This document shows, one piece after another, positions 1 to 64,000 of a DNA stretch of 64,000 bases (within the stretch, counting starts at the first letter, position 1; every line of letters begins with the position of its first letter). Source of the stretch: a bacterium (GTDB lineage Bacteria > Cyanobacteriota > Vampirovibrionia > Gastranaerophilales > Gastranaerophilaceae); contig JAFRHR010000060.1 in the NCBI GenBank assembly GCA_017433195.1, forward strand, positions 8,258 through 72,257. The letters run 5' to 3'. Both the position numbers and the translations under genes were made by a program. The notes under the pieces are model-generated. The model was not told the origin of the DNA, ran no database searches, and worked only from the letters and a program-made list of their open reading frames with translations.

Positions 1-1
1 A

Positions 2-229
2 ATTCCCGAAGATAAAAATGCAAAAAAGGTAAGTAATTTTTCGGAAGAAATTAAGTCATTAAATCCCAAGTATCGGATTAAGTCTCCAAAAGAAATAAAA
101 GAAATGCTTGTAAGTGAAAACTTAAGACTCATTTATGTTGCAGTTACAAGAGCAAGAAAAAAACTTTTTATTACGACAACGGAAAATGATACTGCAAATT
201 TTGTTCTTTCACGATTATTTTCTTTGTAA
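2..229 (+). CDS. 3' end of a UvrD/PcrA/Rep-type (SF1) helicase, truncated by the window edge
   Basis: Frame 2 reads ...ENLRLIYVAVTRARKKLFITT...RLFSL*. The VAVTRAR block is SF1 helicase motif VI. Stop TAA at 227-229. Confidence 0.6.
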   Translation: MPEDKNAKKVSNFSEEIKSLNPKYRIKSPKEIKEMLVSENLRLIYVAVTRARKKLFITTTENDTANFVLSRLFSL

Positions 230-311
230 AAGTTATGTAATATTCTTTTAAAAAGTTAATGACAAATTTTTTTAATTTGAGTATGATAATTATAGGTTTT
301 TGGGGGCCGAT

Positions 312-785
312 ATGGAAAACAATACAAATGCAATAAGTTCCAAAAAAAGCGTTTTTTCAACAGCTGAAGATACATTTTCAACCTTATCTGTTGCGGCTAT
401 GCTTGCAAAAAGTGCGGTTCCGTATTCTCATAAAAGAGCTGCCGATAACTATGTTGTTATAAAAAATATTTATGGTTTTCATGCGGCTCAGGGCCAGATT
501 TCACTTGCAGAAAAAACTCTTTTAAAGAAATATGACTTTAATACTCTTGAAGCTACTACGATGAAGCAAATGACAGACGAATTAAAGTATTTAAAAGAGT
601 GGGCAAATTCACCTAATGCAGCCCTTAAAAAAGACGCTGATACTATAATTCAGATAAGAGCTAAAGAATTAAAATTCCTTTCTTCAAGCCAGTATGTTAC
701 TGTTTCAAACGAGGTTTATAACGGATATTTGGCTTTAGAAAGATATTTTGAAGAAATTACAAAATTTTATTCATCAATTTATTAA
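312..785 (+). CDS. hypothetical protein
   Basis: Long ORF. ATG at 312 follows a GGGGG Shine-Dalgarno-like run. No recognisable family. Confidence 0.4.
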   Translation: MENNTNAISSKKSVFSTAEDTFSTLSVAAMLAKSAVPYSHKRAADNYVVIKNIYGFHAAQGQISLAEKTLLKKYDFNTLEATTMKQMTDELKYLKEWANSPNAALKKDADTIIQIRAKELKFLSSSQYVTVSNEVYNGYLALERYFEEITKFYSSIY

Positions 786-847
786 GATTTTTTAATAAAC
801 TGGCAAAAAATTTTTTCACGGTTTTTATATAAGTGAAGGTACAAAAA

Positions 848-1615
848 ATGACCATACAGAGTATTCAAACATCAAATATATCAAAAACGGCATTTACGTC
901 AGATGTTCAGACAGAAAAACGTGATGACCTTTCTGTTGGTCAAAAAGTCGGAATTGCTGCAACAACAGCTTTGGGTGTAGGAACTGCTGTCGTAGGCATG
1001 GCAAAATTAAATAAATTTCCGATTAATCCTAAGACTTTATTAAAAACTCCTTTGAAAGATACGTTTTTAAATAAACAGGAATACTTTGAAAAAGAAGTTA
1101 TAGCAATGGGACTTGGTTCTTGCGCAGGCGGTTTGGCAGGTGGTGCTATATTTGATAAGAAAGAAAATTTACCTGCTAAAAAGCGAGAAGCCGTTGTTCA
1201 GCTTTGTAATGCCGCTACTCCTATTTTGTTTGTAGGTGCAGGTGCTCGTTTGGCTGATAAATTTACTCCTGCTTTAAAGAAATTTGTTAAACCTGTTACC
1301 GATAAAATGAATTTAGGTGCAGGCATGAAGAAGGTTATAGGTGTTACCCCGAAAATTGCAGCATCACTTACCGGACTTGGGGTAGGTATGTTAATCGGAA
1401 ATAAACTTTCTCACGTTATAAATAACAAATTATTCGGAGAAAAAGAAGACAGACCTGTTTCAATAAAAGATTTATGCGCTCACACAGATGATATGTGCGA
1501 AATGGCATCATTTATTTCAACAACTAACCCTGTTATTCATGCCGTTTCGAGAATTATTCCTGTTGCAATGATGGTTCCGGGGTTAGAAACAGGAAAAGCA
1601 CAGTCTAAAGAATAA
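848..1615 (+). CDS. hypothetical Gly/Ala-rich membrane protein
   Basis: ORF with several hydrophobic Gly-rich segments (GLGSCAGGLAGGAIF, LTGLGVGMLIG). ATG at 848 follows GAAGG. A GTG at 833 is an alternative start. Confidence 0.4.
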   Translation: MTIQSIQTSNISKTAFTSDVQTEKRDDLSVGQKVGIAATTALGVGTAVVGMAKLNKFPINPKTLLKTPLKDTFLNKQEYFEKEVIAMGLGSCAGGLAGGAIFDKKENLPAKKREAVVQLCNAATPILFVGAGARLADKFTPALKKFVKPVTDKMNLGAGMKKVIGVTPKIAASLTGLGVGMLIGNKLSHVINNKLFGEKEDRPVSIKDLCAHTDDMCEMASFISTTNPVIHAVSRIIPVAMMVPGLETGKAQSKE

Positions 1616-1626
1616 ATATAAAAGCA

Positions 1627-2874
1627 TTAAACGTTAAGAACTGAGCAGATGTCTTTTCTGTATTGTTTTCCGCTGTAATTGATTAAATCTATAGCATCGT
1701 AGAGATCACTTTTTGCTTTGGATATAGTTTTTGCAAATGCAGTTACAACAAGCGTATTTCCGCCTGTCGTTTCGTATTCAAGGTATTCATTTTTTCTCGT
1801 ATTAAAATGAGCAATTTTTATGTTGTCGTCAATTGCAGAATCAATCCCTTTTATTATCTGTCCGGCAGTTCCAGCAGAAAGCACACAGGACAGTGCATAG
1901 TCGTCTTTTAGCCTGATGTAATCGTAATTATCAGAGAACGAGCCGATTACACATTCTTCAAACAGATGGCAGATATCTTCATCGATAAGTTCAAGAATCC
2001 CCTGAGCATCGTGGTCTTTGAAGAATGTGTTAAATTCCAAGGCGGAAATAGTGTTATCAGATTCAATAACTCCGTCTAAACCAAGTATTCCGCAATAAGG
2101 TTTGCCCTGTGCTTCCAATTCGTCTAATACAGGGAAAATTATTTCCTGCATAAGGAAGTTTTCCTGTTCGATTGTTAATTTGTAATTTGGAGAGCATGCG
2201 CCCATGCCTGCGGTAAGAAGTCCGCCGTCTCCGTCTAATGCAAATTTATAATTGTTAAGACTTCCGATAGGAAGTGCTTTATACCCATCTGTTATAACGT
2301 AGAAAGAAAATTCATCGCCATAGATAAAGTCTTCTATTACCAATCTTTTTTCGCCGCGCATGAAACTTTCTTCAATAAAGTTTCTTGCAATAGTCTGGCT
2401 GCTGCAGATTTGCATGCCGTTAATTTTTCTGTATTCATCCGTTTTTATAACAACAGGCATTGTACATTTTGTTTTTATGTAATCAACTGCATATTGCGGT
2501 TTATCAAAAATTCCGAATTTTGGTGACGGGAGTTTTAATTTATACATAAACTTCTTTGCCACAGATTTGGATGTTGCAACGGTTTCCGCAGCTTCTGCTG
2601 ACGGGGCAAAAATCATTTGTTCATTGTTTGAAAATAATGTCGCAATATCAGATTTAATTGACTCTTCAGATGAGGCAATTGTCATGTCTATAGAATTTTC
2701 AAGCGCAAATTCCAAAAGTTCTGTCGCATTATTTTCTCTGATATCAACAGTTTCGGCAAATTCTTTTATTGCATCGTTTCCGGGTGCAACAAAGATGTTG
2801 TTATCTTTTGATAACAGTTTTGCCAAAGCGTACTCTTTTGCCGAACTTCCTACAATTAAAATATTTTTACCCAT
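1627..2874 (-). CDS. purD: phosphoribosylamine--glycine ligase
   Basis: 415 aa. N-terminal ILIVGSS.KEYALAKLL...VFVAPGN, an ATP-grasp core and a C-terminal ...YRKDI tail, typical of PurD. Confidence 0.75.
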   Translation of the reverse strand: MGKNILIVGSSAKEYALAKLLSKDNNIFVAPGNDAIKEFAETVDIRENNATELLEFALENSIDMTIASSEESIKSDIATLFSNNEQMIFAPSAEAAETVATSKSVAKKFMYKLKLPSPKFGIFDKPQYAVDYIKTKCTMPVVIKTDEYRKINGMQICSSQTIARNFIEESFMRGEKRLVIEDFIYGDEFSFYVITDGYKALPIGSLNNYKFALDGDGGLLTAGMGACSPNYKLTIEQENFLMQEIIFPVLDELEAQGKPYCGILGLDGVIESDNTISALEFNTFFKDHDAQGILELIDEDICHLFEECVIGSFSDNYDYIRLKDDYALSCVLSAGTAGQIIKGIDSAIDDNIKIAHFNTRKNEYLEYETTGGNTLVVTAFAKTISKAKSDLYDAIDLINYSGKQYRKDICSVLNV

Positions 2875-2924
2875 AACTTGATTATACAGTATTTAATCAT
2901 TCTGTAAAAGTTTTTTATAAAATT

Positions 2925-3353
2925 TTATTTTAATATGTCGTCAGTTATATCCTGTCCTCCGTATAACAGAACGCTTTTTGCAAATACATAGTCAAACCCT
3001 TTTTCTTTTGCTTTTGTCTGAATCTGCTTTTTTATTGAGTTTTCGGTTTCTGATAATTTTTTTGCGTATTCTTCATCAATTTTGTTCTTTTTTTGGTTGA
3101 ATTCTAATCTGTACTTTTCTTCTGTCGCCATCATTTTGTTTATGTCGGTTTCTTTTTCGAGTTCTTTTTGGGCATTGAGTATAATTTTATTCAGTTCGCT
3201 GATTTTTGTCTCATGCTCTGTTTTTAATTTTTGTACCTGAGGTGATCTGTCGACAATTTTTTGTAAATCAACAACGGCAATATCTTCAGCGGCATAAACA
3301 CACTGATTAAGTAATGAGTATGAAATCAGGCATATTAAAAGTATTTTCTTCAT
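2925..3353 (-). CDS. OmpH/Skp-like periplasmic chaperone
   Basis: Signal peptide MKKILLICLISYSLL..VYA, then VVDLQKI...SPQVQ and a long K/E-rich helical region. Size (142 aa) and pattern match the Skp family. Confidence 0.6.
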   Translation of the reverse strand: MKKILLICLISYSLLNQCVYAAEDIAVVDLQKIVDRSPQVQKLKTEHETKISELNKIILNAQKELEKETDINKMMATEEKYRLEFNQKKNKIDEEYAKKLSETENSIKKQIQTKAKEKGFDYVFAKSVLLYGGQDITDDILK

Positions 3354-3593
3354 AGTTACCTCCTACATGCTGATTATGGGGTAAAATTCGAAAAAATATA
3401 TTAGTCACATGTGCAAAAAAAAACAGGTTGGTCCCCCTCCCTGTTAAGATTTTACACTAGCCGAAATATAAATAGCATGATTATTATACCTTGTTTTTAG
3501 ATTATTGACAAATATATTAAACAAAATGTAACAAATTTAATAAAAAGCTTTGTTGAAAGTGAAGTTTTAAACATTCATATTTATTTACATCAA

Positions 3594-3620
3594 TAAAAAA
3601 GAGTGACAAAAGTCACTCCG
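3594..3620 (-). terminator. rho-independent terminator after 3677..3913
   Basis: Minus strand reads GGAGTGAC-TTTT-GTCACTC followed by TTTTTT. Confidence 0.5.
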
Positions 3621-3676
3621 AATAAATACGAGTTATAATTTTTAATATAAATTTAGGATATATGATATATGAATTT

Positions 3677-3913
3677 TTAACTTAAAATACTTGCGTTATA
3701 CTTGGCGTTTTTGGTATTAACCCCATAGCAGGCAACACTCAGTCTCCTTGAAAGACCAATATAGTTTCTTAAATTGTAAGAATTGTAGCTCATGGCATTC
3801 AGAACTTCCTCCGGCGGAATTACTGATTCCCTCATTTCATGGTTATCTACCTGAATTTCTGAATATTTCTGTACTAACATTTGATCAATGTAGTCTTGTG
3901 CGCCAATCGCCAT
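3677..3913 (-). CDS. small orphan protein, paralogue A (78 aa)
   Basis: ATG preceded by AGGGGGA. Paralogous to 4256..4498 (MAIGA.DYID..LV.KYS..QVDNHE...RLS.ACYG.N). Confidence 0.5.
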   Translation of the reverse strand: MAIGAQDYIDQMLVQKYSEIQVDNHEMRESVIPPEEVLNAMSYNSYNLRNYIGLSRRLSVACYGVNTKNAKYNASILS

Positions 3914-4255
3914 GATTGTCCCCCTAAATTCGTTCCTGTGTTTTAGTTTTTGAGTGTTTAATACCAGGTGTTTTTACTTTTATACCGGATTTTGTTTAGT
4001 TTTGCCCTTTTTATTCAAGGCATTTTTACTGTCTTATTTGATTCGGATATATACCGCTATCATGGTACGTTTACTGTTTTGTTTTTTTGTATTGTTCCTA
4101 ATTTCCTGTCTTTGAAGCTGTTTTAAGCCTCAAGTTTCGTCCTTAAAAAATATGCCCTTATTTCCTATGTATATATAAAGTATATACAAAAGAAATAATT
4201 GCCTTTTTATTTCCTTTTGTAAAGAAATCGTTACAAATTAAAAAGACAGTTTACC

Positions 4256-4498
4256 TTATCCCGCAAAAGAAGCACCATTTGTGTATCTTGCGGTTCTGGC
4301 ATTAATCCCGTAACAAGCCATTGATAAACGATTTGATAAATTGAACATACTCCTTTGAATAGCAGCATAGTCGTTCATAGTTTCCATCATTTTTTCAGGA
4401 TCAACCATTGATTCAATCGGCTCATGGTTATCCACTTGCTGCTTAGAGTATTTTTTGACAAGCAATTTGTCAATGTAGTCTTTTGCTCCAATTGCCAT
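4256..4498 (-). CDS. small orphan protein, paralogue B (80 aa)
   Basis: Internal ATG at 4498 (MAIGAKDYID...) is preceded by GGAG 6 nt upstream and aligns with the start of paralogue A. The longest ORF extends to 4531. Confidence 0.5.
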   Translation of the reverse strand: MAIGAKDYIDKLLVKKYSKQQVDNHEPIESMVDPEKMMETMNDYAAIQRSMFNLSNRLSMACYGINARTARYTNGASFAG

Positions 4499-4619
4499 AA
4501 TAAACTCCGAATATATAATTGTACCTTTCATATATATAAAGTTTTTTTCTGCACAATAATTGCCAGAACTCTAATTTTATTAACAAAAATTAACAGATTA
4601 AAAGTTTCTAAATTCAAAA

Positions 4620-5150
4620 TTAATCAAACGGTTCCATTATGCAGGTAATTTTTAATTGTTCTGCAATATATGAAGTCGGCATTTGTTTTGTATACATTTT
4701 AAATTTTTTGATTTCCGTATTATATTTTTCGACATTTGTATTGAAATCACCACGCAATCTTTCGAAGAAATCCGTATACCTCATAACTATAGGAGAACTT
4801 ATCATTGCAGGCTTATTTTTTGATTCCACAACAACTGCTTCTATTTTTTTAAACAAATTTTTTGCTATTCTGTACCTTGTTTTGGAGTTTTTAAAACAAT
4901 TCTGTACCTTTGCCAATGAATCTATTATTGATTTTATTTCAACATTCTTCACTTTATCTATAAGAGACTCTCCTACCAAAACACTAATATAACTGGGGGC
5001 AATATCAATTAAGGCATCTATGGACTTATTAATTCTGACCAAATGTTCATACGAATGATCTTTACATGAATTAAGTTCAATATAACTAAGCCATAGAAAA
5101 CCTACCGGCGATAAAATTATTAAACATATTATAAGAAACAATAATGCCAT
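4620..5150 (-). CDS. LemA-like membrane protein (tentative)
   Basis: N-terminal TM helix, 176 aa. C-terminal ...VEKYNTEIKKF....P..IAEQL resembles the LemA YN..V..YN..I..FP motif. Confidence 0.4.
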   Translation of the reverse strand: MALLFLIICLIILSPVGFLWLSYIELNSCKDHSYEHLVRINKSIDALIDIAPSYISVLVGESLIDKVKNVEIKSIIDSLAKVQNCFKNSKTRYRIAKNLFKKIEAVVVESKNKPAMISSPIVMRYTDFFERLRGDFNTNVEKYNTEIKKFKMYTKQMPTSYIAEQLKITCIMEPFD

Positions 5151-5224
5151 ATATAAAAGTACCTGAATATTCAGATAAATTATAACATTAATTTATAAAA
5201 ATTAGCCCCTCTATATACTTGATA

Positions 5225-5926
5225 TTAAGATTTTTTTCCAACATGAATATGTGGTTTTATATTTATCATTTTTTGAATACTTTCATCCATTTCCGGAAAA
5301 ACGTCTTTTACTTCAGGGTTCAACGCATTTATCATTGAATAAAATCCCTGATCATAACCCGATATATAAAATCCTAATTTTTTGTACATATGAATAAGGC
5401 TTTTATTTGTACAATCAACATCTAACGTCAGACAATCGAAATCTTTTGATTTTTCTTTTATAAAAGAAAAAATCGTTTTTAACGTATCATAAGATGTTTT
5501 TGTTTTATGAAACTTTTCAGGGACGCACATTTCTGCTATATATAACTGCCTGTAAAATTTTTTATCAGGCTTGTTTTCATACAAATGAAACGCCCCGGTA
5601 ATTTCGTTGTTTTCATTTTTTATAAGATATTGCCCCCTTTTTACTTTTTTCAGTTTGGCATCCAAAAGCAAAACCTGTCTTATCGGTTTATCTAAAATTG
5701 TCATTTTAAATTCTTTCTCAATAGTTCTGTTAAAGGCTCTTAAATCTTCCTTAGTCTCGCATTTTTGAATTTTTAAACCATACTCATTAAAACCACCTGA
5801 AGATTTTACAAAAACATCAGATTTCGGCTCATTTATCTTTGCAGCAAACGGAATACTTCGAAAACTTATTACGTTTCGCGCATTTTGAATATTATAAACT
5901 TCTGCGGGGCAAATACCTGAAATCAT
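5225..5926 (-). CDS. GNAT-like acetyltransferase with an N-terminal extension (tentative)
   Basis: C-terminal half (...LYIAEMCV...LTLDVDCTNKSLIHMYKKLGFYISG) resembles the GNAT fold. The Q/RxxGxG motif is not clear. Confidence 0.35.
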   Translation of the reverse strand: MISGICPAEVYNIQNARNVISFRSIPFAAKINEPKSDVFVKSSGGFNEYGLKIQKCETKEDLRAFNRTIEKEFKMTILDKPIRQVLLLDAKLKKVKRGQYLIKNENNEITGAFHLYENKPDKKFYRQLYIAEMCVPEKFHKTKTSYDTLKTIFSFIKEKSKDFDCLTLDVDCTNKSLIHMYKKLGFYISGYDQGFYSMINALNPEVKDVFPEMDESIQKMINIKPHIHVGKKS

Positions 5927-5938
5927 TTTTTTAGAATT

Positions 5939-6235
5939 TTATTTTTTGATAAATTTAGCTGCCATTTCAAGCCCGTAGTTAAGAGCAAATGTTAAAGCAG
6001 TACCCATTGCGGCTGAAGTTGCAGTTGATTTTAATCTTGCTTTATTAAAAGTTGCCTTTACCTGATCCGGAGTCATATACTCATCACCATTACCGGTCAT
6101 GATTTTTCCGCCGTTTTCGGCAGCTACTCTGTTAACTTCTGTCATTTGTTTTTTAATCTGACGTGTTGCTGAAATATAAGACAAACCGCCTGTTAATGCT
6201 CCACATGCTAATGATACTGTTGCTAAACTTGCCAT
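5939..6235 (-). CDS. small Gly/Ala-rich membrane protein
   Basis: 98 aa with hydrophobic N- and C-terminal segments. Co-directional with neighbouring genes. Confidence 0.35.
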   Translation of the reverse strand: MASLATVSLACGALTGGLSYISATRQIKKQMTEVNRVAAENGGKIMTGNGDEYMTPDQVKATFNKARLKSTATSAAMGTALTFALNYGLEMAAKFIKK

Positions 6236-6327
6236 ACACTGTTCTCCTTATATTTCTGCACACTAATACAAAACGCATAAATATATTTTTTTGCTATTTT
6301 TTGCCCAAAAATAAAGTTTTATTACGA

Positions 6328-8283
6328 TTATTTTTCGTTGAACATTTTTGAAATTATTTCTTTATATTTATCAAAAATCTGATTTCTTTTCATTTTCAAC
6401 GTATGACTCAACATACCGTTATCAGTTCTGAAAGAATCTTTAATAACTTCAAACTGTTTGATTTTTTCAAACGCTTTTAAGTTTGGCTTATTTTTAATGT
6501 ATGTATTTATTTCATGTTTAATCAAAGCTCTTAATGTCGGGTTTTTAATTGCAAGGTTTTTACCTTTATTAAAGTCTCTTGCCAACATTCCGCATTTTTC
6601 AAGAGCTTCTTCAGACGGAACAACCAAAGCTCCCAAGTTTTGTTCATCCTGTCCTACAAGCACGATCTGTGCGATGTAAGGACTTTCAAGACAAGCATCT
6701 TCTATCGGAACCGGCTCAACGTTTTCACCGCTCGATAAAACAATGGTTTCTTTGAGACGACCGACAATAACGAGGTTATTATCATTAGTAAGCCATCCCA
6801 AATCACCTGTATTAAACCAGCCGTCTTCTCTTAAAACAGCCCTTGTTGCTTCTTCATTTTTGTAGTAACCGTTCATAACCTGAGGTCCTCTTGCAAAAAT
6901 CAGACCTTTTGTGAACGTTCCCAAATCTTCAAAAGTTTCAGGATCAACTATTTTCAGCTCTGTTCCCATAATAGGTTTACCTGCAGAACCCAAATAGTTT
7001 TTATCGTTGACACATCTCAAAGTCAAAACAGGAGAAGTTTCAGTCAAACCGTAACCTATTCTGAGATTTACGCCAATTGCATCATAGAACAATTCGTCTT
7101 TTGATGATAACGAACCGCCGCCTGAAATTGATGCTCTGAAGTTTAAACCTGCCGCATCTTTAATTTTTTTGTAAATAGTTCTGCTGAACAAAACATGGAG
7201 CGGTTTAATAAATGAACGCATAAATCTGTGGTACAGACTGCTTGTCCATTTGTATCTTCCTTTTTTGTTGGTTATTCTCTTTTCACTGTACATTTTGTGT
7301 ACTTTGTAGAAAATACTTAATCTTATTGCAAAATCGAAGATAAAATATCCGAGTTTTGAAGTTTGTTTTAACTTCTGATAGATACCTAATCTCATTGCTT
7401 CCCAAATTCTCGGAACTGACATAAACGTATCAACCTGATATTTTATCAGGTCATTTTTCAAAGATGAGATGTTGGTAAAGTGCATATGGCATCCGCACAT
7501 CATATATAAGTGCTGAGCGATAAATTCGTATGTATGCCATATCGGAAGAATTTGAAGTGTATTTTCACCTGCCGTTGCCATAAATCCCAAATCAACGGCT
7601 GGTAACTGAGATGCAATATTACTGTGAGTAATCAAAACACCTTTCGGCATTGCAGTTGTTCCTGATGTGTAAAACATTACGCAAGGATCTGTTAATTCCT
7701 GCTCGGGTTTTACAAATTCATGGTTTCTTCCTCTTTCCAAAATTTCATCAAAAGAATAAACAGGATAACCCAAATCGTTGTAGTCGTTTTCCTTAAACAT
7801 AATTACAACAAAATTAAGATTATGATTACCCAAATATGGAATTAAATTCCTGAAAGTCTTTTCATTCTGAACAACAAGTGCTTTTGCATCACTGTGAGAT
7901 AAGACGTAATCGAGTTCCTCTAACGGAGCATTTGACCCTCTGAGAACAGCTATTGCACCGCATCTTAAAATCCCGTGACAAACCGGCATAAATCTTCCGT
8001 TTGATTCACTGAAGAGTCCTACAAAGTCCCCTTTTTGTATCCCTAAACTCTGCAAGCCGGAAGCAAATAATCCCATTTGTTCAAGTAATTGAGCAAAAGT
8101 CAATGAAACTTTTGAATATTCGTCAGTTATTGCCATCAGGTCAGGATATCTGCCTGCTTTTCTTTCTACATAATCATTCAGCGATTTTACATCTCCCAAT
8201 TGTTCTCTTATGTATTCACGGTCTTTTAAAATATCTTCACTAACTCCGATTAAATTATCCTGCACTTTTTCTTCTGTAATCAC
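6328..8283 (-). CDS. AMP-forming long-chain acyl-CoA/acyl-ACP synthetase
   Basis: AMP-binding motif FYTSGTTAMPKGV, GYGLTETS, and GDLGW...GRLKETIVLSSGENVEP. GTG start. Confidence 0.85.
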   Translation of the reverse strand: MITEEKVQDNLIGVSEDILKDREYIREQLGDVKSLNDYVERKAGRYPDLMAITDEYSKVSLTFAQLLEQMGLFASGLQSLGIQKGDFVGLFSESNGRFMPVCHGILRCGAIAVLRGSNAPLEELDYVLSHSDAKALVVQNEKTFRNLIPYLGNHNLNFVVIMFKENDYNDLGYPVYSFDEILERGRNHEFVKPEQELTDPCVMFYTSGTTAMPKGVLITHSNIASQLPAVDLGFMATAGENTLQILPIWHTYEFIAQHLYMMCGCHMHFTNISSLKNDLIKYQVDTFMSVPRIWEAMRLGIYQKLKQTSKLGYFIFDFAIRLSIFYKVHKMYSEKRITNKKGRYKWTSSLYHRFMRSFIKPLHVLFSRTIYKKIKDAAGLNFRASISGGGSLSSKDELFYDAIGVNLRIGYGLTETSPVLTLRCVNDKNYLGSAGKPIMGTELKIVDPETFEDLGTFTKGLIFARGPQVMNGYYKNEEATRAVLREDGWFNTGDLGWLTNDNNLVIVGRLKETIVLSSGENVEPVPIEDACLESPYIAQIVLVGQDEQNLGALVVPSEEALEKCGMLARDFNKGKNLAIKNPTLRALIKHEINTYIKNKPNLKAFEKIKQFEVIKDSFRTDNGMLSHTLKMKRNQIFDKYKEIISKMFNEK

Positions 8284-8398
8284 ATTTACCTCAATCTAAT
8301 TTATTAAATAAATTCCCTAAATCTTATACTATAATAATATCTTAACCCCTTTAGTGTCAATGTTTTTTAAAGTATCTTGAAGACTGTTTCAAATAAAA

Positions 8399-9235
8399 TT
8401 AACGATTTGAAATTCTTCTTCTTATAACGGCATTCGCCCCCTGACACGAAATAAACAGCATATTTCCGTCAATATGCAAGCCGTACGGCTTATCTAAGCC
8501 TACGAGAAAATCAGTTAAAGCCCCGTTTCTTGTTATCTTCAAAACAGTTCCCGTGTTATAGTTTGAAACATATATGTTTCCTGCTTTATCTGCAACCAAG
8601 CTGACAGGTCCGCTTATTTTTTTGCTTTTAGCAAAAAGGATTCTTTTTCCTTCAGGCGTAATTTTTATAATACTGCTGTCTGAATAGCAGGCAATATAAA
8701 CATTTCCGTCTAAATCTGTTGTTATACCAGTCGGACTCTCTATATTTTCATAGTTTCCGCTGTTTTTATTAACCTTAGATTCAGGGTTATTTTCTGACGG
8801 AACTACTATATTTATATTCAGCTTTTCGGCCAACTCCATTGCTCTTGTGTAGTATTCGCTTGACGGAGGAATTAAAGACAAATATTCTTTTGCCTTATCG
8901 TACTCCCCGAGTTTTGAACTTATATTTGCCGCTTTGTAAATTGACTCATAGTCTTGCGGTTTTCTGACAATTATCTGCTTAAAAATTACCAATGCCTCGT
9001 CATACTGTCTCAAAAACTCATATATTGTACCCAAATTGTAATAAGCGTCAATATATTCAGGACAGAGTTTTATGGCATATTTGAAAGAGTCTATTGCCTT
9101 AACGTACATACCGAGTTTATAGAAATCCACACCCTCGTTGTATGCAAGTTTCGCATCAACAGGAACTTCCAGTGCCTTTACAGGCATTGCCAAAAATAAT
9201 AACAGTAAGAAAACTATAAATTTACTTTTCTTCAT
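8399..9235 (-). CDS. secreted TPR + NHL-repeat protein
   Basis: Signal peptide. TPR-like AYNEGVDFYKLGMYVKAIDSFKYAIKL.P.YIDAYYNLG. C-terminal NHL-like repeats (DLDGNVYIA, DKAGNIYVSN). Confidence 0.7.
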   Translation of the reverse strand: MKKSKFIVFLLLLFLAMPVKALEVPVDAKLAYNEGVDFYKLGMYVKAIDSFKYAIKLCPEYIDAYYNLGTIYEFLRQYDEALVIFKQIIVRKPQDYESIYKAANISSKLGEYDKAKEYLSLIPPSSEYYTRAMELAEKLNINIVVPSENNPESKVNKNSGNYENIESPTGITTDLDGNVYIACYSDSSIIKITPEGKRILFAKSKKISGPVSLVADKAGNIYVSNYNTGTVLKITRNGALTDFLVGLDKPYGLHIDGNMLFISCQGANAVIRRRISNR

Positions 9236-11094
9236 TAACCTAAATCTTTAATAAGTGAACTGTATTTTTTACTAAAAGATGAACCTCTTGCTATTATAGC
9301 ATCTTTTAATATCGCTGCCAAATCAATTTTGTTCAGATTTTCAAAGTTGTTAGGTATTCTTAAAGACCAGTTTTGGTCGCCTGAAGTACCCGGTTTGTTA
9401 TAAACATCTTTGATGTTCATATAATCCGTAAAGAAAATCTGAATATTCTTTGCTTTTGATGCGAATAATTCAACTAATTTTGTATAAGCAAGAAAGTTTG
9501 CATCCGTATTTAATTTACAAATCAAATCATCTTTGTTTTCTGCTTCTGCAAATAAATCTTCAACCAAATTCTTTGCATTCAGATAACCTTCGTGAGAATT
9601 AATCGTCTTATCAGCCCACATTGAAATAGGTTCATTATCGTGAGTTCCTACCATTGCCCAGCAGTTTTCGTCAATGTTGCAGCAGCGATATGGGTGTTCC
9701 TCATCATCAGGAACTACAAACTGAGTTAATCTCATACCCAATAATTTGTATTTTTTAATAACTGCGGCAACAGGATTTGTTAATGTTCCCAAGTCCTCAC
9801 AAACAATTGCATCTTTATTAAGACCGCATTCTTTTGCTGCACCTATAACAATTTTTTCTATCAATCTGCCGTAAAGTTTAATCTGTTCTTCGGATAAAGT
9901 TTTAACTCTTTTTTCTTTATCAGATTCAAGAGTCAAATCCAAATCAGATTCTTTTGCTATTGCATATTTTGATAAGATCGGGTGTTCCGGAGAAGAATAT
10001 AATCTTCCTGCACCGTCTTCAGGTTTCGGAGTTAAACCTTTCTTGTAAACCCACGGATCAATTAAACCTACAATGTGGTCAATTCTTACACCGCCCGGGT
10101 TTTCCTGAAACATCTTCTTATAAAGTTCTTTCATCAAGATACCTGCTTCCCCGAGTTCACCTTCTTTTGTGAACATCTTTTCAGGATCCATAACAGGGAA
10201 ACCCCATGCCTGTCCATCTTCTGAGAAGTAATCAGGAGGACATCCCAAATACCATCCGTCTAAGAATAATGACTGATAAGCCCAGATATCTCTGTCAGAG
10301 AAAGCAACCTGACGGTCTGCAATCATCTTTATACCTTTTTTAGCGGCATATTTCTTTGTCTCTTCGTTCTGAAGATAAAGAACAAACTGACAGAACTTAT
10401 AAAATTCTATATCGTCACTGTATTTACATTCGATTTCTGAAATTCTCTTTGAGTATTCTATTTTTTCTTCAATTGACTGCGGATTTAATAAATTTTTATC
10501 TTGTTCTGATTTCCATAACGGCCAGTAGTCATTACCGTGTTCAATTGATAATGCTTCATATAAAGCGTCATTTGAAAGCCAGAAATCATTTTTTGCTTTG
10601 TATTTTTCAAAGTCATTATTAAGATGTTTGTCGTTCAATGCTTTGAAATTGTTCCAGGCTTCTTTTAAAGCTCCTAACTGTCTGTTATAGATGTAACTGT
10701 AACAAGTTCTTCCCGTGTTTTTGTTTGGGTTGTTGTTAACTATTTCATTGAATGTTTCTTCAGACAATATCTTATGCCATTTGTCAGTTGTTAACTGTTT
10801 TAAATCAATGAATAACGGGTTACCCGAGAAAATTGTACTTGTATAAGGGGAAGAATCGGAAGATTTTGTCTTCCCTGCAGGCCCGAGCTGAATTGCACTG
10901 AAAATACCCGATATAGAATCGATTAATTTCTTTGCCGCATCAGAATTGTATGTTCCAAAGCCTGTATCTTCATTTTCAATAGCGGGAAAACTTCCGCCGT
11001 GTGATATTAAAACTAAATTTTCTTTACCCAAAACATTTAAAGCCTTTTGTATTGCCTTTGTCTTGTGACCTTCTGCAGTTAAACATTCTAACAT
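9235..11094 (-). CDS. malQ: 4-alpha-glucanotransferase (amylomaltase, GH77)
   Basis: GGVRIDHIVGL, AWGFPVMDP, CEDLGT and VGTHDNEP motifs. Its stop overlaps the next gene's start. Confidence 0.9.
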   Translation of the reverse strand: MLECLTAEGHKTKAIQKALNVLGKENLVLISHGGSFPAIENEDTGFGTYNSDAAKKLIDSISGIFSAIQLGPAGKTKSSDSSPYTSTIFSGNPLFIDLKQLTTDKWHKILSEETFNEIVNNNPNKNTGRTCYSYIYNRQLGALKEAWNNFKALNDKHLNNDFEKYKAKNDFWLSNDALYEALSIEHGNDYWPLWKSEQDKNLLNPQSIEEKIEYSKRISEIECKYSDDIEFYKFCQFVLYLQNEETKKYAAKKGIKMIADRQVAFSDRDIWAYQSLFLDGWYLGCPPDYFSEDGQAWGFPVMDPEKMFTKEGELGEAGILMKELYKKMFQENPGGVRIDHIVGLIDPWVYKKGLTPKPEDGAGRLYSSPEHPILSKYAIAKESDLDLTLESDKEKRVKTLSEEQIKLYGRLIEKIVIGAAKECGLNKDAIVCEDLGTLTNPVAAVIKKYKLLGMRLTQFVVPDDEEHPYRCCNIDENCWAMVGTHDNEPISMWADKTINSHEGYLNAKNLVEDLFAEAENKDDLICKLNTDANFLAYTKLVELFASKAKNIQIFFTDYMNIKDVYNKPGTSGDQNWSLRIPNNFENLNKIDLAAILKDAIIARGSSFSKKYSSLIKDLG

Positions 11095-11206
11095 TTTGAA
11101 CTCCTTTTACTTACTGGTGATAAGAAAAGAATACCATGTCAAAGAAAATATTCAATCAATACAAACAATTTGTTAAGAACGTGTTTTTGTTGTAAAACTT
11201 AAATCA

Positions 11207-12736
11207 ATGAACGAAATATTTTTGTACGAACAAAAAGTTAATAAAGACGCAGACTATAATTTGTGGATGATGTTTCCTAATGTTACCTCTTTTGCAATGT
11301 CGTCTCTGGGTTATTTATGGCTTTACAAACTGATAGACGAAGCCGAGAACATAAATACTGAAAGAATTTGCACAGACACAAAGGAAATTAAAATAAATCC
11401 CGCAAAAGTTGACGCAATAGGCGTTTCTTTTTCTTTCGATTTTGATTTTTTAGGGATGCTTGAAATCCTTGATAAGTACAAAATTCCTTTTAAATCAAAA
11501 GACAGAGAAAATACTCAGTTCGAAAACACTTTAATTTTCGGGGGCGGACCTGTTTTAACAGCAAACGCAAGTCCATACGAAGATTTTTTTGACTTTATTC
11601 TTATGGGCGACGGTGACGAATTAAACAAAATCGTTATTGATATATGTAAGCGTGCAAAAATCGAGAAAAAAGCAAAAGAAGAAATTTTAAAAAAACTTTC
11701 CGAGGTTGAGGGAATTTACGTTCCGACACTTAAAAACAAAGTCAAAAAAGTTTGTTGTAACATAAAGGAAACCGTTCATACCCCGATTTTAAGCGAAAAC
11801 AGTTTCTTCCCGAAAACCTTTATCATAGAGGTTTCAAGAGGGTGCAGCAACAGATGCGGTTTTTGTATTGCCTCATACCTCAACATGCCTGTTCGTTTTG
11901 CAGACTATGACGACATCATAGACAAAATTAATTTAGGTTTAAAACACACCGACAAAATCGCATTTTTAGGCGCATTAGTCAGTTCTCACCCAAAATTTTA
12001 CGATATTTTGGGATACATTGATAACTTAATCGATAACGGCAGACATATTGAATTAGGAATTTCCTCAATTAGAGCCGATGCAATTACACCCGAAGTCATA
12101 AAAACCCTTGTAAAAGCGGGACAAAAACACATTACTATCGCAATTGAAGCAGGCAGTGAACGTTTGAGAAAAGTTATAAATAAAAATCTGACGGAAGAAC
12201 AAATCAGAAATGCGGTAAAAACGGCAAGAGAAAACGGACTTAAAGGGATAAAAATATATGCAATAATAGGACTTCCGACTGAAACCGATGACGATATAAG
12301 AGAATTTATAAGGCTTGCAAAAGACCTTAAAAACGAAAATAAAGGCTTTGGCATAACTTTTTCTTTTTCAACATTCGTCCCAAAACCGCATACCCCGTTC
12401 CAGTATTGCAAAAGAGAGGATACTGAAAGCATAAAGAAAAAAGAAGATTACCTAAAAAAAGAGTTCCATAAACTCGGAGTCGGCGCAAAATTTTCAAGTG
12501 CAAAATGGGATTATTACCAGACAGTGCTTTCTAACGGAGACTCCTCACTAACTGACTTTTTAATCGAAGCCTACAAACTCGGCGGTAAATTGGGCGCATT
12601 CAAAACTGCTGCAAAAAATTTAAACATAGATACCGATAAATTTATGCACGGAAAAACGGATAATGAGTTTATTTCAACCATTCCCGACAATAATTACCTC
12701 AAGAAAGAATACGAAAAACTGATAAACTCAAAATAA
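11207..12736 (+). CDS. radical SAM protein (B12-binding-like N-terminal domain)
   Basis: EVSRGCSNRCGFCIASY carries a CX3CX2C cluster motif. 509 aa. Confidence 0.8.
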   Translation: MNEIFLYEQKVNKDADYNLWMMFPNVTSFAMSSLGYLWLYKLIDEAENINTERICTDTKEIKINPAKVDAIGVSFSFDFDFLGMLEILDKYKIPFKSKDRENTQFENTLIFGGGPVLTANASPYEDFFDFILMGDGDELNKIVIDICKRAKIEKKAKEEILKKLSEVEGIYVPTLKNKVKKVCCNIKETVHTPILSENSFFPKTFIIEVSRGCSNRCGFCIASYLNMPVRFADYDDIIDKINLGLKHTDKIAFLGALVSSHPKFYDILGYIDNLIDNGRHIELGISSIRADAITPEVIKTLVKAGQKHITIAIEAGSERLRKVINKNLTEEQIRNAVKTARENGLKGIKIYAIIGLPTETDDDIREFIRLAKDLKNENKGFGITFSFSTFVPKPHTPFQYCKREDTESIKKKEDYLKKEFHKLGVGAKFSSAKWDYYQTVLSNGDSSLTDFLIEAYKLGGKLGAFKTAAKNLNIDTDKFMHGKTDNEFISTIPDNNYLKKEYEKLINSK

Positions 12737-12811
12737 TTTTAAAATTCAAATCCCTAAAAATACATTTTTTCGTGGATTGAAGAATAAGTTTTTGATGTTA
12801 AAATACAATAT

Positions 12812-14677
12812 ATGCCTAACAGTTTGGAAGATGTTGTATCGCAAATTAAAGACAGATTGGATATAGTGGAGGTTGTATCCAAAGTTGTTGTGCTTAAAAA
12901 ATCCGGCGCAAACTTCTGGGGATTATGCCCCTTCCACAACGATAAAAATCCGTCTTTATCCGTAAATCCGCAAAAAGGAATTTATAAATGCTTCTCCTGC
13001 GGAGCAGGCGGTGATGCACTCAAATTCATTATGAAAACCCAAAACAAGGAATTTATGGAAGTTGTAACCGAGCTTGCCGAAAAATTCGGAATAGAAATGC
13101 CGCAATTACAGTCAAGAAGCGCAGGTTCCGAGGCAAAAGCACTTAAAGAAGAAATGATGAAGTCTTGTGAAGATGCGGCAAAATTTTACATGAAACGGCT
13201 CTACGACGGAAAAGAAAGCGAAAAAGCGCAAAAAATTCTTGAAAAAAGAGGAATAACAAAAGAAATTATAAAAAAATTCTCAATAGGCTGGGCAGAAAAC
13301 GAATACACAGCACTTTACGACCAACTTAAAAAAGATTATTCCGTCGATGTACTTGAAAAAGCGGGACTTATCATAAAAGGCAACAAAGGTGATTATATCG
13401 ACCGTTTCAGAAACAGAATAATTATTCCTATTCAAAACGAAGACGGAAAATATGTCGCATTTGGGGCAAGAGCGGTTGATGAGGGACAGGTTCCGAAATA
13501 TTTAAACTCGGCAGATTCACTCATTTACAACAAAAGCAAAATTCTTTACGGGCTTTACACCGCAAAAGATGCAATTAAAACGGAAGACAGCGCAATAATT
13601 ATGGAAGGATATTTTGACGTAATATCCACACAGGCGCACGGCATCGAAAACTGCGTAGCATCCTGCGGAACTGCACTTACACCCGAACATGTAAAACTCA
13701 TTTCAAGATATACAAAATCAAGAAAGATTTTCTTATCATTTGATACGGATAATGCAGGTGTAACCGCAACAAAAAGAAGCGGAAACATAATCAGAGAAGT
13801 ATTTTCAACAGTAGGGGCAATAAAACAGTTTGACGACAGTTACTCAAACATGTCCTCAAACAACACCTACTCGTGCGAAATCAGAGTTATTTCACCGCCG
13901 GAAGGCAAAGATCCCGATGAATACATCAGAGCAAACGGAGCGGATAAATTCAGACAATATATACAAAAAGCACCGTTATTGATAGACTTTGAAATAAATC
14001 TGATACTGAAAGAAAAGGCTGAAACACCTCAGGAGAAATCACAAATTGCAGAAAAGGCAATAGAAGTGCTTTCTGAAATAAATAACCCTATAATTCAGTC
14101 AGAATATACAAAAAAGGTAGCAAGTACACTTAATATCGATTATGATGTACTTCTCCAAGAGGTGCGTAAAATCAGCAATTTCGACTTAAACGTTCCAAAA
14201 ATAAACATAAAAAATGTAACAAAATCTTTACAATTAGCAGAAAAAACGCAAAAAAATTTATTGAGCATTTATTTTACTAATGAAAACTATTTACAAAATG
14301 ACGAAATACTCCAAATGATAAGCAGTGACTTATTTACAGACGAAACGTTAATAATTGTAAAAAGTACAATTGACAAACTGATTCAAACAGTAAATAATGT
14401 TAGGGAATTAACAGAAAAATTATATACAAATTTCATAACAGACGAGAAAATAAGCCAATTAATAACAGATCTGATTTACATGTCAGAAGCGTTTAACGGT
14501 TTGTCAGTAGAAGAAATTAAGTTAGCAATAAAAGAAATGGTAACTAAACTTAGAAGGTTAAAAATTGATAACGAAATTGCGGAACTTAAAAAAGAATACA
14601 AAAGCGTCAATGACGAAGATACAGAAGCCCTAAAAGCACAAATACGGCTAAAGGAAAAGATAAAAGACTGGAGATAA
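12812..14677 (+). CDS. dnaG: DNA primase
   Basis: Zinc finger [13 protein letters not shown]....[17 protein letters not shown]-type EGYFDVIS and FDTDNAG. Confidence 0.92.
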
Positions 14678-14678
14678 T

Positions 14679-15779
14679 ATGACAGAGAAAAGAAACCATA
14701 AATCATCTATTGTCAGCATCGAAGACGAAGAAATGGACATTCTTGATTTTGAAAAAGACGAAGATGATGAAAATGATAGTTATATAAATGACGATATCGG
14801 CACAGACAATATCGAAGACATTATTACCTCATCAAAAATTGACGGAAAACCTGAGGATATAATGTTCATGAACGATTCTATGGTCGATATGGAAGCTGAT
14901 GACGAGGATTTAACAAATATAGATTTACCAAAAAATATGGCTATGGAAGATCCGGTAAGACTCTATTTAAGAGAAATCGGAAGAATTAAATTGTTATCCA
15001 CCAGCGAAGAAATTGAACTTGCAAGAAAGATTATTGAAGGCGGAGACCCCGGTGCAAGAGCAAAGAGAAAACTTGTTCAGGCTAACTTAAGATTAGTTGT
15101 AAGTATCGCAAAGAAATATGTCGGCAGAGGTATGTTGTTCTTAGACTTAATCCAGGAAGGTAACTTAGGTTTAATCAGAGCAGCAGAAAAATTTGACCAC
15201 GAAAGAGGTTTTAAATTCTCAACTTATGCTACATGGTGGATCAGACAAGCTATTACAAGAGCAATTGCTGATCAGGCAAGAACAATAAGAATTCCTGTTC
15301 ACATGGTTGAAACTATCAACAAACTCAAAAAAGTAACAAGAAAACTCGCTCAGGAATTTTCAAGAAAACCAACAGAAGAAGAATTAGCTGAAGCAATGGG
15401 CTTCTCTATTTCAAAACTTCGTGAAATTGTAAAAATCGCACAAGAACCTCTATCTTTAGAAACTCCTATCGGAAAAGAAGAAGATTCAAGACTTGGTGAT
15501 TTTATTGAAGACAAAGAAGCAGATGCCCCAATTAAAACAGTTGCCTCTGAACTTTTAAGAGAAGATTTAGCAGAGGTTTTATGTACATTATCCCCGAGAG
15601 AACGTGACGTATTAAGATTACGTTTCGGTATGGATGACGGTCGTCAGAGAACTCTTGAAGAAGTCGGACAGTTGTTCGGTGTAACAAGAGAAAGAATCAG
15701 ACAAATCGAAGCAAAGGCTTTAAGAAAATTAAGACATCCAAACCGCAGCAAACGTTTAAGAGAATACGTTGAAAGCTAA
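14679..15779 (+). CDS. rpoD: primary RNA polymerase sigma-70 factor
   Basis: Acidic region 1, then [41 protein letters not shown] and a region 4 HTH. Starts 2 nt after dnaG. Confidence 0.95.
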
Positions 15780-15802
15780 TTAATACTACCAAATAAAAGA
15801 AT

Positions 15803-15838
15803 AAACAGATAATCAGTTCCGGTTATCTGTTTATTTTT
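15803..15838 (+). terminator. rho-independent terminator after rpoD
   Basis: AAACAGATAA-10 nt-TTATCTGTTT followed by a T run. Confidence 0.55.
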
Positions 15839-15871
15839 AACAACAGTATTTATGGTAAACAGAACAAAAAC

Positions 15872-16074
15872 TGTCATGCTGAACTTGCGGATTTACGTAC
15901 GGCATTTATGCCGGATAGCGAGGTTTGAAAGTTGCTGCAGTGATAAATAGCAACGACAAAACCGAGCGTGGAGTAAATCTAAGACAGTTTCAGCATCTTA
16001 TCAACATTACAAAATAGAAATTATATCTTTTTACTTATAGTCAAATAGACCCTGAAATAAATTCAGGGTGACAT
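15872..16074. repeat. MITE-like element A, copy 1 (interrupted)
   Basis: Termini are TGTCATGCTGAA... and ...TTCAGGGTGACA(T), imperfect inverted repeats. Second copy at 58599-58706. The internal hairpin CATGCTGAACTTG/TTTCAGCATC is split by a 100-bp insertion. Confidence 0.6.
15888..15987. repeat. small palindromic element C, copy 1, nested inside element A
   Basis: Shares CCGGATAGCGAGGTTTGAA...GTTGC..AGCAAC..CAAAACCGAGCGTGGAG.AAATC.AAGACAG with 57929-58038. Sits exactly where the intact A copy reads CTTG|TTTCAG. Confidence 0.6.
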
Positions 16075-16129
16075 TTGTAGTTCTATTTATATTCTTATAG
16101 TTATCTCTTTTTTATGATATATTTTATTT

Positions 16130-17464
16130 ATGAATTTAATGCAGGAATTTGATACAATTGCAGCAATTTCAACTCCTTTCGGCACAGGCGGAATAGGAGT
16201 TATAAGACTGTCAGGCTCAGACAGTTTTAAAATAATTGAGAAAATTTTCAGGGGTAAAATCTCTAAAAACGGGATAAGCCATGGCTGGCTCGTTGACGGA
16301 GATACTAAAATTGACGAAGTTATTATTCTTGAATTTGAAAACCCGAACAGTTATACAGGCGAAGATGTTGCAGAAATTCAGTGCCACGGCGGAATAAATG
16401 TAGTAAATAACGTTTTAAAACTCGTTTTGAAAAACGGTGCAAGAATGGCAGAAAAAGGGGAATTTACCAAACGCGCTTTCTTAAATAAGAAAATGGATTT
16501 ATCTCAGGCGGAAGCCGTTGCCGATTTAATTCACTCAAAAACAAGCAAATTTGCCGTTGTATCGGCTCAAAATCTTTCGGGGCACCTCGCAAAAAAAATA
16601 TCGGAAATGAGAGAAAATCTTGTCGAACTTTTATCGAGAATTGTTGCTGGAATTGATTTTCCGGAAGATGTAGCAGAGCCAGAATACGATTATTTAAAAG
16701 AAAATACGGAAAAAATAATTTCTGATATTGATAAAATTTTAAAAGAGGCAAACGCCTCAAACATAATGCGAAACGGGGTTTCCGTTGCGGTCATAGGAAA
16801 ATCAAATGTCGGAAAATCCTCACTTTTTAATGCACTTTTAAACGTAGAAAGAGCTATCGTTACGGATATTGAGGGAACAACAAGAGATACCCTGAGAGAA
16901 ACACTTGATTTGGGTGCACCCGTTACCCTAATTGATACTGCTGGGTTCAGAAATGCTGAAGATATTTCAAAGGTTGAGGCAATAGGAATTGAGTATTCAA
17001 AACAGGCATTAGAAGAAGCCTCTGTCGTTTTGTTTGTCTATGATGCAAGAGAGGGATTGTCTGACGAAGTCAATTCTTATGTTTTAGACCTTACTAAGGG
17101 TAAAAAGACGATAATTGCAGCTAATAAATGTGATTTAACGGACAAAAGAGAATGTGATAAGCTTTATATTTCGGCATTGACGGGCGAAGGACTTGAAGAA
17201 TTAAAAGAAAAAATCAAAGAATGTATATCCGAACTTACAACCGAAAATATCGATTATGCAACGAATTTAAGACAGCAGGACTGTCTGACGAAAGCAAAAG
17301 AATCGCTTTCTCAGGCATTAGAGGGAATTAAAAACGAAGAATTACAGGATTTGATTTCAATAGATATAAAAGCAGCACTTTTGGCACTTGACGAACTTTC
17401 GGGCGAAGTCATAACGGATGAAATTCTGAACAATATTTTTGATAATTTCTGCATTGGGAAATAG
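16130..17464 (+). CDS. mnmE: tRNA modification GTPase
   Basis: N-terminal DTIAAISTP.G.GGIGVIRLSG, G domain GKSNVGKSSLFNAL, C-terminal FCIGK. Confidence 0.9.
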   Translation: MNLMQEFDTIAAISTPFGTGGIGVIRLSGSDSFKIIEKIFRGKISKNGISHGWLVDGDTKIDEVIILEFENPNSYTGEDVAEIQCHGGINVVNNVLKLVLKNGARMAEKGEFTKRAFLNKKMDLSQAEAVADLIHSKTSKFAVVSAQNLSGHLAKKISEMRENLVELLSRIVAGIDFPEDVAEPEYDYLKENTEKIISDIDKILKEANASNIMRNGVSVAVIGKSNVGKSSLFNALLNVERAIVTDIEGTTRDTLRETLDLGAPVTLIDTAGFRNAEDISKVEAIGIEYSKQALEEASVVLFVYDAREGLSDEVNSYVLDLTKGKKTIIAANKCDLTDKRECDKLYISALTGEGLEELKEKIKECISELTTENIDYATNLRQQDCLTKAKESLSQALEGIKNEELQDLISIDIKAALLALDELSGEVITDEILNNIFDNFCIGK

Positions 17465-17481
17465 GTAGACCTTTATTTACC

Positions 17482-17715
17482 CTAACTCTTGAAATAATCG
17501 CAGATTAGTTTTTCTTTTTTGGGGATAAGATTCTTAATCGTTTCGATTATCGGGTTCTTGTTTGCTTCTTCGTATTCTTTTTTCAAGATAGCCTTTTCAA
17601 GTACCGCTTTATTATACAAATCACCGCATGCTTCAGTTTTATCGGCGTGAAGCTTCAGTTTCTTTACCTGTAATTCTTTTTCCATTAAGTGTTTGCGCAG
17701 TCTGAATTTATTCAT
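17482..17715 (-). CDS. small hypothetical K/E-rich protein (start uncertain)
   Basis: The longest ORF (to 17835) starts inside the palindromic repeat at 17798-17869. ATG at 17715 follows AGGA. Confidence 0.25.
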   Translation of the reverse strand: MNKFRLRKHLMEKELQVKKLKLHADKTEACGDLYNKAVLEKAILKKEYEEANKNPIIETIKNLIPKKEKLICDYFKS

Positions 17716-17797
17716 AGTTCCTATTATAAAGGCTTTTTCAAAAAAACTCAATCCGTTTTTTGGGTGAAAAAGTAACAAATCTAAGAAATCATAATTG

Positions 17798-17869
17798 CAC
17801 CTCATCCTAACCTTCCCCTCAAGGGGAAGGAACACACCCTCTCCTTACAGGAGAGGGTTGGGGTGAGGT
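17798..17869. repeat. composite GC-rich palindromic element (two inner hairpins enclosed by an outer stem)
   Basis: ACCTCATCCTAACC [CCTTCCCC-TCAA-GGGGAAGG] [ACCCTCTCC-TTAC-AGGAGAGGGT overlapping] GGTTGGGGTGAGGT. Confidence 0.7.
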
Positions 17870-17996
17870 AAATATTATCCTTAACAATTAAAAATAAAGG
17901 CTTTTTAACATTAAAAAATATTACATTATTTGTATGGTTGATTTTAAAAAAAATATTATTAAAATAACCATAGACGACAAATATAAGGAGATTATA

Positions 17997-18554
17997 ATGG
18001 CAAAATATTTAAACGGAAGTTCGCTGTTTACCGCGGTAAATGCAGGGCTGACAAGTTCCTACAGTGTTCTTTCAAATCAATATACAGACGGCGTAACTCT
18101 TGAAAATATCAATAAATCGTTTACAAATCAGTCAATACTTGCAAACGGTAACACTGCCGCATTTTCGTCATATTTATCAACGAATTTCAATTCGTTTGAT
18201 AAAAATAAAGACGGAAAAATTTCCGCAGATGAAATTCAGAACTTTATGACAAACATTTCTCAGCAGGGAATGACTCGTGAACAAATGACAATGTTAGGTT
18301 CCGCATCTGGAATGTCGGGATCATTGCTTGAAACCGTACTTAATCATTTTGATGAAATTGATGCAAACCATGACGGAAAAGTTACTAATCAGGAAATCCA
18401 AAGTTACGGTGTAACCTCTGCTTTGGAAAATCAAAAAATTGAAGACAGAAACAGGATGATAAACCATATGTCCATGTTTTACGGTGATAGTGCCGAGAAG
18501 TATGAAGGGAGTCTGATGAACTATAAATATCTCTCAGACGATGATAACAAATAA
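17997..18554 (+). CDS. EF-hand calcium-binding protein
   Basis: Two canonical 12-residue EF loops, DKNKDGKISADE and DANHDGKVTNQE. ATG at 17997 follows AGGAG. Confidence 0.6.
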   Translation: MAKYLNGSSLFTAVNAGLTSSYSVLSNQYTDGVTLENINKSFTNQSILANGNTAAFSSYLSTNFNSFDKNKDGKISADEIQNFMTNISQQGMTREQMTMLGSASGMSGSLLETVLNHFDEIDANHDGKVTNQEIQSYGVTSALENQKIEDRNRMINHMSMFYGDSAEKYEGSLMNYKYLSDDDNK

Positions 18555-18583
18555 CAAACTGTAATATGAATAAAGGAACAAAA

Positions 18584-18618
18584 AGGGTATTCAAAAAATT
18601 TTGAATACCCTCTTTTTT
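18584..18618. terminator. bidirectional terminator between the EF-hand gene and rpmE
   Basis: AGGGTATTCAAAA/TTTTGAATACCCT hairpin flanked by A/T runs on both sides. Confidence 0.5.
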
Positions 18619-18637
18619 ATGTGATACAAAATTTATC

Positions 18638-18841
18638 TTACTTCTTTGTACCGTATCTTTTGTTAAATCTTTCAACTCTACCTTCAGAGTCAAGGATTTT
18701 CTGCTGACCTGTATAGAACGGGTGGCATTTGCTGCAAATTTCAACGGTAATGTTATCACAAACAGAACCTGTTTCTATTTCGTTTCCGCATACACATTTA
18801 ATAGTTGTTTTCTTGTAATCCGGATGTATGTCTTTTTTCAT
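18638..18841 (-). CDS. rpmE: 50S ribosomal protein L31
   Basis: MKKDIHPDY...C.CG......[10 protein letters not shown]...[10 protein letters not shown]. Confidence 0.9.
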
Positions 18842-19070
18842 TTTAACCTTCTTTCTGTCAAGATTCCAAACTTGATCTGCTAATTACATCGACTATAAGA
18901 CATTCTATATTGCTAAATATCAATATGCAAGTAAAATTTAAATTTTTGAAACATGACTCTAAAAAATTTTTCAAAACCTTACAATTTATAAACCGCCGGA
19001 TAACACTTTTCTTGAATTATTTTCATGTTTCGGATATTCTTTTCATGTTATTTATTTATGAGGATATGAT

Positions 19071-20003
19071 ATGGGGAATAGTGTATTGGAAGAAAAGGGT
19101 TTTATTATTGATTTGAGCAATACCGTCACATCTGAACAATTAGTTTCGGAATTGGGTTCAATTCTTGAATTGCCTGAAATCAAAAATAAAGCCGTTTGTT
19201 TAAAACTCGGAAATATCGATTTAAAACAGTCTCAGTTATTAAGCATTAAGGCATTAATTGAGTCTATGGAGTCAACAATTCAATCGGTTGTTACTTCTTC
19301 AAACGTTACTAAATTATCAGCAGAATCTTTAAATTTAGAAACCTCTGAATTTACGGCTCCTGCAAAAATAATTAAAGAAGAACCAAAAGCAGAAGTGACT
19401 GAAACTCAGGAACAAATTAAAACAGATTTTCTCGAAGAAAATCAATTACAACCAAATACTGTTATCGAAAATGAAGTAACGGGACAATTAGAGGAAATCT
19501 CCGAAATAATCCCGATGACAGAATCAAGTTTTCAAAACCTTGCAAAAAAAGAAGGTTTAATCGATGAAGCAAGTATGAAATACGTTCCTTTGGATACACA
19601 AGACGTTATTGAAGACGAAATCGAAGAAAAGAGTGATTCAACAGACAAAATGCCGACACTTTACATGACACAGACTTTACGTTCCGGACAAACTCTTAAC
19701 TACAACGGAAACGTAATAATAATCGGTGATGCTCACCCAGGTTCAGAAATAATTGCAAACGGTGACATCACAGTTTGGGGTGTTTTGGGCGGAATTGTTC
19801 ACGCAGGCGCTAACGGAAACACAAACGCTAAAATAAGAGCTTTAAAATTCAACGCAATTCAGATAAGAATTGCAGGTTTATATGCAAGACGTAACGATAC
19901 AATAAACGTCCCGTTCGTTCAGAAAACTTCCGAATTTACACCGGAAGAAGCAAGAATTGATAACAAACAGATAATTATTTATAAAACAATAAGGAGGGAT
20001 TAA
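19071..20003 (+). CDS. minC: septum site-determining protein MinC (long acidic linker)
   Basis: C-terminal beta-helix signature LRSGQTLNYNGNVIIIGDAHPGSEIIANGDITVWG.L.G.VHAG. Confidence 0.85.
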   Translation: MGNSVLEEKGFIIDLSNTVTSEQLVSELGSILELPEIKNKAVCLKLGNIDLKQSQLLSIKALIESMESTIQSVVTSSNVTKLSAESLNLETSEFTAPAKIIKEEPKAEVTETQEQIKTDFLEENQLQPNTVIENEVTGQLEEISEIIPMTESSFQNLAKKEGLIDEASMKYVPLDTQDVIEDEIEEKSDSTDKMPTLYMTQTLRSGQTLNYNGNVIIIGDAHPGSEIIANGDITVWGVLGGIVHAGANGNTNAKIRALKFNAIQIRIAGLYARRNDTINVPFVQKTSEFTPEEARIDNKQIIIYKTIRRD

Positions 20004-20818
20004 TGACCGGTCGTGTTATAGTTATTACTTCCGGAAAAGGCGGAGTAGGTAAAACCACAACAAGTGCAAATATCGGAACCGCTTTGGCAAAAGCCGGAAA
20101 CAAGGTCGTTTTAATAGATACTGATATAGGACTTCGTAACCTTGATTTATTATTAGGACTTGAAAACAGAATCGTTTACACAATTGTTGACGTTGTTGAA
20201 GAAAGATGCAAACTTAAACAGGCTCTTGTAAAAGACAAGAAAAACCCGAACCTTGCATTGTTAGCGGCAGCACAGACAAGAGATAAATCTGCTGTTACAC
20301 AAGATCAGTTAAAAGAAATTTGCGAAGAATTAAAGAAAAAATATGACTTTATTCTTCTTGATTGTCCGGCCGGTATTGAACAGGGATTCCAAAATGCAGT
20401 TGCAGGTGCAACCGAAGCAATAGTTGTTACAACACCTGAAATGTCAGCTGTAAGAGATGCGGACAGAATTATCGGTTTACTTGAAGCAAAAGAAGAAATC
20501 GAAAGTTACAAACTTCTTTTAAACAGAGTTCGTCCAAACCTCATCAAAGAAAATGATATGATGAGCGTTGAAGATGTTGTAGAAATTCTTTCCTGCAAAC
20601 TTATAGGTATTATTCCTGAAGATACAGGCATCATAACCTCAACAAACAAAGGGGAGCCTATCGTAAACGTTGAAAAATCACTTGCAGGTCAGGCATACAG
20701 AAACGTTGCTCAGAGAATTATGGGCGAAGACGTTCCGTTCCTTGAATTGGATAAACAGGAAAATCCGATTATTGCAAAAATAAAAGATATTTTTGCAAAA
20801 CTGAAAGGCAAGGTGTAA
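20003..20818 (+). CDS. minD: septum site-determining ATPase MinD
   Basis: Deviant Walker A SGKGGVGKTT. Start overlaps the minC stop. Confidence 0.95.
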   Translation: MTGRVIVITSGKGGVGKTTTSANIGTALAKAGNKVVLIDTDIGLRNLDLLLGLENRIVYTIVDVVEERCKLKQALVKDKKNPNLALLAAAQTRDKSAVTQDQLKEICEELKKKYDFILLDCPAGIEQGFQNAVAGATEAIVVTTPEMSAVRDADRIIGLLEAKEEIESYKLLLNRVRPNLIKENDMMSVEDVVEILSCKLIGIIPEDTGIITSTNKGEPIVNVEKSLAGQAYRNVAQRIMGEDVPFLELDKQENPIIAKIKDIFAKLKGKV

Positions 20819-20821
20819 TCT

Positions 20822-21427
20822 ATGAGAGATTTATTTGCCAATTTATATTCAAGAGTAGTAAGTTTTTTCAAATCTACGGAAGAAATAGGGGAACAGACAA
20901 AAGAAGTTGCAAGAAACAGACTTAAACTCGTTCTTATGCAGGACAGAACAAACTTAACTCCTGCAGTTTTGGAACGTATGAGAGGAGAACTCATAAACCT
21001 TTTATCCAAATATGTTGAACTCGATAAAGAATTACTTGAACTGAACTTTGAACAAGAGGGTGATCAGATGGCATTAATGCTTTCTATCCCTGTTGTAAGA
21101 GCAAAGACAGAAGAAGAAATTCAAAAAGCAATTCAGGAAGACGAAGCACTAAAAAATGTTGCTTTGGCTGATGACGAAGACGAAGATGACGAAGAAGGGG
21201 TAAAAGAAGAAACAGACGAAAATTCTGAAGAAAACGAAGAAGAATCTTCTGAAGATATAGAAGAAGAAAATTCCGAAGAATCAGAAGCCGAAGAAGGAGA
21301 AGAGGTAAAACAAGAAGAAGAAACTTCTGAGGAAACAAAAGAAGAAGGGGTAAATGAAGGGGTAAATGAAGGGGTAAATGAAGAACCCAAGAAATCAAAA
21401 AAGGATAACGAATCTGAAAAAGAATAA
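20822..21427 (+). CDS. minE: cell division topological specificity factor MinE with a ~110-aa acidic C-terminal extension
   Basis: Residues 1-~92 match MinE (ARNRLKLVLMQDR...ELLELNFEQEGDQMALMLSIPV). The remainder is E/D/S-rich and includes (GVNE)x3. Confidence 0.8.
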   Translation: MRDLFANLYSRVVSFFKSTEEIGEQTKEVARNRLKLVLMQDRTNLTPAVLERMRGELINLLSKYVELDKELLELNFEQEGDQMALMLSIPVVRAKTEEEIQKAIQEDEALKNVALADDEDEDDEEGVKEETDENSEENEEESSEDIEEENSEESEAEEGEEVKQEEETSEETKEEGVNEGVNEGVNEEPKKSKKDNESEKE

Positions 21428-21447
21428 ATAATATAAAAGATAAACAA

Positions 21448-21484
21448 AAGGCGGGATTTTGAAAATCAAAATCCCGCCTTTTAT
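21448..21484. terminator. bidirectional rho-independent terminator
   Basis: AAGGCGGGATTTT-7 nt-AAAATCCCGCCTT followed by a T run. Lies between convergent genes. Confidence 0.6.
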
Positions 21485-21496
21485 ATTTAACATATT

Positions 21497-22678
21497 TTAT
21501 TCATTTTCCTCTGTTTCAAACAACGCATCACTCAACGATTTTTCAAACACATCGGCACAGAAAAGAACCGATGTAGGAGAATAAATTTTATATTTGAGAT
21601 AATCGCTTTTGTACTCATTTAAAAGGCTTTCCATTGTGTAGTTTGTACCCAGAACTTCGTTTATAACATCGACAAAATTTGAATACTTATAAGATACTCT
21701 TTCAAGTATTTTATCGGATATTGAGGCGCTGTTTAAGAAGTATTCGATACATTCTTTTGCGTTTTTGACAATATTTTTGTCCTCAAAAATTTTGCAGAAT
21801 GTCTGATAGAACGGAATTGCATAAAGCCCGTAATCTTCGTCAAAAATTATACCGACATCATAACGTTCATCGTGTGATGAAAAGCCTTTCATAGAATTTT
21901 CAAGGAAGTTATTATAATCATTATTTAGTTCCTTAATTTTGAAAAATTCATAAGTTTCAGGAGTTGCAATTTTATCCGAAATATCGACTTTTTCTTCATC
22001 AGTCAGACTGTTAAATTCGCCTATAATATCGTCTGCATACTCATTTGTCGTCATTATCGTATCAGTTCCGAACACATTAACAAATTTCTTATACATCGTT
22101 TTTATATCGTCTTGTATGGTCTGCTCTTTTTCCGGATTATCCGCATAAACGAGTCTCGGATTTTGAACGGCCTTCATTATCGCATATCTTACCGCATCTT
22201 TTTCCTGAGTTGAGGATAAAACGTTTGTAATTTCTATAAGATAGTATTCGTCAAAATGCTTAAAAAATCTTGCAACAATATACTGTCCTATACCAATTCC
22301 TCTTAAAGAAGTCATTTTCATAAGAGTTTTTACACGGTAAGTCTTTTCATTTACCAAGTTATAGAGTTCAAATCCGTCTTTCATAAGACGTTTTACCTTA
22401 TATATAGAATACTGTGCATTCAAAAATTCATTTGAAATCGTATTATTTTTTTCATCGTTAAACAATTCCACAATCGTTTTTTTATATTCGTCTATATAAC
22501 GCTCAAAAGCGTAAGGAATAAAAACACTTTCCATTCTGTTCAGCGGAACGTCTTTTGCTCCTATGGTTGCTAAATACTCGTCAAAATCGGATTTTAGATT
22601 TTCTGTATTTAAAACATATTCATACAAGTCTTTAAGTGCCTGTGTAATTTCCCCGATAGTATCAATTGCTGTCGTCAT
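21497..22678 (-). CDS. hypothetical protein (393 aa)
   Basis: Long uninterrupted ORF with a terminator downstream. No family recognised. Confidence 0.5.
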   Translation of the reverse strand: MTTAIDTIGEITQALKDLYEYVLNTENLKSDFDEYLATIGAKDVPLNRMESVFIPYAFERYIDEYKKTIVELFNDEKNNTISNEFLNAQYSIYKVKRLMKDGFELYNLVNEKTYRVKTLMKMTSLRGIGIGQYIVARFFKHFDEYYLIEITNVLSSTQEKDAVRYAIMKAVQNPRLVYADNPEKEQTIQDDIKTMYKKFVNVFGTDTIMTTNEYADDIIGEFNSLTDEEKVDISDKIATPETYEFFKIKELNNDYNNFLENSMKGFSSHDERYDVGIIFDEDYGLYAIPFYQTFCKIFEDKNIVKNAKECIEYFLNSASISDKILERVSYKYSNFVDVINEVLGTNYTMESLLNEYKSDYLKYKIYSPTSVLFCADVFEKSLSDALFETEENE

Positions 22679-22857
22679 AAGATCTCCTTATTTGTAATAA
22701 GGATAACTTGAATAATCAAAAGTTGCAAGTTACTCACAAGGGTAATAGGGAGTAAACAGATTGACATGTATAAATTCCACTTTTTCCAAACAAAACCGAA
22801 AAAGTTTACTCAAACTACTTTAAAGTTTATTTTGTATTCAAAAGCTCAAGATAAATC

Positions 22858-23352
22858 TTAAAACCCTTTTATCACATTTAAAGTATTATTTTTAATAGAC
22901 TGAACTTCATATCCTGCATTATTTACAGAATTAATCATTCTAAAAATTTTGTTTGGTGTTACTGCATTTTGCTTTTTAATATCTACTGACTGTTTTGTTT
23001 TATATATATTACAAACATAGTTATATGCCGCTTGAGCATCTGAATCAGGAACGACATACGATAATTCTTGTTTTACATTTTCAGACTTAATCACTTTGTC
23101 ATTGTTATCGTATACTATTATTTTTTGAACCCCTGTTGTGTTATTGGAACAATCAGATTTCATCAACATTTTTTTATAACCATTTACAGTATTAGTTTTT
23201 ATCCAGTATAAATACTGAGAATCTTGATTTGTTATAGAAGACGTGTCTATATATAATGACCTGTCTTTACTTTGAATTTCCTGCCAAACCGCATCTGAAA
23301 ATGCCGGTAACATAATAATCGAAAATAATACAACTAATAAAAATTTTTTCAT
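22858..23352 (-). CDS. secreted hypothetical protein
   Basis: Signal peptide MKKFLLVVLFSIIMLPAFS. The W.EI.....LYIDTSSI...YLYWIK...DC pattern is faintly like surface-adhesin-E-type small domains. Confidence 0.45.
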   Translation of the reverse strand: MKKFLLVVLFSIIMLPAFSDAVWQEIQSKDRSLYIDTSSITNQDSQYLYWIKTNTVNGYKKMLMKSDCSNNTTGVQKIIVYDNNDKVIKSENVKQELSYVVPDSDAQAAYNYVCNIYKTKQSVDIKKQNAVTPNKIFRMINSVNNAGYEVQSIKNNTLNVIKGF

Positions 23353-23367
23353 AACTATACTCCTTTT

Positions 23368-24438
23368 TTAATTCATAAAATCGTCAATTTCTTGATTATG
23401 CTGTTGTGTTTGAGTTGGTTTTACTTGTTGTACAACAACACAATTTTTAGGCATAACAAGTTGTTTTTTAGGTTGAGTTACAGCTTGTACAGACTTTGAA
23501 GTTGATTCTTTAGCTTGATTTTCTTTTACAAAGCGTTTGTAATCTTCTTCGCTCATATCAACAAAATCGCTATTTTCTTCGGCAATGGGCTCTTGTATTG
23601 TAATTGTATTATTGCTTAATGGAGTCTTTATTTCTTGTTGCGTTGATACGAATAATATTAGCATTAATAAAACAACTATAATTATAGAAATTGCTATACA
23701 GTTTCCTACAATTGCCCACTTTTTTTGTGTTTTATTAAATTCTTCAACTGTTGCCCATTCCTTATTCTTCCAAGCCCATTCATTTCCTTTTGCTCCACAT
23801 ACAAACATCCATATAAAGCCAAAATACGGAATTAATGCCCACAATGTTTTAAAACTTTTGTTTCCTATTCCCCAAATCCATGAAAGCCAAAAGGCACCCC
23901 AGTTCCATTGTTTTATATTATCTGGGATATCATTATTCATGCTACTCTCATTTATTGTAGAATTAGAATTTTCTTGCATCCTACTATTCTTTAATAATGT
24001 TTGCGCAATAGATAGGACATTACCAATACTACGATTTTCATTCTCTTCATTTTTACTCAAATTAGGCAATGTTAGCGCCCATACTAAACTACCTACCCAA
24101 GCAACAACAGTCCACCCTAATAATAGATTAATCGCAAATATTGCAGCGGTATATTGCGTTCTTTTTCTATCAGCAATTAAGGATGGCAACAAATAAAGAT
24201 GCAATGATAAATATATGTATAGTATTACTAACATTGCTCCATCGTTATAACCAATAGTGAACATACATATAATAACTATTATGCAAATAATCGCTTCAAT
24301 AAAACCTCCAATATGTAAACTACTTTTTGGCTTATCTTTATCTTGTATAACGAGCCATTCTCCGCAATATTTGCATTTTTTTACATTTATAGGAATTGTA
24401 CTTCCACAGTATGGGCATGATTTTGTTTCTTCTGACAT
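23368..24438 (-). CDS. zinc-ribbon / superinfection-immunity(Imm)-like / DUF2628-like multi-pass membrane protein
   Basis: CPYCGS...CKYCGEW zinc ribbon. LYLLPSLIADRKR...AINLLLGWTVVAWVGSLVWAL matches the T4 Imm-type motif. WNWGAFWLSWIWGI...GAKGNEWAW is a second membrane module. Confidence 0.55.
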   Translation of the reverse strand: MSEETKSCPYCGSTIPINVKKCKYCGEWLVIQDKDKPKSSLHIGGFIEAIICIIVIICMFTIGYNDGAMLVILYIYLSLHLYLLPSLIADRKRTQYTAAIFAINLLLGWTVVAWVGSLVWALTLPNLSKNEENENRSIGNVLSIAQTLLKNSRMQENSNSTINESSMNNDIPDNIKQWNWGAFWLSWIWGIGNKSFKTLWALIPYFGFIWMFVCGAKGNEWAWKNKEWATVEEFNKTQKKWAIVGNCIAISIIIVVLLMLILFVSTQQEIKTPLSNNTITIQEPIAEENSDFVDMSEEDYKRFVKENQAKESTSKSVQAVTQPKKQLVMPKNCVVVQQVKPTQTQQHNQEIDDFMN

Positions 24439-24581
24439 ATTTATAAACTCCTTTTAATTAACAATAATTATTATACAAAAAATATAAAAACATGTAAACA
24501 CATGTACAACAAGTATTTTACCCATATATTGTAGAATGTATTCGACTGATAAATTGTGGATTATATCCTACAATTTTTAAC

Positions 24582-24791
24582 ATGGGCATTAAAAAGGTAC
24601 AAAATGAGATAGGGAGAAGATTAAAACAATTACGACAAGAACAAAACTTATCGCAAGAATATGTTGCCGCAGAAGTAAAAATTTCCCGAGACCATTTATC
24701 CAATTTAGAAAACGGCAAATTTCCAATAAATATAAAAACACTGTATAAACTTGCTGAATTTTATAACGTAGATTTAAAGTTTTTCTTTTAG
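24582..24791 (+). CDS. XRE-family helix-turn-helix regulator
   Basis: IGRRLKQLRQEQNLSQEYVAAEVKISRDHLSNLENGK is a classic HTH_3 pattern. 69 aa. Confidence 0.75.
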   Translation: MGIKKVQNEIGRRLKQLRQEQNLSQEYVAAEVKISRDHLSNLENGKFPINIKTLYKLAEFYNVDLKFFF

Positions 24792-24800
24792 TATGTTTTG

Positions 24801-25154
24801 TTATTTATTAATAATTTCGTTGTTGTCGTCCAAAAGTACAATATTGGGCTTGTAATCCTTTAATTCATCATCACTGAAACTTGCATAAGAAACAATGATA
24901 ACTTTATCCCCGACCTGAACTTTTCTTGCTGCTGCACCGTTTAAGCAGAAGCATTTTGAACCTCTTTCGCCTTTTATAACGTATGTCTGGAAACGTTCCC
25001 CGTTATTTATATCAAGAATTTCAACCTTCTGCCATTCAAGAATTTTGGCTTTTTCAAGTATTCCCTCATCTATGGTAATAGAGCCGACATAGTTTAAATT
25101 TGCATCGGTAACAGTGGCTCTGTGTATTTTTGAATACAAAAATTCTCTTTGCAT
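24801..25154 (-). CDS. panD: aspartate 1-decarboxylase
   Basis: [22 protein letters not shown] (Gly-Ser self-processing site), then ...NGAAAR. Confidence 0.9.
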
Positions 25155-25266
25155 ATTTATACCTCGTAATTTTATACTACTACCGACAAACTCAAAAGTA
25201 AAATGAGCAAACTTTACTGTAATTATTAAAAAAAAACATCTAACCTATCCCCCCCATTTACCCCAC

Positions 25267-25297
25267 TTGACACTCAGGTTTTAGCCGACAATAATAT
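25267..25297 (+). promoter_or_regulatory. candidate sigma-70 promoter for rplU-rpmA
   Basis: TTGACA, 17-nt spacer, then AATAAT/TAATAT, about 70 nt upstream of rplU. Confidence 0.3.
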
Positions 25298-25365
25298 ATA
25301 TTGTAGATAGGTTGATCGTTTTAAAACCGTTAAGGTTACGATTCCTCAAAAGAAAGGATAAAAAG

Positions 25366-25725
25366 ATGTACGCTATAGTCGAAACAGGTGGCAAACAATA
25401 TCAAGTCGAAGAAGGTCGTTACGTTGATGTTGAATTGCTTGAAGGTGAAAAAGATTCTAAAGTCGTTTTTGACAAAGTAGTTATGTTAGTAAACGGCAAA
25501 AAATCAAAAGTAGGACAACCCTACGTTAAAAATGCCAGTGCTGAAGGCACTATTATGAGCAACGGTAAGTCAAAGAAAATCATAGTTTTCAAACAAAGAC
25601 CTAAAAAAGGTTACAGAAGAAAATTCGGTCACAGACAGGAATTTTCAAGAGTTATGATTAACAAAATCAGAACAACTGCAGCAAAATCAAAATCAGCTGA
25701 AGCTGCTGAAACTACCGAAGCATAA
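25366..25725 (+). CDS. rplU: 50S ribosomal protein L21
   Basis: MYAIVETGGKQYQVEEG at an internal ATG preceded by AAAGGA. The ORF-track start at 25312 is probably too far upstream. Confidence 0.9.
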   Translation: MYAIVETGGKQYQVEEGRYVDVELLEGEKDSKVVFDKVVMLVNGKKSKVGQPYVKNASAEGTIMSNGKSKKIIVFKQRPKKGYRRKFGHRQEFSRVMINKIRTTAAKSKSAEAAETTEA

Positions 25726-25755
25726 GATACGATATAACTAAAGGAGAATAAGGAA

Positions 25756-26016
25756 ATGGCACATAAGAAAGGTATGGGATCAACCCGTAACGGCAGAGAC
25801 TCCGAAGCGAAGCGCTTGGGTGTTAAGAAGTTCGGCGGAGAATCCGTTAAAGCAGGAAATATAATCGTTCGTCAAAGAGGAACAAAAGTTCATCCGGGTG
25901 AAAACGTAGGTATCGGCTCTGATGATACATTATTTGCTCTTATCGACGGAGAAGTTAAGTTTGAATCATTCAGACGTGACAGAAAGAAAGTAAGTGTTTA
26001 CGCTTCTGCAAAGTAA
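25756..26016 (+). CDS. rpmA: 50S ribosomal protein L27
   Basis: [27 protein letters not shown]...[13 protein letters not shown]. Confidence 0.95.
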
Positions 26017-26034
26017 CACTTGATTAGAATAACA

Positions 26035-26072
26035 AAAAAGCGGGTTTTCAAAATTGAAAACCCGCTTTTTAT
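26035..26072. terminator. bidirectional rho-independent terminator
   Basis: AAAAGCGGGTTTTC-7 nt-GAAAACCCGCTTTT. Lies between convergent rpmA and lpxB. Confidence 0.6.
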
Positions 26073-26083
26073 ATAACTGATTT

Positions 26084-27205
26084 TTATTTCAAGGCTTCAT
26101 TTATAATCTGAGCAACTTCTAAACTCGAATTTTTATCCGAAAGCAAAGTTCTTACCTCTTTTAATTCGGAAATATGTTTTTCTCTTAATTCTTTATCATA
26201 GAGTAGTTTTTCTATCTCATAAGAAACAGACTCTGCGTTCAGCCTGTGCTGAATTAATTCCGGCACGATATCTTTTCCTGTTATTATATTCGGCAAAGAT
26301 ACTTTTTTAATACATCTTACACACAAATATATCAGATAAAAAAGCCATGGACCTTTATATGCAATAATCATAGGGGTCTGATAAAGTGCGGCTTCAAGTG
26401 CAACTGTCCCCGATGCCAAAATCAGAGCATCAGAAACACTTAAAAGTGCCTGATTTTCACCTTTTATAACAGTAAACGGGGAATCTTTCAGATATTTTGA
26501 ATAAACATCATCGCTGAGATTTGGAGCATGAGAAATACAAAACTGCAAATCAGGATGTTTTTTCTTTAATATTGCAGCCGATTTCAAAAATACCTTCATA
26601 AGATTTTTGAGTTCAAAAACCCTTGAACCCGGAAAAATTGATATAAGTTTTTTATTTACATCAAGTCCGTGCTTTGCAAAAAATTCTTCTTTGTTTGCCT
26701 TATCGGGCAACTGAGAAATAAGCGGGTGTCCGCAGTAGTGCGTTTCTATTCCGTATTCTTTATACATTTTTTCTTCAAACGGAAAAATGCATAAGACCTT
26801 ATCAATATTTTTCTTTATAGTTTTAATTCTCCACTTGCGGCTTGCCCACAATTGCGGAGGAATATAAAAATACAATTTTATCCCTTTTTTCTTTAAAATT
26901 TTGGAAACATTCAGATTAAACACCCCGTAATCGACCATAATAACCAAATCGGGTTTAAATACATTTGTTATATAATCAACAAGTCTTTTTCCCAGCATAA
27001 TGTGGTTAAAGATAATTGCGGGAGACAAACCAACAGCACTCATTTTGGAATGGTCAGAGAAAAGTTTTACCCCTGTATTTTTTAAATTCTGACCGCCGAT
27101 ACCCTCGATTTCAACATCGGGGTTTAACTCTTTCAAATGCTTAACTACATTACTTGCGTGGATATCACCTGAATATTCGCCTGTAATTATAAAAACTTTT
27201 TTCAT
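26084..27205 (-). CDS. lpxB: lipid-A-disaccharide synthase
   Basis: N-terminal KVFIITGEYSGDIHASNVVKHLK. 373 aa with a GT19-like layout. Confidence 0.85.
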   Translation of the reverse strand: MKKVFIITGEYSGDIHASNVVKHLKELNPDVEIEGIGGQNLKNTGVKLFSDHSKMSAVGLSPAIIFNHIMLGKRLVDYITNVFKPDLVIMVDYGVFNLNVSKILKKKGIKLYFYIPPQLWASRKWRIKTIKKNIDKVLCIFPFEEKMYKEYGIETHYCGHPLISQLPDKANKEEFFAKHGLDVNKKLISIFPGSRVFELKNLMKVFLKSAAILKKKHPDLQFCISHAPNLSDDVYSKYLKDSPFTVIKGENQALLSVSDALILASGTVALEAALYQTPMIIAYKGPWLFYLIYLCVRCIKKVSLPNIITGKDIVPELIQHRLNAESVSYEIEKLLYDKELREKHISELKEVRTLLSDKNSSLEVAQIINEALK

Positions 27206-27214
27206 AAGCCCTCA

Positions 27215-28030
27215 TTAAACAGCCATAATTACAACACCGTGTTTATCGGCATATTTTACGACTTCTTCCTGGTTTATAATAATAGTTTCATTGGCTTCTA
27301 AAGCAATTAAATCTGCTTTATATTTAATCATTGTTTTAAGAGTTTTCAAACCAATTGTTGGAATATCAAATCTCTTATCCTGTTTTGGTTTTGAAACTTT
27401 GACAATTCTCGCACCTTTTTTGGCAATTTTACAACCTCTTGTGATACATTTGTCAGTACCTTCAATTGCCTCAACCGCCATAATCATTTTGTCCTTGATT
27501 ACAACAGACTGACCTATATCGAGTTTTCCGACTTCTTTTGCAAGCCAGTATCCGTAATTTACATCATCCAACTGCTCCTGAGTCGGCTGAACTTTGCCCA
27601 AAACACCTGACGGAATCATCAGATTTTTTATAAACAAAGTCTGATCAAGAATTTCCATCCCCAGATTATTAAATTCTTCAATAATCATAAGCATAATTTT
27701 GTCATCATTAAGTCTTACGGCTTTTTTAATAAAATCAATAGCTCTTGAATCAAACTTCGGTCTTTTTAAAAGAACTCTTTTGTTTACTTTTCCCAAAAAA
27801 GTAATTTGTTTTACATTTTCATCCTTTAAGGCTTTTTCTATTTTGAAAGTTTCACCAGGACAAAAAGAATAGACTTTTGAACAGTATTTCTTTAATTCTT
27901 TATAGTTATCAGGCGACAAAGAAATTGCTATAACTTCAAACCCGTTTTCCTGTGCCGCTTTAGCCATTTTTACGGGCAAACATCCGTCTCCTGCTATTAA
28001 CCCCTGAACATGTTCTAATGATATTGCCAT
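27215..28030 (-). CDS. lpxI: LpxI-family UDP-2,3-diacylglucosamine hydrolase (DUF1009)
   Basis: LIAGDG.LP, GQSVVIKD..I.AVEAIEGTD.CI.RG and KPKQDKRFDIPTIG. Immediately upstream of lpxB. Confidence 0.7.
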   Translation of the reverse strand: MAISLEHVQGLIAGDGCLPVKMAKAAQENGFEVIAISLSPDNYKELKKYCSKVYSFCPGETFKIEKALKDENVKQITFLGKVNKRVLLKRPKFDSRAIDFIKKAVRLNDDKIMLMIIEEFNNLGMEILDQTLFIKNLMIPSGVLGKVQPTQEQLDDVNYGYWLAKEVGKLDIGQSVVIKDKMIMAVEAIEGTDKCITRGCKIAKKGARIVKVSKPKQDKRFDIPTIGLKTLKTMIKYKADLIALEANETIIINQEEVVKYADKHGVVIMAV

Positions 28031-28303
28031 ACGTTCCTCTCAATTCTTTCTAAATTTTACTATAAAAAAATAATTATGTGAAATTTTGTCATAATTTAAT
28101 CAAAGCCCTTGATTAAAGTGATTTTTAGGCATAGAATTTTATTGTTATGAACTCAAAAAATAAAATAAGTTATCTTAAAAACAAAAAAGCAAAGAAGAAA
28201 TTCACTGTTAACACTAAAAATATGGGTGTTAATATAGACAAAAACGAATTTTATGAAATCGTTTTATCCAATTCAGCAAACCCCGATAAATTTTAAACTT
28301 TAA

Positions 28304-28819
28304 TTATTTCCAATCTCTTATATCTTCGCCTGAAAGCTTATAGCCTGATATTTTGTATTTTGCAGTTTCTTTTTTGAGTAAATGTCCGTCAATTACGGAA
28401 TAAGTTTCAAGAATTAAATCATTTATTCCGGTAAAAGTTTCACCGTTCATACGCAAGGTAACTATATCGGTTAATCTTTTATTGTCATATCTGCTCACTC
28501 TCGTAAAAGCAATTAAATTCCCTTCCGTTGTATTTAATGAGACTGTTGAATCAACATTTGAAAAAGGATTGCTCAAAGTTATCTCGTTTCCAACACGTGA
28601 TAAGGTCCAGAGACACGTGCTTATCGGCTTAAAAGTATGATAATTGCTTGTTTCAATTATTCCTGCTTCAACTTTCCAGCTGCCGTAAAGAGTTTTAGGC
28701 ACTTTATCAATTGAAACCCCGGCCTCCAAAACGTAAGGTTTTTGAGCATACGCAGAGTTTACACCCAAGAAGGCGGTAACAATCATCAAACTTATCAGAA
28801 ATTTTAAAAATTTACTCAT
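28304..28819 (-). CDS. secreted hypothetical protein
   Basis: Signal peptide MSKFLKFLISLMIVTAFLGVNSAYA. Beta-rich. No family recognised. Confidence 0.45.
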   Translation of the reverse strand: MSKFLKFLISLMIVTAFLGVNSAYAQKPYVLEAGVSIDKVPKTLYGSWKVEAGIIETSNYHTFKPISTCLWTLSRVGNEITLSNPFSNVDSTVSLNTTEGNLIAFTRVSRYDNKRLTDIVTLRMNGETFTGINDLILETYSVIDGHLLKKETAKYKISGYKLSGEDIRDWK

Positions 28820-28915
28820 ACACTAAAGTATAATAAATTTTTTGAATTTGGCAAATTTTTTTAAATAAAATTTGTCATGATTTTTTTTTAAAGTTATAAT
28901 TTTGTCAGGTGAGAT

Positions 28916-29875
28916 ATGAGTATTGAAGAAAAGAATTTTGATGTTGTTATTTTAGGGGGAGGGCCTGCAGGACTTTCTGCTGCAATGTATGCGGCAAGAG
29001 GTGCAGTAAGCGTTGCGATAATAGATATAAGTATGTTCGGAGGTCAACCTTCCAACTATCTTGAAATAGAAAATTATCCTGCATTCCCTTTGATACAGGG
29101 ATTTGAACTTGCGGAAAAACTTGAAGAACACGCAGATAAATTCGGAGTGGAAAAATATCCGATGCAGGAAATTCAATCTGTTGATTTGACTTCAAATCCA
29201 AAGGTTATAACAACATTTGAATATAAATTCAACGCAAAAAGCGTAATAATTGCAACCGGAGCACAGTCTAAAAAACTCGGAGTAAAAGGCGAAGACGAAT
29301 ACAGAGGCAGAGGGGTAAGTTACTGTGCAGTATGTGATGCAGCTTTTTATACAGGCAAAGTGGTTGCTGTTGTAGGCGGCGGAAATGCCGCAGTTGAAGA
29401 AGCATGCTATTTAACAAGATTTGCGGAAAAAGTTTACCTTATCCACAGAAGAAATGAATTGAGAGCCGATAAAATTGTTCAACAAAGAGCATTTGAAAAC
29501 AAAAAACTTGAATTTATCTGGGATAGCGGAGTTAAGGAAATTTTAGGCGAAGACACCGTTAAAAAATTAATTATAGAAAATTATAAAACAGGAAATATTT
29601 CAGAACTCAAAGTTGACGGAATTTTCCCTTATATCGGTTTTACACCTAACGTTGAAAACATAAACGGTCAGGTTGAACAGGATGCTAACGGTTTTATAAT
29701 AACAAACAATTTAATGCAAACCTCTGTTGACGGGGTTTTTGCAATAGGAGATGTCAGAAATACACCTTTGAGACAGGTTGTTACGGCGGTTGCTGACGGA
29801 GCAATTGCATCTGTTAATGCAGTTAAATATATAGAGACCGTTTCAGAGCAGAAAAACTTTGTTAAGAATTTGTAA
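28916..29875 (+). CDS. trxB: thioredoxin-disulfide reductase
   Basis: FAD site VVILGGGPAGLSAA, redox CAVCDA, NADPH site VVGGGNAAVEEA. Confidence 0.9.
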   Translation: MSIEEKNFDVVILGGGPAGLSAAMYAARGAVSVAIIDISMFGGQPSNYLEIENYPAFPLIQGFELAEKLEEHADKFGVEKYPMQEIQSVDLTSNPKVITTFEYKFNAKSVIIATGAQSKKLGVKGEDEYRGRGVSYCAVCDAAFYTGKVVAVVGGGNAAVEEACYLTRFAEKVYLIHRRNELRADKIVQQRAFENKKLEFIWDSGVKEILGEDTVKKLIIENYKTGNISELKVDGIFPYIGFTPNVENINGQVEQDANGFIITNNLMQTSVDGVFAIGDVRNTPLRQVVTAVADGAIASVNAVKYIETVSEQKNFVKNL

Positions 29876-29946
29876 AAAATTGTTATTTTTTTAGCAATTA
29901 TATTTTTTACAAACGTTATATTTAATACAAAGTTATATAGGTTTGT

Positions 29947-30951
29947 ATGATTGAACGTATCGGAAATTTTAACATAATAAAAGACGATCCTGAAATGGCA
30001 TCAAGAAAGGCTATCAGAAAGGCTGAACGTGCCGCTAACTTTGAATTCAGAAAACAAAACACAATTTCCGGTTACATTGCCGGCGTTCCCGATACCGTAC
30101 TTTCTGCTGTTGCACTTTTCGGGCTGAAAAAACCCGCAACCCGTATGATGCAAAAATTATCATCTAACTTAACAGCGGAAGAAAATACAACTGTCGTAAA
30201 TTCATTTGAAAAAGCTTTTAAAGAATCCTCTCTTCCCAAAATGGGAACTGAAATTATAAGAGTGGGTAAAGACTCTAAAGGATTAGATTTTAATCCCGTT
30301 AAAACATTAACCGATAAAATAAAAAATCCCAAAATAAGAAACTTTGCAGAAAAGAATTTTGATCATTTAACAAAAGTAAGAAACGGAGACGCAGCATTTT
30401 TCAGCACACTTGAAAACAAGATAATTTTACCTGAAAACAAATTGTCTTTATCAAGTTTCCACGAAATGGGACGTGCACTAAACTGCAACGAATCAAAAGT
30501 CTGGTCAACAATACAGTGCTTAAGATGGCCTGTGAAATTACTTGCTCCGGCAGTTGCATCTCTTGCTTTATTTATGAATAAAAAAGAAGAAACACCCGAT
30601 CATAAATTAACTTTAAGAGATAAGGCAATTAACGCTTTCAGAACAGCGGCACCTTATACGGTAGCTGCAGCATGCCTGCCCGAGATTGCGGAAGAAATAA
30701 CCGCAAGCATTAAAGGTCATAAAATTGCAAAATCCGTTCTGCCTAAAGATTTGACCAGAAAAGTTGTGAAATCAAACGCAATTAATGCAACAACTTATAT
30801 CGTTTCTGCTGCCGCACTTGCACTCGGTACCGCAATTGGTATTAAAGTTAAAGACAAAGTAATGGCTGCAAGAATGGAAAAAGCTGAAAATTCACAAACT
30901 GATGAAGCTCAAAAACAACGTATCAGAGATTGCAAAAACAATAAACTATAA
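29947..30951 (+). CDS. hypothetical membrane-associated protein
   Basis: 334-aa ORF with hydrophobic segments. No family recognised. Confidence 0.45.
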   Translation: MIERIGNFNIIKDDPEMASRKAIRKAERAANFEFRKQNTISGYIAGVPDTVLSAVALFGLKKPATRMMQKLSSNLTAEENTTVVNSFEKAFKESSLPKMGTEIIRVGKDSKGLDFNPVKTLTDKIKNPKIRNFAEKNFDHLTKVRNGDAAFFSTLENKIILPENKLSLSSFHEMGRALNCNESKVWSTIQCLRWPVKLLAPAVASLALFMNKKEETPDHKLTLRDKAINAFRTAAPYTVAAACLPEIAEEITASIKGHKIAKSVLPKDLTRKVVKSNAINATTYIVSAAALALGTAIGIKVKDKVMAARMEKAENSQTDEAQKQRIRDCKNNKL

Positions 30952-31006
30952 TCTTTAACACCCTAATTTGCAGTGTCTTAACCTGCGATTATAATTATTG
31001 CTGTTT

Positions 31007-32275
31007 TTAAGCCTGTTTTTCTTCGGGGTTCTTTATTAAGCCCGGATCGATATCCGTTCCTGAAATTATTTTTCTGAGCAGGAACTGAGCTTTCGGAATA
31101 CCTACTGCCAATAACAGACTGCTTATGCCTAAATTTGCAATAATGTTTGCAGATTTAACACATAGTGCTTTTTTGGCATATTTTTCAATATTGCCTGATG
31201 CCTTTGCTGACGATGCAAAGTCTGCAATACTGTCAGCAAGTCCTCTTACTTTCTTCTCATCAACATAAGCTCTCGGGTCTCTGATGTTGGTGCCTTTGAT
31301 AAATTTAACACCGCTGAATTTCTGAGCATATTTTGTAAACTTAGCCTCAGGATTATTGTCAATAAAATCAATTACACTTTCTGTCTGCTTTGGTAATAAC
31401 AATGTATCTTCTTTAATGTCCTTTAAGAATTTTTTATCATTCAGAACAACAGGATCAACATTAACATTGATACCCAAAAGTTTCTTGGAGAAACTGTCTA
31501 AACCTCTCTGAATATATTTCGGGGTAACAAAGTTAACAACAATCATTGCACCCATTTTAAAGCCCATCTCAATTTTTTCATTTCTGTTTCTTGCGGTACC
31601 GACTCTTCCGACAGTCAAACCACCGTCAGTTACAGCCATTTTCTGTACCTGATTTGTGTTCGCAAGAACAGATGCAATACCTTTAAAACTTATATTTTCT
31701 TTCGGTTTTGCAAAATTTTCTGCTGCAGATAAATTCAAAAGAGAATAGTCAATTTTGCCCTGTTTCTCTTTCATTTCTTTCATTTTTTTATCAGTCAATT
31801 TAAAATTCAGTTTCGGAAGAACAACACCCATAAGCACAGTAGGAATTGCTGTTGCGGCGAGGAATTTACCTGACAAAATTCTTTCAAATGCTTTTTTATT
31901 ATTTTTAACTTTAATCAAATCCTGAACAGCATCAGGTGCTTTATCAGCAAATTTTTTAATGTTATATTCAAGGCCCTGTTTTTCAGCTTCGTTAAATAAT
32001 TTTGGATTAACCGCAGTGTTATAACCCGTTTTTTTAACGATTTTGTCATAAATCACTTCAACAAGCGGAATACCGCCCAACCAAACGGCAGACGTACCGT
32101 ATTCATCAATAAATCTCTCTCTGGTTGCGTGACGTGCCATTTCTTTTGATTCTCTTGCATTTTGCTGATAAGTTAATGCAATTTTTGCAGGACCCTCTAT
32201 CCCGCAATCTCTTACGATTAAGGGGTAAACACTGCTATTATTTCCTACTGCTGATATTATATTGACTAATGACAT
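31007..32275 (-). CDS. hypothetical protein (422 aa)
   Basis: Long ORF with hydrophobic segments, preceded by a ~255-nt leader. No family recognised. Confidence 0.5.
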   Translation of the reverse strand: MSLVNIISAVGNNSSVYPLIVRDCGIEGPAKIALTYQQNARESKEMARHATRERFIDEYGTSAVWLGGIPLVEVIYDKIVKKTGYNTAVNPKLFNEAEKQGLEYNIKKFADKAPDAVQDLIKVKNNKKAFERILSGKFLAATAIPTVLMGVVLPKLNFKLTDKKMKEMKEKQGKIDYSLLNLSAAENFAKPKENISFKGIASVLANTNQVQKMAVTDGGLTVGRVGTARNRNEKIEMGFKMGAMIVVNFVTPKYIQRGLDSFSKKLLGINVNVDPVVLNDKKFLKDIKEDTLLLPKQTESVIDFIDNNPEAKFTKYAQKFSGVKFIKGTNIRDPRAYVDEKKVRGLADSIADFASSAKASGNIEKYAKKALCVKSANIIANLGISSLLLAVGIPKAQFLLRKIISGTDIDPGLIKNPEEKQA

Positions 32276-32531
32276 TTCTTGGTTCCTCTTAAAATTAGCT
32301 TCCTGACCGTTATCCCGAAGAAGCCGATTTTAAGAAATGATTTGCAAAACAATATCAACCAATCAGCGACTTCGGGACGCTATGGTGATTATGATGTAAT
32401 TGTTTTGCTGATGTAATCATTCTAACCTCATTTATTTGCTTGTTTTTATCAGTTTAACATATAAACCTCTTTTTACAAGCAATTTTAAACTAAGTTTACA
32501 TTTGCTTAAAAACCCGTAAAAATAAAACTTG

Positions 32532-33437
32532 CTACCAGCCGATTAAATCTTTATATTCCTTAATCTTTTTTTCACTCATTCCTGATTTTTTAAGGTCATC
32601 CTCAACTATTTCTTTTAAATCCCTGAACAGTCTTTCATTCTTTTTGGCTCTTTTGTTTTGTGTATTAAAATACTTATATTCAAATATGTCAGCCATTGTA
32701 TAAGCTTCTTCCTCCTGTGACAAAAGATTTAAAACAGCCAAATCATATATCTGTATCAAGTCTGATCTTTTTTCAGGATTATTAACAAATTTATCTACAT
32801 TCTTGTTTTTTACTGCCTTATAATTTTCTCTTTCCGAAAATTTAAAAACCCCGAAAGTGTTATTAAAATTTTCACCAATCATTTTTGAGCCATGAGCCAT
32901 TCCCTTGTCAAACAAATTGCTGCAGGCCTTATGAAGATTTAAAGAATCTTCAAAATAGTCGCTGTATATGGTATTAAAGACCTTTTTCTCTTTGTTCAGC
33001 TGCAGATTATGAACCATTTCATGCACTATACTGTTGAATAAATCACTGGGTTTACTCTCTATTACATTCATATTTACTATTATTTTTTTACGCGGGTAAT
33101 GCTTCTTGTTGTTATTTGAAATATGCGAATTGTATACAAATTGTGCTGCACATCCGCTTGCAAATAACTTTTCCCAGTTATCCTCAACTTTTGTTCTCGG
33201 AACATACTGTCTTGCAAGCTGTCTTACATTGTCTTTATTAAACTTTCCGCTATTCATTAACTCAAATAAATCAGACGCAAAATTATCCGCAGAATTTTCA
33301 ACACTGTAAGGTGCTTTTTGCTTTTCAAAAGTATCACCCTGATTTTTAGACGAATTTTTGGCTAAATAAACTCTGTACGGGCAATTACTGTATGGGATAT
33401 TAATATATGTATTTTGTGATATTTCGTTAACTATCAT
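32532..33437 (-). CDS. hypothetical protein with an HExxH motif (possible zinc metallopeptidase)
   Basis: SIVHEMVHNLQ is the only recognisable motif. 301 aa. Confidence 0.4.
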   Translation of the reverse strand: MIVNEISQNTYINIPYSNCPYRVYLAKNSSKNQGDTFEKQKAPYSVENSADNFASDLFELMNSGKFNKDNVRQLARQYVPRTKVEDNWEKLFASGCAAQFVYNSHISNNNKKHYPRKKIIVNMNVIESKPSDLFNSIVHEMVHNLQLNKEKKVFNTIYSDYFEDSLNLHKACSNLFDKGMAHGSKMIGENFNNTFGVFKFSERENYKAVKNKNVDKFVNNPEKRSDLIQIYDLAVLNLLSQEEEAYTMADIFEYKYFNTQNKRAKKNERLFRDLKEIVEDDLKKSGMSEKKIKEYKDLIGW

Positions 33438-33471
33438 ACTGTCTTAAAACCCGAAAAAATTTTTTTTGCCA

Positions 33472-33501
33472 TAAAAAAAGTATCTCAAATGAGATACTTT
33501 T
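33472..33501 (-). terminator. rho-independent terminator after surE
   Basis: Minus strand reads AAAGTATCTC-ATTT-GAGATACTTT followed by TTTTTT. Confidence 0.5.
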
Positions 33502-33524
33502 TATTCTTTATATTTTTGTATTAA

Positions 33525-34316
33525 TTAGAACCAGTTACAGAAATCTTTTTTACAAATAACCCCTTGTAATTCGTTCATAATACTTGTCCTTGTCATTTCA
33601 AAAGTAATAGGAGTTATTGAAATAAGGTTATTTCTGACGGCCGCAATATCAGTATTATCGTTTTCGGTTTCTTTTATGAGTTCCCCTGCCATCCAGTAGT
33701 AAACCTTTCCTCTAGGATCGACTCTTTTTTCGTATTCATCGGTAAACATTCTTCTTCCGAGTTCAGTTATAGCAATTCCGCCGATATCGTCTTTTTCAAG
33801 TCCAGGAATATTGATATTCAAGATAGTTTTCGGAGCAAGTTTGTAATCACCTATATTATCAATCAATGCTCTGATTACTTCAGCAGAAACCTTAAAATCA
33901 TCGTATTCGCAGTGCATACTTGCAAGAGAAGTTGCAAAACTCGGAATGCCGCTCATAGCACCTTCCATTGCACAGCTTACTGTTCCTGAATAAAGAATAT
34001 CCGCACCCAAATTCGGACCATGGTTTATACCGGAAATAACCAAATCCGGCATTTCTTCCGGTGCTAAAATTGCGTTAATACCGATCTTTACGCAATCACC
34101 CGGAGTCCCTGTTGTCATCCAGCATCTTTTTGCACCATATTTTGCATCAACTTCTTCTACTCTCAGAGGGGTATGCAAAGTCAGTGAGTGTCCTGCCGCA
34201 CTTCTTTCTCTGTCAGGTGCAATAATATAAACTTCATGGTGCGGACTTAAAGCCTCTGTCAGGGCTCTTATACCATTTGCAAGTATTCCGTCATCATTTG
34301 AAATAAGTATCTTCAT
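33525..34316 (-). CDS. surE: 5'/3'-nucleotidase SurE
   Basis: MKILISNDDG at an internal ATG preceded by AAGGAG. GINHGPNLG also present. The ORF-track start at 34385 is probably too long. Confidence 0.9.
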   Translation of the reverse strand: MKILISNDDGILANGIRALTEALSPHHEVYIIAPDRERSAAGHSLTLHTPLRVEEVDAKYGAKRCWMTTGTPGDCVKIGINAILAPEEMPDLVISGINHGPNLGADILYSGTVSCAMEGAMSGIPSFATSLASMHCEYDDFKVSAEVIRALIDNIGDYKLAPKTILNINIPGLEKDDIGGIAITELGRRMFTDEYEKRVDPRGKVYYWMAGELIKETENDNTDIAAVRNNLISITPITFEMTRTSIMNELQGVICKKDFCNWF

Positions 34317-34491
34317 AAAACTCCTTTGTAACAGATGTCTCAAACTTAAAATTACTGATATACATAATACGACTTTTATCGGCAATTGTCAAAAATCATA
34401 CAAATGAATAATTTTATTTAAATTTATTTTGTTGCTAAATAATGATGTACATGCTAAAATGAAAACGAATTAAGAGATAAGAAGAGTTTAT

Positions 34492-35187
34492 ATGAGTGAA
34501 GGTCACTGGATAGTAAATACCGTAATAAGCGGACACAATTTAAGTTTCAACATGGATACATTAATTACAATGTGGTCTGTTATGCTTGTTTTAATCATTG
34601 TTGCCTTCATTTCAACAAGAAAGCTCTCTGTTATTCCTAACAAATTTCAGGCATTTTGTGAAACGATAATGCAGTTCTTATGGGGCTTAACCGATATGAT
34701 GGTGAAGAAAGACGGACGAAAACATGTTCCGCTTGTTGCTTCACTTTTCTTATTTATAGTTTCGGCAAACCTTATGGGACAATTACCTTTGAGATTAATT
34801 CATTTACAGCACGGGGAAATTGCATCTCCGACAAATGACTTAAACCTCACCGCCGCAATGGCAATAATAGTTTTGGTTTACTATGTTACAGCCGGTATTA
34901 TGAAGAAGAAAGCAAAATTCTTCTTACACGGCTTTGACTTTATAAGTATAATTTTAGCATTAGTAGAAATACTTGAAATGTTTACAAGACCTTTAACTTT
35001 GGCACTCCGACTTTTTGGAAACATCTTAGCCGGAGAAATCCTTGTAGGTACGATTCTCGGAATGTGTGCATATGGGGCACCGTTACCTGCAATGTTCTTT
35101 GAAGTTTTGGTCGCATTTGTTCAGGCATTGGTATTCACTATGTTGACATTGGTTTACATATCTTCCGCAACAGGAGAAGAACATTAA
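34492..35187 (+). CDS. atpB: F0F1 ATP synthase subunit a
   Basis: LALRLFGNILAGE motif. Multi-pass membrane protein. Confidence 0.9.
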   Translation: MSEGHWIVNTVISGHNLSFNMDTLITMWSVMLVLIIVAFISTRKLSVIPNKFQAFCETIMQFLWGLTDMMVKKDGRKHVPLVASLFLFIVSANLMGQLPLRLIHLQHGEIASPTNDLNLTAAMAIIVLVYYVTAGIMKKKAKFFLHGFDFISIILALVEILEMFTRPLTLALRLFGNILAGEILVGTILGMCAYGAPLPAMFFEVLVAFVQALVFTMLTLVYISSATGEEH

Positions 35188-35229
35188 AAATAATAAGTAT
35201 TACAGTATAGACAAAAGAAAGGAAAAGTT

Positions 35230-35463
35230 ATGGCAATTACAGAATTAGGACAAATGGGCGCAGGTTTAGCAATTGGTTTGGCATCTTGCGGTGTTGGTTT
35301 AGGTATTGGTATTGCAACAAAAGGTTTGATGGAATCTATCGCAAGACAACCGGAAATTTCAGGTACTGCCAGCGGTTTATTCTTACTTGGTGCAGCATTG
35401 GCAGAAGCTTGTGCTATTTACGCATTCATCATTGCACTTAAATTGGCAGGATTCATCGGATAA
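35230..35463 (+). CDS. atpE: F0F1 ATP synthase subunit c
   Basis: 77-aa hairpin proteolipid: ...ESIARQPE...LLGAALAEACAIY. Confidence 0.9.
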   Translation: MAITELGQMGAGLAIGLASCGVGLGIGIATKGLMESIARQPEISGTASGLFLLGAALAEACAIYAFIIALKLAGFIG

Positions 35464-35882
35464 TGGAATTAAACGCAACTTTTTTAGCATCAATAATAAG
35501 TTTTATCGTCTTCGTTCTCATTATGAACGCAGTCTTTTATCGTCCTCTTGAAAAAATCGTTGAGGAAAGAAAGAAATTTGTCGATAAAAATTATGACGAT
35601 GCAAAAAAAGCAAACGAAAAATCAGAACAAATAATGTCTGATATAGAACAAAAGCGTTCAGGCGCTCTCTCTGAAGCAAAAACAATTATTCAGGGAAAAA
35701 GCGACAAGGCTAAAAAAGAAAAAGACGAAATGACTCAGGAAGCCAGAAAACAGTCTTTTAACGAAATTGCGGAAGCAAAAAAAGTTCTGGAAGAAGAAAC
35801 CCAAAACTCAAAAAATGCTTTGCAAAATGACGTAAACAATTTGGCCGACATTATTTGCAGTAAGTTAAACGGAAACAACTAA
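35463..35882 (+). CDS. F0F1 ATP synthase subunit b' (second b-type stalk subunit)
   Basis: N-terminal TM helix plus a long charged helix. First of two tandem b-type genes, as in cyanobacterial operons. Confidence 0.7.
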   Translation: MELNATFLASIISFIVFVLIMNAVFYRPLEKIVEERKKFVDKNYDDAKKANEKSEQIMSDIEQKRSGALSEAKTIIQGKSDKAKKEKDEMTQEARKQSFNEIAEAKKVLEEETQNSKNALQNDVNNLADIICSKLNGNN

Positions 35883-35883
35883 A

Positions 35884-36393
35884 ATGGAACATTTTTCAGC
35901 TTTTTGGAAATACTTTGTAGAATCAAATACATTTAATTTTGTATTTTTTGTAATTATCTTTGCTTTCATATTTAAGAAAATAAATATAAAGGAACTGATT
36001 GCAAATTTACAAAAGAGTGTTGTTGATGCAATAACAAAGTCAAAAGAGGAAAAAGCAACAGCTGAATCCGGTTTAAACAAAGCAAAAAAAGCGCTTAAAG
36101 CAATTCCTGAGGAGCTCGAAAAAATTCTGACAGATGCTCAGAAGAATGCAGATATAATTTCTAAGAATATTCTGGAAGACGGAAAACTTCAGGTTTCAAA
36201 AATTAACCAGAATACTAAGAAATTAATCGAAGCAGATCAGCGTGCAGTTATGTCGGAACTTATTAAAGCGACATCTCAGGAAGCAATAAAACTTGCGGAA
36301 AATAAATTGACAGAAGCTCTGAACAAAGACAGAGGTCTCCACGACAAATTTATCGAAAGCAGCATTAACGAATTAGACAGGTTGAAATTTTAA
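35884..36393 (+). CDS. atpF: F0F1 ATP synthase subunit b
   Basis: N-terminal TM helix plus a K/E/A-rich helix. Position between b' and delta. Confidence 0.7.
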   Translation: MEHFSAFWKYFVESNTFNFVFFVIIFAFIFKKINIKELIANLQKSVVDAITKSKEEKATAESGLNKAKKALKAIPEELEKILTDAQKNADIISKNILEDGKLQVSKINQNTKKLIEADQRAVMSELIKATSQEAIKLAENKLTEALNKDRGLHDKFIESSINELDRLKF

Positions 36394-36395
36394 CT

Positions 36396-36944
36396 ATGGC
36401 AGAAAAATTATCATTGGCAGCAAAAAGATATTCAAAAGCACTGATTGAACTTTCTATGGACGGCTCAATCGATAACACTATGATTCTTAATCAGTTGTAT
36501 TTTGTGCAGGAAGTTTTAAATTCGTCAAAAGAACTCCGTGACGTTTTGAATATGCCTCAGATTTCAACCGATATTAAAAAAGAGATTTTAAATAAAGTTT
36601 ATGAGCCTCATATCGATAAGGTTGTTTTAAATTTCCTTAACGTTCTTTTGGAACAAAACAGATTTAAGGAATTTGATGAAATATTGGCTTCATACAAAGA
36701 AGAACTTGATAAATTTAAAAACATCAATAACGTTGAAGTTATTTCTGCCGTTGAATTGACGGATGAACAGAAAGACAGATTAAAAAATAAACTTCAGGAA
36801 AAATTAAATTGCAGTATTGAAGCAAACTGGGGAATTGACCCAGCAATTATGGCAGGACTTGTTATTAAATATGACGGAAACGTTATAGATATGAGCCTGC
36901 GCAATAAATTAAAAGATTTGAATAAAAATATAGTGAGGATATAA
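36396..36944 (+). CDS. atpH: F0F1 ATP synthase subunit delta (OSCP)
   Basis: [11 protein letters not shown] start, 182 aa, C-terminal GG/GL.IKYDG.VID.S....L pattern. Confidence 0.8.
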
Positions 36945-36946
36945 AA

Positions 36947-38458
36947 ATGGTAGCAATCAAACCTGATGAAATCAGTGCAATAATCAAAGATAAAATCCAA
37001 AACTATGAAACCTTAACGGAAATATCAAACGTGGGTTCGGTTTTAGAAGTCGGAGACGGTATTGCGCGTGTTTACGGATTAAGAAATGCAATGTCAAACG
37101 AACTTGTCGAATTTGATGACGGGAAAGGGACATTGGGTATTACATTAAACCTTGAAGAAGACAACGTCGGTGTCGTAATTCTCGGTGAATACACTCAGAT
37201 TAAAGAAGGTATGACCGTAAAAACAACAGGAAGAATTGCATCAGTTCCGGTAGGTGACGGATTAATCGGAAGAATAATCAGCCCGACAGGTGCTCCGCTT
37301 GACGGAAAAGGTGATATTCCTTATACGGAAACCTTACCGATAGAAAAAGTTGCACCGGGTATTGTTGCAAGAAAATCTGTTCATCAGCCTTTACAGACAG
37401 GTTTAACGGCTATCGATGCTCTGACACCTATCGGAAGAGGACAGAGAGAATTGATTATCGGCGACAGACAAACAGGTAAAACCGCTATCGCTATCGATAC
37501 AATAATTAACCAAAAAGGTCAGGATGTAATTTGTATTTACGTTGCTATCGGTCAAAAAGCATCAACCGTTGCTCACTTGGCAAAAACTTTGGAAGACAAC
37601 GGCGCAATGGAATACTCAATAATCGTTTCCGCTACGGCAAACGAACCTGCACCATTGCAATTCGTTGCACCGTTTGCAGGTGTTGCAATTGCTGAAGAAT
37701 TCTTAAAACAGGGAAGACACGTTTTAATTATATATGATGATTTGACGAAACACGCACAGGCTTATCGTGCAATGAGTTTGTTACTGAGAAGACCACCAGG
37801 GCGTGAAGCATATCCCGGTGATGTATTCTACTTACACTCAAGATTACTTGAACGTGCCGTTAAGTTATCGGATAAATTAGGCGGCGGAAGTATTACAGCG
37901 TTACCGATTATTGAAACACAGGCAGGCGACGTTTCCGCATACATTCCGACAAACGTAATTTCAATTACTGACGGTCAGATATTCCTTGAATCAGCACTGT
38001 TTAACTCAGGCATAAGACCTGCAATCAACGCAGGTATCTCAGTTTCCCGTGTAGGCGGTGCCGCTCAGACAAAAGCAATCAAACAGGTTGCAGGTAAACT
38101 CCGTTTGGATTTGGCTCAGTTCAGAGAATTGGAAGCGTTCGCTCAGTTCGCATCTGACCTTGATGCTGCTACCAAAAAACAGTTATTAAGAGGTCAAAAG
38201 CTTACTGAAGTATTAAAACAACCTCAGTACAGACCGTTAAGTGTTGCTCAGCAGGTTTCTATTCTGTTTGCCGCAAACGAAGGTTTCTTAGACGAAGTTG
38301 ATAACAAAAACGTTAATGCTTATAAGCTCGGCTGGTTTGAACACTTTGAAGCAAACATGCCTGAACTTATAAAGAAATTAAATGAAGGTGCGGCTTTGTC
38401 TGACGAGGATAAGAACGCATTAAGAGAACAATTAACAAATTACGGAAAAACTTTATAG
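36947..38458 (+). CDS. atpA: F0F1 ATP synthase subunit alpha
   Basis: [18 protein letters not shown] (P-loop), [21 protein letters not shown]. Confidence 0.97.
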
Positions 38459-38467
38459 GAAAGTTAA

Positions 38468-39385
38468 ATGGCAAATCTTAAAGATATAAAAACAAGAATA
38501 CAGAGTGTTCAGAACACTAAAAAGATAACAAGGGCAATGAAAATGGTTGCTGCCGCAAAAGTAAAAAAGGCGGAAACAACCGTTAAAAGCGCAAGACCTT
38601 TTGCTGACGAATTGCTTTTGTTATTCAGAAAACTGTATTCAAAACTCGGAGGATTTTCGACCGATGCCGAAACAGGCAAAACTTCTTTAGAAAATTATCC
38701 TGAATTATTAAAGGAACGTGAAATTAAATCTGTCGGTTTGGTTGTCGTAACTTCGAATAAAGGGCTTGCAGGTGCATACAATGCAAATATTGTAAGAAAA
38801 ACCCTTCAGTTGATACAGGATTATAATAAGAACGGACAAAAAGTCGTTTTATACATAATCGGTCAAAAGGGAGTTTCCACTCTGAAGAGAAAAGAGGGTG
38901 ATTTTGAAATCGCACAAACTTACCTTTCTTTTGCAAATGACCCGACGTCAGCGGGTGCTTTATTAGTATCCGAAGATTTGGCTAATGATTTTATTGCGCA
39001 TAAAATTGATAAAATTGAAATCGTTACAACAAGATTTAACAATATGATGTCTTATTCTGTTTCAGAATGGACGGTATTGCCTGTTAAACACGAAGATATG
39101 AAGTTATCTGATGAGCACGCAATAGATCCTATAATGAGTTTTGAACCTGATGTTCATACTATTTTGAGCAAATTAGTTCCGATGTATATAACAAATTCCG
39201 TTTATCAGGCTCTGTTAGAAGCAAATGCCAGTGAACTTGCATCAAGAATGACCGCAATGTCAGCCGCATCAAATAATGCCGAAGAAATGATAAGAACGCT
39301 CACAATTGACTATAACAAGGCAAGACAATGGGCAATTACACAGGAACTTGTTGAAATCGTTTCAGGCGCAGACGCTCAGAGATAA
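38468..39385 (+). CDS. atpG: F0F1 ATP synthase subunit gamma
   Basis: MANLKDIK.RI.SV.NT.KIT.AMKMVAAAK, C-terminal ITQEL.EIVSGA. Confidence 0.9.
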   Translation: MANLKDIKTRIQSVQNTKKITRAMKMVAAAKVKKAETTVKSARPFADELLLLFRKLYSKLGGFSTDAETGKTSLENYPELLKEREIKSVGLVVVTSNKGLAGAYNANIVRKTLQLIQDYNKNGQKVVLYIIGQKGVSTLKRKEGDFEIAQTYLSFANDPTSAGALLVSEDLANDFIAHKIDKIEIVTTRFNNMMSYSVSEWTVLPVKHEDMKLSDEHAIDPIMSFEPDVHTILSKLVPMYITNSVYQALLEANASELASRMTAMSAASNNAEEMIRTLTIDYNKARQWAITQELVEIVSGADAQR

Positions 39386-39386
39386 T

Positions 39387-39968
39387 TTATTCTTCAATAA
39401 TTGATTTGATTTGAGACAAATCGTCTTTTGTCATTTCGATTTGTTCTTTTGTTGCGTACTGCATTAAATATGACGGATGATAAATTGCAATGCCTTTGTA
39501 GGCCTTTTCGTTCAATATTACTTCTAATAAATTGCCCCTAACGGATGAAAAAGAGCCCTTATTTGAAACAAAAGATTTTAGAGCCGTATTTCCGCAAAAT
39601 ATGAGCAGTTTCGGGTTAATAATTTCTATCTGCCTGATTAAAAAGTTACGGCAGGCATCTTTTTCCGCTTTTGCAGGAACTCTGTTTTTAGGAGGTCTGC
39701 ATTTTACAGTATTTATTATGTATAAATCCTTTTCCCTTGAAATTCCGACTTCTTCAAGAAGTTTATCCAAAAATTTTCCCGCTTTTCCGACAAAAGGAGT
39801 CCCTGTCAAATCCTCATTTGCACCGGGGGCTTCACCTATAAGTATTGCTTTTGCGGTATTTTCATCACCTGATGAAAAAACAATATTTGTTCTTGTTTTG
39901 CCGAGTTCACAGTCTTGACAAACTTCACATTCTTTTTTTAATTCGTCAATTAAACTCGTTTTATTCAT
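39387..39968 (-). CDS. uracil-DNA glycosylase, family 4
   Basis: CQDCELGKTR, GEAPGANED and PFVGKAGKFLD, plus IYHPSYL. Confidence 0.85.
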   Translation of the reverse strand: MNKTSLIDELKKECEVCQDCELGKTRTNIVFSSGDENTAKAILIGEAPGANEDLTGTPFVGKAGKFLDKLLEEVGISREKDLYIINTVKCRPPKNRVPAKAEKDACRNFLIRQIEIINPKLLIFCGNTALKSFVSNKGSFSSVRGNLLEVILNEKAYKGIAIYHPSYLMQYATKEQIEMTKDDLSQIKSIIEE

Positions 39969-41433
39969 CTTCTTTTCCTAAGATATTGTATTTCAGGCAA
40001 TACTTATCAAGTTCTCTCATAACAACACCTGACAGAGCAAATACCGCTATTAAATTCGGCACTGCAAGGAAGAGTGTTACCGCATCAGAAAGGTTTATAA
40101 TACTCTTAAAGTTCATAGCCGAACCTGCAACGATAAACACACAGTAAATAACCTGAAAAATTCGCAGTTTCCACTTGGCATGCCCGAACAAAAACTGCCA
40201 TGAACTCGTTCCGTAATAAGAACCGCAAAGCATTGTTGACATAACAAAACAGGTAACCATAACCGTGAGCAAAATCGGGAAGAACGGAAATGCAGATGCA
40301 AAAGCCTTTGAAGTTAATTCAATTCCCGCAAGCCCGTCAACGTTTAGATAAGCACCTGATACAACCACGATAAACGCAGTTGTTGCACCGACTATAACGG
40401 TATCCACAAACGGCTGAATCATTGCAATAAAACCCTGAACGACTGGTTTATTTGTATTAACCGCAGAAAACGCAATAGATGCAGTACCTAATCCTGCCTC
40501 GTTTGCAAACATTGCACGTCTGAATCCCCATAGCAGACAAACAAAAATTCCTCCGTTTACGGCACTCGGAGAAAACGCTTCCGACAACACCAAATGTATT
40601 GCGTGAGGAAATCTGCCTATATTCATTATACAAATAATCAAACCGCTTATTACATAAAGAGTACACATCAAAGGTGTAACACGGGAAGTAAATTTTCCGA
40701 TAGCCTTAATTCCGCCGATAATTGTAAACCAGGTAATACACGCAACAATTAAGCCCAAACACCATCCGTTATTGTAGAAGAAACTGTTTTCTCCGCCTGT
40801 AACTTCTGTTATCTGAGTTGTCATAGCATTTATCTGGAACAAATTCCAACCGCCTATCATTGCAAAAACCGCAAATAGTGCATAACCTTTTGCCAAATAC
40901 GGCGCAAAGTGTTTTATATGTTTGCCCTTTAAACCTCTTAAAATGTAATACATCGGACCGCCAGAGACTGTATTATCTTTGTTTATTTTTCTGTATTTAA
41001 CACCCAGTACAACTTCCGAAAACTTCAAAGCCATTGATAAAATTCCTGCGACCATCATCCAGAAAATTACCCCCGGGCCTCCTATTGAAACCGCAGCAGC
41101 AGAACCTGCAACGTTTCCGATACCGGCAGAAGCCGAAATTGTTGCACTCAAAGCCTGAAAAGACGAAACCTCTCCTCTTTTCTTTTTCTCATAAGTATCA
41201 TTATGTTCGTATTTGTTTTGGATAAGTTTTAATGCATGTTTAAATCCCCAAAAGCAGATAAATTTTGTCCTCAGGGTAAAAAATACTGCCGCAAAAATCA
41301 AAAGTGCAACAAGAAGCTCTACTTTTACGCCGCCTATATTTACGGAATAAAAGATTATACCAGAGATTTTATCGGCTATTGGAGACAGCAAACTGTCTAT
41401 CAGTGCATCTAAATTCATAACGCAATAATACAA
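39961..41433 (-). CDS. alanine/glycine:cation symporter (AGCS family)
   Basis: Multi-pass membrane protein. EVSSFQALS..ISA..G.GN.AG.A.A...GGPG.IFWM is typical of AgcS. Confidence 0.85.
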   Translation of the reverse strand: MYYCVMNLDALIDSLLSPIADKISGIIFYSVNIGGVKVELLVALLIFAAVFFTLRTKFICFWGFKHALKLIQNKYEHNDTYEKKKRGEVSSFQALSATISASAGIGNVAGSAAAVSIGGPGVIFWMMVAGILSMALKFSEVVLGVKYRKINKDNTVSGGPMYYILRGLKGKHIKHFAPYLAKGYALFAVFAMIGGWNLFQINAMTTQITEVTGGENSFFYNNGWCLGLIVACITWFTIIGGIKAIGKFTSRVTPLMCTLYVISGLIICIMNIGRFPHAIHLVLSEAFSPSAVNGGIFVCLLWGFRRAMFANEAGLGTASIAFSAVNTNKPVVQGFIAMIQPFVDTVIVGATTAFIVVVSGAYLNVDGLAGIELTSKAFASAFPFFPILLTVMVTCFVMSTMLCGSYYGTSSWQFLFGHAKWKLRIFQVIYCVFIVAGSAMNFKSIINLSDAVTLFLAVPNLIAVFALSGVVMRELDKYCLKYNILGKEDE

Positions 41434-41456
41434 TAAAGACTATTTAGGGTAAAGTC

Positions 41457-42674
41457 TTAGATTTTTTCGGGGCTCAAAACAACGGTCAAATGCTTATCAG
41501 TGAAGTATTTATTGGTAACTCTCTGAATATCTTCAACAGTAACTTCTTTTAGTCTTTGTTTCATTTTATCCTGATAATCAAAGCCCAAACCAAAGATACC
41601 GTAATTAGCAATAATATTGACTTTTTGAGAATTTGTTTCAGTAACAAAAGCCTGTTTTCCGAAGATGTTATTTTTAGCATCATCAAGTTCTTTTTGACTT
41701 ACCGGAATTGTTTTGATTTTATTAATTTCTTCCTCAAAGCCTGCAAGCGCAACCTTGATATTTTTAGGCTCTGTTGCGATATAGATACTGAAACTTCCGC
41801 AAGACTGTTTTGATTCACAGGTGCTTCTTACGTGGTATGCAAGACCTTTTTTCTCTCTTAATTCAAGGAACAATCTTGATGAAAGACCGCTTGCCCCCAA
41901 AATAGTATTAACAAGTGCCAAAGCCGGAAAATCATCAGAATAAATTGTCGGGATTATCCAGCCCTGAATAATTTGTGCCTGCTGGGCATCTTCTTTAATT
42001 ATGTTTACCAAATCTGCCTTTTTCAAAACGGGAACTGATATATTTCTTTCGTTATCTTGTGAATTTTTTATATCGCCCAATTGCTTGTTCAGAGTTGTTT
42101 TTATCTTTTCAAAATCAACATCTCCGGCAATAGTTATAACTTTTTTACCCGTTTCGATAATTTCGTTATAAGAATTTATAACGTCTTCTTTTGTGATTTT
42201 ATCAATGTTTTCGGAAATAACTGTGTAAGTATTTCCGTAAAAATGGTCTTTATAGAGATTTCTTGTAAATGCGTCAAAAGCCTTTGTTCTTGCAGAATCC
42301 AATTCCGCAACAATTTCACCTTTCATTTTGACAACTTCTTTATCAAATTCTTCAAAAGTAGAATTTTTAAGAATTTCAGCCATAAACTCTATTGCCAAAT
42401 CTATATCTTCATTAAGACAAACGACTTTAAATCTTAAATAATCCTGCTTCATATCGGTATTCAAATCGATTGCATTTTTATCAAGCAGATTTGCCAATTC
42501 TTCTGAGGAATACTTTTTAGTTCCCTGAAGAAGTAATCTGTTCATCAGAGAATAAGTTCCCGGGATTTTTTCGGGATTATTTATGGCTACATTCAAAGCC
42601 AATGCTACTCTCGGGGTATTTTTCGCCTCTGAATAAACTCCTGAAATTCCGTTGTCTAACTCAAAATTTAACAT
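41457..42674 (-). CDS. M16 (pitrilysin/insulinase) family protein, apparently non-catalytic
   Basis: Two-lobed M16 layout, but no HxxEH anywhere. ATG at 42674 (MLNFELDNG). Confidence 0.7.
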   Translation of the reverse strand: MLNFELDNGISGVYSEAKNTPRVALALNVAINNPEKIPGTYSLMNRLLLQGTKKYSSEELANLLDKNAIDLNTDMKQDYLRFKVVCLNEDIDLAIEFMAEILKNSTFEEFDKEVVKMKGEIVAELDSARTKAFDAFTRNLYKDHFYGNTYTVISENIDKITKEDVINSYNEIIETGKKVITIAGDVDFEKIKTTLNKQLGDIKNSQDNERNISVPVLKKADLVNIIKEDAQQAQIIQGWIIPTIYSDDFPALALVNTILGASGLSSRLFLELREKKGLAYHVRSTCESKQSCGSFSIYIATEPKNIKVALAGFEEEINKIKTIPVSQKELDDAKNNIFGKQAFVTETNSQKVNIIANYGIFGLGFDYQDKMKQRLKEVTVEDIQRVTNKYFTDKHLTVVLSPEKI

Positions 42675-42735
42675 AATAATATTTAACCACAAAAATACAT
42701 TCGGGCAAGTCCTAAACAAAAATTAACTCCTCAGT

Positions 42736-42764
42736 TTGACATACAGCATTGTTTATAGTTAAAT
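42736..42764 (+). promoter_or_regulatory. candidate sigma-70 promoter for ispH-rpsA
   Basis: TTGACA, 17-nt spacer, TTAAAT, about 50 nt upstream of ispH. Confidence 0.3.
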
Positions 42765-42816
42765 ATGGTTACTGAGGGAAACCTCTAGTCTAACAAGAAA
42801 GTGAATTTTACACTCT

Positions 42817-43689
42817 TTGAATAATAAAGAAATACAATTAGCGAAATATGCAGGGTTTTGTTACGGAGTCAAACGTGCCGTTGAAACCGTTAAAAAACTG
42901 AAAATTGATAACCCTGAAAAAGAAATATACATTTTGGGAGAATTAATCCATAATTCTGACGTTATTAAAGAACTGAACGATTTGGGAATAAAAACAATAT
43001 ACGAAATCCCGGAAAAAGGAAACGGAATTTGCGTTATAAGAAGTCACGGAGCATCTCCCGAAATATTTGAAAAACTTAAAAATGCAGGATTTGAAACAGT
43101 TGATTTGACTTGTCCCGACGTAAAAAAAGTTCAGCAAAAAGCAATACAAATTGCAAAAGACGGGTATTTTCTTATAATTGTCGGAAAATCCGAACACCCG
43201 GAAGTTATGGCAATAAAAGCAAATGCGGAACAATGGACTAAAGATATTGCCGTTGCAACTTCTCCCGAACAACTTGCCCAATACGAAGAAAAAATTATTG
43301 CACACAAAAAAGTCGGAGTAGTTGTTCAGACAACACAAAGAATTGACACTTTAGAAAGCATCGTTCAGTATTTAATTCCGAGAGCAAAAGAATTACTCGT
43401 TGCAAACACTATATGCCCGAGTACCGCAATGCGCCAAAAAGAAACAATTGAACTTGCAAAAAATAACGATTTGGTAATCGTTGTAGGCTCAAAAAAGAGC
43501 GCAAACACTTCTCACTTAGCAGAAATTTTAAAAGGTTTAACAAAAAATATCCACATCGAAAACGATATGGAACTTGATGATTATGCAGATGTAATAAAAT
43601 CCGCAGAAAGCATCGCTTTAACTGCAGGAGCATCAACTCCGCAGAATATAATTGAAAAAGTAGTTAATAAAATAAAAGGAGGACTATAA
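42817..43689 (+). CDS. ispH: 4-hydroxy-3-methylbut-2-enyl diphosphate reductase
   Basis: YAGFCYGVKRAV, conserved Cys residues, ...VVGSKKSANTSHL. TTG start. Confidence 0.9.
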   Translation: MNNKEIQLAKYAGFCYGVKRAVETVKKLKIDNPEKEIYILGELIHNSDVIKELNDLGIKTIYEIPEKGNGICVIRSHGASPEIFEKLKNAGFETVDLTCPDVKKVQQKAIQIAKDGYFLIIVGKSEHPEVMAIKANAEQWTKDIAVATSPEQLAQYEEKIIAHKKVGVVVQTTQRIDTLESIVQYLIPRAKELLVANTICPSTAMRQKETIELAKNNDLVIVVGSKKSANTSHLAEILKGLTKNIHIENDMELDDYADVIKSAESIALTAGASTPQNIIEKVVNKIKGGL

Positions 43690-43691
43690 AA

Positions 43692-44753
43692 ATGGCAAAA
43701 ACATTAGAAATTGCAGATGATTTCGAACAATTATTAAACGAATCATTCTCAAAAACATTCTCTGTTGCGGATATCGTAGAAGGTACCGTTATCAGACGTG
43801 AATCAGAAGGTTATCTTATCAGCATTAAAGGTGCAAAAATGGAAGCATTTTTATCAGATAAAGAATTACCTTCAGAAATTACAGAATTAATGATAGGCGA
43901 CATCAAAGAATTCTTCGTATCAAAAGAAGAAACTGATGACGAACCTATGCAGGTTTCATTAAAGAGAATCGCTTTTGCTCAGGCTTGGGCTCAGTTAAAT
44001 GATGCTAAAGTTCAGGGTGATACAATCCTTGCTAAAGTTGTTTCAACTGTTAAAGGCGGATTACTTGTTGACGTTGCTGACTTGAAAGGTTTCATTCCTT
44101 CTTCTCAGTTAAGAACAAATTCACCGATTGAAGAACTAATTGATCAGAAAATTGAAGTTAAAGTTCTTGAAGCAGATCCTAAGAAAAACAAACTTATACT
44201 TTCTCAAAAACAGGCAGTTGTTGATCAGCGTGATCAGGTTGCTGATGAAGTTCTTTCAACACTTGCAGAAGATATGGTTGTTAAAGGAAACGTTGTAAGA
44301 ATAACTGATTTCGGCGCTTTCGTTGATATAAACGGTATTGACGGATTATTACCGATTTCTGAAATTTCTTGGCAGAGAATTAAACACCCGTCAGATATTA
44401 TTAAATTGGGTGAAACTTTAGAAGTTAAAGTTATCAAGATTGATCCTGAATTAAAGAGAATTTCTTTAAGTTTAAAGAGAATGGGTGAAAATCCATGGCA
44501 GCAAATCGAAGGACAATTCTCAGAAGGTCAGGTTATCAAAGGTACTATTAATAAATTAACATCTTTCGGTGCATTTATTAATATCTTCCCGGGAGTTGAA
44601 GCATTATTGCCTGTAGCGGAAATGGAAGGCGAAAATGTAAATCCGTTTAACGTTTACAAGGTTGGTGATGAAATCGATGTTATGATTAAGAAATTCACAC
44701 CGCAAGAACACAGAATCGCTTTAAGTACAAAAGATATTAAAGCAACTGTATAA
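43692..44753 (+). CDS. rpsA: 30S ribosomal protein S1 (4 S1 domains)
   Basis: Repeated G..V.G.V......G..V.....GF.P.S motifs. The classic ispH-rpsA pairing. Confidence 0.85.
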   Translation: MAKTLEIADDFEQLLNESFSKTFSVADIVEGTVIRRESEGYLISIKGAKMEAFLSDKELPSEITELMIGDIKEFFVSKEETDDEPMQVSLKRIAFAQAWAQLNDAKVQGDTILAKVVSTVKGGLLVDVADLKGFIPSSQLRTNSPIEELIDQKIEVKVLEADPKKNKLILSQKQAVVDQRDQVADEVLSTLAEDMVVKGNVVRITDFGAFVDINGIDGLLPISEISWQRIKHPSDIIKLGETLEVKVIKIDPELKRISLSLKRMGENPWQQIEGQFSEGQVIKGTINKLTSFGAFINIFPGVEALLPVAEMEGENVNPFNVYKVGDEIDVMIKKFTPQEHRIALSTKDIKATV

Positions 44754-44772
44754 CACAGTATAAATAAGACAT

Positions 44773-44806
44773 AAGGCGGGCTGATTTCATCAGCCCGCCT
44801 TTTTTA
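44773..44806 (+). terminator. rho-independent terminator after rpsA
   Basis: AAGGCGGGCTGA-5 nt-TCAGCCCGCCTT followed by TTTTT. Confidence 0.65.
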
Positions 44807-44889
44807 AATTAAGTTTTTATAAAGATATCCCGTTTTACTTGTTTTATAAATACTTTTATTCTATTATGAAAAACAAAAACGGAGCCGAA

Positions 44890-46509
44890 ATGAAACATTC
44901 AAAATATTCAGTAATTGTTGTAGGAAGCGGTATCGCAGGACTATATGCAGGATTAAAATTATCACAACAAAAAACTTTACCCGACGGGATTTTGATTATC
45001 ACTAAATCAAAATTAGGCGAAAGTAATTCAAGATATGCACAGGGCGGCATTGTCGGGGTTATGAAAGACAACGTAAACGATTCTGTTGAATCTCATATTT
45101 GCGACACATTAAAAGCAGGTGCAGGGTTAAGCGAGTACGATACTGTTAAGTTTATATCAGAAAACTCAAACGATGTTATTGAAGATTTGATTAATATGGG
45201 TGTTGATTTTGATAAAGACGAAAACAACAAAATTACATACACTCTCGAAGCGGCTCACAGTATAAACAGAGTTTTGCATTCAGGCGGTGACGCAACAGGC
45301 AAAATGATTGAAAAGACTCTATGCGAAAGGATAAAAGAAAACACAGAAGTTACTATTTACGAAGAAAATTTAGCGGTTGAACTTCTGATAGACACACAAA
45401 ATCAGTGCAAAGGTTTAATTACATATAATTCAGTTTTGAATGAATATGAAGCTGTTTATTCGTCAGCGACAATTCTTGCATGCGGAGGTTTGGGACAGTT
45501 ATACAAATACACGACAAATCCGTCAGTTGCAACAGGTGACGGAATTGCACTTGCCTACAATGCAGGCGCAAAAGTAAGAGATTTGGAATTTATCCAGTTC
45601 CATCCAACAGCACTTGCTATAGATAACGGCGAAAACAGATTTTTAATTTCAGAAGCCGTAAGAGGCGAAGGCGCAAAACTCATAAATTCAAAAGGTGAAG
45701 AATTTATGAGCAGATACCACGAAAAGAAAGAACTTGCTCCAAGAGACATTGTTGCACGTTCTATTTTCTCTGAAATGATGAAAGAAGGAACAGATAACGT
45801 ATTTTTAAATACATCAGTTATTGAAGAAGAACAGTTAAGAAGACGTTTTCCGAACATTTTAAAGATGTGCGAAGAAAACAATATTGATATGATACATTCC
45901 GCAATACCTGTTGCACCGGCTGCACACTATTCAATGGGCGGAATAATGACAGATATTGAAGGCAGAACAACTATTCCGGGGCTATATGCTTTAGGGGAAG
46001 TTGCATCAACAGGACTTCACGGAGCAAACAGACTTGCAAGCAACTCTCTGCTTGAATGTGTTGTAAGTGCCGCAGAATTATCAGATTATCTGTCATTCTC
46101 AAATCTGACAGTCACAAATCAGATTGACGAAAAAATTAAAAATACACTTGATAAATACTCTGAACAAATTGACGAAACCATCGATTTTGATACAGCTTCA
46201 ATGAAAAAAGAAATCAAGGATATAATGTGGAATTATGTAGGAATAAGACGTGACGAAAACTCACTTAAAACCGCATTAAACCTTATTGAAGGGCTATCAA
46301 AAGACTTTACCCGCACTTCAAAATGCAAAAATAAAAACGAATACGAAATAAGAAATATGTTGTTAATTTCAAAATTAATAATAACCTCGGCTCTTGACAG
46401 AAAAGAATCAAGAGGCGCTCACTTCCGTTTGGACTACCCTGAAACACTTGAAAAAGCGGAACACAGCATTTGCCAAAAATGTATTAAGGAATTGATTTAT
46501 GCAGGATAA
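44890..46509 (+). CDS. nadB: L-aspartate oxidase
   Basis: VIVVGSGIAGL (FAD site), HYSMGG and GANRLASNSLLE. ATG at 44890 follows GGAG. Confidence 0.9.
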   Translation: MKHSKYSVIVVGSGIAGLYAGLKLSQQKTLPDGILIITKSKLGESNSRYAQGGIVGVMKDNVNDSVESHICDTLKAGAGLSEYDTVKFISENSNDVIEDLINMGVDFDKDENNKITYTLEAAHSINRVLHSGGDATGKMIEKTLCERIKENTEVTIYEENLAVELLIDTQNQCKGLITYNSVLNEYEAVYSSATILACGGLGQLYKYTTNPSVATGDGIALAYNAGAKVRDLEFIQFHPTALAIDNGENRFLISEAVRGEGAKLINSKGEEFMSRYHEKKELAPRDIVARSIFSEMMKEGTDNVFLNTSVIEEEQLRRRFPNILKMCEENNIDMIHSAIPVAPAAHYSMGGIMTDIEGRTTIPGLYALGEVASTGLHGANRLASNSLLECVVSAAELSDYLSFSNLTVTNQIDEKIKNTLDKYSEQIDETIDFDTASMKKEIKDIMWNYVGIRRDENSLKTALNLIEGLSKDFTRTSKCKNKNEYEIRNMLLISKLIITSALDRKESRGAHFRLDYPETLEKAEHSICQKCIKELIYAG

Positions 46510-47332
46510 ATTTAATATTCAGAAACACGTTAATATGGCTTTGGAAGAAGATCTTCCTTTTGGCGATATCACAACGGACAGTCTGACACACGAAGACGAA
46601 GAACTTACGTACTATTTAAACACAAGAGTTGATGGTATTTTTTGCGGAAAAGATGTTTTTGAAACCGTTTTCAAAACACTTGACGAAAAAATTGAAATAA
46701 AATTCTTTAAAAAAGACGGCGACAAGATAACAAAAGGCGAAAAAATCGCAGAAATAAGGGGAAATGCAAGAGCCATTCTGAAAGGCGAAAGAACCGCTTT
46801 AAACTATGTTCAGAGAATGAGCGGAATTGCGACGGAAACCCGCAAATATGCAGATAAATTAGAAAATTATAAGGCAAGAATTTCTGATACAAGAAAAACA
46901 ACCCCAAATTTCAGATATTTTGAAAAATATGCGGTGCAAGCAGGCGGAGGCACCGTTCACAGATTTAATTTATCAGATTGCGTAATGATTAAGGATAACC
47001 ACATTATAGCCGCAGGAAGCCTTACAACAGCCGTAGAAAGAGTTAAAAAAGTTATTTCACATACTCACAAAATAGAAGTCGAATGCGATAATCTTAATCA
47101 GGTTAAAGAGGCCGTTAATTGCGGAGTTGATATAATTCTGCTTGATAATATGGATTATGAAACAATGACCGAAGCCGTAAAAATCATCGATAACAAGGCC
47201 ATTTCGGAAGCAAGCGGTAATGTAAAATACGAAAATTTGGAAGAAATAGCCAAAACAGGAGTTGATATAATTTCAACAAGTGCCATTGTTGCAGGCGCAA
47301 AAACTCTTGATTTAGGCTTGGATATAGATTAG
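46499..47332 (+). CDS. nadC: nicotinate-nucleotide diphosphorylase (carboxylating)
   Basis: ERTALN..QR.SGIAT, ...RKT.P, KDNH and LDNM. Overlaps nadB by 11 nt. Confidence 0.9.
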   Translation: MQDKFNIQKHVNMALEEDLPFGDITTDSLTHEDEELTYYLNTRVDGIFCGKDVFETVFKTLDEKIEIKFFKKDGDKITKGEKIAEIRGNARAILKGERTALNYVQRMSGIATETRKYADKLENYKARISDTRKTTPNFRYFEKYAVQAGGGTVHRFNLSDCVMIKDNHIIAAGSLTTAVERVKKVISHTHKIEVECDNLNQVKEAVNCGVDIILLDNMDYETMTEAVKIIDNKAISEASGNVKYENLEEIAKTGVDIISTSAIVAGAKTLDLGLDID

Positions 47333-47340
47333 GTTTAAGT

Positions 47341-48246
47341 ATGAAAAGCGGATTTACAGCAATAATAGGCAGACCGAACGTAGGAAAATCTACTTTATTG
47401 AATAAAATTCTCGGTCAAAAAATTGTAATTGCAACAGATAAAGCCCAGACTACAAGAAAGAGAATTAAGGGAATTTTAACTGATGACAGAGGTCAGATAG
47501 TTTTTGTCGATACCCCGGGAATCCATAAACCGCTGAATAAATTGGGCGAATTTTTACTTGATGAGGCAAAAGTTTCCGTTCCGGATACCGACCTTGTTAT
47601 ATTTATAACTGATATTAACGATGCCCCCGGAAAAGGCGACAAATGGATTGCGGAAAATGTTTTAAAAGTCAGCGATACCCCTGTTATTTTGGTTATGAAC
47701 AAGGCAGACAAGTCCAAAGATACAGAAATGTACTCAAAAAATGAAGAACTTTATAAAGAACTTCTTAATGAGTTTGGAAACGGGTATAAAACCGCAATTA
47801 CAATTTCCGCACAAACAGGCGATAATGTCGAAAAACTTATAGAAACAGTTTTTGATCTTCTTCCTGAAGGTGATAAATTCTACCCGGATGATGTTGTTAC
47901 GGAAGAATCAATGAGAGACGTTACGGAAGAAATTATCAGAGAAAAAATTCTTAAAAATACAAAAGAAGAAATTCCGCACAGTGTTGCCGTTCAGGTTGAA
48001 AACTACTTTGAACAGGAAAAAATCGATAAAATTTATGCAACAATTTATTGTGAAACACAAAGCCAAAAAGGAATTTTAATCGGTAAAGGCGGAAGCCTCT
48101 TAAAGACAATAGGCTCAGAAGCAAGACTTGATTTGGAAAACATAACGGAAAAGAAAGTTTATCTTGAACTTAAAGTAAAAGTTGAAAAGGATTGGCGCAA
48201 AAAAGATAAAGCACTCAAAAAATTCGGCTATTTTGATGAGAAATAA
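47341..48246 (+). CDS. era: GTPase Era
   Basis: GF.AIIGRPNVGKSTLLN, DTPG, NKAD, and a C-terminal KH domain (...GKGG..LK.IG...R). Confidence 0.92.
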   Translation: MKSGFTAIIGRPNVGKSTLLNKILGQKIVIATDKAQTTRKRIKGILTDDRGQIVFVDTPGIHKPLNKLGEFLLDEAKVSVPDTDLVIFITDINDAPGKGDKWIAENVLKVSDTPVILVMNKADKSKDTEMYSKNEELYKELLNEFGNGYKTAITISAQTGDNVEKLIETVFDLLPEGDKFYPDDVVTEESMRDVTEEIIREKILKNTKEEIPHSVAVQVENYFEQEKIDKIYATIYCETQSQKGILIGKGGSLLKTIGSEARLDLENITEKKVYLELKVKVEKDWRKKDKALKKFGYFDEK

Positions 48247-48285
48247 CTCTCAATTTTTGATATAATTAAACAGAGAGGACGAGTT

Positions 48286-49017
48286 GTGATAACATTTTTC
48301 GGCAAATGCGTACAATACCTTTGGATATCGATAAAATATCTTTTATCGGGCAAAGCACATTTTAAATCGGTCATAAATCAGGCACTTGCAATAAGTTATG
48401 ACTCTCTGCCGATATCGTTAACAATAGCCTTTGTTGCGGCAGCAGTTATCACTGTTCAAGTTTCAAAACAATTTCTTATGTCCGGTGCCGAAGCGTACAT
48501 AGGCGGGACACTGACAATTGTTATGATAAGAGAAATTGCCCCGGGATTTGTTGCACTTGCAATAGGCGCAAGGGCAGGAACTGCAATTTCAGCGGAAATT
48601 GCGAATATGCAGGTTACAGATCAGGTTGATGCAATAAAAACCTTAAAAGTTGATCCTGTCGGATATTATTTTACACCGAGACTTGTTGCGGGCGCAATTA
48701 CAGTTCCAATGGTTGTTATTATCGCAGAATTTGTCGGAATTGTAGGAGGGATGATTATTTCAATGATGACAATCAATCTTCACCCCGCAAGATATATTAA
48801 TTCTGCATGGCTATGGCTTGCAACAAAAGATGTTTATATAAGCCTTTTAAAAGCATTTATTTTCGGAATACTGATAACACTGGTCTGCGCAACTCAGGGT
48901 TACGAAACCAAAGGAGGCGCAAAAGAAGTAGGTATTTCAACTACAAAGGCCGCCATAAAATCAACAGTTTATATGCTTATAGCGGATTTCTTAATAAACT
49001 TAATCTTTTACCTTTAA
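48286..49017 (+). CDS. mlaE: MlaE-family ABC transporter permease
   Basis: REIAP...A...AGR.G.A..AEI..M.VT.Q.DA......DP pattern. GTG start. Confidence 0.8.
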   Translation: MITFFGKCVQYLWISIKYLLSGKAHFKSVINQALAISYDSLPISLTIAFVAAAVITVQVSKQFLMSGAEAYIGGTLTIVMIREIAPGFVALAIGARAGTAISAEIANMQVTDQVDAIKTLKVDPVGYYFTPRLVAGAITVPMVVIIAEFVGIVGGMIISMMTINLHPARYINSAWLWLATKDVYISLLKAFIFGILITLVCATQGYETKGGAKEVGISTTKAAIKSTVYMLIADFLINLIFYL

Positions 49018-49060
49018 TAAACAAATATGCTATAATTTAGTAGCAAAGAGGAGATTGAAT

Positions 49061-49735
49061 ATGAGATATTTTTTAATAATTTTATCATTACTTTTATTTA
49101 CTAACACATGTTTTGCAGGTCCTTACAGAGCCGATGCCAAAACAAAAAGGATTCCTGCGGGAACCAACTTCACTTTAAAAATAATAGAACCTGTAAGCAC
49201 ATTTTCTGCTCAGGAAGGAGATTATTTCAGCGGAGTAATACAAAATGAGCAATCTTCAGGAACAAATGTTGTTATTCCTGCAGGCTCAGTTGTAAGAGGA
49301 AGCGTAAATAAATTAAAAACAAGCAAAAGATTTTCAAGAGGTGCTCAGTTATATTTGGATTTCGACCACCTTGTAACGCCAAACGGCAGACAATTACCTT
49401 TGAGCATGTCTGTTGTTGGTTTTGATTATGTCGGATTTGATGGCGGACTTTATAAAAATTTAGGTTATGGCGAAGCCCTCAAAAATGACTGGAATAAGGC
49501 TAAAACATATACAACAAGATCCGTAAATTACGGACTAAAAGTAAAAGAAGCATCCCCCGGTATGCAATATATTACAGTTCCTTTCTGTGCCGTTGGCGGG
49601 GGCATTGCAACAGGCGGATATATGATAGGCAGAGCCTTTGCTGATATGTGGAAAAAAGGACAGGAAGTTGAATTTAAACAAGGCGACATAATCAATGTAC
49701 TGCTAACTCAACCTATCGATGTTCCTGTAAACTAA
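49061..49735 (+). CDS. secreted protein with a TrbI/VirB10-like beta-domain signature and a Gly-rich C-terminal hydrophobic segment
   Basis: Signal peptide. IPAGTNF...VVIPAGSVVRGSV......R..RGAQLYLDFDHLVTPNGRQLPL. Distant paralogue of 60578..61192. ATG follows AGAGGAG. Confidence 0.45.
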   Translation: MRYFLIILSLLLFTNTCFAGPYRADAKTKRIPAGTNFTLKIIEPVSTFSAQEGDYFSGVIQNEQSSGTNVVIPAGSVVRGSVNKLKTSKRFSRGAQLYLDFDHLVTPNGRQLPLSMSVVGFDYVGFDGGLYKNLGYGEALKNDWNKAKTYTTRSVNYGLKVKEASPGMQYITVPFCAVGGGIATGGYMIGRAFADMWKKGQEVEFKQGDIINVLLTQPIDVPVN

Positions 49736-49827
49736 AAACATTAATGTTTGTAACAATTGGCATGTAGTCAAAAAAAATAATATATGTTATAATACAGTTC
49801 TGGTTATTAACATAGGATTAATATATT

Positions 49828-50961
49828 ATGGTCAAAGAAATGTCCGACGGCGATTTCGAGGAATTGCTGAGAGGGTTTGACTATACTTTTAAGAAGGGGG
49901 ATTTAGTTAAAGGTATAGTATACGGATATGATTCCGATGGTGCTATTGTTGATATTGGTGCAAAGGCAGTTGCCTCAGTTCCCGAAAGAGAAGCAAGCTA
50001 CGAAGAGAACATAATAATTTCATCAGTATTAGAAAAAGGAAAGGAATACGAATTTCTAATCATTCGCGAAGAAGATGAAGAAGGTAAATTCTTATTATCC
50101 AGAAAGCGTGTTGATTTGGCTTATGCTTGGAAAGAGCTTGAAAAAATCAAAGAAGCCGATGAAATCATAGAAGGAACCATTACACAGTGTGTAAAAGGCG
50201 GTTTAATCGTTGATATCATTGGGGTTAAAGGTTTTGTTCCGTCAAGTCAGCTGCGTAACAAAGATATGGAATGTACTGTTGGTGATAAAATTCAGTTAAA
50301 AATCCTGACTCTCGACAGTCAGCAGGGTAACTTCATTTTATCAAACAAGAAAGTATTCAAAGAAACAACCGAAGAAGTTAAAAAAGCCGTATTCTCACAG
50401 ATTGAAATAGGTCAAATCGTAAAAGGTGAAGTCGTAAGAATTACAGACTTCGGCGCATTTGTTGATATCGGCGGAGTAGATTGTCTGCTTCCTTTATCCC
50501 AAATATCATGGCGCTGGGTTGAACACCCTACCGATTTACTTAAAATAGGCGAAAAAATTGAAGTTGAAGTAATTGACGTTGATCACGCAAAACAGCGCAT
50601 AAGCCTGAGCCTGAAAAACGTAAAACCTGATCCGTGGCTTGAAGCGGAAAAAGAAATAAAAGAAGGCGACATCAGAGAAGGGACAATTACAAGAATTAAA
50701 AACTTTGGTGCTTTTGTTGAGATTTATCCGGGAGTTGAAGCATTATTGCCACACAACGAATTAACGGAATATCAAAATAAAAACAATTGTATTTTCAAAA
50801 TAGGTGATAAAATCAAGGCTTCAATAAACAAATTCAATCCATCAGACAAGCGAATTTCATTGGGTTTAGAAGTAAATGAAGCTCCTGCTGAAGAGAAAAA
50901 GCCAAGAGCAAAAAAGACTAAAAAAGAAGCAGAAGAAACTACAGAACCCCCTGAAGAATAG
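49828..50961 (+). CDS. S1 RNA-binding domain protein (second S1 paralogue, 4 S1 domains, K/E tail)
   Basis: Same repeated S1 motifs as rpsA (GEVVRITDFGAFVDIGG.D.LLP.SQISW). Confidence 0.8.
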   Translation: MVKEMSDGDFEELLRGFDYTFKKGDLVKGIVYGYDSDGAIVDIGAKAVASVPEREASYEENIIISSVLEKGKEYEFLIIREEDEEGKFLLSRKRVDLAYAWKELEKIKEADEIIEGTITQCVKGGLIVDIIGVKGFVPSSQLRNKDMECTVGDKIQLKILTLDSQQGNFILSNKKVFKETTEEVKKAVFSQIEIGQIVKGEVVRITDFGAFVDIGGVDCLLPLSQISWRWVEHPTDLLKIGEKIEVEVIDVDHAKQRISLSLKNVKPDPWLEAEKEIKEGDIREGTITRIKNFGAFVEIYPGVEALLPHNELTEYQNKNNCIFKIGDKIKASINKFNPSDKRISLGLEVNEAPAEEKKPRAKKTKKEAEETTEPPEE

Positions 50962-51505
50962 TTTCTAAGGCTTTCGGACAAAGTCCTATAATGTTTTCAA
51001 GACTACCCGATATACTGTCTATCCAGTTGTCGGGCAATTCTTGTATACCGTAACTGCCTGCTTTATCAAACGGCCTAAACTCTGTTATGTAACTCTTTAT
51101 CTGCTCATCAGTAAGATTATTAAATCTTACGGTACTTGTTACGGCAGTTTGTTTTAATTTCTTAGATTCAGTATCCAAAACACATATTGCAGTAACAACT
51201 TTATGCTCATTTCCGGATAATTTTCTGAGCATTGAAAAAGCCTCGTCTTCAGTTTTAGGCTTATTCATAATCTCTCCGTCTAAAACAACCACTGTATCCG
51301 CAGAAATAATAACAGCATTATAACTTATCTGTTCAGATACGTTAAAAACCTTTTGCCTTGCAAGCTCTTCAACTTTTTCATAAGAAAAAGTATTGTCATC
51401 ATGCTTTTCCTTTGCAAGAGACGGGATAATTTCAAATTCTAATCCCATATCTTTTAAAATCTTTATTCTTCTCGGTGATTTTGATGCCAAAACTATTTTC
51501 TTCAT
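50939..51505 (-). CDS. maf: Maf-like nucleoside triphosphate pyrophosphatase
   Basis: IVLASKSPRR..IL...G..FEI, SADTVV and AGSYGIQ. Confidence 0.85.
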   Translation of the reverse strand: MKKIVLASKSPRRIKILKDMGLEFEIIPSLAKEKHDDNTFSYEKVEELARQKVFNVSEQISYNAVIISADTVVVLDGEIMNKPKTEDEAFSMLRKLSGNEHKVVTAICVLDTESKKLKQTAVTSTVRFNNLTDEQIKSYITEFRPFDKAGSYGIQELPDNWIDSISGSLENIIGLCPKALETILQGVL

Positions 51506-51545
51506 ATAACAATTTTATCAGAAAACTCCAAAAGTTTTAACAATA

Positions 51546-52799
51546 TTATTTTATTATTGTTACTGCATTTGAAAGCGGGATACCGCCCTGAACTGCGGGC
51601 TTGTTAACAACGACTCCGTCAACATACATAACGGTTGAACCGCCACCATCCAAGTTCATTGCGTTAATACAACCTAACTCTTTCATAAGCTGTCCCAATT
51701 CATTCAATGTTAAACCTATTGAACTACCTTCACGACCGTCTGCCGTTATAAGTATCAGATGATTTTCTTCTGTATAACCAATTGCTGTTCTCGGGTTTCT
51801 TCCGCCAATTGCCGTTAATTTTTCTTCTGTCATATCAACAAAAACTTCGCCGTTTTTGACTAAATAAGGTCCTCCGCTTATTATGTGGTTTACACCGTCC
51901 CATTCAGGCATAACTTTTAAATTTACATCGATTTTTTGTCCTTGTTTTACCCCTTCAACTTTTGATTTTGGGGCTACCACAACATAACCGTTTTTAGGAA
52001 TTTCAAATCTCTGCGTGCCTATTTCTCTAACTCTTTTATCCTCAATCAGCAATTGTACTCCGCCGGAAGGAGAAGGGGGCGAATATTGCCCCCAATCGGA
52101 AGTGTAAATCAGGACATAACTACTCAGCATACGGGGCTGATTGATATTATCGATTTTGATTTCGTTATGCCCATACCTCAAAGTACCGTTGAACTGAACT
52201 CTTGCCATATCATATTTGTCATTAAAAAGACCTATAGCGACTCTGTCGTATATAGGTCCTGTATAAAGCTTTTTATTTATCATTAATGTCCCTAAAGGAA
52301 CTCCTGTTTGCGGTTTAAAATATGTACCGTTTACTGCTGCAAGTGTTTTATGTTTGTTTGAAATGTTTTTTATCTTAGAGCGATGAGCTAAAGTCTCTGA
52401 TGCTAATGTTGGCTTAACTTCTAATTGCGGATTAAGGCTTTTGTCTAATTCAATTATATTTAACCTTACGGGACGCCCTTTGTAATTTCTTGTTAGCTTA
52501 ATATGATATATCCCTATGTCTATCGGCTTTATAACTACATTGTACCCAGCCTTTTTATATTTGGTATTTATCTCCTCTTCGAAAATTTTAAGCTTATCTT
52601 TAACAAATAAATTATGCTGAACTTTATCCTTTTCCTTATCAATGGAGTTTATTATCGGCGGAACAACAATTCCCTGCGCTAACAATTCATTCGCCGCAAA
52701 CCCTCTGTTTTGAAAAAATACTATCCCCGTCACTGCAACCGTGCTTAAAAAAATCGCTATAACCGTTTTGTTTTTTTTGCATGGCAAATGAGTATCCAT
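51546..52799 (-). CDS. phosphodiester glycosidase family protein (NAGPA/DUF2233-like)
   Basis: N-terminal TM helix, AAVNGTYF, and C-terminal AMNLDGGGSTVMYV. Confidence 0.7.
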   Translation of the reverse strand: MDTHLPCKKNKTVIAIFLSTVAVTGIVFFQNRGFAANELLAQGIVVPPIINSIDKEKDKVQHNLFVKDKLKIFEEEINTKYKKAGYNVVIKPIDIGIYHIKLTRNYKGRPVRLNIIELDKSLNPQLEVKPTLASETLAHRSKIKNISNKHKTLAAVNGTYFKPQTGVPLGTLMINKKLYTGPIYDRVAIGLFNDKYDMARVQFNGTLRYGHNEIKIDNINQPRMLSSYVLIYTSDWGQYSPPSPSGGVQLLIEDKRVREIGTQRFEIPKNGYVVVAPKSKVEGVKQGQKIDVNLKVMPEWDGVNHIISGGPYLVKNGEVFVDMTEEKLTAIGGRNPRTAIGYTEENHLILITADGREGSSIGLTLNELGQLMKELGCINAMNLDGGGSTVMYVDGVVVNKPAVQGGIPLSNAVTIIK

Positions 52800-53173
52800 T
52801 TTTCTGCCCTTTACTGGTTGATTTTACGGATACCTTTTTTATTAGAGAGTGGTGTGGGGTATAACACTCTTGAGAAAGCCGGATTTTGACTTATACGTTC
52901 CTCTACTATTATTTTAGCACAATAAGTGTATTTTTTCAACCCTCTAAAAGACAGTTATAGCAATAACTTTACAAAACTAAATAGTGTAAAATCCACACAT
53001 AGCGTGGCGTGTAACAAATACACTTATTAATTGGGTTAAGTATTTTATGCATTGTTAAAAATTATTACAAAACATAAATATATTTATCCCCAAAAAGTCA
53101 ATTTTTTTTGAGTAAAAAACTTTATCTATATATAGAGGAAATAATTTTTTATTGGAAATTTAGAGGAAAATAT

Positions 53174-53377
53174 ATGACAGAAGAAGAATTAAATACATTA
53201 ATGTCAGTCGTAAGTGATCCTATTTGCAACGTGTATCATATTGACAGCAGAAAAGACGTTGAAGAAATTCAGCGTATGATAAGAATATTTAATATTTCAG
53301 CAGCACAAAAGAATAAGCACAGATTGTTATCAATAAAGAATTTAGCGACATTCAGACTTATGTTAAGCAATAACTAA
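53174..53377 (+). CDS. small hypothetical protein (67 aa)
   Basis: ATG follows GAGG. Terminator immediately downstream. Confidence 0.35.
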   Translation: MTEEELNTLMSVVSDPICNVYHIDSRKDVEEIQRMIRIFNISAAQKNKHRLLSIKNLATFRLMLSNN

Positions 53378-53402
53378 TAACAACAATGAGATGATAAGAT
53401 AA

Positions 53403-53434
53403 AAAAGGCTTGCCCTTTGGGCAAGCCTTTTAGT
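53403..53434. terminator. bidirectional rho-independent terminator
   Basis: AAAGGCTTGCCC-TTT-GGGCAAGCCTTT. Lies between convergent genes. Confidence 0.6.
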
Positions 53435-53447
53435 TTAATTTAAACTT

Positions 53448-54842
53448 TTATTTAAGACAAATTGTTCTTAGTTTTAATATCCAAATTCTTCTTTTAAGGT
53501 TTCTTATATCACTCTTTTGCTGTTTTATTTGAGTTTCAAGCTCGGATACTTTATTTGTCAGCGCAACGCTTTTTTCTGACGGATTTTTAAGGCTTACAAT
53601 TATATCAGATATTTTTTTATTAAGTTCTTTAATTGCATTTACCATTGCGTAGAAAATATCTTCCTGACGAATTGTATAATAGCCCTCATTATCTTTTGAA
53701 ACAGCATTCGGGAAGATTTTAATCAATTCCTGAGCTACAACCCCAACTCTTTTATTTTTGGGGTCGTTCTTAAAAGTATAATTATAAACTTTTAATTGAT
53801 TTATTTTATCCATGCCTGAGGTATATTCGCCTCCGACATTTTTTAATCTTGAATCTGAAGATTGAACAGGATTTGAACAATAAAGATCATTCACAATTAT
53901 CTCATTTGCACTTAATGTATGCGGAGAGTATGTGGTACCCATAAAAGCAACATTCATGTTTGGTCCGCCTAATATCACAGAATTTGGATAAGATATAGCA
54001 ATTTTGGGTTCAAATGAATGACCAATACCACCAATCGGATCAATCTCTCCGGCAGTTATGCCTGACGCCGTCGTCCCGTGACTAATAAGAATAGTATTCT
54101 GCACAGAAGTAGTTGATTCTTTTCCGATAACGTACGAATCATTTGAAGCTGCAGTCGCATTATCACCCATTGCCAGAGAGTTTATCCCCGAAGCCACCGC
54201 ATAAGGGCCTACAGCAATAGCCCCTTCTGCTGCCGCATTTGTATAATACCCAATAGCTATTGAATTCGCACTGTTTGCTATTGCTTTGTAACCTATCGCA
54301 ATAGCATTATTTCCGGAAGCAACAGCTCCGTTACTCCCAATAGCAATACTATTAACTCCGCTTGCAGATACATTACTACCAATTGCAACAGAATTCGAAT
54401 TATAACCGGTAACATTTCCTAAAACGACTGCATTTGATATTTCACTATTATTTGAACTCGAAAATTTTCCCAAAAATAATCCTTTATCTGAGACAGTAAT
54501 ACTGCCTTTTTTCTGTGCATTTTGATAAAATGAAATATGGTTAGCAACACCATCAGAATTAATTGCTAATCTCGGAAGCGGAGGAGGAGTTTCATATTCT
54601 TCAACCACTTCAACAGGAATGGTTCCGGAACCTATAATTGCAGTTACATTTCGGCCTTCTCTGTTAAATACAGCATTTGTTGTATTACCAACCCATTCCC
54701 ACGGATTATTTCCTTTGCCTCCCCGAGTTCTGATTGTTCTTTTTGTTATAATCGGGGTTGAGGCAGCAAGAATAACAGCTATGACCAAAAGTGCGACCAT
54801 AACTTCCGCTAACGTAAACCCTTTTTTCGTAAATTTCTTCAT
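53448..54842 (-). CDS. prepilin-signal / YadA-head-like repeat / S74 chaperone-domain fibre protein, paralogue 3
   Basis: MKKFTKKG|FTLAEVMVALLVIAVI. About 7 N[SA]IAIG-type 14-residue repeats. SDSRLKN...YNYTFKNDP..RVGVVAQEL..IFP.AV. C-terminal coiled coil. Confidence 0.8.
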   Translation of the reverse strand: MKKFTKKGFTLAEVMVALLVIAVILAASTPIITKRTIRTRGGKGNNPWEWVGNTTNAVFNREGRNVTAIIGSGTIPVEVVEEYETPPPLPRLAINSDGVANHISFYQNAQKKGSITVSDKGLFLGKFSSSNNSEISNAVVLGNVTGYNSNSVAIGSNVSASGVNSIAIGSNGAVASGNNAIAIGYKAIANSANSIAIGYYTNAAAEGAIAVGPYAVASGINSLAMGDNATAASNDSYVIGKESTTSVQNTILISHGTTASGITAGEIDPIGGIGHSFEPKIAISYPNSVILGGPNMNVAFMGTTYSPHTLSANEIIVNDLYCSNPVQSSDSRLKNVGGEYTSGMDKINQLKVYNYTFKNDPKNKRVGVVAQELIKIFPNAVSKDNEGYYTIRQEDIFYAMVNAIKELNKKISDIIVSLKNPSEKSVALTNKVSELETQIKQQKSDIRNLKRRIWILKLRTICLK

Positions 54843-56149
54843 TAACTGTTATTCCTCAACTTAACTTCAATTGAATTTATTTCTTTTTTTAGTTTCTCTA
54901 TATCGTTTGCATTCTTTTCTGCCTGTTTTGAAAGTTTTTTGATTTTTAAATCAACCGAAACGACTACTTTATTTAAATCTGTTACTTGCTTGATAATATC
55001 TTTAATTTTTATATCAAACTCCTTGAGTGCATTAACCATTGTATAGAAAATATCTTCCTGACGTATTAAATAATACCCATTCTCGTCTTTTGAAACGGCA
55101 TCAGGGAATATTTTCATTAATTGCTGAGCAATAACACCTACTCTTTGCTTTGAAGGATCATTTTTAAATGTATAATTATAAATTTTTAATTTGTTTAATT
55201 TATCAAACCCTAAAATATACTCATTATTAATATTTTTTAATCTTAAATCTGAAGATTGAGGAGTATTTGAAGCAGTCAAAGTGCTTGCGTTAATACTATT
55301 TATATACATGGTTGCCGGAGAATACGTATTACCATTCAAAATAACCTTCATAGAAGGACTACCCAAAACAACGTGTCCGGAATAACTGTTACTCTGACCG
55401 GGCAAATAAGTGTAGGTACTTTCAGCCAACAAAGTAGTTCCATGTCCAATAACTATTGAATTTGATACTGCAACATTTGAGTCTTCTCCTATAATCATCG
55501 TTCCGATTCCGCTTACCACAGAATTACGCCCCAAAATTGCAGAATAATTTCCGGAAACAGTTGTGTCAGGACCTATTGCAATTGCATTATTGGCTCGAGC
55601 ATGTGCATCTTTTCCTATTCCAATAGAATTGCCATACACATCTGTTGATTCTCCTATTGAAACAGCATCATTACCCCCGCCGCTGGCATAACCTATAGTC
55701 ACCCCATTATTATGTGTATACGAGCCATTTCCTATTACAACAGAATTAGAACCTATATTGATTCCACGCCCGATAGCAACTGAATTAGAATCGTCCTCAT
55801 TTTGGAAGTAAATATTACTTCCGAAGAAAACTCCGTCATTATTTACTTTAAGACTACCTGCTTTTACATCATTATTATAAAAACCTAAGTGATCTATATT
55901 ATTAGAGTTTGCATGAATAACAACTCTTACAACATTATTTTGTAAATAACCGCCGCCACCTATAAGAAGTACCGAATTGTTTGTTGAATCAAAATATGCT
56001 GCATTGTTATTGCCCCATTTCCATGCTCTGTTAAGCGCCGCTCTTTGCCTTGTCATAGTTTGGGTAATAACAGGTACAGAAACTGCAGTAATAATAGCTA
56101 TTACCATTAGTGAAATTAAAATTTCCGTGAGCGTGAAACCTTTTTTCAT
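54842..56149 (-). CDS. prepilin-signal / YadA-head-like repeat / S74 chaperone-domain fibre protein, paralogue 2
   Basis: MKKG|FTLTEILISLMVIAII. NSVAIG/NSVVIG/DAVSIG/NAIAIG repeats. SDLRLKN...YNYTFKNDPSKQRVGVIAQQLMKIFPDAV. Coiled coil. Stop shares 1 nt with the next start. Confidence 0.8.
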   Translation of the reverse strand: MKKGFTLTEILISLMVIAIITAVSVPVITQTMTRQRAALNRAWKWGNNNAAYFDSTNNSVLLIGGGGYLQNNVVRVVIHANSNNIDHLGFYNNDVKAGSLKVNNDGVFFGSNIYFQNEDDSNSVAIGRGINIGSNSVVIGNGSYTHNNGVTIGYASGGGNDAVSIGESTDVYGNSIGIGKDAHARANNAIAIGPDTTVSGNYSAILGRNSVVSGIGTMIIGEDSNVAVSNSIVIGHGTTLLAESTYTYLPGQSNSYSGHVVLGSPSMKVILNGNTYSPATMYINSINASTLTASNTPQSSDLRLKNINNEYILGFDKLNKLKIYNYTFKNDPSKQRVGVIAQQLMKIFPDAVSKDENGYYLIRQEDIFYTMVNALKEFDIKIKDIIKQVTDLNKVVVSVDLKIKKLSKQAEKNANDIEKLKKEINSIEVKLRNNS

Positions 56150-57630
56150 TCAGTCACCTCACTTTTCTTATTTTTTAAAGAATCAACTTTTAATTCAAGA
56201 TTTTTAACTCTCTGTTTCAGCAGTTTTATTTCCTGAGCGTTATACTCTGTCTGCTTAGATAGATTTTCGACTCTTAATTCCATATCTGCCATATCTTTGT
56301 TGATATTTGAAATACTTGTCATTATATTTTTAATTTTTTTATCAAACTCCTTAAGTGCGTTGACCATGGAATAAAAAATATCTTCCTGACGAATCATATA
56401 ATACCCGTCTTCATCTTTTGATACGGCATCAGGAAAAATTTTCATTAATTGTTGAGCAATAACACCTACTCTTTGTTTTGAGGGATCAGCTTTAAACGTA
56501 TAGTTATAAATTTTTAGTTTATTTAATTTGTCAATCCCGGAAGTGTATTCACCAATAATATTTTTTAATCTTAAATCTGACGGAGCCGTATAATTACTAC
56601 TTGTAATACTATTTGCATAAATTGCGTTTGCATAAATTGTTTTGGCAGTAACTGTATTACCATTCAAAACAACAGAGCTGTTACCTCCGATTATCACAGT
56701 ATTATTTGCATCAATACTGTGATTTGAACCTGAATACTTACAAGTATATGTATTACTTGTGGTTGAGGTCATATTTGTATTATGAGAAATTAAAATAACA
56801 TTATTTACATAATTACTACCTTTTGCCATATTAAAAGTTGAATTATTTCCTATAACAAAAATCTGATTTCCTACTGCTGTTGCCCCATATCCAAGAGCCA
56901 AAGCATTTTTTACCTGAGGAGGAGTATATTTTGAAGCATTTGCTGCGGTGCCGATAGCAATAGACTCCATCATAGATTTCGCACCGGAGCCGATAGCAAT
57001 CCCCATACTAGTATAAGTTTGCTGCTTATCGGAAACATGACAATCCAATTCATTAGTCTCTGAATTAAACGTACATTGGGGAGCTGTAGTTGCACTATTT
57101 CCTATTGCTATTGAGTCATATATTAAAGATGCAGCATTATTACCAATTGCAACATCACGAGACATAGTTAAGGTATTTTGTCCGATATTAACAGAATTAC
57201 GACCATAGACTCTGACACTTCCTATACCAACAGCCGCTGCATTACTAACATTGGCACCAAACCCCCCGATAGAAGTCAAATAAGGGGAGTCACCTAAAAA
57301 ATATCCTTTATTATTTACTGTTAAAGCACCTTTTTTTAATCCATTTTGATAATAAGCAATGTCATCAATATAATTATCAACAGTTCTTATAGCCATTCTC
57401 GGGCGCGGATTTGCATTAAGCCCGCCTAAGCCAACGAGCAATGACCTGTCATCACCACCACTGTTATACTTAGCATTTGAGGTATTTCCAATCCATTCCC
57501 AAGGTTGCCCTGTTTGTTGGCTTAAGTCTACTCTTGTTTTTTGGGTAATAATAGAAGCGGACGCAGCCATAACAACTACTACGACCAGAAGTGCGATTAT
57601 AACTTCAGCAAGAGTAAATCCTCGTTTCAT
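56146..57630 (-). CDS. prepilin-signal / YadA-head-like repeat / S74 chaperone-domain fibre protein, paralogue 1
   Basis: MKRG|FTLAEVIIALLVVVVV. NSVNIG/DVAIG/DSIAIG/MGIAIG/ESIAIG repeats. SDLRLKN...YNYTFKADPSKQRVGVIAQQLMKIFPDAV. Coiled coil. 4-nt overlap with the next gene. Confidence 0.8.
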   Translation of the reverse strand: MKRGFTLAEVIIALLVVVVVMAASASIITQKTRVDLSQQTGQPWEWIGNTSNAKYNSGGDDRSLLVGLGGLNANPRPRMAIRTVDNYIDDIAYYQNGLKKGALTVNNKGYFLGDSPYLTSIGGFGANVSNAAAVGIGSVRVYGRNSVNIGQNTLTMSRDVAIGNNAASLIYDSIAIGNSATTAPQCTFNSETNELDCHVSDKQQTYTSMGIAIGSGAKSMMESIAIGTAANASKYTPPQVKNALALGYGATAVGNQIFVIGNNSTFNMAKGSNYVNNVILISHNTNMTSTTSNTYTCKYSGSNHSIDANNTVIIGGNSSVVLNGNTVTAKTIYANAIYANSITSSNYTAPSDLRLKNIIGEYTSGIDKLNKLKIYNYTFKADPSKQRVGVIAQQLMKIFPDAVSKDEDGYYMIRQEDIFYSMVNALKEFDKKIKNIMTSISNINKDMADMELRVENLSKQTEYNAQEIKLLKQRVKNLELKVDSLKNKKSEVTE

Positions 57631-57664
57631 TTAGCCCCTTTTTACCATAGATAATATACTAAAC

Positions 57665-57693
57665 ATTTTAACTCATATTACACTATTTTACAA
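57665..57693 (-). promoter_or_regulatory. candidate sigma-70 promoter for the fibre operon
   Basis: Minus strand reads TTGTAA, 17-nt spacer, TAAAAT, about 35 nt upstream of the first ATG. A TTACAAcaaTTGTAA palindrome lies at 57711-57725. Confidence 0.25.
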
Positions 57694-57839
57694 TTTTTAA
57701 GGGGTAAATATTACAACAATTGTAAATAAAAAAGTTTTGTGTTAGAAATAAAAATGAAAATAAAAAGTTTTCGAATTGAAAATTGAATATGGGTGACGGG
57801 CAGAAAAATTGTAACACAAAAAGATTAACACCCACCCTG

Positions 57840-57859
57840 CCCTCCCTAATTAGGGAGGG
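57840..57859. repeat. perfect 20-nt palindrome CCCTCCCTAATTAGGGAGGG
   Basis: Same pyrimidine-arm/purine-arm hairpin style as the inner hairpins at 17811-17857. Confidence 0.7.
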
Positions 57860-57916
57860 AGCAAGTCTCGTTTTGCAAAGCAAAACTAAAGAGTTGCGGG
57901 AGGGTATCTTACAGGC

Positions 57917-58234
57917 ACTCTGCCGAGCGGGATTTGCGGACGGATGAAACAAAGTGTAATCCGGATAGCGAGGTTTGAAGTTGCGACAGTGATAACGAAG
58001 CAACGGCAAAACCGAGCGTGGAGCAAATCCAAGACAGCAAAACAATTAAGTATTGTTTTGCGAGAGGTAGCACGGAGTGCGCTACAACCCGAAAATTGAA
58101 AATTTAATAATATGGGCGATTGGCGCAGTTGACTCTGCCGAGCAAATGATTAAGTATCATTTGCGAGAGGTAGCACGGAGTGCGCTACCACCCGAAAACT
58201 GAAAATTTAATAATGTGGGCGATTGGCGCAGTTG
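57917..58234 (+). repeat. tandem duplication of the tRNA-Val leader plus the first 18 nt of the tRNA (units 57917-58131 and 58132-58234)
   Basis: Both units read ACTCTGCCGAGC-[hairpin]-GCGAGAGGTAGCACGGAGTGCGCTAC.ACCCGAAAA.TGAAAATTTAATAAT.TGGGCGATTGGCGCAGTTG. Unit 1 ends in a dead tRNA fragment (58114-58131). Confidence 0.75.
57929..58038. repeat. small palindromic element C, copy 2 (inserted in duplication unit 1)
   Basis: The 3' ~75 nt are about 85% identical to 15888-15987. Subterminal inverted repeat GGATTTGC...GCAAATCC. Confidence 0.6.
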
Positions 58235-58292
58235 GTAGCGCACTTGAACGACATTCAAGGGGTCACAAGTTCGAGCCTTGTATCGCCCACCA
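58217..58292 (+). tRNA. tRNA-Val (anticodon GAC), CCA encoded
   Basis: Cloverleaf: acceptor GGGCGAT/ATCGCCC, D stem GCGC/GCGC, anticodon stem CTTGA/TCAAG with loop ACGACAT, T arm ACAAG-TTCGAGC-CTTGT, discriminator A. Position 33 is C, not U. Confidence 0.85.
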
Positions 58293-58293
58293 T

Positions 58294-58333
58294 AAAAAGA
58301 GAAATGACTTTTGTTATTTCTCTTTTTATTTTG
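58294..58333 (+). terminator. rho-independent terminator after tRNA-Val
   Basis: AAAGAGAAAT-10 nt-ATTTCTCTTT followed by TTATTTT. Confidence 0.55.
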
Positions 58334-58472
58334 AGATATAGGAATGAGAACGAGCAAGGCGGAGCCTTGCCAAGTTCGAGCGCGAGTGAGCTGAGGCTGG
58401 AGTGCTTTTGCGTAGGTTGCATAGCAACAGAAGCAAAACACGGAATTGCCGTTAAACGCGAACGAGCAAGAC

Positions 58473-58534
58473 AGCCTTGTATCGCCCACCATAAAAAGAG
58501 AAATGACTTTTGTTATTTCTCTTTTTATTTTGAG
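58473..58534 (+). repeat. 62-bp perfect direct repeat of the tRNA-Val 3' end plus terminator (first copy 58274-58335)
   Basis: AGCCTTGTATCGCCCACCATAAAAAGAGAAATGACTTTTGTTATTTCTCTTTTTATTTTGAG occurs twice, 137 bp apart. Confidence 0.85.
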
Positions 58535-58541
58535 CAAGTAG

Positions 58542-58596
58542 GGTAGACTTTAGTCTACCAAAATATGTAGGTTGGCTTGGTAAAGCCAACCTACAT
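58542..58596. repeat. two adjacent perfect palindromes
   Basis: GGTAGACTTTAGTCTACC and ATGTAGGTTGGCTT-GGTA-AAGCCAACCTACAT. Confidence 0.7.
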
Positions 58597-58598
58597 AC

Positions 58599-58706
58599 TG
58601 TCATGCTGAACTTGTTTCAGCATCTTACCAATTTTGCAAAATCAAATTTTAACTGCATGGGTTGTAATCCCCATGAAACTGTCTTGGAGTAAGTTCAGGG
58701 TGACAT
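58599..58706. repeat. MITE-like element A, copy 2 (uninterrupted)
   Basis: TGTCATGCTGAACTTGTTTCAGCATCTTACCAA......AAGTTCAGGGTGACAT. 16-nt imperfect terminal inverted repeats. The first ~60 nt align with copy 1. Confidence 0.6.
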
Positions 58707-58713
58707 AATATAT

Positions 58714-59292
58714 TTATTTTTTCTCAACGTTATTAAGATTATGTTTCAAAATACTCCAAAAACTCGGGGCTTCGGGGCGTGCGTCGTATTCAAGCCCTAA
58801 AAGTTCTTTCCAACCGCCTAAAGAAACTGTTTTTTGCACAGCGTTAACTCTGGGTTTGAAAAAACTGCGTTGTCTGTCTTTTTCAAACAATTCTTCCAGG
58901 TGTGATTCCTGTTCGCCTTTTTTCCATTTCGGCTGAGGTCTTGACCAAACATCAGGTTCTTCCCATTTTTCTGCTTCTGATTTTACTCCGTCTTTTTTAA
59001 ACCAAAAGAATAAATTCTTTTTACCTGAGCGTTGTTTTGTAACCGGATCTGTCATATATTCCGCAAACAAATCAACAGAATCCTCAACAAATTCATCCCC
59101 GACTTTTTTTCTTGTTAATCTTACGTTATGAAAACTTTCATTATGATAAATTCTGTCAACATAAAAGTCGCTTTTTATCATATTAACTTCGTAGGGGCTT
59201 GTACCTGCAGGATTTTTAAGTAATTTATAACCCTGATTTTTCTTACTTATTGCATAAGCAACTGTTTTCAAAGTATCTAAATTTATTTTCAT
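58714..59292 (-). CDS. hypothetical protein (192 aa, K/E/W-rich)
   Basis: Uninterrupted ORF. No family recognised. Confidence 0.45.
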   Translation of the reverse strand: MKINLDTLKTVAYAISKKNQGYKLLKNPAGTSPYEVNMIKSDFYVDRIYHNESFHNVRLTRKKVGDEFVEDSVDLFAEYMTDPVTKQRSGKKNLFFWFKKDGVKSEAEKWEEPDVWSRPQPKWKKGEQESHLEELFEKDRQRSFFKPRVNAVQKTVSLGGWKELLGLEYDARPEAPSFWSILKHNLNNVEKK

Positions 59293-59407
59293 TAAAATAC
59301 TCCTTAAAATTAAATTGGTATAAAGAGTATATCAAAAATGAAAATATGTTACAAGCAAATTGAAAAAAGAGATTGAGCATGTTAGATTGTGCATGTACGG
59401 AGGTTTT

Positions 59408-59806
59408 ATGAATATTTGTCCGTTAGGAATCACAAAATCAGAAAAACCCGTTTTTAATGCTAAGTTTGTGCGTGATGAAGAAGGTAAGTTAGATGAAGTA
59501 TTGAACAATCCTTCATATAACAGAGAAATTACACAAAAGACCATGCGGCTCGCAAATGAACTCAGAGAGTTGGGCAAAGGGCAGGATTTAGTAGTGTTGA
59601 AACAATGTGAGTATGACGATTCTTTGAATCACAAGAGAGGATTGCTCATTTTGAACACGACAACACAAAAAGTTGCGCCATTTTGCGGAAATTCGGAAAA
59701 ACCTTTTTGGGACGGAGTGTTATCAGCACTTCTGAGAAGAAGAGATTTTTACGAAGTTGAAAAACCGACCGGAGATGATTTGCACAAACTTCTTTTAAAC
59801 GGTTAG
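59408..59806 (+). CDS. hypothetical protein (132 aa)
   Basis: ATG at 59408 follows GGAGG. The ORF-track start at 59360 is a TTG further upstream. Confidence 0.4.
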   Translation: MNICPLGITKSEKPVFNAKFVRDEEGKLDEVLNNPSYNREITQKTMRLANELRELGKGQDLVVLKQCEYDDSLNHKRGLLILNTTTQKVAPFCGNSEKPFWDGVLSALLRRRDFYEVEKPTGDDLHKLLLNG

Positions 59807-59969
59807 ACAACGAAGAAGTTATTAAAATCATAATAACTGTTCTGTATAGTATTTTTGTATTCAATTTTTGATTTTATTAAATCACGGGTTGATGTTAAAT
59901 TTTTAGAACATTTTTTCATAAAAAATAACTTTAATAGCAAAAATAATTTTTATCGTGTTTTATTATGGT

Positions 59970-60581
59970 ATGCAAATTAATAACCTCTCATTTACCTCAA
60001 AAATAAATTTCGTAGATAAAGCTAATTTCGAAAATATCGTAAAAGGCGAATATGTCGGATTCAGCGAAAATCCTGCCGATATAAATTCCGTGCGCAAAGC
60101 AGATGACTACTTTACTTATGCAGTAAGAACATGCGGAGCAGGCGGAGTCCATAATTCAAAAACAGGACAAAGTGCAGGATATCATTCCTATGACTGCAAA
60201 CAGATGTACCAAAATTTAGAATACTTCGTTGACAGATTTTTCAAAAATGTAGAAAATCCTGATCAGGCATTACTTTTAGGCGGAAAGGAGTTATCTGACT
60301 CTCCGTATTCTATGAGACAATTTTTAAAACTAAAAGAACTTTTGGAACAGAGGGTTGAAAACGTTTCAGTGATTGAGGAACACGTATTTCCATGGTCCGA
60401 ATCAGATATATATTATTCAGGCGAAGACGACACCTATACAATATACAGTATGTACAGGCCTTATACTGAGTTTAGAGAGCGTGCCGTTTTAACTCCTGAA
60501 GATTTAAAAGTAGCTTTCAAAAAAATAAAAATAGCACCTTCAGATACGCTTCAAATAAACGGCTTGGATGTTACTATTTAG
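59970..60581 (+). CDS. hypothetical protein (~203 aa)
   Basis: ORF with its first ATG at 59970 (GTG at 59955 is also possible). No family recognised. Confidence 0.4.
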   Translation: MQINNLSFTSKINFVDKANFENIVKGEYVGFSENPADINSVRKADDYFTYAVRTCGAGGVHNSKTGQSAGYHSYDCKQMYQNLEYFVDRFFKNVENPDQALLLGGKELSDSPYSMRQFLKLKELLEQRVENVSVIEEHVFPWSESDIYYSGEDDTYTIYSMYRPYTEFRERAVLTPEDLKVAFKKIKIAPSDTLQINGLDVTI

Positions 60582-61192
60582 AATTGTGACTCACTTTGTT
60601 CGTAAGCGGGTTGAGGTTCTGCTATATTTACCCCTTTTACTTTTAACTTAACCGAATCGCCTTCGTGTTTAACACAATTTACGCCATGGGTAAGTTTTCC
60701 TGCAGTTTCACCGACAATAAACAGAGTCGGCCCGATAAGTACAATTCCTACAATCGTTACGGCTTCAACAACTATGCAGCAAGCCCCGACTGCACCTGCA
60801 ACAACTGCGACAGGAAGTGTAATAACTCCTTTTGTTACGTTTTTAACGGCAGAACCTTTTATAACATGGCTATCTGTTCCGCCTTTTATTTCATATATTT
60901 CTCCTGACGGAAGAATCATTTTTTCTAACACGATATGTGCTTTTGCGCGTCTGTAACCCCAACGTCCTTTTTTAAAACTTTTAACCTTTCCCTGAAAAAT
61001 CGTACCTTCAGGAATACCTTCGTAACCTTTGATTGTTCTGAACTGAACAATCTGGTCTTTTGAAGCCTTATTTACATTTAGTTCCGTGATAAATTCCGCA
61101 TTAACTTTTTCTGTAGAACCTTTTGCAAAAACAGGCATTGATAAGAAATTAATCATACAGATTAATAAGAATAATGAAATAATTTTTTTCAT
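60578..61192 (-). CDS. secreted/membrane-anchored protein, distant paralogue of 49061..49735
   Basis: Signal peptide. IPEGTIFQGKV......R.AKAHIVLEKMILPSGE. C-terminal Gly/Ala/Val-rich TM segments. Lies 21 nt downstream of hlyD. Confidence 0.5.
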   Translation of the reverse strand: MKKIISLFLLICMINFLSMPVFAKGSTEKVNAEFITELNVNKASKDQIVQFRTIKGYEGIPEGTIFQGKVKSFKKGRWGYRRAKAHIVLEKMILPSGEIYEIKGGTDSHVIKGSAVKNVTKGVITLPVAVVAGAVGACCIVVEAVTIVGIVLIGPTLFIVGETAGKLTHGVNCVKHEGDSVKLKVKGVNIAEPQPAYEQSESQF

Positions 61193-61213
61193 ATAATTAT
61201 CCTCGGTTAAAAG

Positions 61214-62245
61214 TTACCTTACTTTGATACTTTCGTCCATATATTTGATTAACGGATAGATAAAGAACTCTATAATTCTTCTTTTACCGATTTTTATTTC
61301 GTTGGTTGTTGACATACCGTATTTGATAGACTGTTCTTTTCCTTCAACCAAAAGAGTTTTATTCAGCGGTTCTATATAGACTTCGTAAATATCCCCCATA
61401 TGTTCGTCATAAACACTGTTTGGAGATACTATTTTTACAACTCCGTCAAGAATACCGTATTTCTGGAAATTGTATGTATCAACTTTTACTGAAACAGGCA
61501 TATCAGGTTCAACAAATCCGACATCCTGATTTAAAACTTTTGCCTTAATCATCATTGAAGCATCTTTCGGAACAACCGTCATAATTTTTTCAGCAGGCTG
61601 AACAACACCGCCTTCAGTATGAACAAGAATTTTATTAACATAACCTTCAATTGGACTAACCAATATTTGTTTCTGTTTTTCTATCTGAAGTCTTTTGTTT
61701 CTTATTTCTGATAATGACGCATTAAGTGAAGCGATACTGTGTGAAAGTTCTGTTACTTCTTTCACAGCATCATCATATCTTGATCTCGGAATAATATCTT
61801 TAACGTCTTCAAGACGATTTTTTGTTGCAAGCGCAAGCGTATATTTACTTTTATCAGATGCAAGGCTTTCTGCAATACGTATTTCTTCGTCTCTTAAGTT
61901 ATTTAATTCGAGCATAGGCTCGTGTTCTGCCGGAGAAATAATTGCAACAACCTGTCCTTCATTTACATAATCACCCTCTTTTACCAAAAGTTCTCTCACA
62001 ACACCTTTATCAAGTGATTGAACAACTTTTTCCTCTCCTGACGGAATGATTATACCTCTTGCAGTGACAACAATATCAACTTTACCGAAGTACATCCATG
62101 AAGCTGCAAATACTATAAATAAAATAATAATCCAAAAAACCATATTCCCCAAAGGATTTAACGGAGCATCTTCAATTTCAGCCAGTATCGGCTTAAATTC
62201 GTGGCTGTCATCCTGTTTTGGTATCAACATATTAATAAGTTTCAT
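61214..62245 (-). CDS. HlyD-family type I secretion membrane fusion protein
   Basis: N-terminal TM helix, G.I.P.G....VQS...G.V.ELLVKEGD.V..GQV, a coiled-coil middle and a C-terminal beta-barrel. Confidence 0.85.
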   Translation of the reverse strand: MKLINMLIPKQDDSHEFKPILAEIEDAPLNPLGNMVFWIIILFIVFAASWMYFGKVDIVVTARGIIIPSGEEKVVQSLDKGVVRELLVKEGDYVNEGQVVAIISPAEHEPMLELNNLRDEEIRIAESLASDKSKYTLALATKNRLEDVKDIIPRSRYDDAVKEVTELSHSIASLNASLSEIRNKRLQIEKQKQILVSPIEGYVNKILVHTEGGVVQPAEKIMTVVPKDASMMIKAKVLNQDVGFVEPDMPVSVKVDTYNFQKYGILDGVVKIVSPNSVYDEHMGDIYEVYIEPLNKTLLVEGKEQSIKYGMSTTNEIKIGKRRIIEFFIYPLIKYMDESIKVR

Positions 62246-62267
62246 TTTTGTACCTCTTTATAATAAA

Positions 62268-64000
62268 TTAATTAAGTTGTGCATCATATAATTTTTTATA
62301 ATAACCGTTTTTGGCAATAAGCTCATTATGAGTACCCGCTTCAACAATTCGTCCTTTTTCAAAACAGAATATCTTGTCGCAATTTTTAATTGTTGAAAGT
62401 CTGTGAGCAATAATAATTGTTGTACGGCCCTGAGAAATCATAGCCATATTATCTCTTATGATACGTTCTGATTCGTAATCCAAAGCAGATGTTGCTTCGT
62501 CAAATATAAGAATTTTCGGGTTTGAAATCAAAGCTCTTGCTATTGCAATTCTCTGTTTTTGTCCGCCTGATAAAGAAGAACCTCTTTCTCCAACCTCTGT
62601 ATCATAACCTTTCGGGAATTGCGAAATAAATTCGTGAGCACCTGCAATTTGCGAAACCTGAATAATACCTTCCATAGGCATATTAGGTCTCGGAAGAGCG
62701 ATATTATCTTTTATTGTGCCTGAAAACAGATAATTTTCCTGTAAAACTATACCAATATTTGTTCTGAGCCATACAGGGTTTATGTTTCTTATATCAATCC
62801 CGTCAATAAATATTGTTCCCTCTGTAGGATAATATAATCTCTGAATAAGTTTTGTAATTGTTGATTTTCCGCTTCCGCTTCTGCCTACAAAACCTATTTT
62901 TTCTCCGGCCTTTATATCAATATCAATATTATTTAATACCATTGGAGCATCTACATTGTATTTGAAAGATAAATTATCAATATGAATATCGCCGTTAACA
63001 TGGCTTAAAGTAATTGCGTTTCCTGATTGTGTTTCAACAGGGCTGTTCAAAATATCTCCGATACGGTCAACTGCCAAAAGTGTCTGCTGGAATTCGTTCC
63101 ATAAACCAACAAGTCTTAACATAGGTGCTGAGAATTGTCCCGAGAACATCTGGAATGCAATTAACTGACCTATTGTAAGTCTGTTATCTATAACAAGCAT
63201 AACACCTACATAAAGAATAGCGATGGTCATTGCTTTTTGTAAAAATCCGCAAATTGAACCCGTAAAGTTTCCCATAATAGCGAGGTTAAAACTCGATTTT
63301 AAATATTGTCCGAGTTTCTCTTCCCATTTTCTGAACATTGAACCTTCAATTGCAAGAGATTTTACTGTTTGAACCCCTGTTACAGATTCGACCAAATAAG
63401 AGTTTGAATGTGCACCCATCTGGAATTTTTCTTCCAAACGCAACCTGAGCTCAGGAGTTATTATAAGATAAATCACCGCAATAATTGCAAGGAAAGTTAA
63501 TGCAATACAAGTTAATTTCGGGCTGTACATATACATAACAACCAAAAATACAACAGAGAAAAATGAGTCTATCAAAACTGATATTGATTTGTTTGTGATA
63601 AATTCTCTTATTCTGTCAAGTTCTCTGACCCTTGCAACGATATTACCAACCTGTCTGTTTTCAAAGTAAACATAATACAATCTGAATAAGTGCTTAAATA
63701 ATTTTGAACCTAATTTTGCATCTATTTTATTTGTTGTGTGAATAAAAATATAGTTTCTTGAAAGGTTTAAAAACAGCTCAAATACAGATACAACGATAAA
63801 CGCCAGAGCCAATACATCGAGTGTTGCCAAAGTCCTGTTTACAAGGACTTTATCAAGAATAACCTGTGTAAATAACGGAGTTACAAGCCCGAACAATTGT
63901 ATAACAAATGATCCGAGAAGTATCTGTGCCATTATTTTTTTGTATTTAAAAATTTCATTTACAAACCATTTGAAACCGAATTTAAAATCAGAGTTTGCGT
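62268..64000 (-). CDS. HlyB-like type I secretion ABC transporter (permease + ATPase), 5' end beyond the window
   Basis: The reading frame stays open upstream of the ORF-track ATG (...FGFKWFVNEIFKYKKIMAQILLGSFVIQLFGLVTPLFTQVILDKVL), matching the HlyB TMD. Walker A GRSGSGKST, signature LSGGQKQR, Walker B ILIFDEATSALD. Confidence 0.9.
   Translation of the reverse strand, partial: ANSDFKFGFKWFVNEIFKYKKIMAQILLGSFVIQLFGLVTPLFTQVILDKVLVNRTLATLDVLALAFIVVSVFELFLNLSRNYIFIHTTNKIDAKLGSKLFKHLFRLYYVYFENRQVGNIVARVRELDRIREFITNKSISVLIDSFFSVVFLVVMYMYSPKLTCIALTFLAIIAVIYLIITPELRLRLEEKFQMGAHSNSYLVESVTGVQTVKSLAIEGSMFRKWEEKLGQYLKSSFNLAIMGNFTGSICGFLQKAMTIAILYVGVMLVIDNRLTIGQLIAFQMFSGQFSAPMLRLVGLWNEFQQTLLAVDRIGDILNSPVETQSGNAITLSHVNGDIHIDNLSFKYNVDAPMVLNNIDIDIKAGEKIGFVGRSGSGKSTITKLIQRLYYPTEGTIFIDGIDIRNINPVWLRTNIGIVLQENYLFSGTIKDNIALPRPNMPMEGIIQVSQIAGAHEFISQFPKGYDTEVGERGSSLSGGQKQRIAIARALISNPKILIFDEATSALDYESERIIRDNMAMISQGRTTIIIAHRLSTIKNCDKIFCFEKGRIVEAGTHNELIAKNGYYKKLYDAQLN

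Follow-up and report, generated by a model that had tools for sequence, protein, structure and literature searches.

The operon analysed here, from an uncultured gut Melainabacterium (Gastranaerophilales-like), is proposed to encode three diverged paralogues of lineage-specific, pilin-anchored and self-processing trimeric fibres, the trimer of which would prime or cap a type IV filament, a reading to which we assign a probability of about one half. Positions refer to the window, i.e., the whole stretch of 64,000 nucleotides that was analysed (Table 1). An earlier, sequence-only reading had described three translationally coupled minus-strand genes, each joining a prepilin leader to YadA-like repeats and Peptidase_S74; the open reading frames, their sizes and the 4-nt and 1-nt overlaps were confirmed, and the three-part architecture holds in genes 1, 2 and 3, with all three modules supported by HMMs, by a family profile searched against PDB sequences and by two AlphaFold models.

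The gene overlaps read ATGA (4 nt) and TAATG (1 nt), with the Shine-Dalgarno-like sequences GAGGTG and GAGGAA upstream, and an AAGGGG Shine-Dalgarno sequence lies 5' of gene 1. Promoter-like consensus sites are no more numerous in the region than in shuffled sequence. Overall identity among the three paralogues is 40-42%, rising to 64-81% in the S74 block.

Table 1. Features of the three-gene operon, in window coordinates (↓, predicted cleavage site).
Feature	Position	Strand	Details
Gene 1	56146..57630	minus	494 aa; leader MKRG↓F; S74/ICA domain from Ser351
Gene 2	54842..56149	minus	435 aa; leader MKKG↓F; S74/ICA domain from Ser300
Gene 3	53448..54842	minus	464 aa; leader MKKFTKKG↓F; S74/ICA domain from Ser329
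Promoter-like site TTGTAA-17-TAAAAT	57665..57693	minus	Upstream of gene 1; consensus match only
Intrinsic-terminator-like hairpin, bidirectional	53403..53431		13-bp stem, 7 GC pairs; closes the operon after gene 3
Gene 1 class III signal peptide and hydrophobic alpha1N	57535..57630	minus	Residues 1-32; N_methyl, TIGR02532; model helix ~7-32
Gene 2 class III signal peptide and alpha1N	56057..56149	minus	Residues 1-31; Pro at mature position 22; N_methyl, TIGR02532
Gene 3 class III signal peptide and alpha1N	54735..54842	minus	Residues 1-36; Pro at mature position 22; N_methyl, TIGR02532, model
Gene 1 YadA-like beta-roll	56671..57249	minus	Residues ~128-320; repeat spacing, AlphaFold model, Foldseek
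Gene 2 YadA-like beta-roll repeats	55340..55792	minus	Residues ~120-270; HMM, repeat spacing
Gene 3 YadA-like beta-roll repeats	53943..54440	minus	Residues ~135-300; HMM, model, profile, Foldseek, repeat spacing
Gene 1 S74/ICA, Ser351 to end, with C-terminal coiled coil	56149..56580	minus	Dyad Ser351/Lys356; predicted scissile bond Pro350↓Ser351; DNA repeat D1 begins at the Ser351 codon
Gene 2 S74/ICA	54845..55252	minus	Dyad Ser300/Lys305; predicted scissile bond Ser299↓Ser300
Gene 3 S74/ICA	53451..53858	minus	Dyad Ser329/Lys334; predicted scissile bond Ser328↓Ser329

The N-termini match exactly, in all three ORFs, those quoted in the sequence-only reading, and no further class III motif occurs anywhere in the window. 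Pfam N_methyl scored above its cut-off of 21.2 bits in each (21.5, 22.2 and 28.4 bits in genes 1, 2 and 3), as did TIGR02532 above its own threshold. In a set of 97 unique N-termini, position -1 holds Gly (71%) or Ala (29%), and Phe1 (97%), Pro22 (99%) and Ala18 (99%) are nearly constant, with Glu5 invariant in A2; this conservation is pilin-specific and exceeds the need of a generic membrane anchor. Furthermore, the family profile matches PilA at 4.8e-4 among PDB sequences, and the alpha1N helix of gene 3 is modelled at residues 11-39. In the AlphaFold models the helix ends at about residue 31 of the mature protein with no globular pilin alpha-beta domain after it, and Foldseek returned no pilin fold for the models. 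Since no globular domain follows the helix, the pilin module denotes here alpha1N only, unlike that of CofB and Streptococcus sanguinis PilB.

YadA-like repeats had been proposed for all three proteins, and the YadA_head score exceeds the cut-off of 25 bits in gene 3 (53.9) and falls below it in genes 2 (22.1) and 1 (11.4). The 13-15-residue spacing of xx[IV]A[IV]G is regular in genes 2 and 3, gene 2 carrying nine regular 13-14-residue repeats at residues 122-235, and is degenerate in gene 1, whose beta-roll includes a Cys-containing insertion. AlphaFold models, built for genes 1 and 3, begin with one helix, continue into a beta-roll whose pLDDT reaches 99 and end in a long helix; in gene 3 the roll is modelled at residues ~137-260 with pLDDT 95-99. 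Foldseek matched the beta-rolls to the BoaA, CbpF, BpaC and YadA heads (gene 1 against BoaA, rmsd 3.6 A; against YadA, TMt 0.59). Indeed, the family profile matches trimeric-autotransporter heads among PDB sequences, namely BpaC (5.5e-26) and YadA (5.8e-18), as well as AtaA, EibD and UspA1.

Peptidase_S74 was detected above cut-off in all three genes (6e-13, 2e-11 and 2e-12 in genes 1, 2 and 3). The Ser proposed earlier as the cleavage residue is probably correct, the Ser-x4-Lys dyad being invariant in 54 homologues, with SD.[RK][LIFM]K present in 127 of 135 sequences and a Ser-Lys spacing equal to that of S587/K592 in MyRF and S911/K916 in endoNF. The family profile matches the MyRF ICA domain among PDB sequences (3.2e-7), and also phage fibres and phi29 gp12; the gene 1 model matches MyRF ICA in Foldseek (E 1e-3, TMt 0.60). 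In the monomer AlphaFold models the S74 part is of low confidence (pLDDT about 45-70). MyRF is cut N-terminal to the Ser and only as a trimer, whose assembly is driven by its C-terminal coiled coil (PMC8326128). The coiled coil that the earlier reading placed after S74 is present but belongs to the S74/ICA domain, of which it forms the C-terminal part, as it does in MyRF and endoNF (PMC8326128); it is not a fourth module.

Regarding the mechanism, the class III signal would place the chains in the inner membrane so that their N-termini lie inside and the remainder is periplasmic, and a PilD-type prepilin peptidase would cut after Gly-1 and methylate Phe+1. The periplasmic S74/ICA domain would then trimerise via its coiled coil, as homology suggests, and bring three left-handed YadA-like beta-rolls into register, forming a short trimeric fibre roughly 10 nm long, the folds of this step being shown by HMMs and models. 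After the trimer forms, the Ser-Lys dyad would cut before Ser351, Ser300 or Ser329 and the chaperone would be discarded, a self-cleavage that we infer and whose catalytic residues are invariant. The mature trimer, which would retain three pilin alpha1N helices (Phe1, Glu5, Pro22), could be taken up by the machinery of a type IV pilus or pseudopilus, where it would serve as the tip or priming complex and display its variable adhesive head at the filament end. Such uptake, which we infer by likening the tip or primer role to that of the CofB and TcpB homotrimers, is the weakest step; a C3 trimer mismatches the helical rise of a pilus unless linkers are flexible, which counts against filament uptake. 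At ~14 residues per beta-roll turn and ~0.48 nm per turn, we estimate a fibre of ~7-10 nm, and because this is too short to reach from an inner-membrane anchor to the diderm surface, a carrier filament would be needed. A tip-adhesin or primer function would find indirect support in the conservation of Phe1, Glu5 and Pro22 and in the occasional operon linkage to prepilin genes. Among the readings considered, a trimer that folds in the periplasm, processes itself and carries three pilin helices is the most likely.

Alternatively, the pilin leader could be an export or anchor signal, or a ticket to a T2SS- or T4P-like exporter, the fibres being tethered to the inner membrane within the periplasm, released or surface-deposited and never filament subunits, which we hold to be possible, if rather unlikely. 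The lack of a globular pilin domain after alpha1N fits this explanation. So does the placement of the family's genes, which lie dispersed among housekeeping genes and have no conserved machinery near them. The family is large and multi-copy, with protein clusters numbering at least 583 and genomic relatives at least 461. Around the operon itself lie diderm housekeeping genes (LpxB, LpxI, OmpH, ATP synthase, DnaG, RpoD, MinCDE). Counting against filament uptake, annotation of the 64 kb window bears out the earlier statement that it holds no pilus machinery (pilB, pilC, pilD, pilM-Q and pilT were sought), and no neighbour gene is conserved across related loci. Moreover, the many other, unrelated N_methyl proteins of Gastranaerophilales, including tandem arrays, suggest broad use of the leader, and the Bdellovibrio MAT S74 surface fibres exist without a pilin part. 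However, Pro22, Phe1 and Glu5 are kept as in filament-forming pilins, which a mere anchor would not need, and short members (~300 mature residues) could not, by our estimate, span the diderm envelope from the inner membrane. Other prepilin genes also show a ~10-fold enrichment at distances of up to 1 kb from family members, and five loci have an operon of a fibre gene with a 191-aa and a ~330-aa N_methyl gene. Against filament uptake, 73 of 79 related loci lack any other prepilin gene within 1 kb. In one relative (L084) the orthologous triad has a PilT-like ATPase at a distance of 9 kb, and a Gastranaerophilus genome has pilA, pilB, pilC, pilD and pilT (PMC5877343).

It is improbable, in our view, that the paralogues co-assemble 1:1:1 as an ABC heterotrimer tip complex, like GspI-J-K or PilV-W-X. 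Tight translational coupling would suit such a complex, as would the syntenic array in two other lineages, where the gene order is kept and each gene is orthologous to its counterpart at that position. Within an array, the beta-rich half of the S74 domain shows concerted evolution: at locus L085 genes 1 and 2 are near-identical over a ~150 nt tract that begins precisely with the Ser codon, and PSKQRVGVIAQQLMK is common to genes 1 and 2 of the window and missing from their orthologues. Each position also has its own coiled-coil tail, conserved among orthologues (53-74%) and diverged among paralogues (24-48%), except in the converted L085 gene 1/gene 2 pair (62%). Nevertheless, known S74 fibres and YadA heads are all homotrimers, the unequal mature lengths (~346, 295 and 320 residues for genes 1, 2 and 3) and a 30-residue insertion in gene 1 would put the beta-rolls out of register, and most related loci carry a single family gene. 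Distinct tails are equally explained as sorting signals separating three homotrimers, and gene conversion would be expected of tandem paralogues in any case.

That the genes are prophage or tailocin tail-fibre remnants with an incidental N-terminal helix is highly improbable. PHROG tail-fibre families do match (phrog_1980 aligns to gene 2 residues 44-428), YadA-head plus S74 fibres occur in pithoviruses and uncultured Caudovirales, the NCBI name is 'tail fiber domain-containing protein', and a tRNA-Val with partial duplications lies ~600 nt upstream. However, the 64 kb window holds no phage genes, cultured-phage matches (4 phages) are confined to the S74 region, and none of the best 80 of 214 IMG/VR relatives, which share the S74 part with or without repeats, reaches residues below 100, where the pilin end lies. 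In addition, the leader is above curated pilin-motif thresholds and conserved family-wide, and the locus shares synteny with Maf, S1 and NAGPA across three lineages; genes 1-3 are chromosomal and cellular, not phage. Trimeric autotransporter adhesins of type Vc secretion, suggested by the YadA_head repeats and head matches, are refuted by the missing membrane anchor domain (no YadA_anchor beta-barrel in Pfam at E<=1), the C-terminus being an S74 domain and the N-terminal signal being of class III and not of the Sec or ESPR type.

The sequence-only reading had held that no characterised class joins a pilin anchor to an obligately trimeric fibre, which is half right. No experimental study of the pilin, YadA head and S74 architecture is known, but Dataset S1 of Raynaud et al. 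(2021) lists IPR012902-IPR008640(x1-2)-IPR030392 (4+3 proteins), exactly that of genes 1-3, besides IPR012902-IPR030392 (29 proteins), the sixth commonest modular-pilin architecture, and reads S74 as 'peptidase activity', not as a discarded trimerisation chaperone (PMC8179133). A pilin-anchored trimeric fibre remains the probable reading of the sequences, but such a design has functional precedents in the CofB/TcpB homotrimeric tip pilins and in cellular S74 fibres (Bdellovibrio MAT), and the novelty claim was overstated. The modular pilins S. sanguinis PilB and PilC likewise join the IPR012902 class III motif to a module that is not pilus-specific; in PilB a short loop links this to a complete globular pilin module, whereas only alpha1N is evident in genes 1-3.

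K1F endoNF, T5 pb1, phi29 gp12 and eukaryotic MyRF have in common with genes 1-3 the C-terminal chaperone, the Ser-Lys dyad, the coiled coil and a cleavage, predicted in genes 1-3, that is coupled to trimer formation. Viral S74/CIMCD fibres have virion-attachment N-termini, with no pilin end in the best 80 of 214 IMG/VR relatives. The MyRF anchor is C-terminal to the cut and the trimer is released, whereas in genes 1-3 it is N-terminal and the fibre would stay tethered. YadA, BpaC, BoaA and CbpF share the left-handed beta-roll head of ~14-residue NSVAIG-type repeats; unlike these adhesins, genes 1-3 have neither a C-terminal beta-barrel anchor nor a Sec signal, and S74 would drive trimerisation in place of the anchor and stalk.

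The Bdellovibrio MAT S74 subgroup also comprises cellular, multi-paralogue trimeric surface fibres ending in S74 with SDxxxK (PMC10769870), and in both families the N-proximal domain is beta-rich and conserved while the distal parts vary. In the MAT protein Bd3182 autocleavage was demonstrated and is blocked by S782A (Caulton et al., 2024; PMC10769870). MAT proteins have an ordinary signal peptide, a 130-aa N-domain of unknown anchor, ~1,000 aa and intertwined beta-helices (PMC10769870), whereas the present family has a prepilin signal, YadA-type beta-rolls and 420-810 aa. The best functional analogues are CofB (ETEC CFA/III) and TcpB (V. cholerae TCP), which combine a pilin N-terminus with C-terminal beta-rich homotrimerising domains, although the family profile matched no CofB or TcpB chain among PDB sequences. 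As trimers located at the tip of the pilus, they start its assembly and serve in adhesion or in the docking of ligands (PMC6048534, PMC5207764). Besides an H-type lectin domain, CofB contains a full type IVb pilin domain; it lacks a self-cleaving chaperone and is encoded in the pilus operon, whereas the genes 1-3 family is scattered and multi-copy, with nearly all named members in Melainabacteria.

Genes 1-3 lie exactly where the sequence-only reading had placed them, with the lengths it gave, and their products, 40-42% identical overall, join a class III prepilin leader, a YadA-like beta-roll, and a C-terminal Peptidase_S74 domain. The array is a single compact operon, because start and stop codons overlap (ATGA at the end of gene 1 and start of gene 2, TAATG at the end of gene 2 and start of gene 3), an SD-like purine run stands ahead of each start codon, and a promoter-like site and a terminal hairpin flank the three genes. 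Elements of phase variation (invertible repeats, homopolymer tracts) were sought around the promoter, and nothing convincing was found.

Coordinates of the fiber operon and of other features of the window
Feature	Position	Strand	Remark
Gene 1	56146-57630	-	ORF, 494 aa
Gene 2	54842-56149	-	ORF, 435 aa
Gene 3	53448-54842	-	ORF, 464 aa
Promoter-like site	57693-57665		upstream of gene 1; basis, sequence
Hairpin	53403-53431		13 bp, GC-rich; after the last stop codon of the fiber genes
Convergent ORF	53174-53377	+	67 aa
NAGPA gene	51546-52799	-	phosphodiester glycosidase
tRNA-Val(GAC)	58217-58292		partial self-copies on both sides (region 58057-58535)
First partial tRNA-Val copy	58057-58131		75 nt
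Second partial tRNA-Val copy	58473-58534		62 nt
Four ORFs	58714-61192		192, 148, 208, and 204 aa
Type I secretion/bacteriocin-export set	61214-63932	-	continues beyond the window
Imm_superinfect protein and adjoining Adhesin_E-like protein	22858-24438	-	356 aa and 164 aa
EF-hand protein	17934-18554	+	206 aa

The terminator hairpin is common to the fiber operon and a convergent ORF (MTEEELNTLMSVVSDPICNVYH...), which had no match in Pfam or PHROG. Three related contigs have this ORF at 91-97% identity, against only 50-59% for the neighboring fiber genes, and it encodes a small protein under very strong conservation. Upstream of the array, the tRNA-Val gene is accompanied by a copy of its upstream region and first 18 nt (96% identical) and by a perfect copy of its 3' end with the terminator hairpin, which resemble scars left by tandem duplication or by integration/excision at the tRNA. 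Between this tRNA and the HlyD/ABC exporter stand four ORFs without a match in Pfam or PHROG; in L085, a related contig with an orthologous triad (the gene1-gene2-gene3 array), ORFs of 193, 203, and 136 aa, likened to them by size and position alone, occupy the same place upstream of the triad, and L084, the other contig with such a triad, has none.

The class III motif is directly readable in genes 1-3 (short basic leader, Gly(-1), Phe(+1), Glu(+5), and about 20 hydrophobic residues), and the prepilin signal proposed earlier was borne out by profile searches, in which genes 1, 2, and 3 scored 21.5, 22.2, and 28.4 bits for Pfam N_methyl PF07963 (curated cut-off GA 21.2) and 21.8, 25.3, and 27.0 for TIGR02532 of NCBIfam (cut-off 16.3), all above cut-off. 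Among 97 unique N-termini of the family, residue -1 was Gly (71%) or Ala (29%), and Phe1 (97%), Ala18 (99%), and Pro22 (99%) were nearly constant; Glu5 was invariant in a 19-sequence family alignment. Throughout the family the class III leader is constant, and the seeming exceptions are truncated or mis-started ORFs. Conservation of Pro22 and Glu5 marks filament-forming pilins and pseudopilins, not generic membrane anchors, which argues against the main rival explanation, namely that the leader is a mere anchor or export ticket.

The structural models, in turn, speak for this rival. Type IV pilins proper have a globular alpha-beta domain packed on an alpha1 helix of about 50 residues. In the AlphaFold models, the alpha1 helix (residues 11-39 in gene 3, 7-32 in gene 1) ends near mature residue 31, and beta strands that lead into the beta-roll come next; no globular pilin domain was predicted, no pilin fold occurred among the Foldseek matches of the gene 1 and gene 3 models, and the family profile matched the PDB pilin (PilA) sequence over residues 1-40 only. 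The products fall outside type IV pilins proper, in the sense of filament subunits with a globular domain, and the pilin part of the family is alpha1N, the N-terminal hydrophobic pilin helix, alone.

Genomic neighborhood bears on the same question. As the sequence-only reading had stated, the window is devoid of pilus assembly genes, with no pilB, pilC, pilD, pilM-Q, or pilT in a Pfam census of nearly all substantial ORFs and no gene for a peptidase A24 (prepilin peptidase) within the 64 kb; a related Gastranaerophilus genome was reported with pilA, pilB, pilC, pilT, and pilD (PMC5877343). The census described the housekeeping of a diderm chromosome (LpxB, LpxI, OmpH, F-type ATP synthase, DnaG, RpoD, MinCDE, PurD, Era, NadBC, LytB, S1, and Maf) plus a type I exporter. 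The window matches an ENA metagenome scaffold, and among named relatives its DnaG comes closest to that of the Melainabacterium 'Cyanobacteria bacterium RUI128' (61% identity). On this match and on the named family members, the host is a non-photosynthetic Melainabacterium (Vampirovibrionia), probably Gastranaerophilales-like. Across 79 Gastranaerophilales loci, no conserved partner of the pilus machinery was found near family genes, and the commonest neighbor clusters, housekeeping or TPR proteins, were each present in at most 10 of the 79. Within 1 kb of family genes, the density of other prepilin-type ORFs (0.8 per 10 kb) was about 10 times that at a distance of 3-10 kb (0.07-0.09 per 10 kb), and PilT-like ATPases were located 8-9 kb from a family gene in two loci. 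Moreover, in loci from five Gastranaerophilales genomes (L008 9228-13059; L015, L046, L052, and L076) a fiber gene stands first in a small operon with a 191-aa N_methyl gene and an N_methyl gene of about 330 aa, with housekeeping genes on either side; L008 has in addition, upstream, a 209-aa GspG/H-like protein with both N_methyl and DUF6613. Such an operon may be a self-contained minor-pilin set.

Two Gastranaerophilales genomes carry four tandem N_methyl genes of about 205-250 aa each (loci L058, 5512-8276, and L067, 12451-15377), which, together with the other finds, suggests that class III-signal proteins are unusually numerous in Gastranaerophilales. Within the window, the export set, which extends into L001 (1-3828), comprises an OEP (TolC-like), an ABC transporter that has Peptidase_C39 at its N-terminus and whose gene runs past the window end, and an HlyD-family adaptor; an Imm_superinfect protein with an adjoining Adhesin_E-like protein, and an EF-hand protein, were also noted.

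Since they combine an N-terminal IPR012902 with an extra non-T4P domain, genes 1-3 are modular pilins in the sense of Raynaud et al. 2021. The fusion had initially been put forward as an uncharacterized class of pilin-anchored, self-cleaving trimeric fibers. That holds insofar as our full-text literature searches found no paper studying a pilin-YadA-S74 fusion, but the architecture had already been catalogued, as IPR012902-IPR030392 is the sixth most frequent modular-pilin architecture, with 29 proteins, and Dataset S1 explicitly includes IPR012902-IPR008640-IPR030392, the architecture of genes 1-3 (Raynaud et al. 2021, PMC8179133). We regard genes 1-3 as a real, uncharacterized version of modular or trimeric tip pilins, the surprise being moderate and not exceptional.

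The Peptidase_S74 domain, likewise anticipated at the C-terminus, scored 49.3, 44.3, and 47.8 bits in genes 1, 2, and 3 (GA 22; E-values 6e-13 to 2e-11). A family profile built from 54 homologs matched, among PDB sequences, the ICA (intramolecular chaperone auto-processing) domain of MyRF (3.2e-7), phi29 gp12 (1e-3), and tail fibers, and the Foldseek match to MyRF ICA had an E of 1e-3 and a TMt of 0.60. Ser-x4-Lys dyads are present at S351/K356 (gene 1), S300/K305 (gene 2), and S329/K334 (gene 3), and the Ser, Asp, and Lys of the dyad motif were invariant in two comparisons of 54 and 55 homologs. Dyads of equal spacing occur in endoNF (S911/K916) and MyRF (S587/K592), which are cut N-terminal to the Ser, and only once trimeric (PMC8326128). 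By analogy, the scissile bonds are predicted between P350 and S351, S299 and S300, and S328 and S329 in genes 1, 2, and 3, respectively. The coiled coil, modeled as C-terminal helices at residues 394-463 in gene 3 and 415-493 in gene 1, had been taken for a separate block after S74; it instead belongs to the ICA/CIMCD domain and makes up its C-terminal half, as in MyRF, whose trimerization is driven mainly by the C-terminal coiled coil (PMC8326128). Raynaud et al. 2021 took S74 as a peptidase function and went no further (PMC8179133); our findings correct that published view, in which the S74 module of modular pilins has an enzymatic 'peptidase' role.

For the YadA-like repeats of the center, HMM evidence was obtained in gene 3 (YadA_head, 53.9 bits; GA 25), with gene 2 (22.1) and gene 1 (11.4) under the cut-off, and the assignment is upheld in all three genes by periodicity, profile, and models. 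The xx[IV]A[IV]G periodicity of 13-15 residues is plain to see in genes 2 and 3, and gene 1 has a degenerate form of it; the family profile matched heads of TAAs (BpaC, 5.5e-26; YadA, 5.8e-18; also AtaA, BoaA, EibD, CbpF, and UspA1). Both AlphaFold models (pLDDT 76 for gene 3, 72 for gene 1) have the same layout: one helix at the N-terminus leads into beta-rich sequence and then into a beta-roll predicted with very high confidence (pLDDT reaching 99 in gene 3), and the C-terminus is a long helix. Their Foldseek matches include the BoaA, CbpF, BpaC, and YadA heads. Head repeats of YadA type are shared with trimeric autotransporters (type Vc), whose 12-stranded C-terminal YadA_anchor beta-barrel and Sec-type signal are both missing from genes 1-3. 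A type Vc identity was rejected on the lack of a YadA_anchor barrel (Pfam, E<=1), the S74 C-terminus, and the class III N-terminus.

The beta-roll plus S74 cassette is a common viral fiber design. The PHROG tail-fiber family phrog_1980 aligned over residues 44-428 of gene 2, other PHROG tail-fiber families also matched, and predicted viral structures include YadA head plus S74 fibers in pithoviruses and uncultured Caudovirales. In cultured phages (INPHARED) the match covered the S74 region only, in 4 phages, and in IMG/VR the pilin end was absent, with none of the best 80 of 214 relatives reaching residues below 100. A prophage or tailocin tail fiber was dismissed, since the window has no phage genes (Pfam and PHROG) and none of these viral relatives has the pilin end.

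With gene 3 as query, at least 583 protein clusters were retrieved, the best matches listed having the same Pfam domains, and at least 461 relatives were retrieved from GTDB, scanned at one genome for each species. As to phyletic distribution, the best 80 of these at least 461 were almost wholly from Gastranaerophilales, Melainabacteria, or Vampirovibrio MAGs, the rest being a few obviously mis-binned contigs; among the same 80, at least 13 assemblies carried 2-4 loci each. Matches in GTDB representatives were at most 39% identical, and the named members belonged to 'Cyanobacteria bacterium' and Gastranaerophilaceae MAGs. Protein length ranged from 420 to 810 aa, both ends being conserved and the center highly variable in length. 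Residues 36-140, the N-proximal domain, were also used as a single-sequence query in an exhaustive phmmer search of 1.84 billion representatives, meant to find that anchor domain on other fiber types, a task for which a profile is the better query; the 6 matches were all family members, which made the outcome uninformative. On present evidence, the pilin fusion is cellular and essentially Melainabacterial.

The order gene1-gene2-gene3 recurs in two other lineages (gene 3 orthologs, 59% and 51% identical), in both of which a small convergent ORF and then a NAGPA glycosidase gene follow, with Maf and S1 added in the longer contig (L084). NAGPA adjoins the triad in three of three lineages examined; the window protein has an N-terminal membrane segment and also matches uncharacterized PHROG families. 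Orthology among the triads is largely position-wise, and the coiled-coil tails are specific to position, being 53-74% identical between orthologs and 24-48% between paralogs, except for the converted gene 1/gene 2 pair of L085 (62%). Unlike the tails, the S74 domain is homogenized within arrays in its beta-rich half. In L085 (triad at 4719-9027), a sharp gene-conversion tract of about 150 nt starts exactly at the catalytic Ser codon; paralogs 1 and 2 are almost identical over it, paralog 3 matches them at about 95%, and the fiber-coding DNA just upstream is far less identical. In the window, a 260-nt DNA repeat begins at each Ser codon, and a PSKQRVGVIAQQLMK stretch common to genes 1 and 2 is absent from their orthologs. 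Third-position identity among the three S74 blocks, used as a test for recent gene conversion, was only 0.5-0.7, so the blocks are mostly under purifying selection, with only older homogenization between genes 1 and 2. Recent conversion among them was not upheld, and clear conversion was confined to the related array L085. The pattern of tails and homogenization would fit either three tail-sorted homotrimers or one defined heterotrimer.

Our proposed mechanism starts from the domain identities, the conserved pilin motif and dyad, the operon structure, and the nature of the family, which is cellular, multi-copy, and lineage-specific. The chain would insert in the inner membrane, where PilD would process its N-terminus, and the ICA coiled coil would template trimerization in the periplasm. 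Autocleavage would then take place before the conserved Ser, and the fiber would stay tethered because its anchor is N-terminal. Finally, a type IV filament could take up the three-helix trimer as its tip or priming complex, a step suggested by the homotrimeric tip initiator CofB/TcpB (PMC6048534, PMC5207764) and by fiber length, since we estimate that about 200 beta-roll residues (about 14 residues and 0.48 nm per turn) would span some 7-10 nm, too short to reach the diderm surface from the inner membrane. In a bolder and unlikely version, to which we give about one chance in eight, the triad, as an ABC heterotrimer or three sorted homotrimers, replaces the canonical minor-pilin priming complex of Melainabacteria, the phage-derived S74 chaperone acts as a periplasmic quality control that licenses only properly trimerized three-helix 'caps' to nucleate the type IV filament, and the swappable YadA-like head sets adhesion specificity. 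If true, this would be a new way of starting and functionalizing type IV filaments.

Type IV filaments are nearly universal, and the building and functionalizing of their tips is known for few model systems only. The family suggests a different solution for the tip, in which an assembly helix is fused to an obligate trimer that is proof-read by a tail-spike-type chaperone, which is then discarded. Melainabacteria are uncultured relatives of Cyanobacteria, common in human and animal guts, and in the gut members the family is likely to be a major surface determinant; because its genes are multi-copy and often arrayed, with variable heads, it bears on how these bacteria attach to hosts, food particles, and other microbes.

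Should the trimer sit at the pilus tip, phage fiber cassettes would have been recruited into pili, and the 'trimeric initiator' idea of CofB/TcpB would extend to a distant phylum. No CofB or TcpB chain was present among the PDB sequence or fold matches, and these initiator minor pilins belong to a type IVb pilus operon, whereas no pilus operon surrounds genes 1-3, so that the resemblance would be functional only. In Bdellovibrio, the MAT fibers are S74 fibers used on the bacteria's own surface (PMC10769870); they have a Sec signal and a conserved N-terminal domain of about 130 aa, in contrast to the class III leader of genes 1-3. With respect to MyRF the topology is opposite, as the anchor is N-terminal here and cleavage would leave the fiber tethered.
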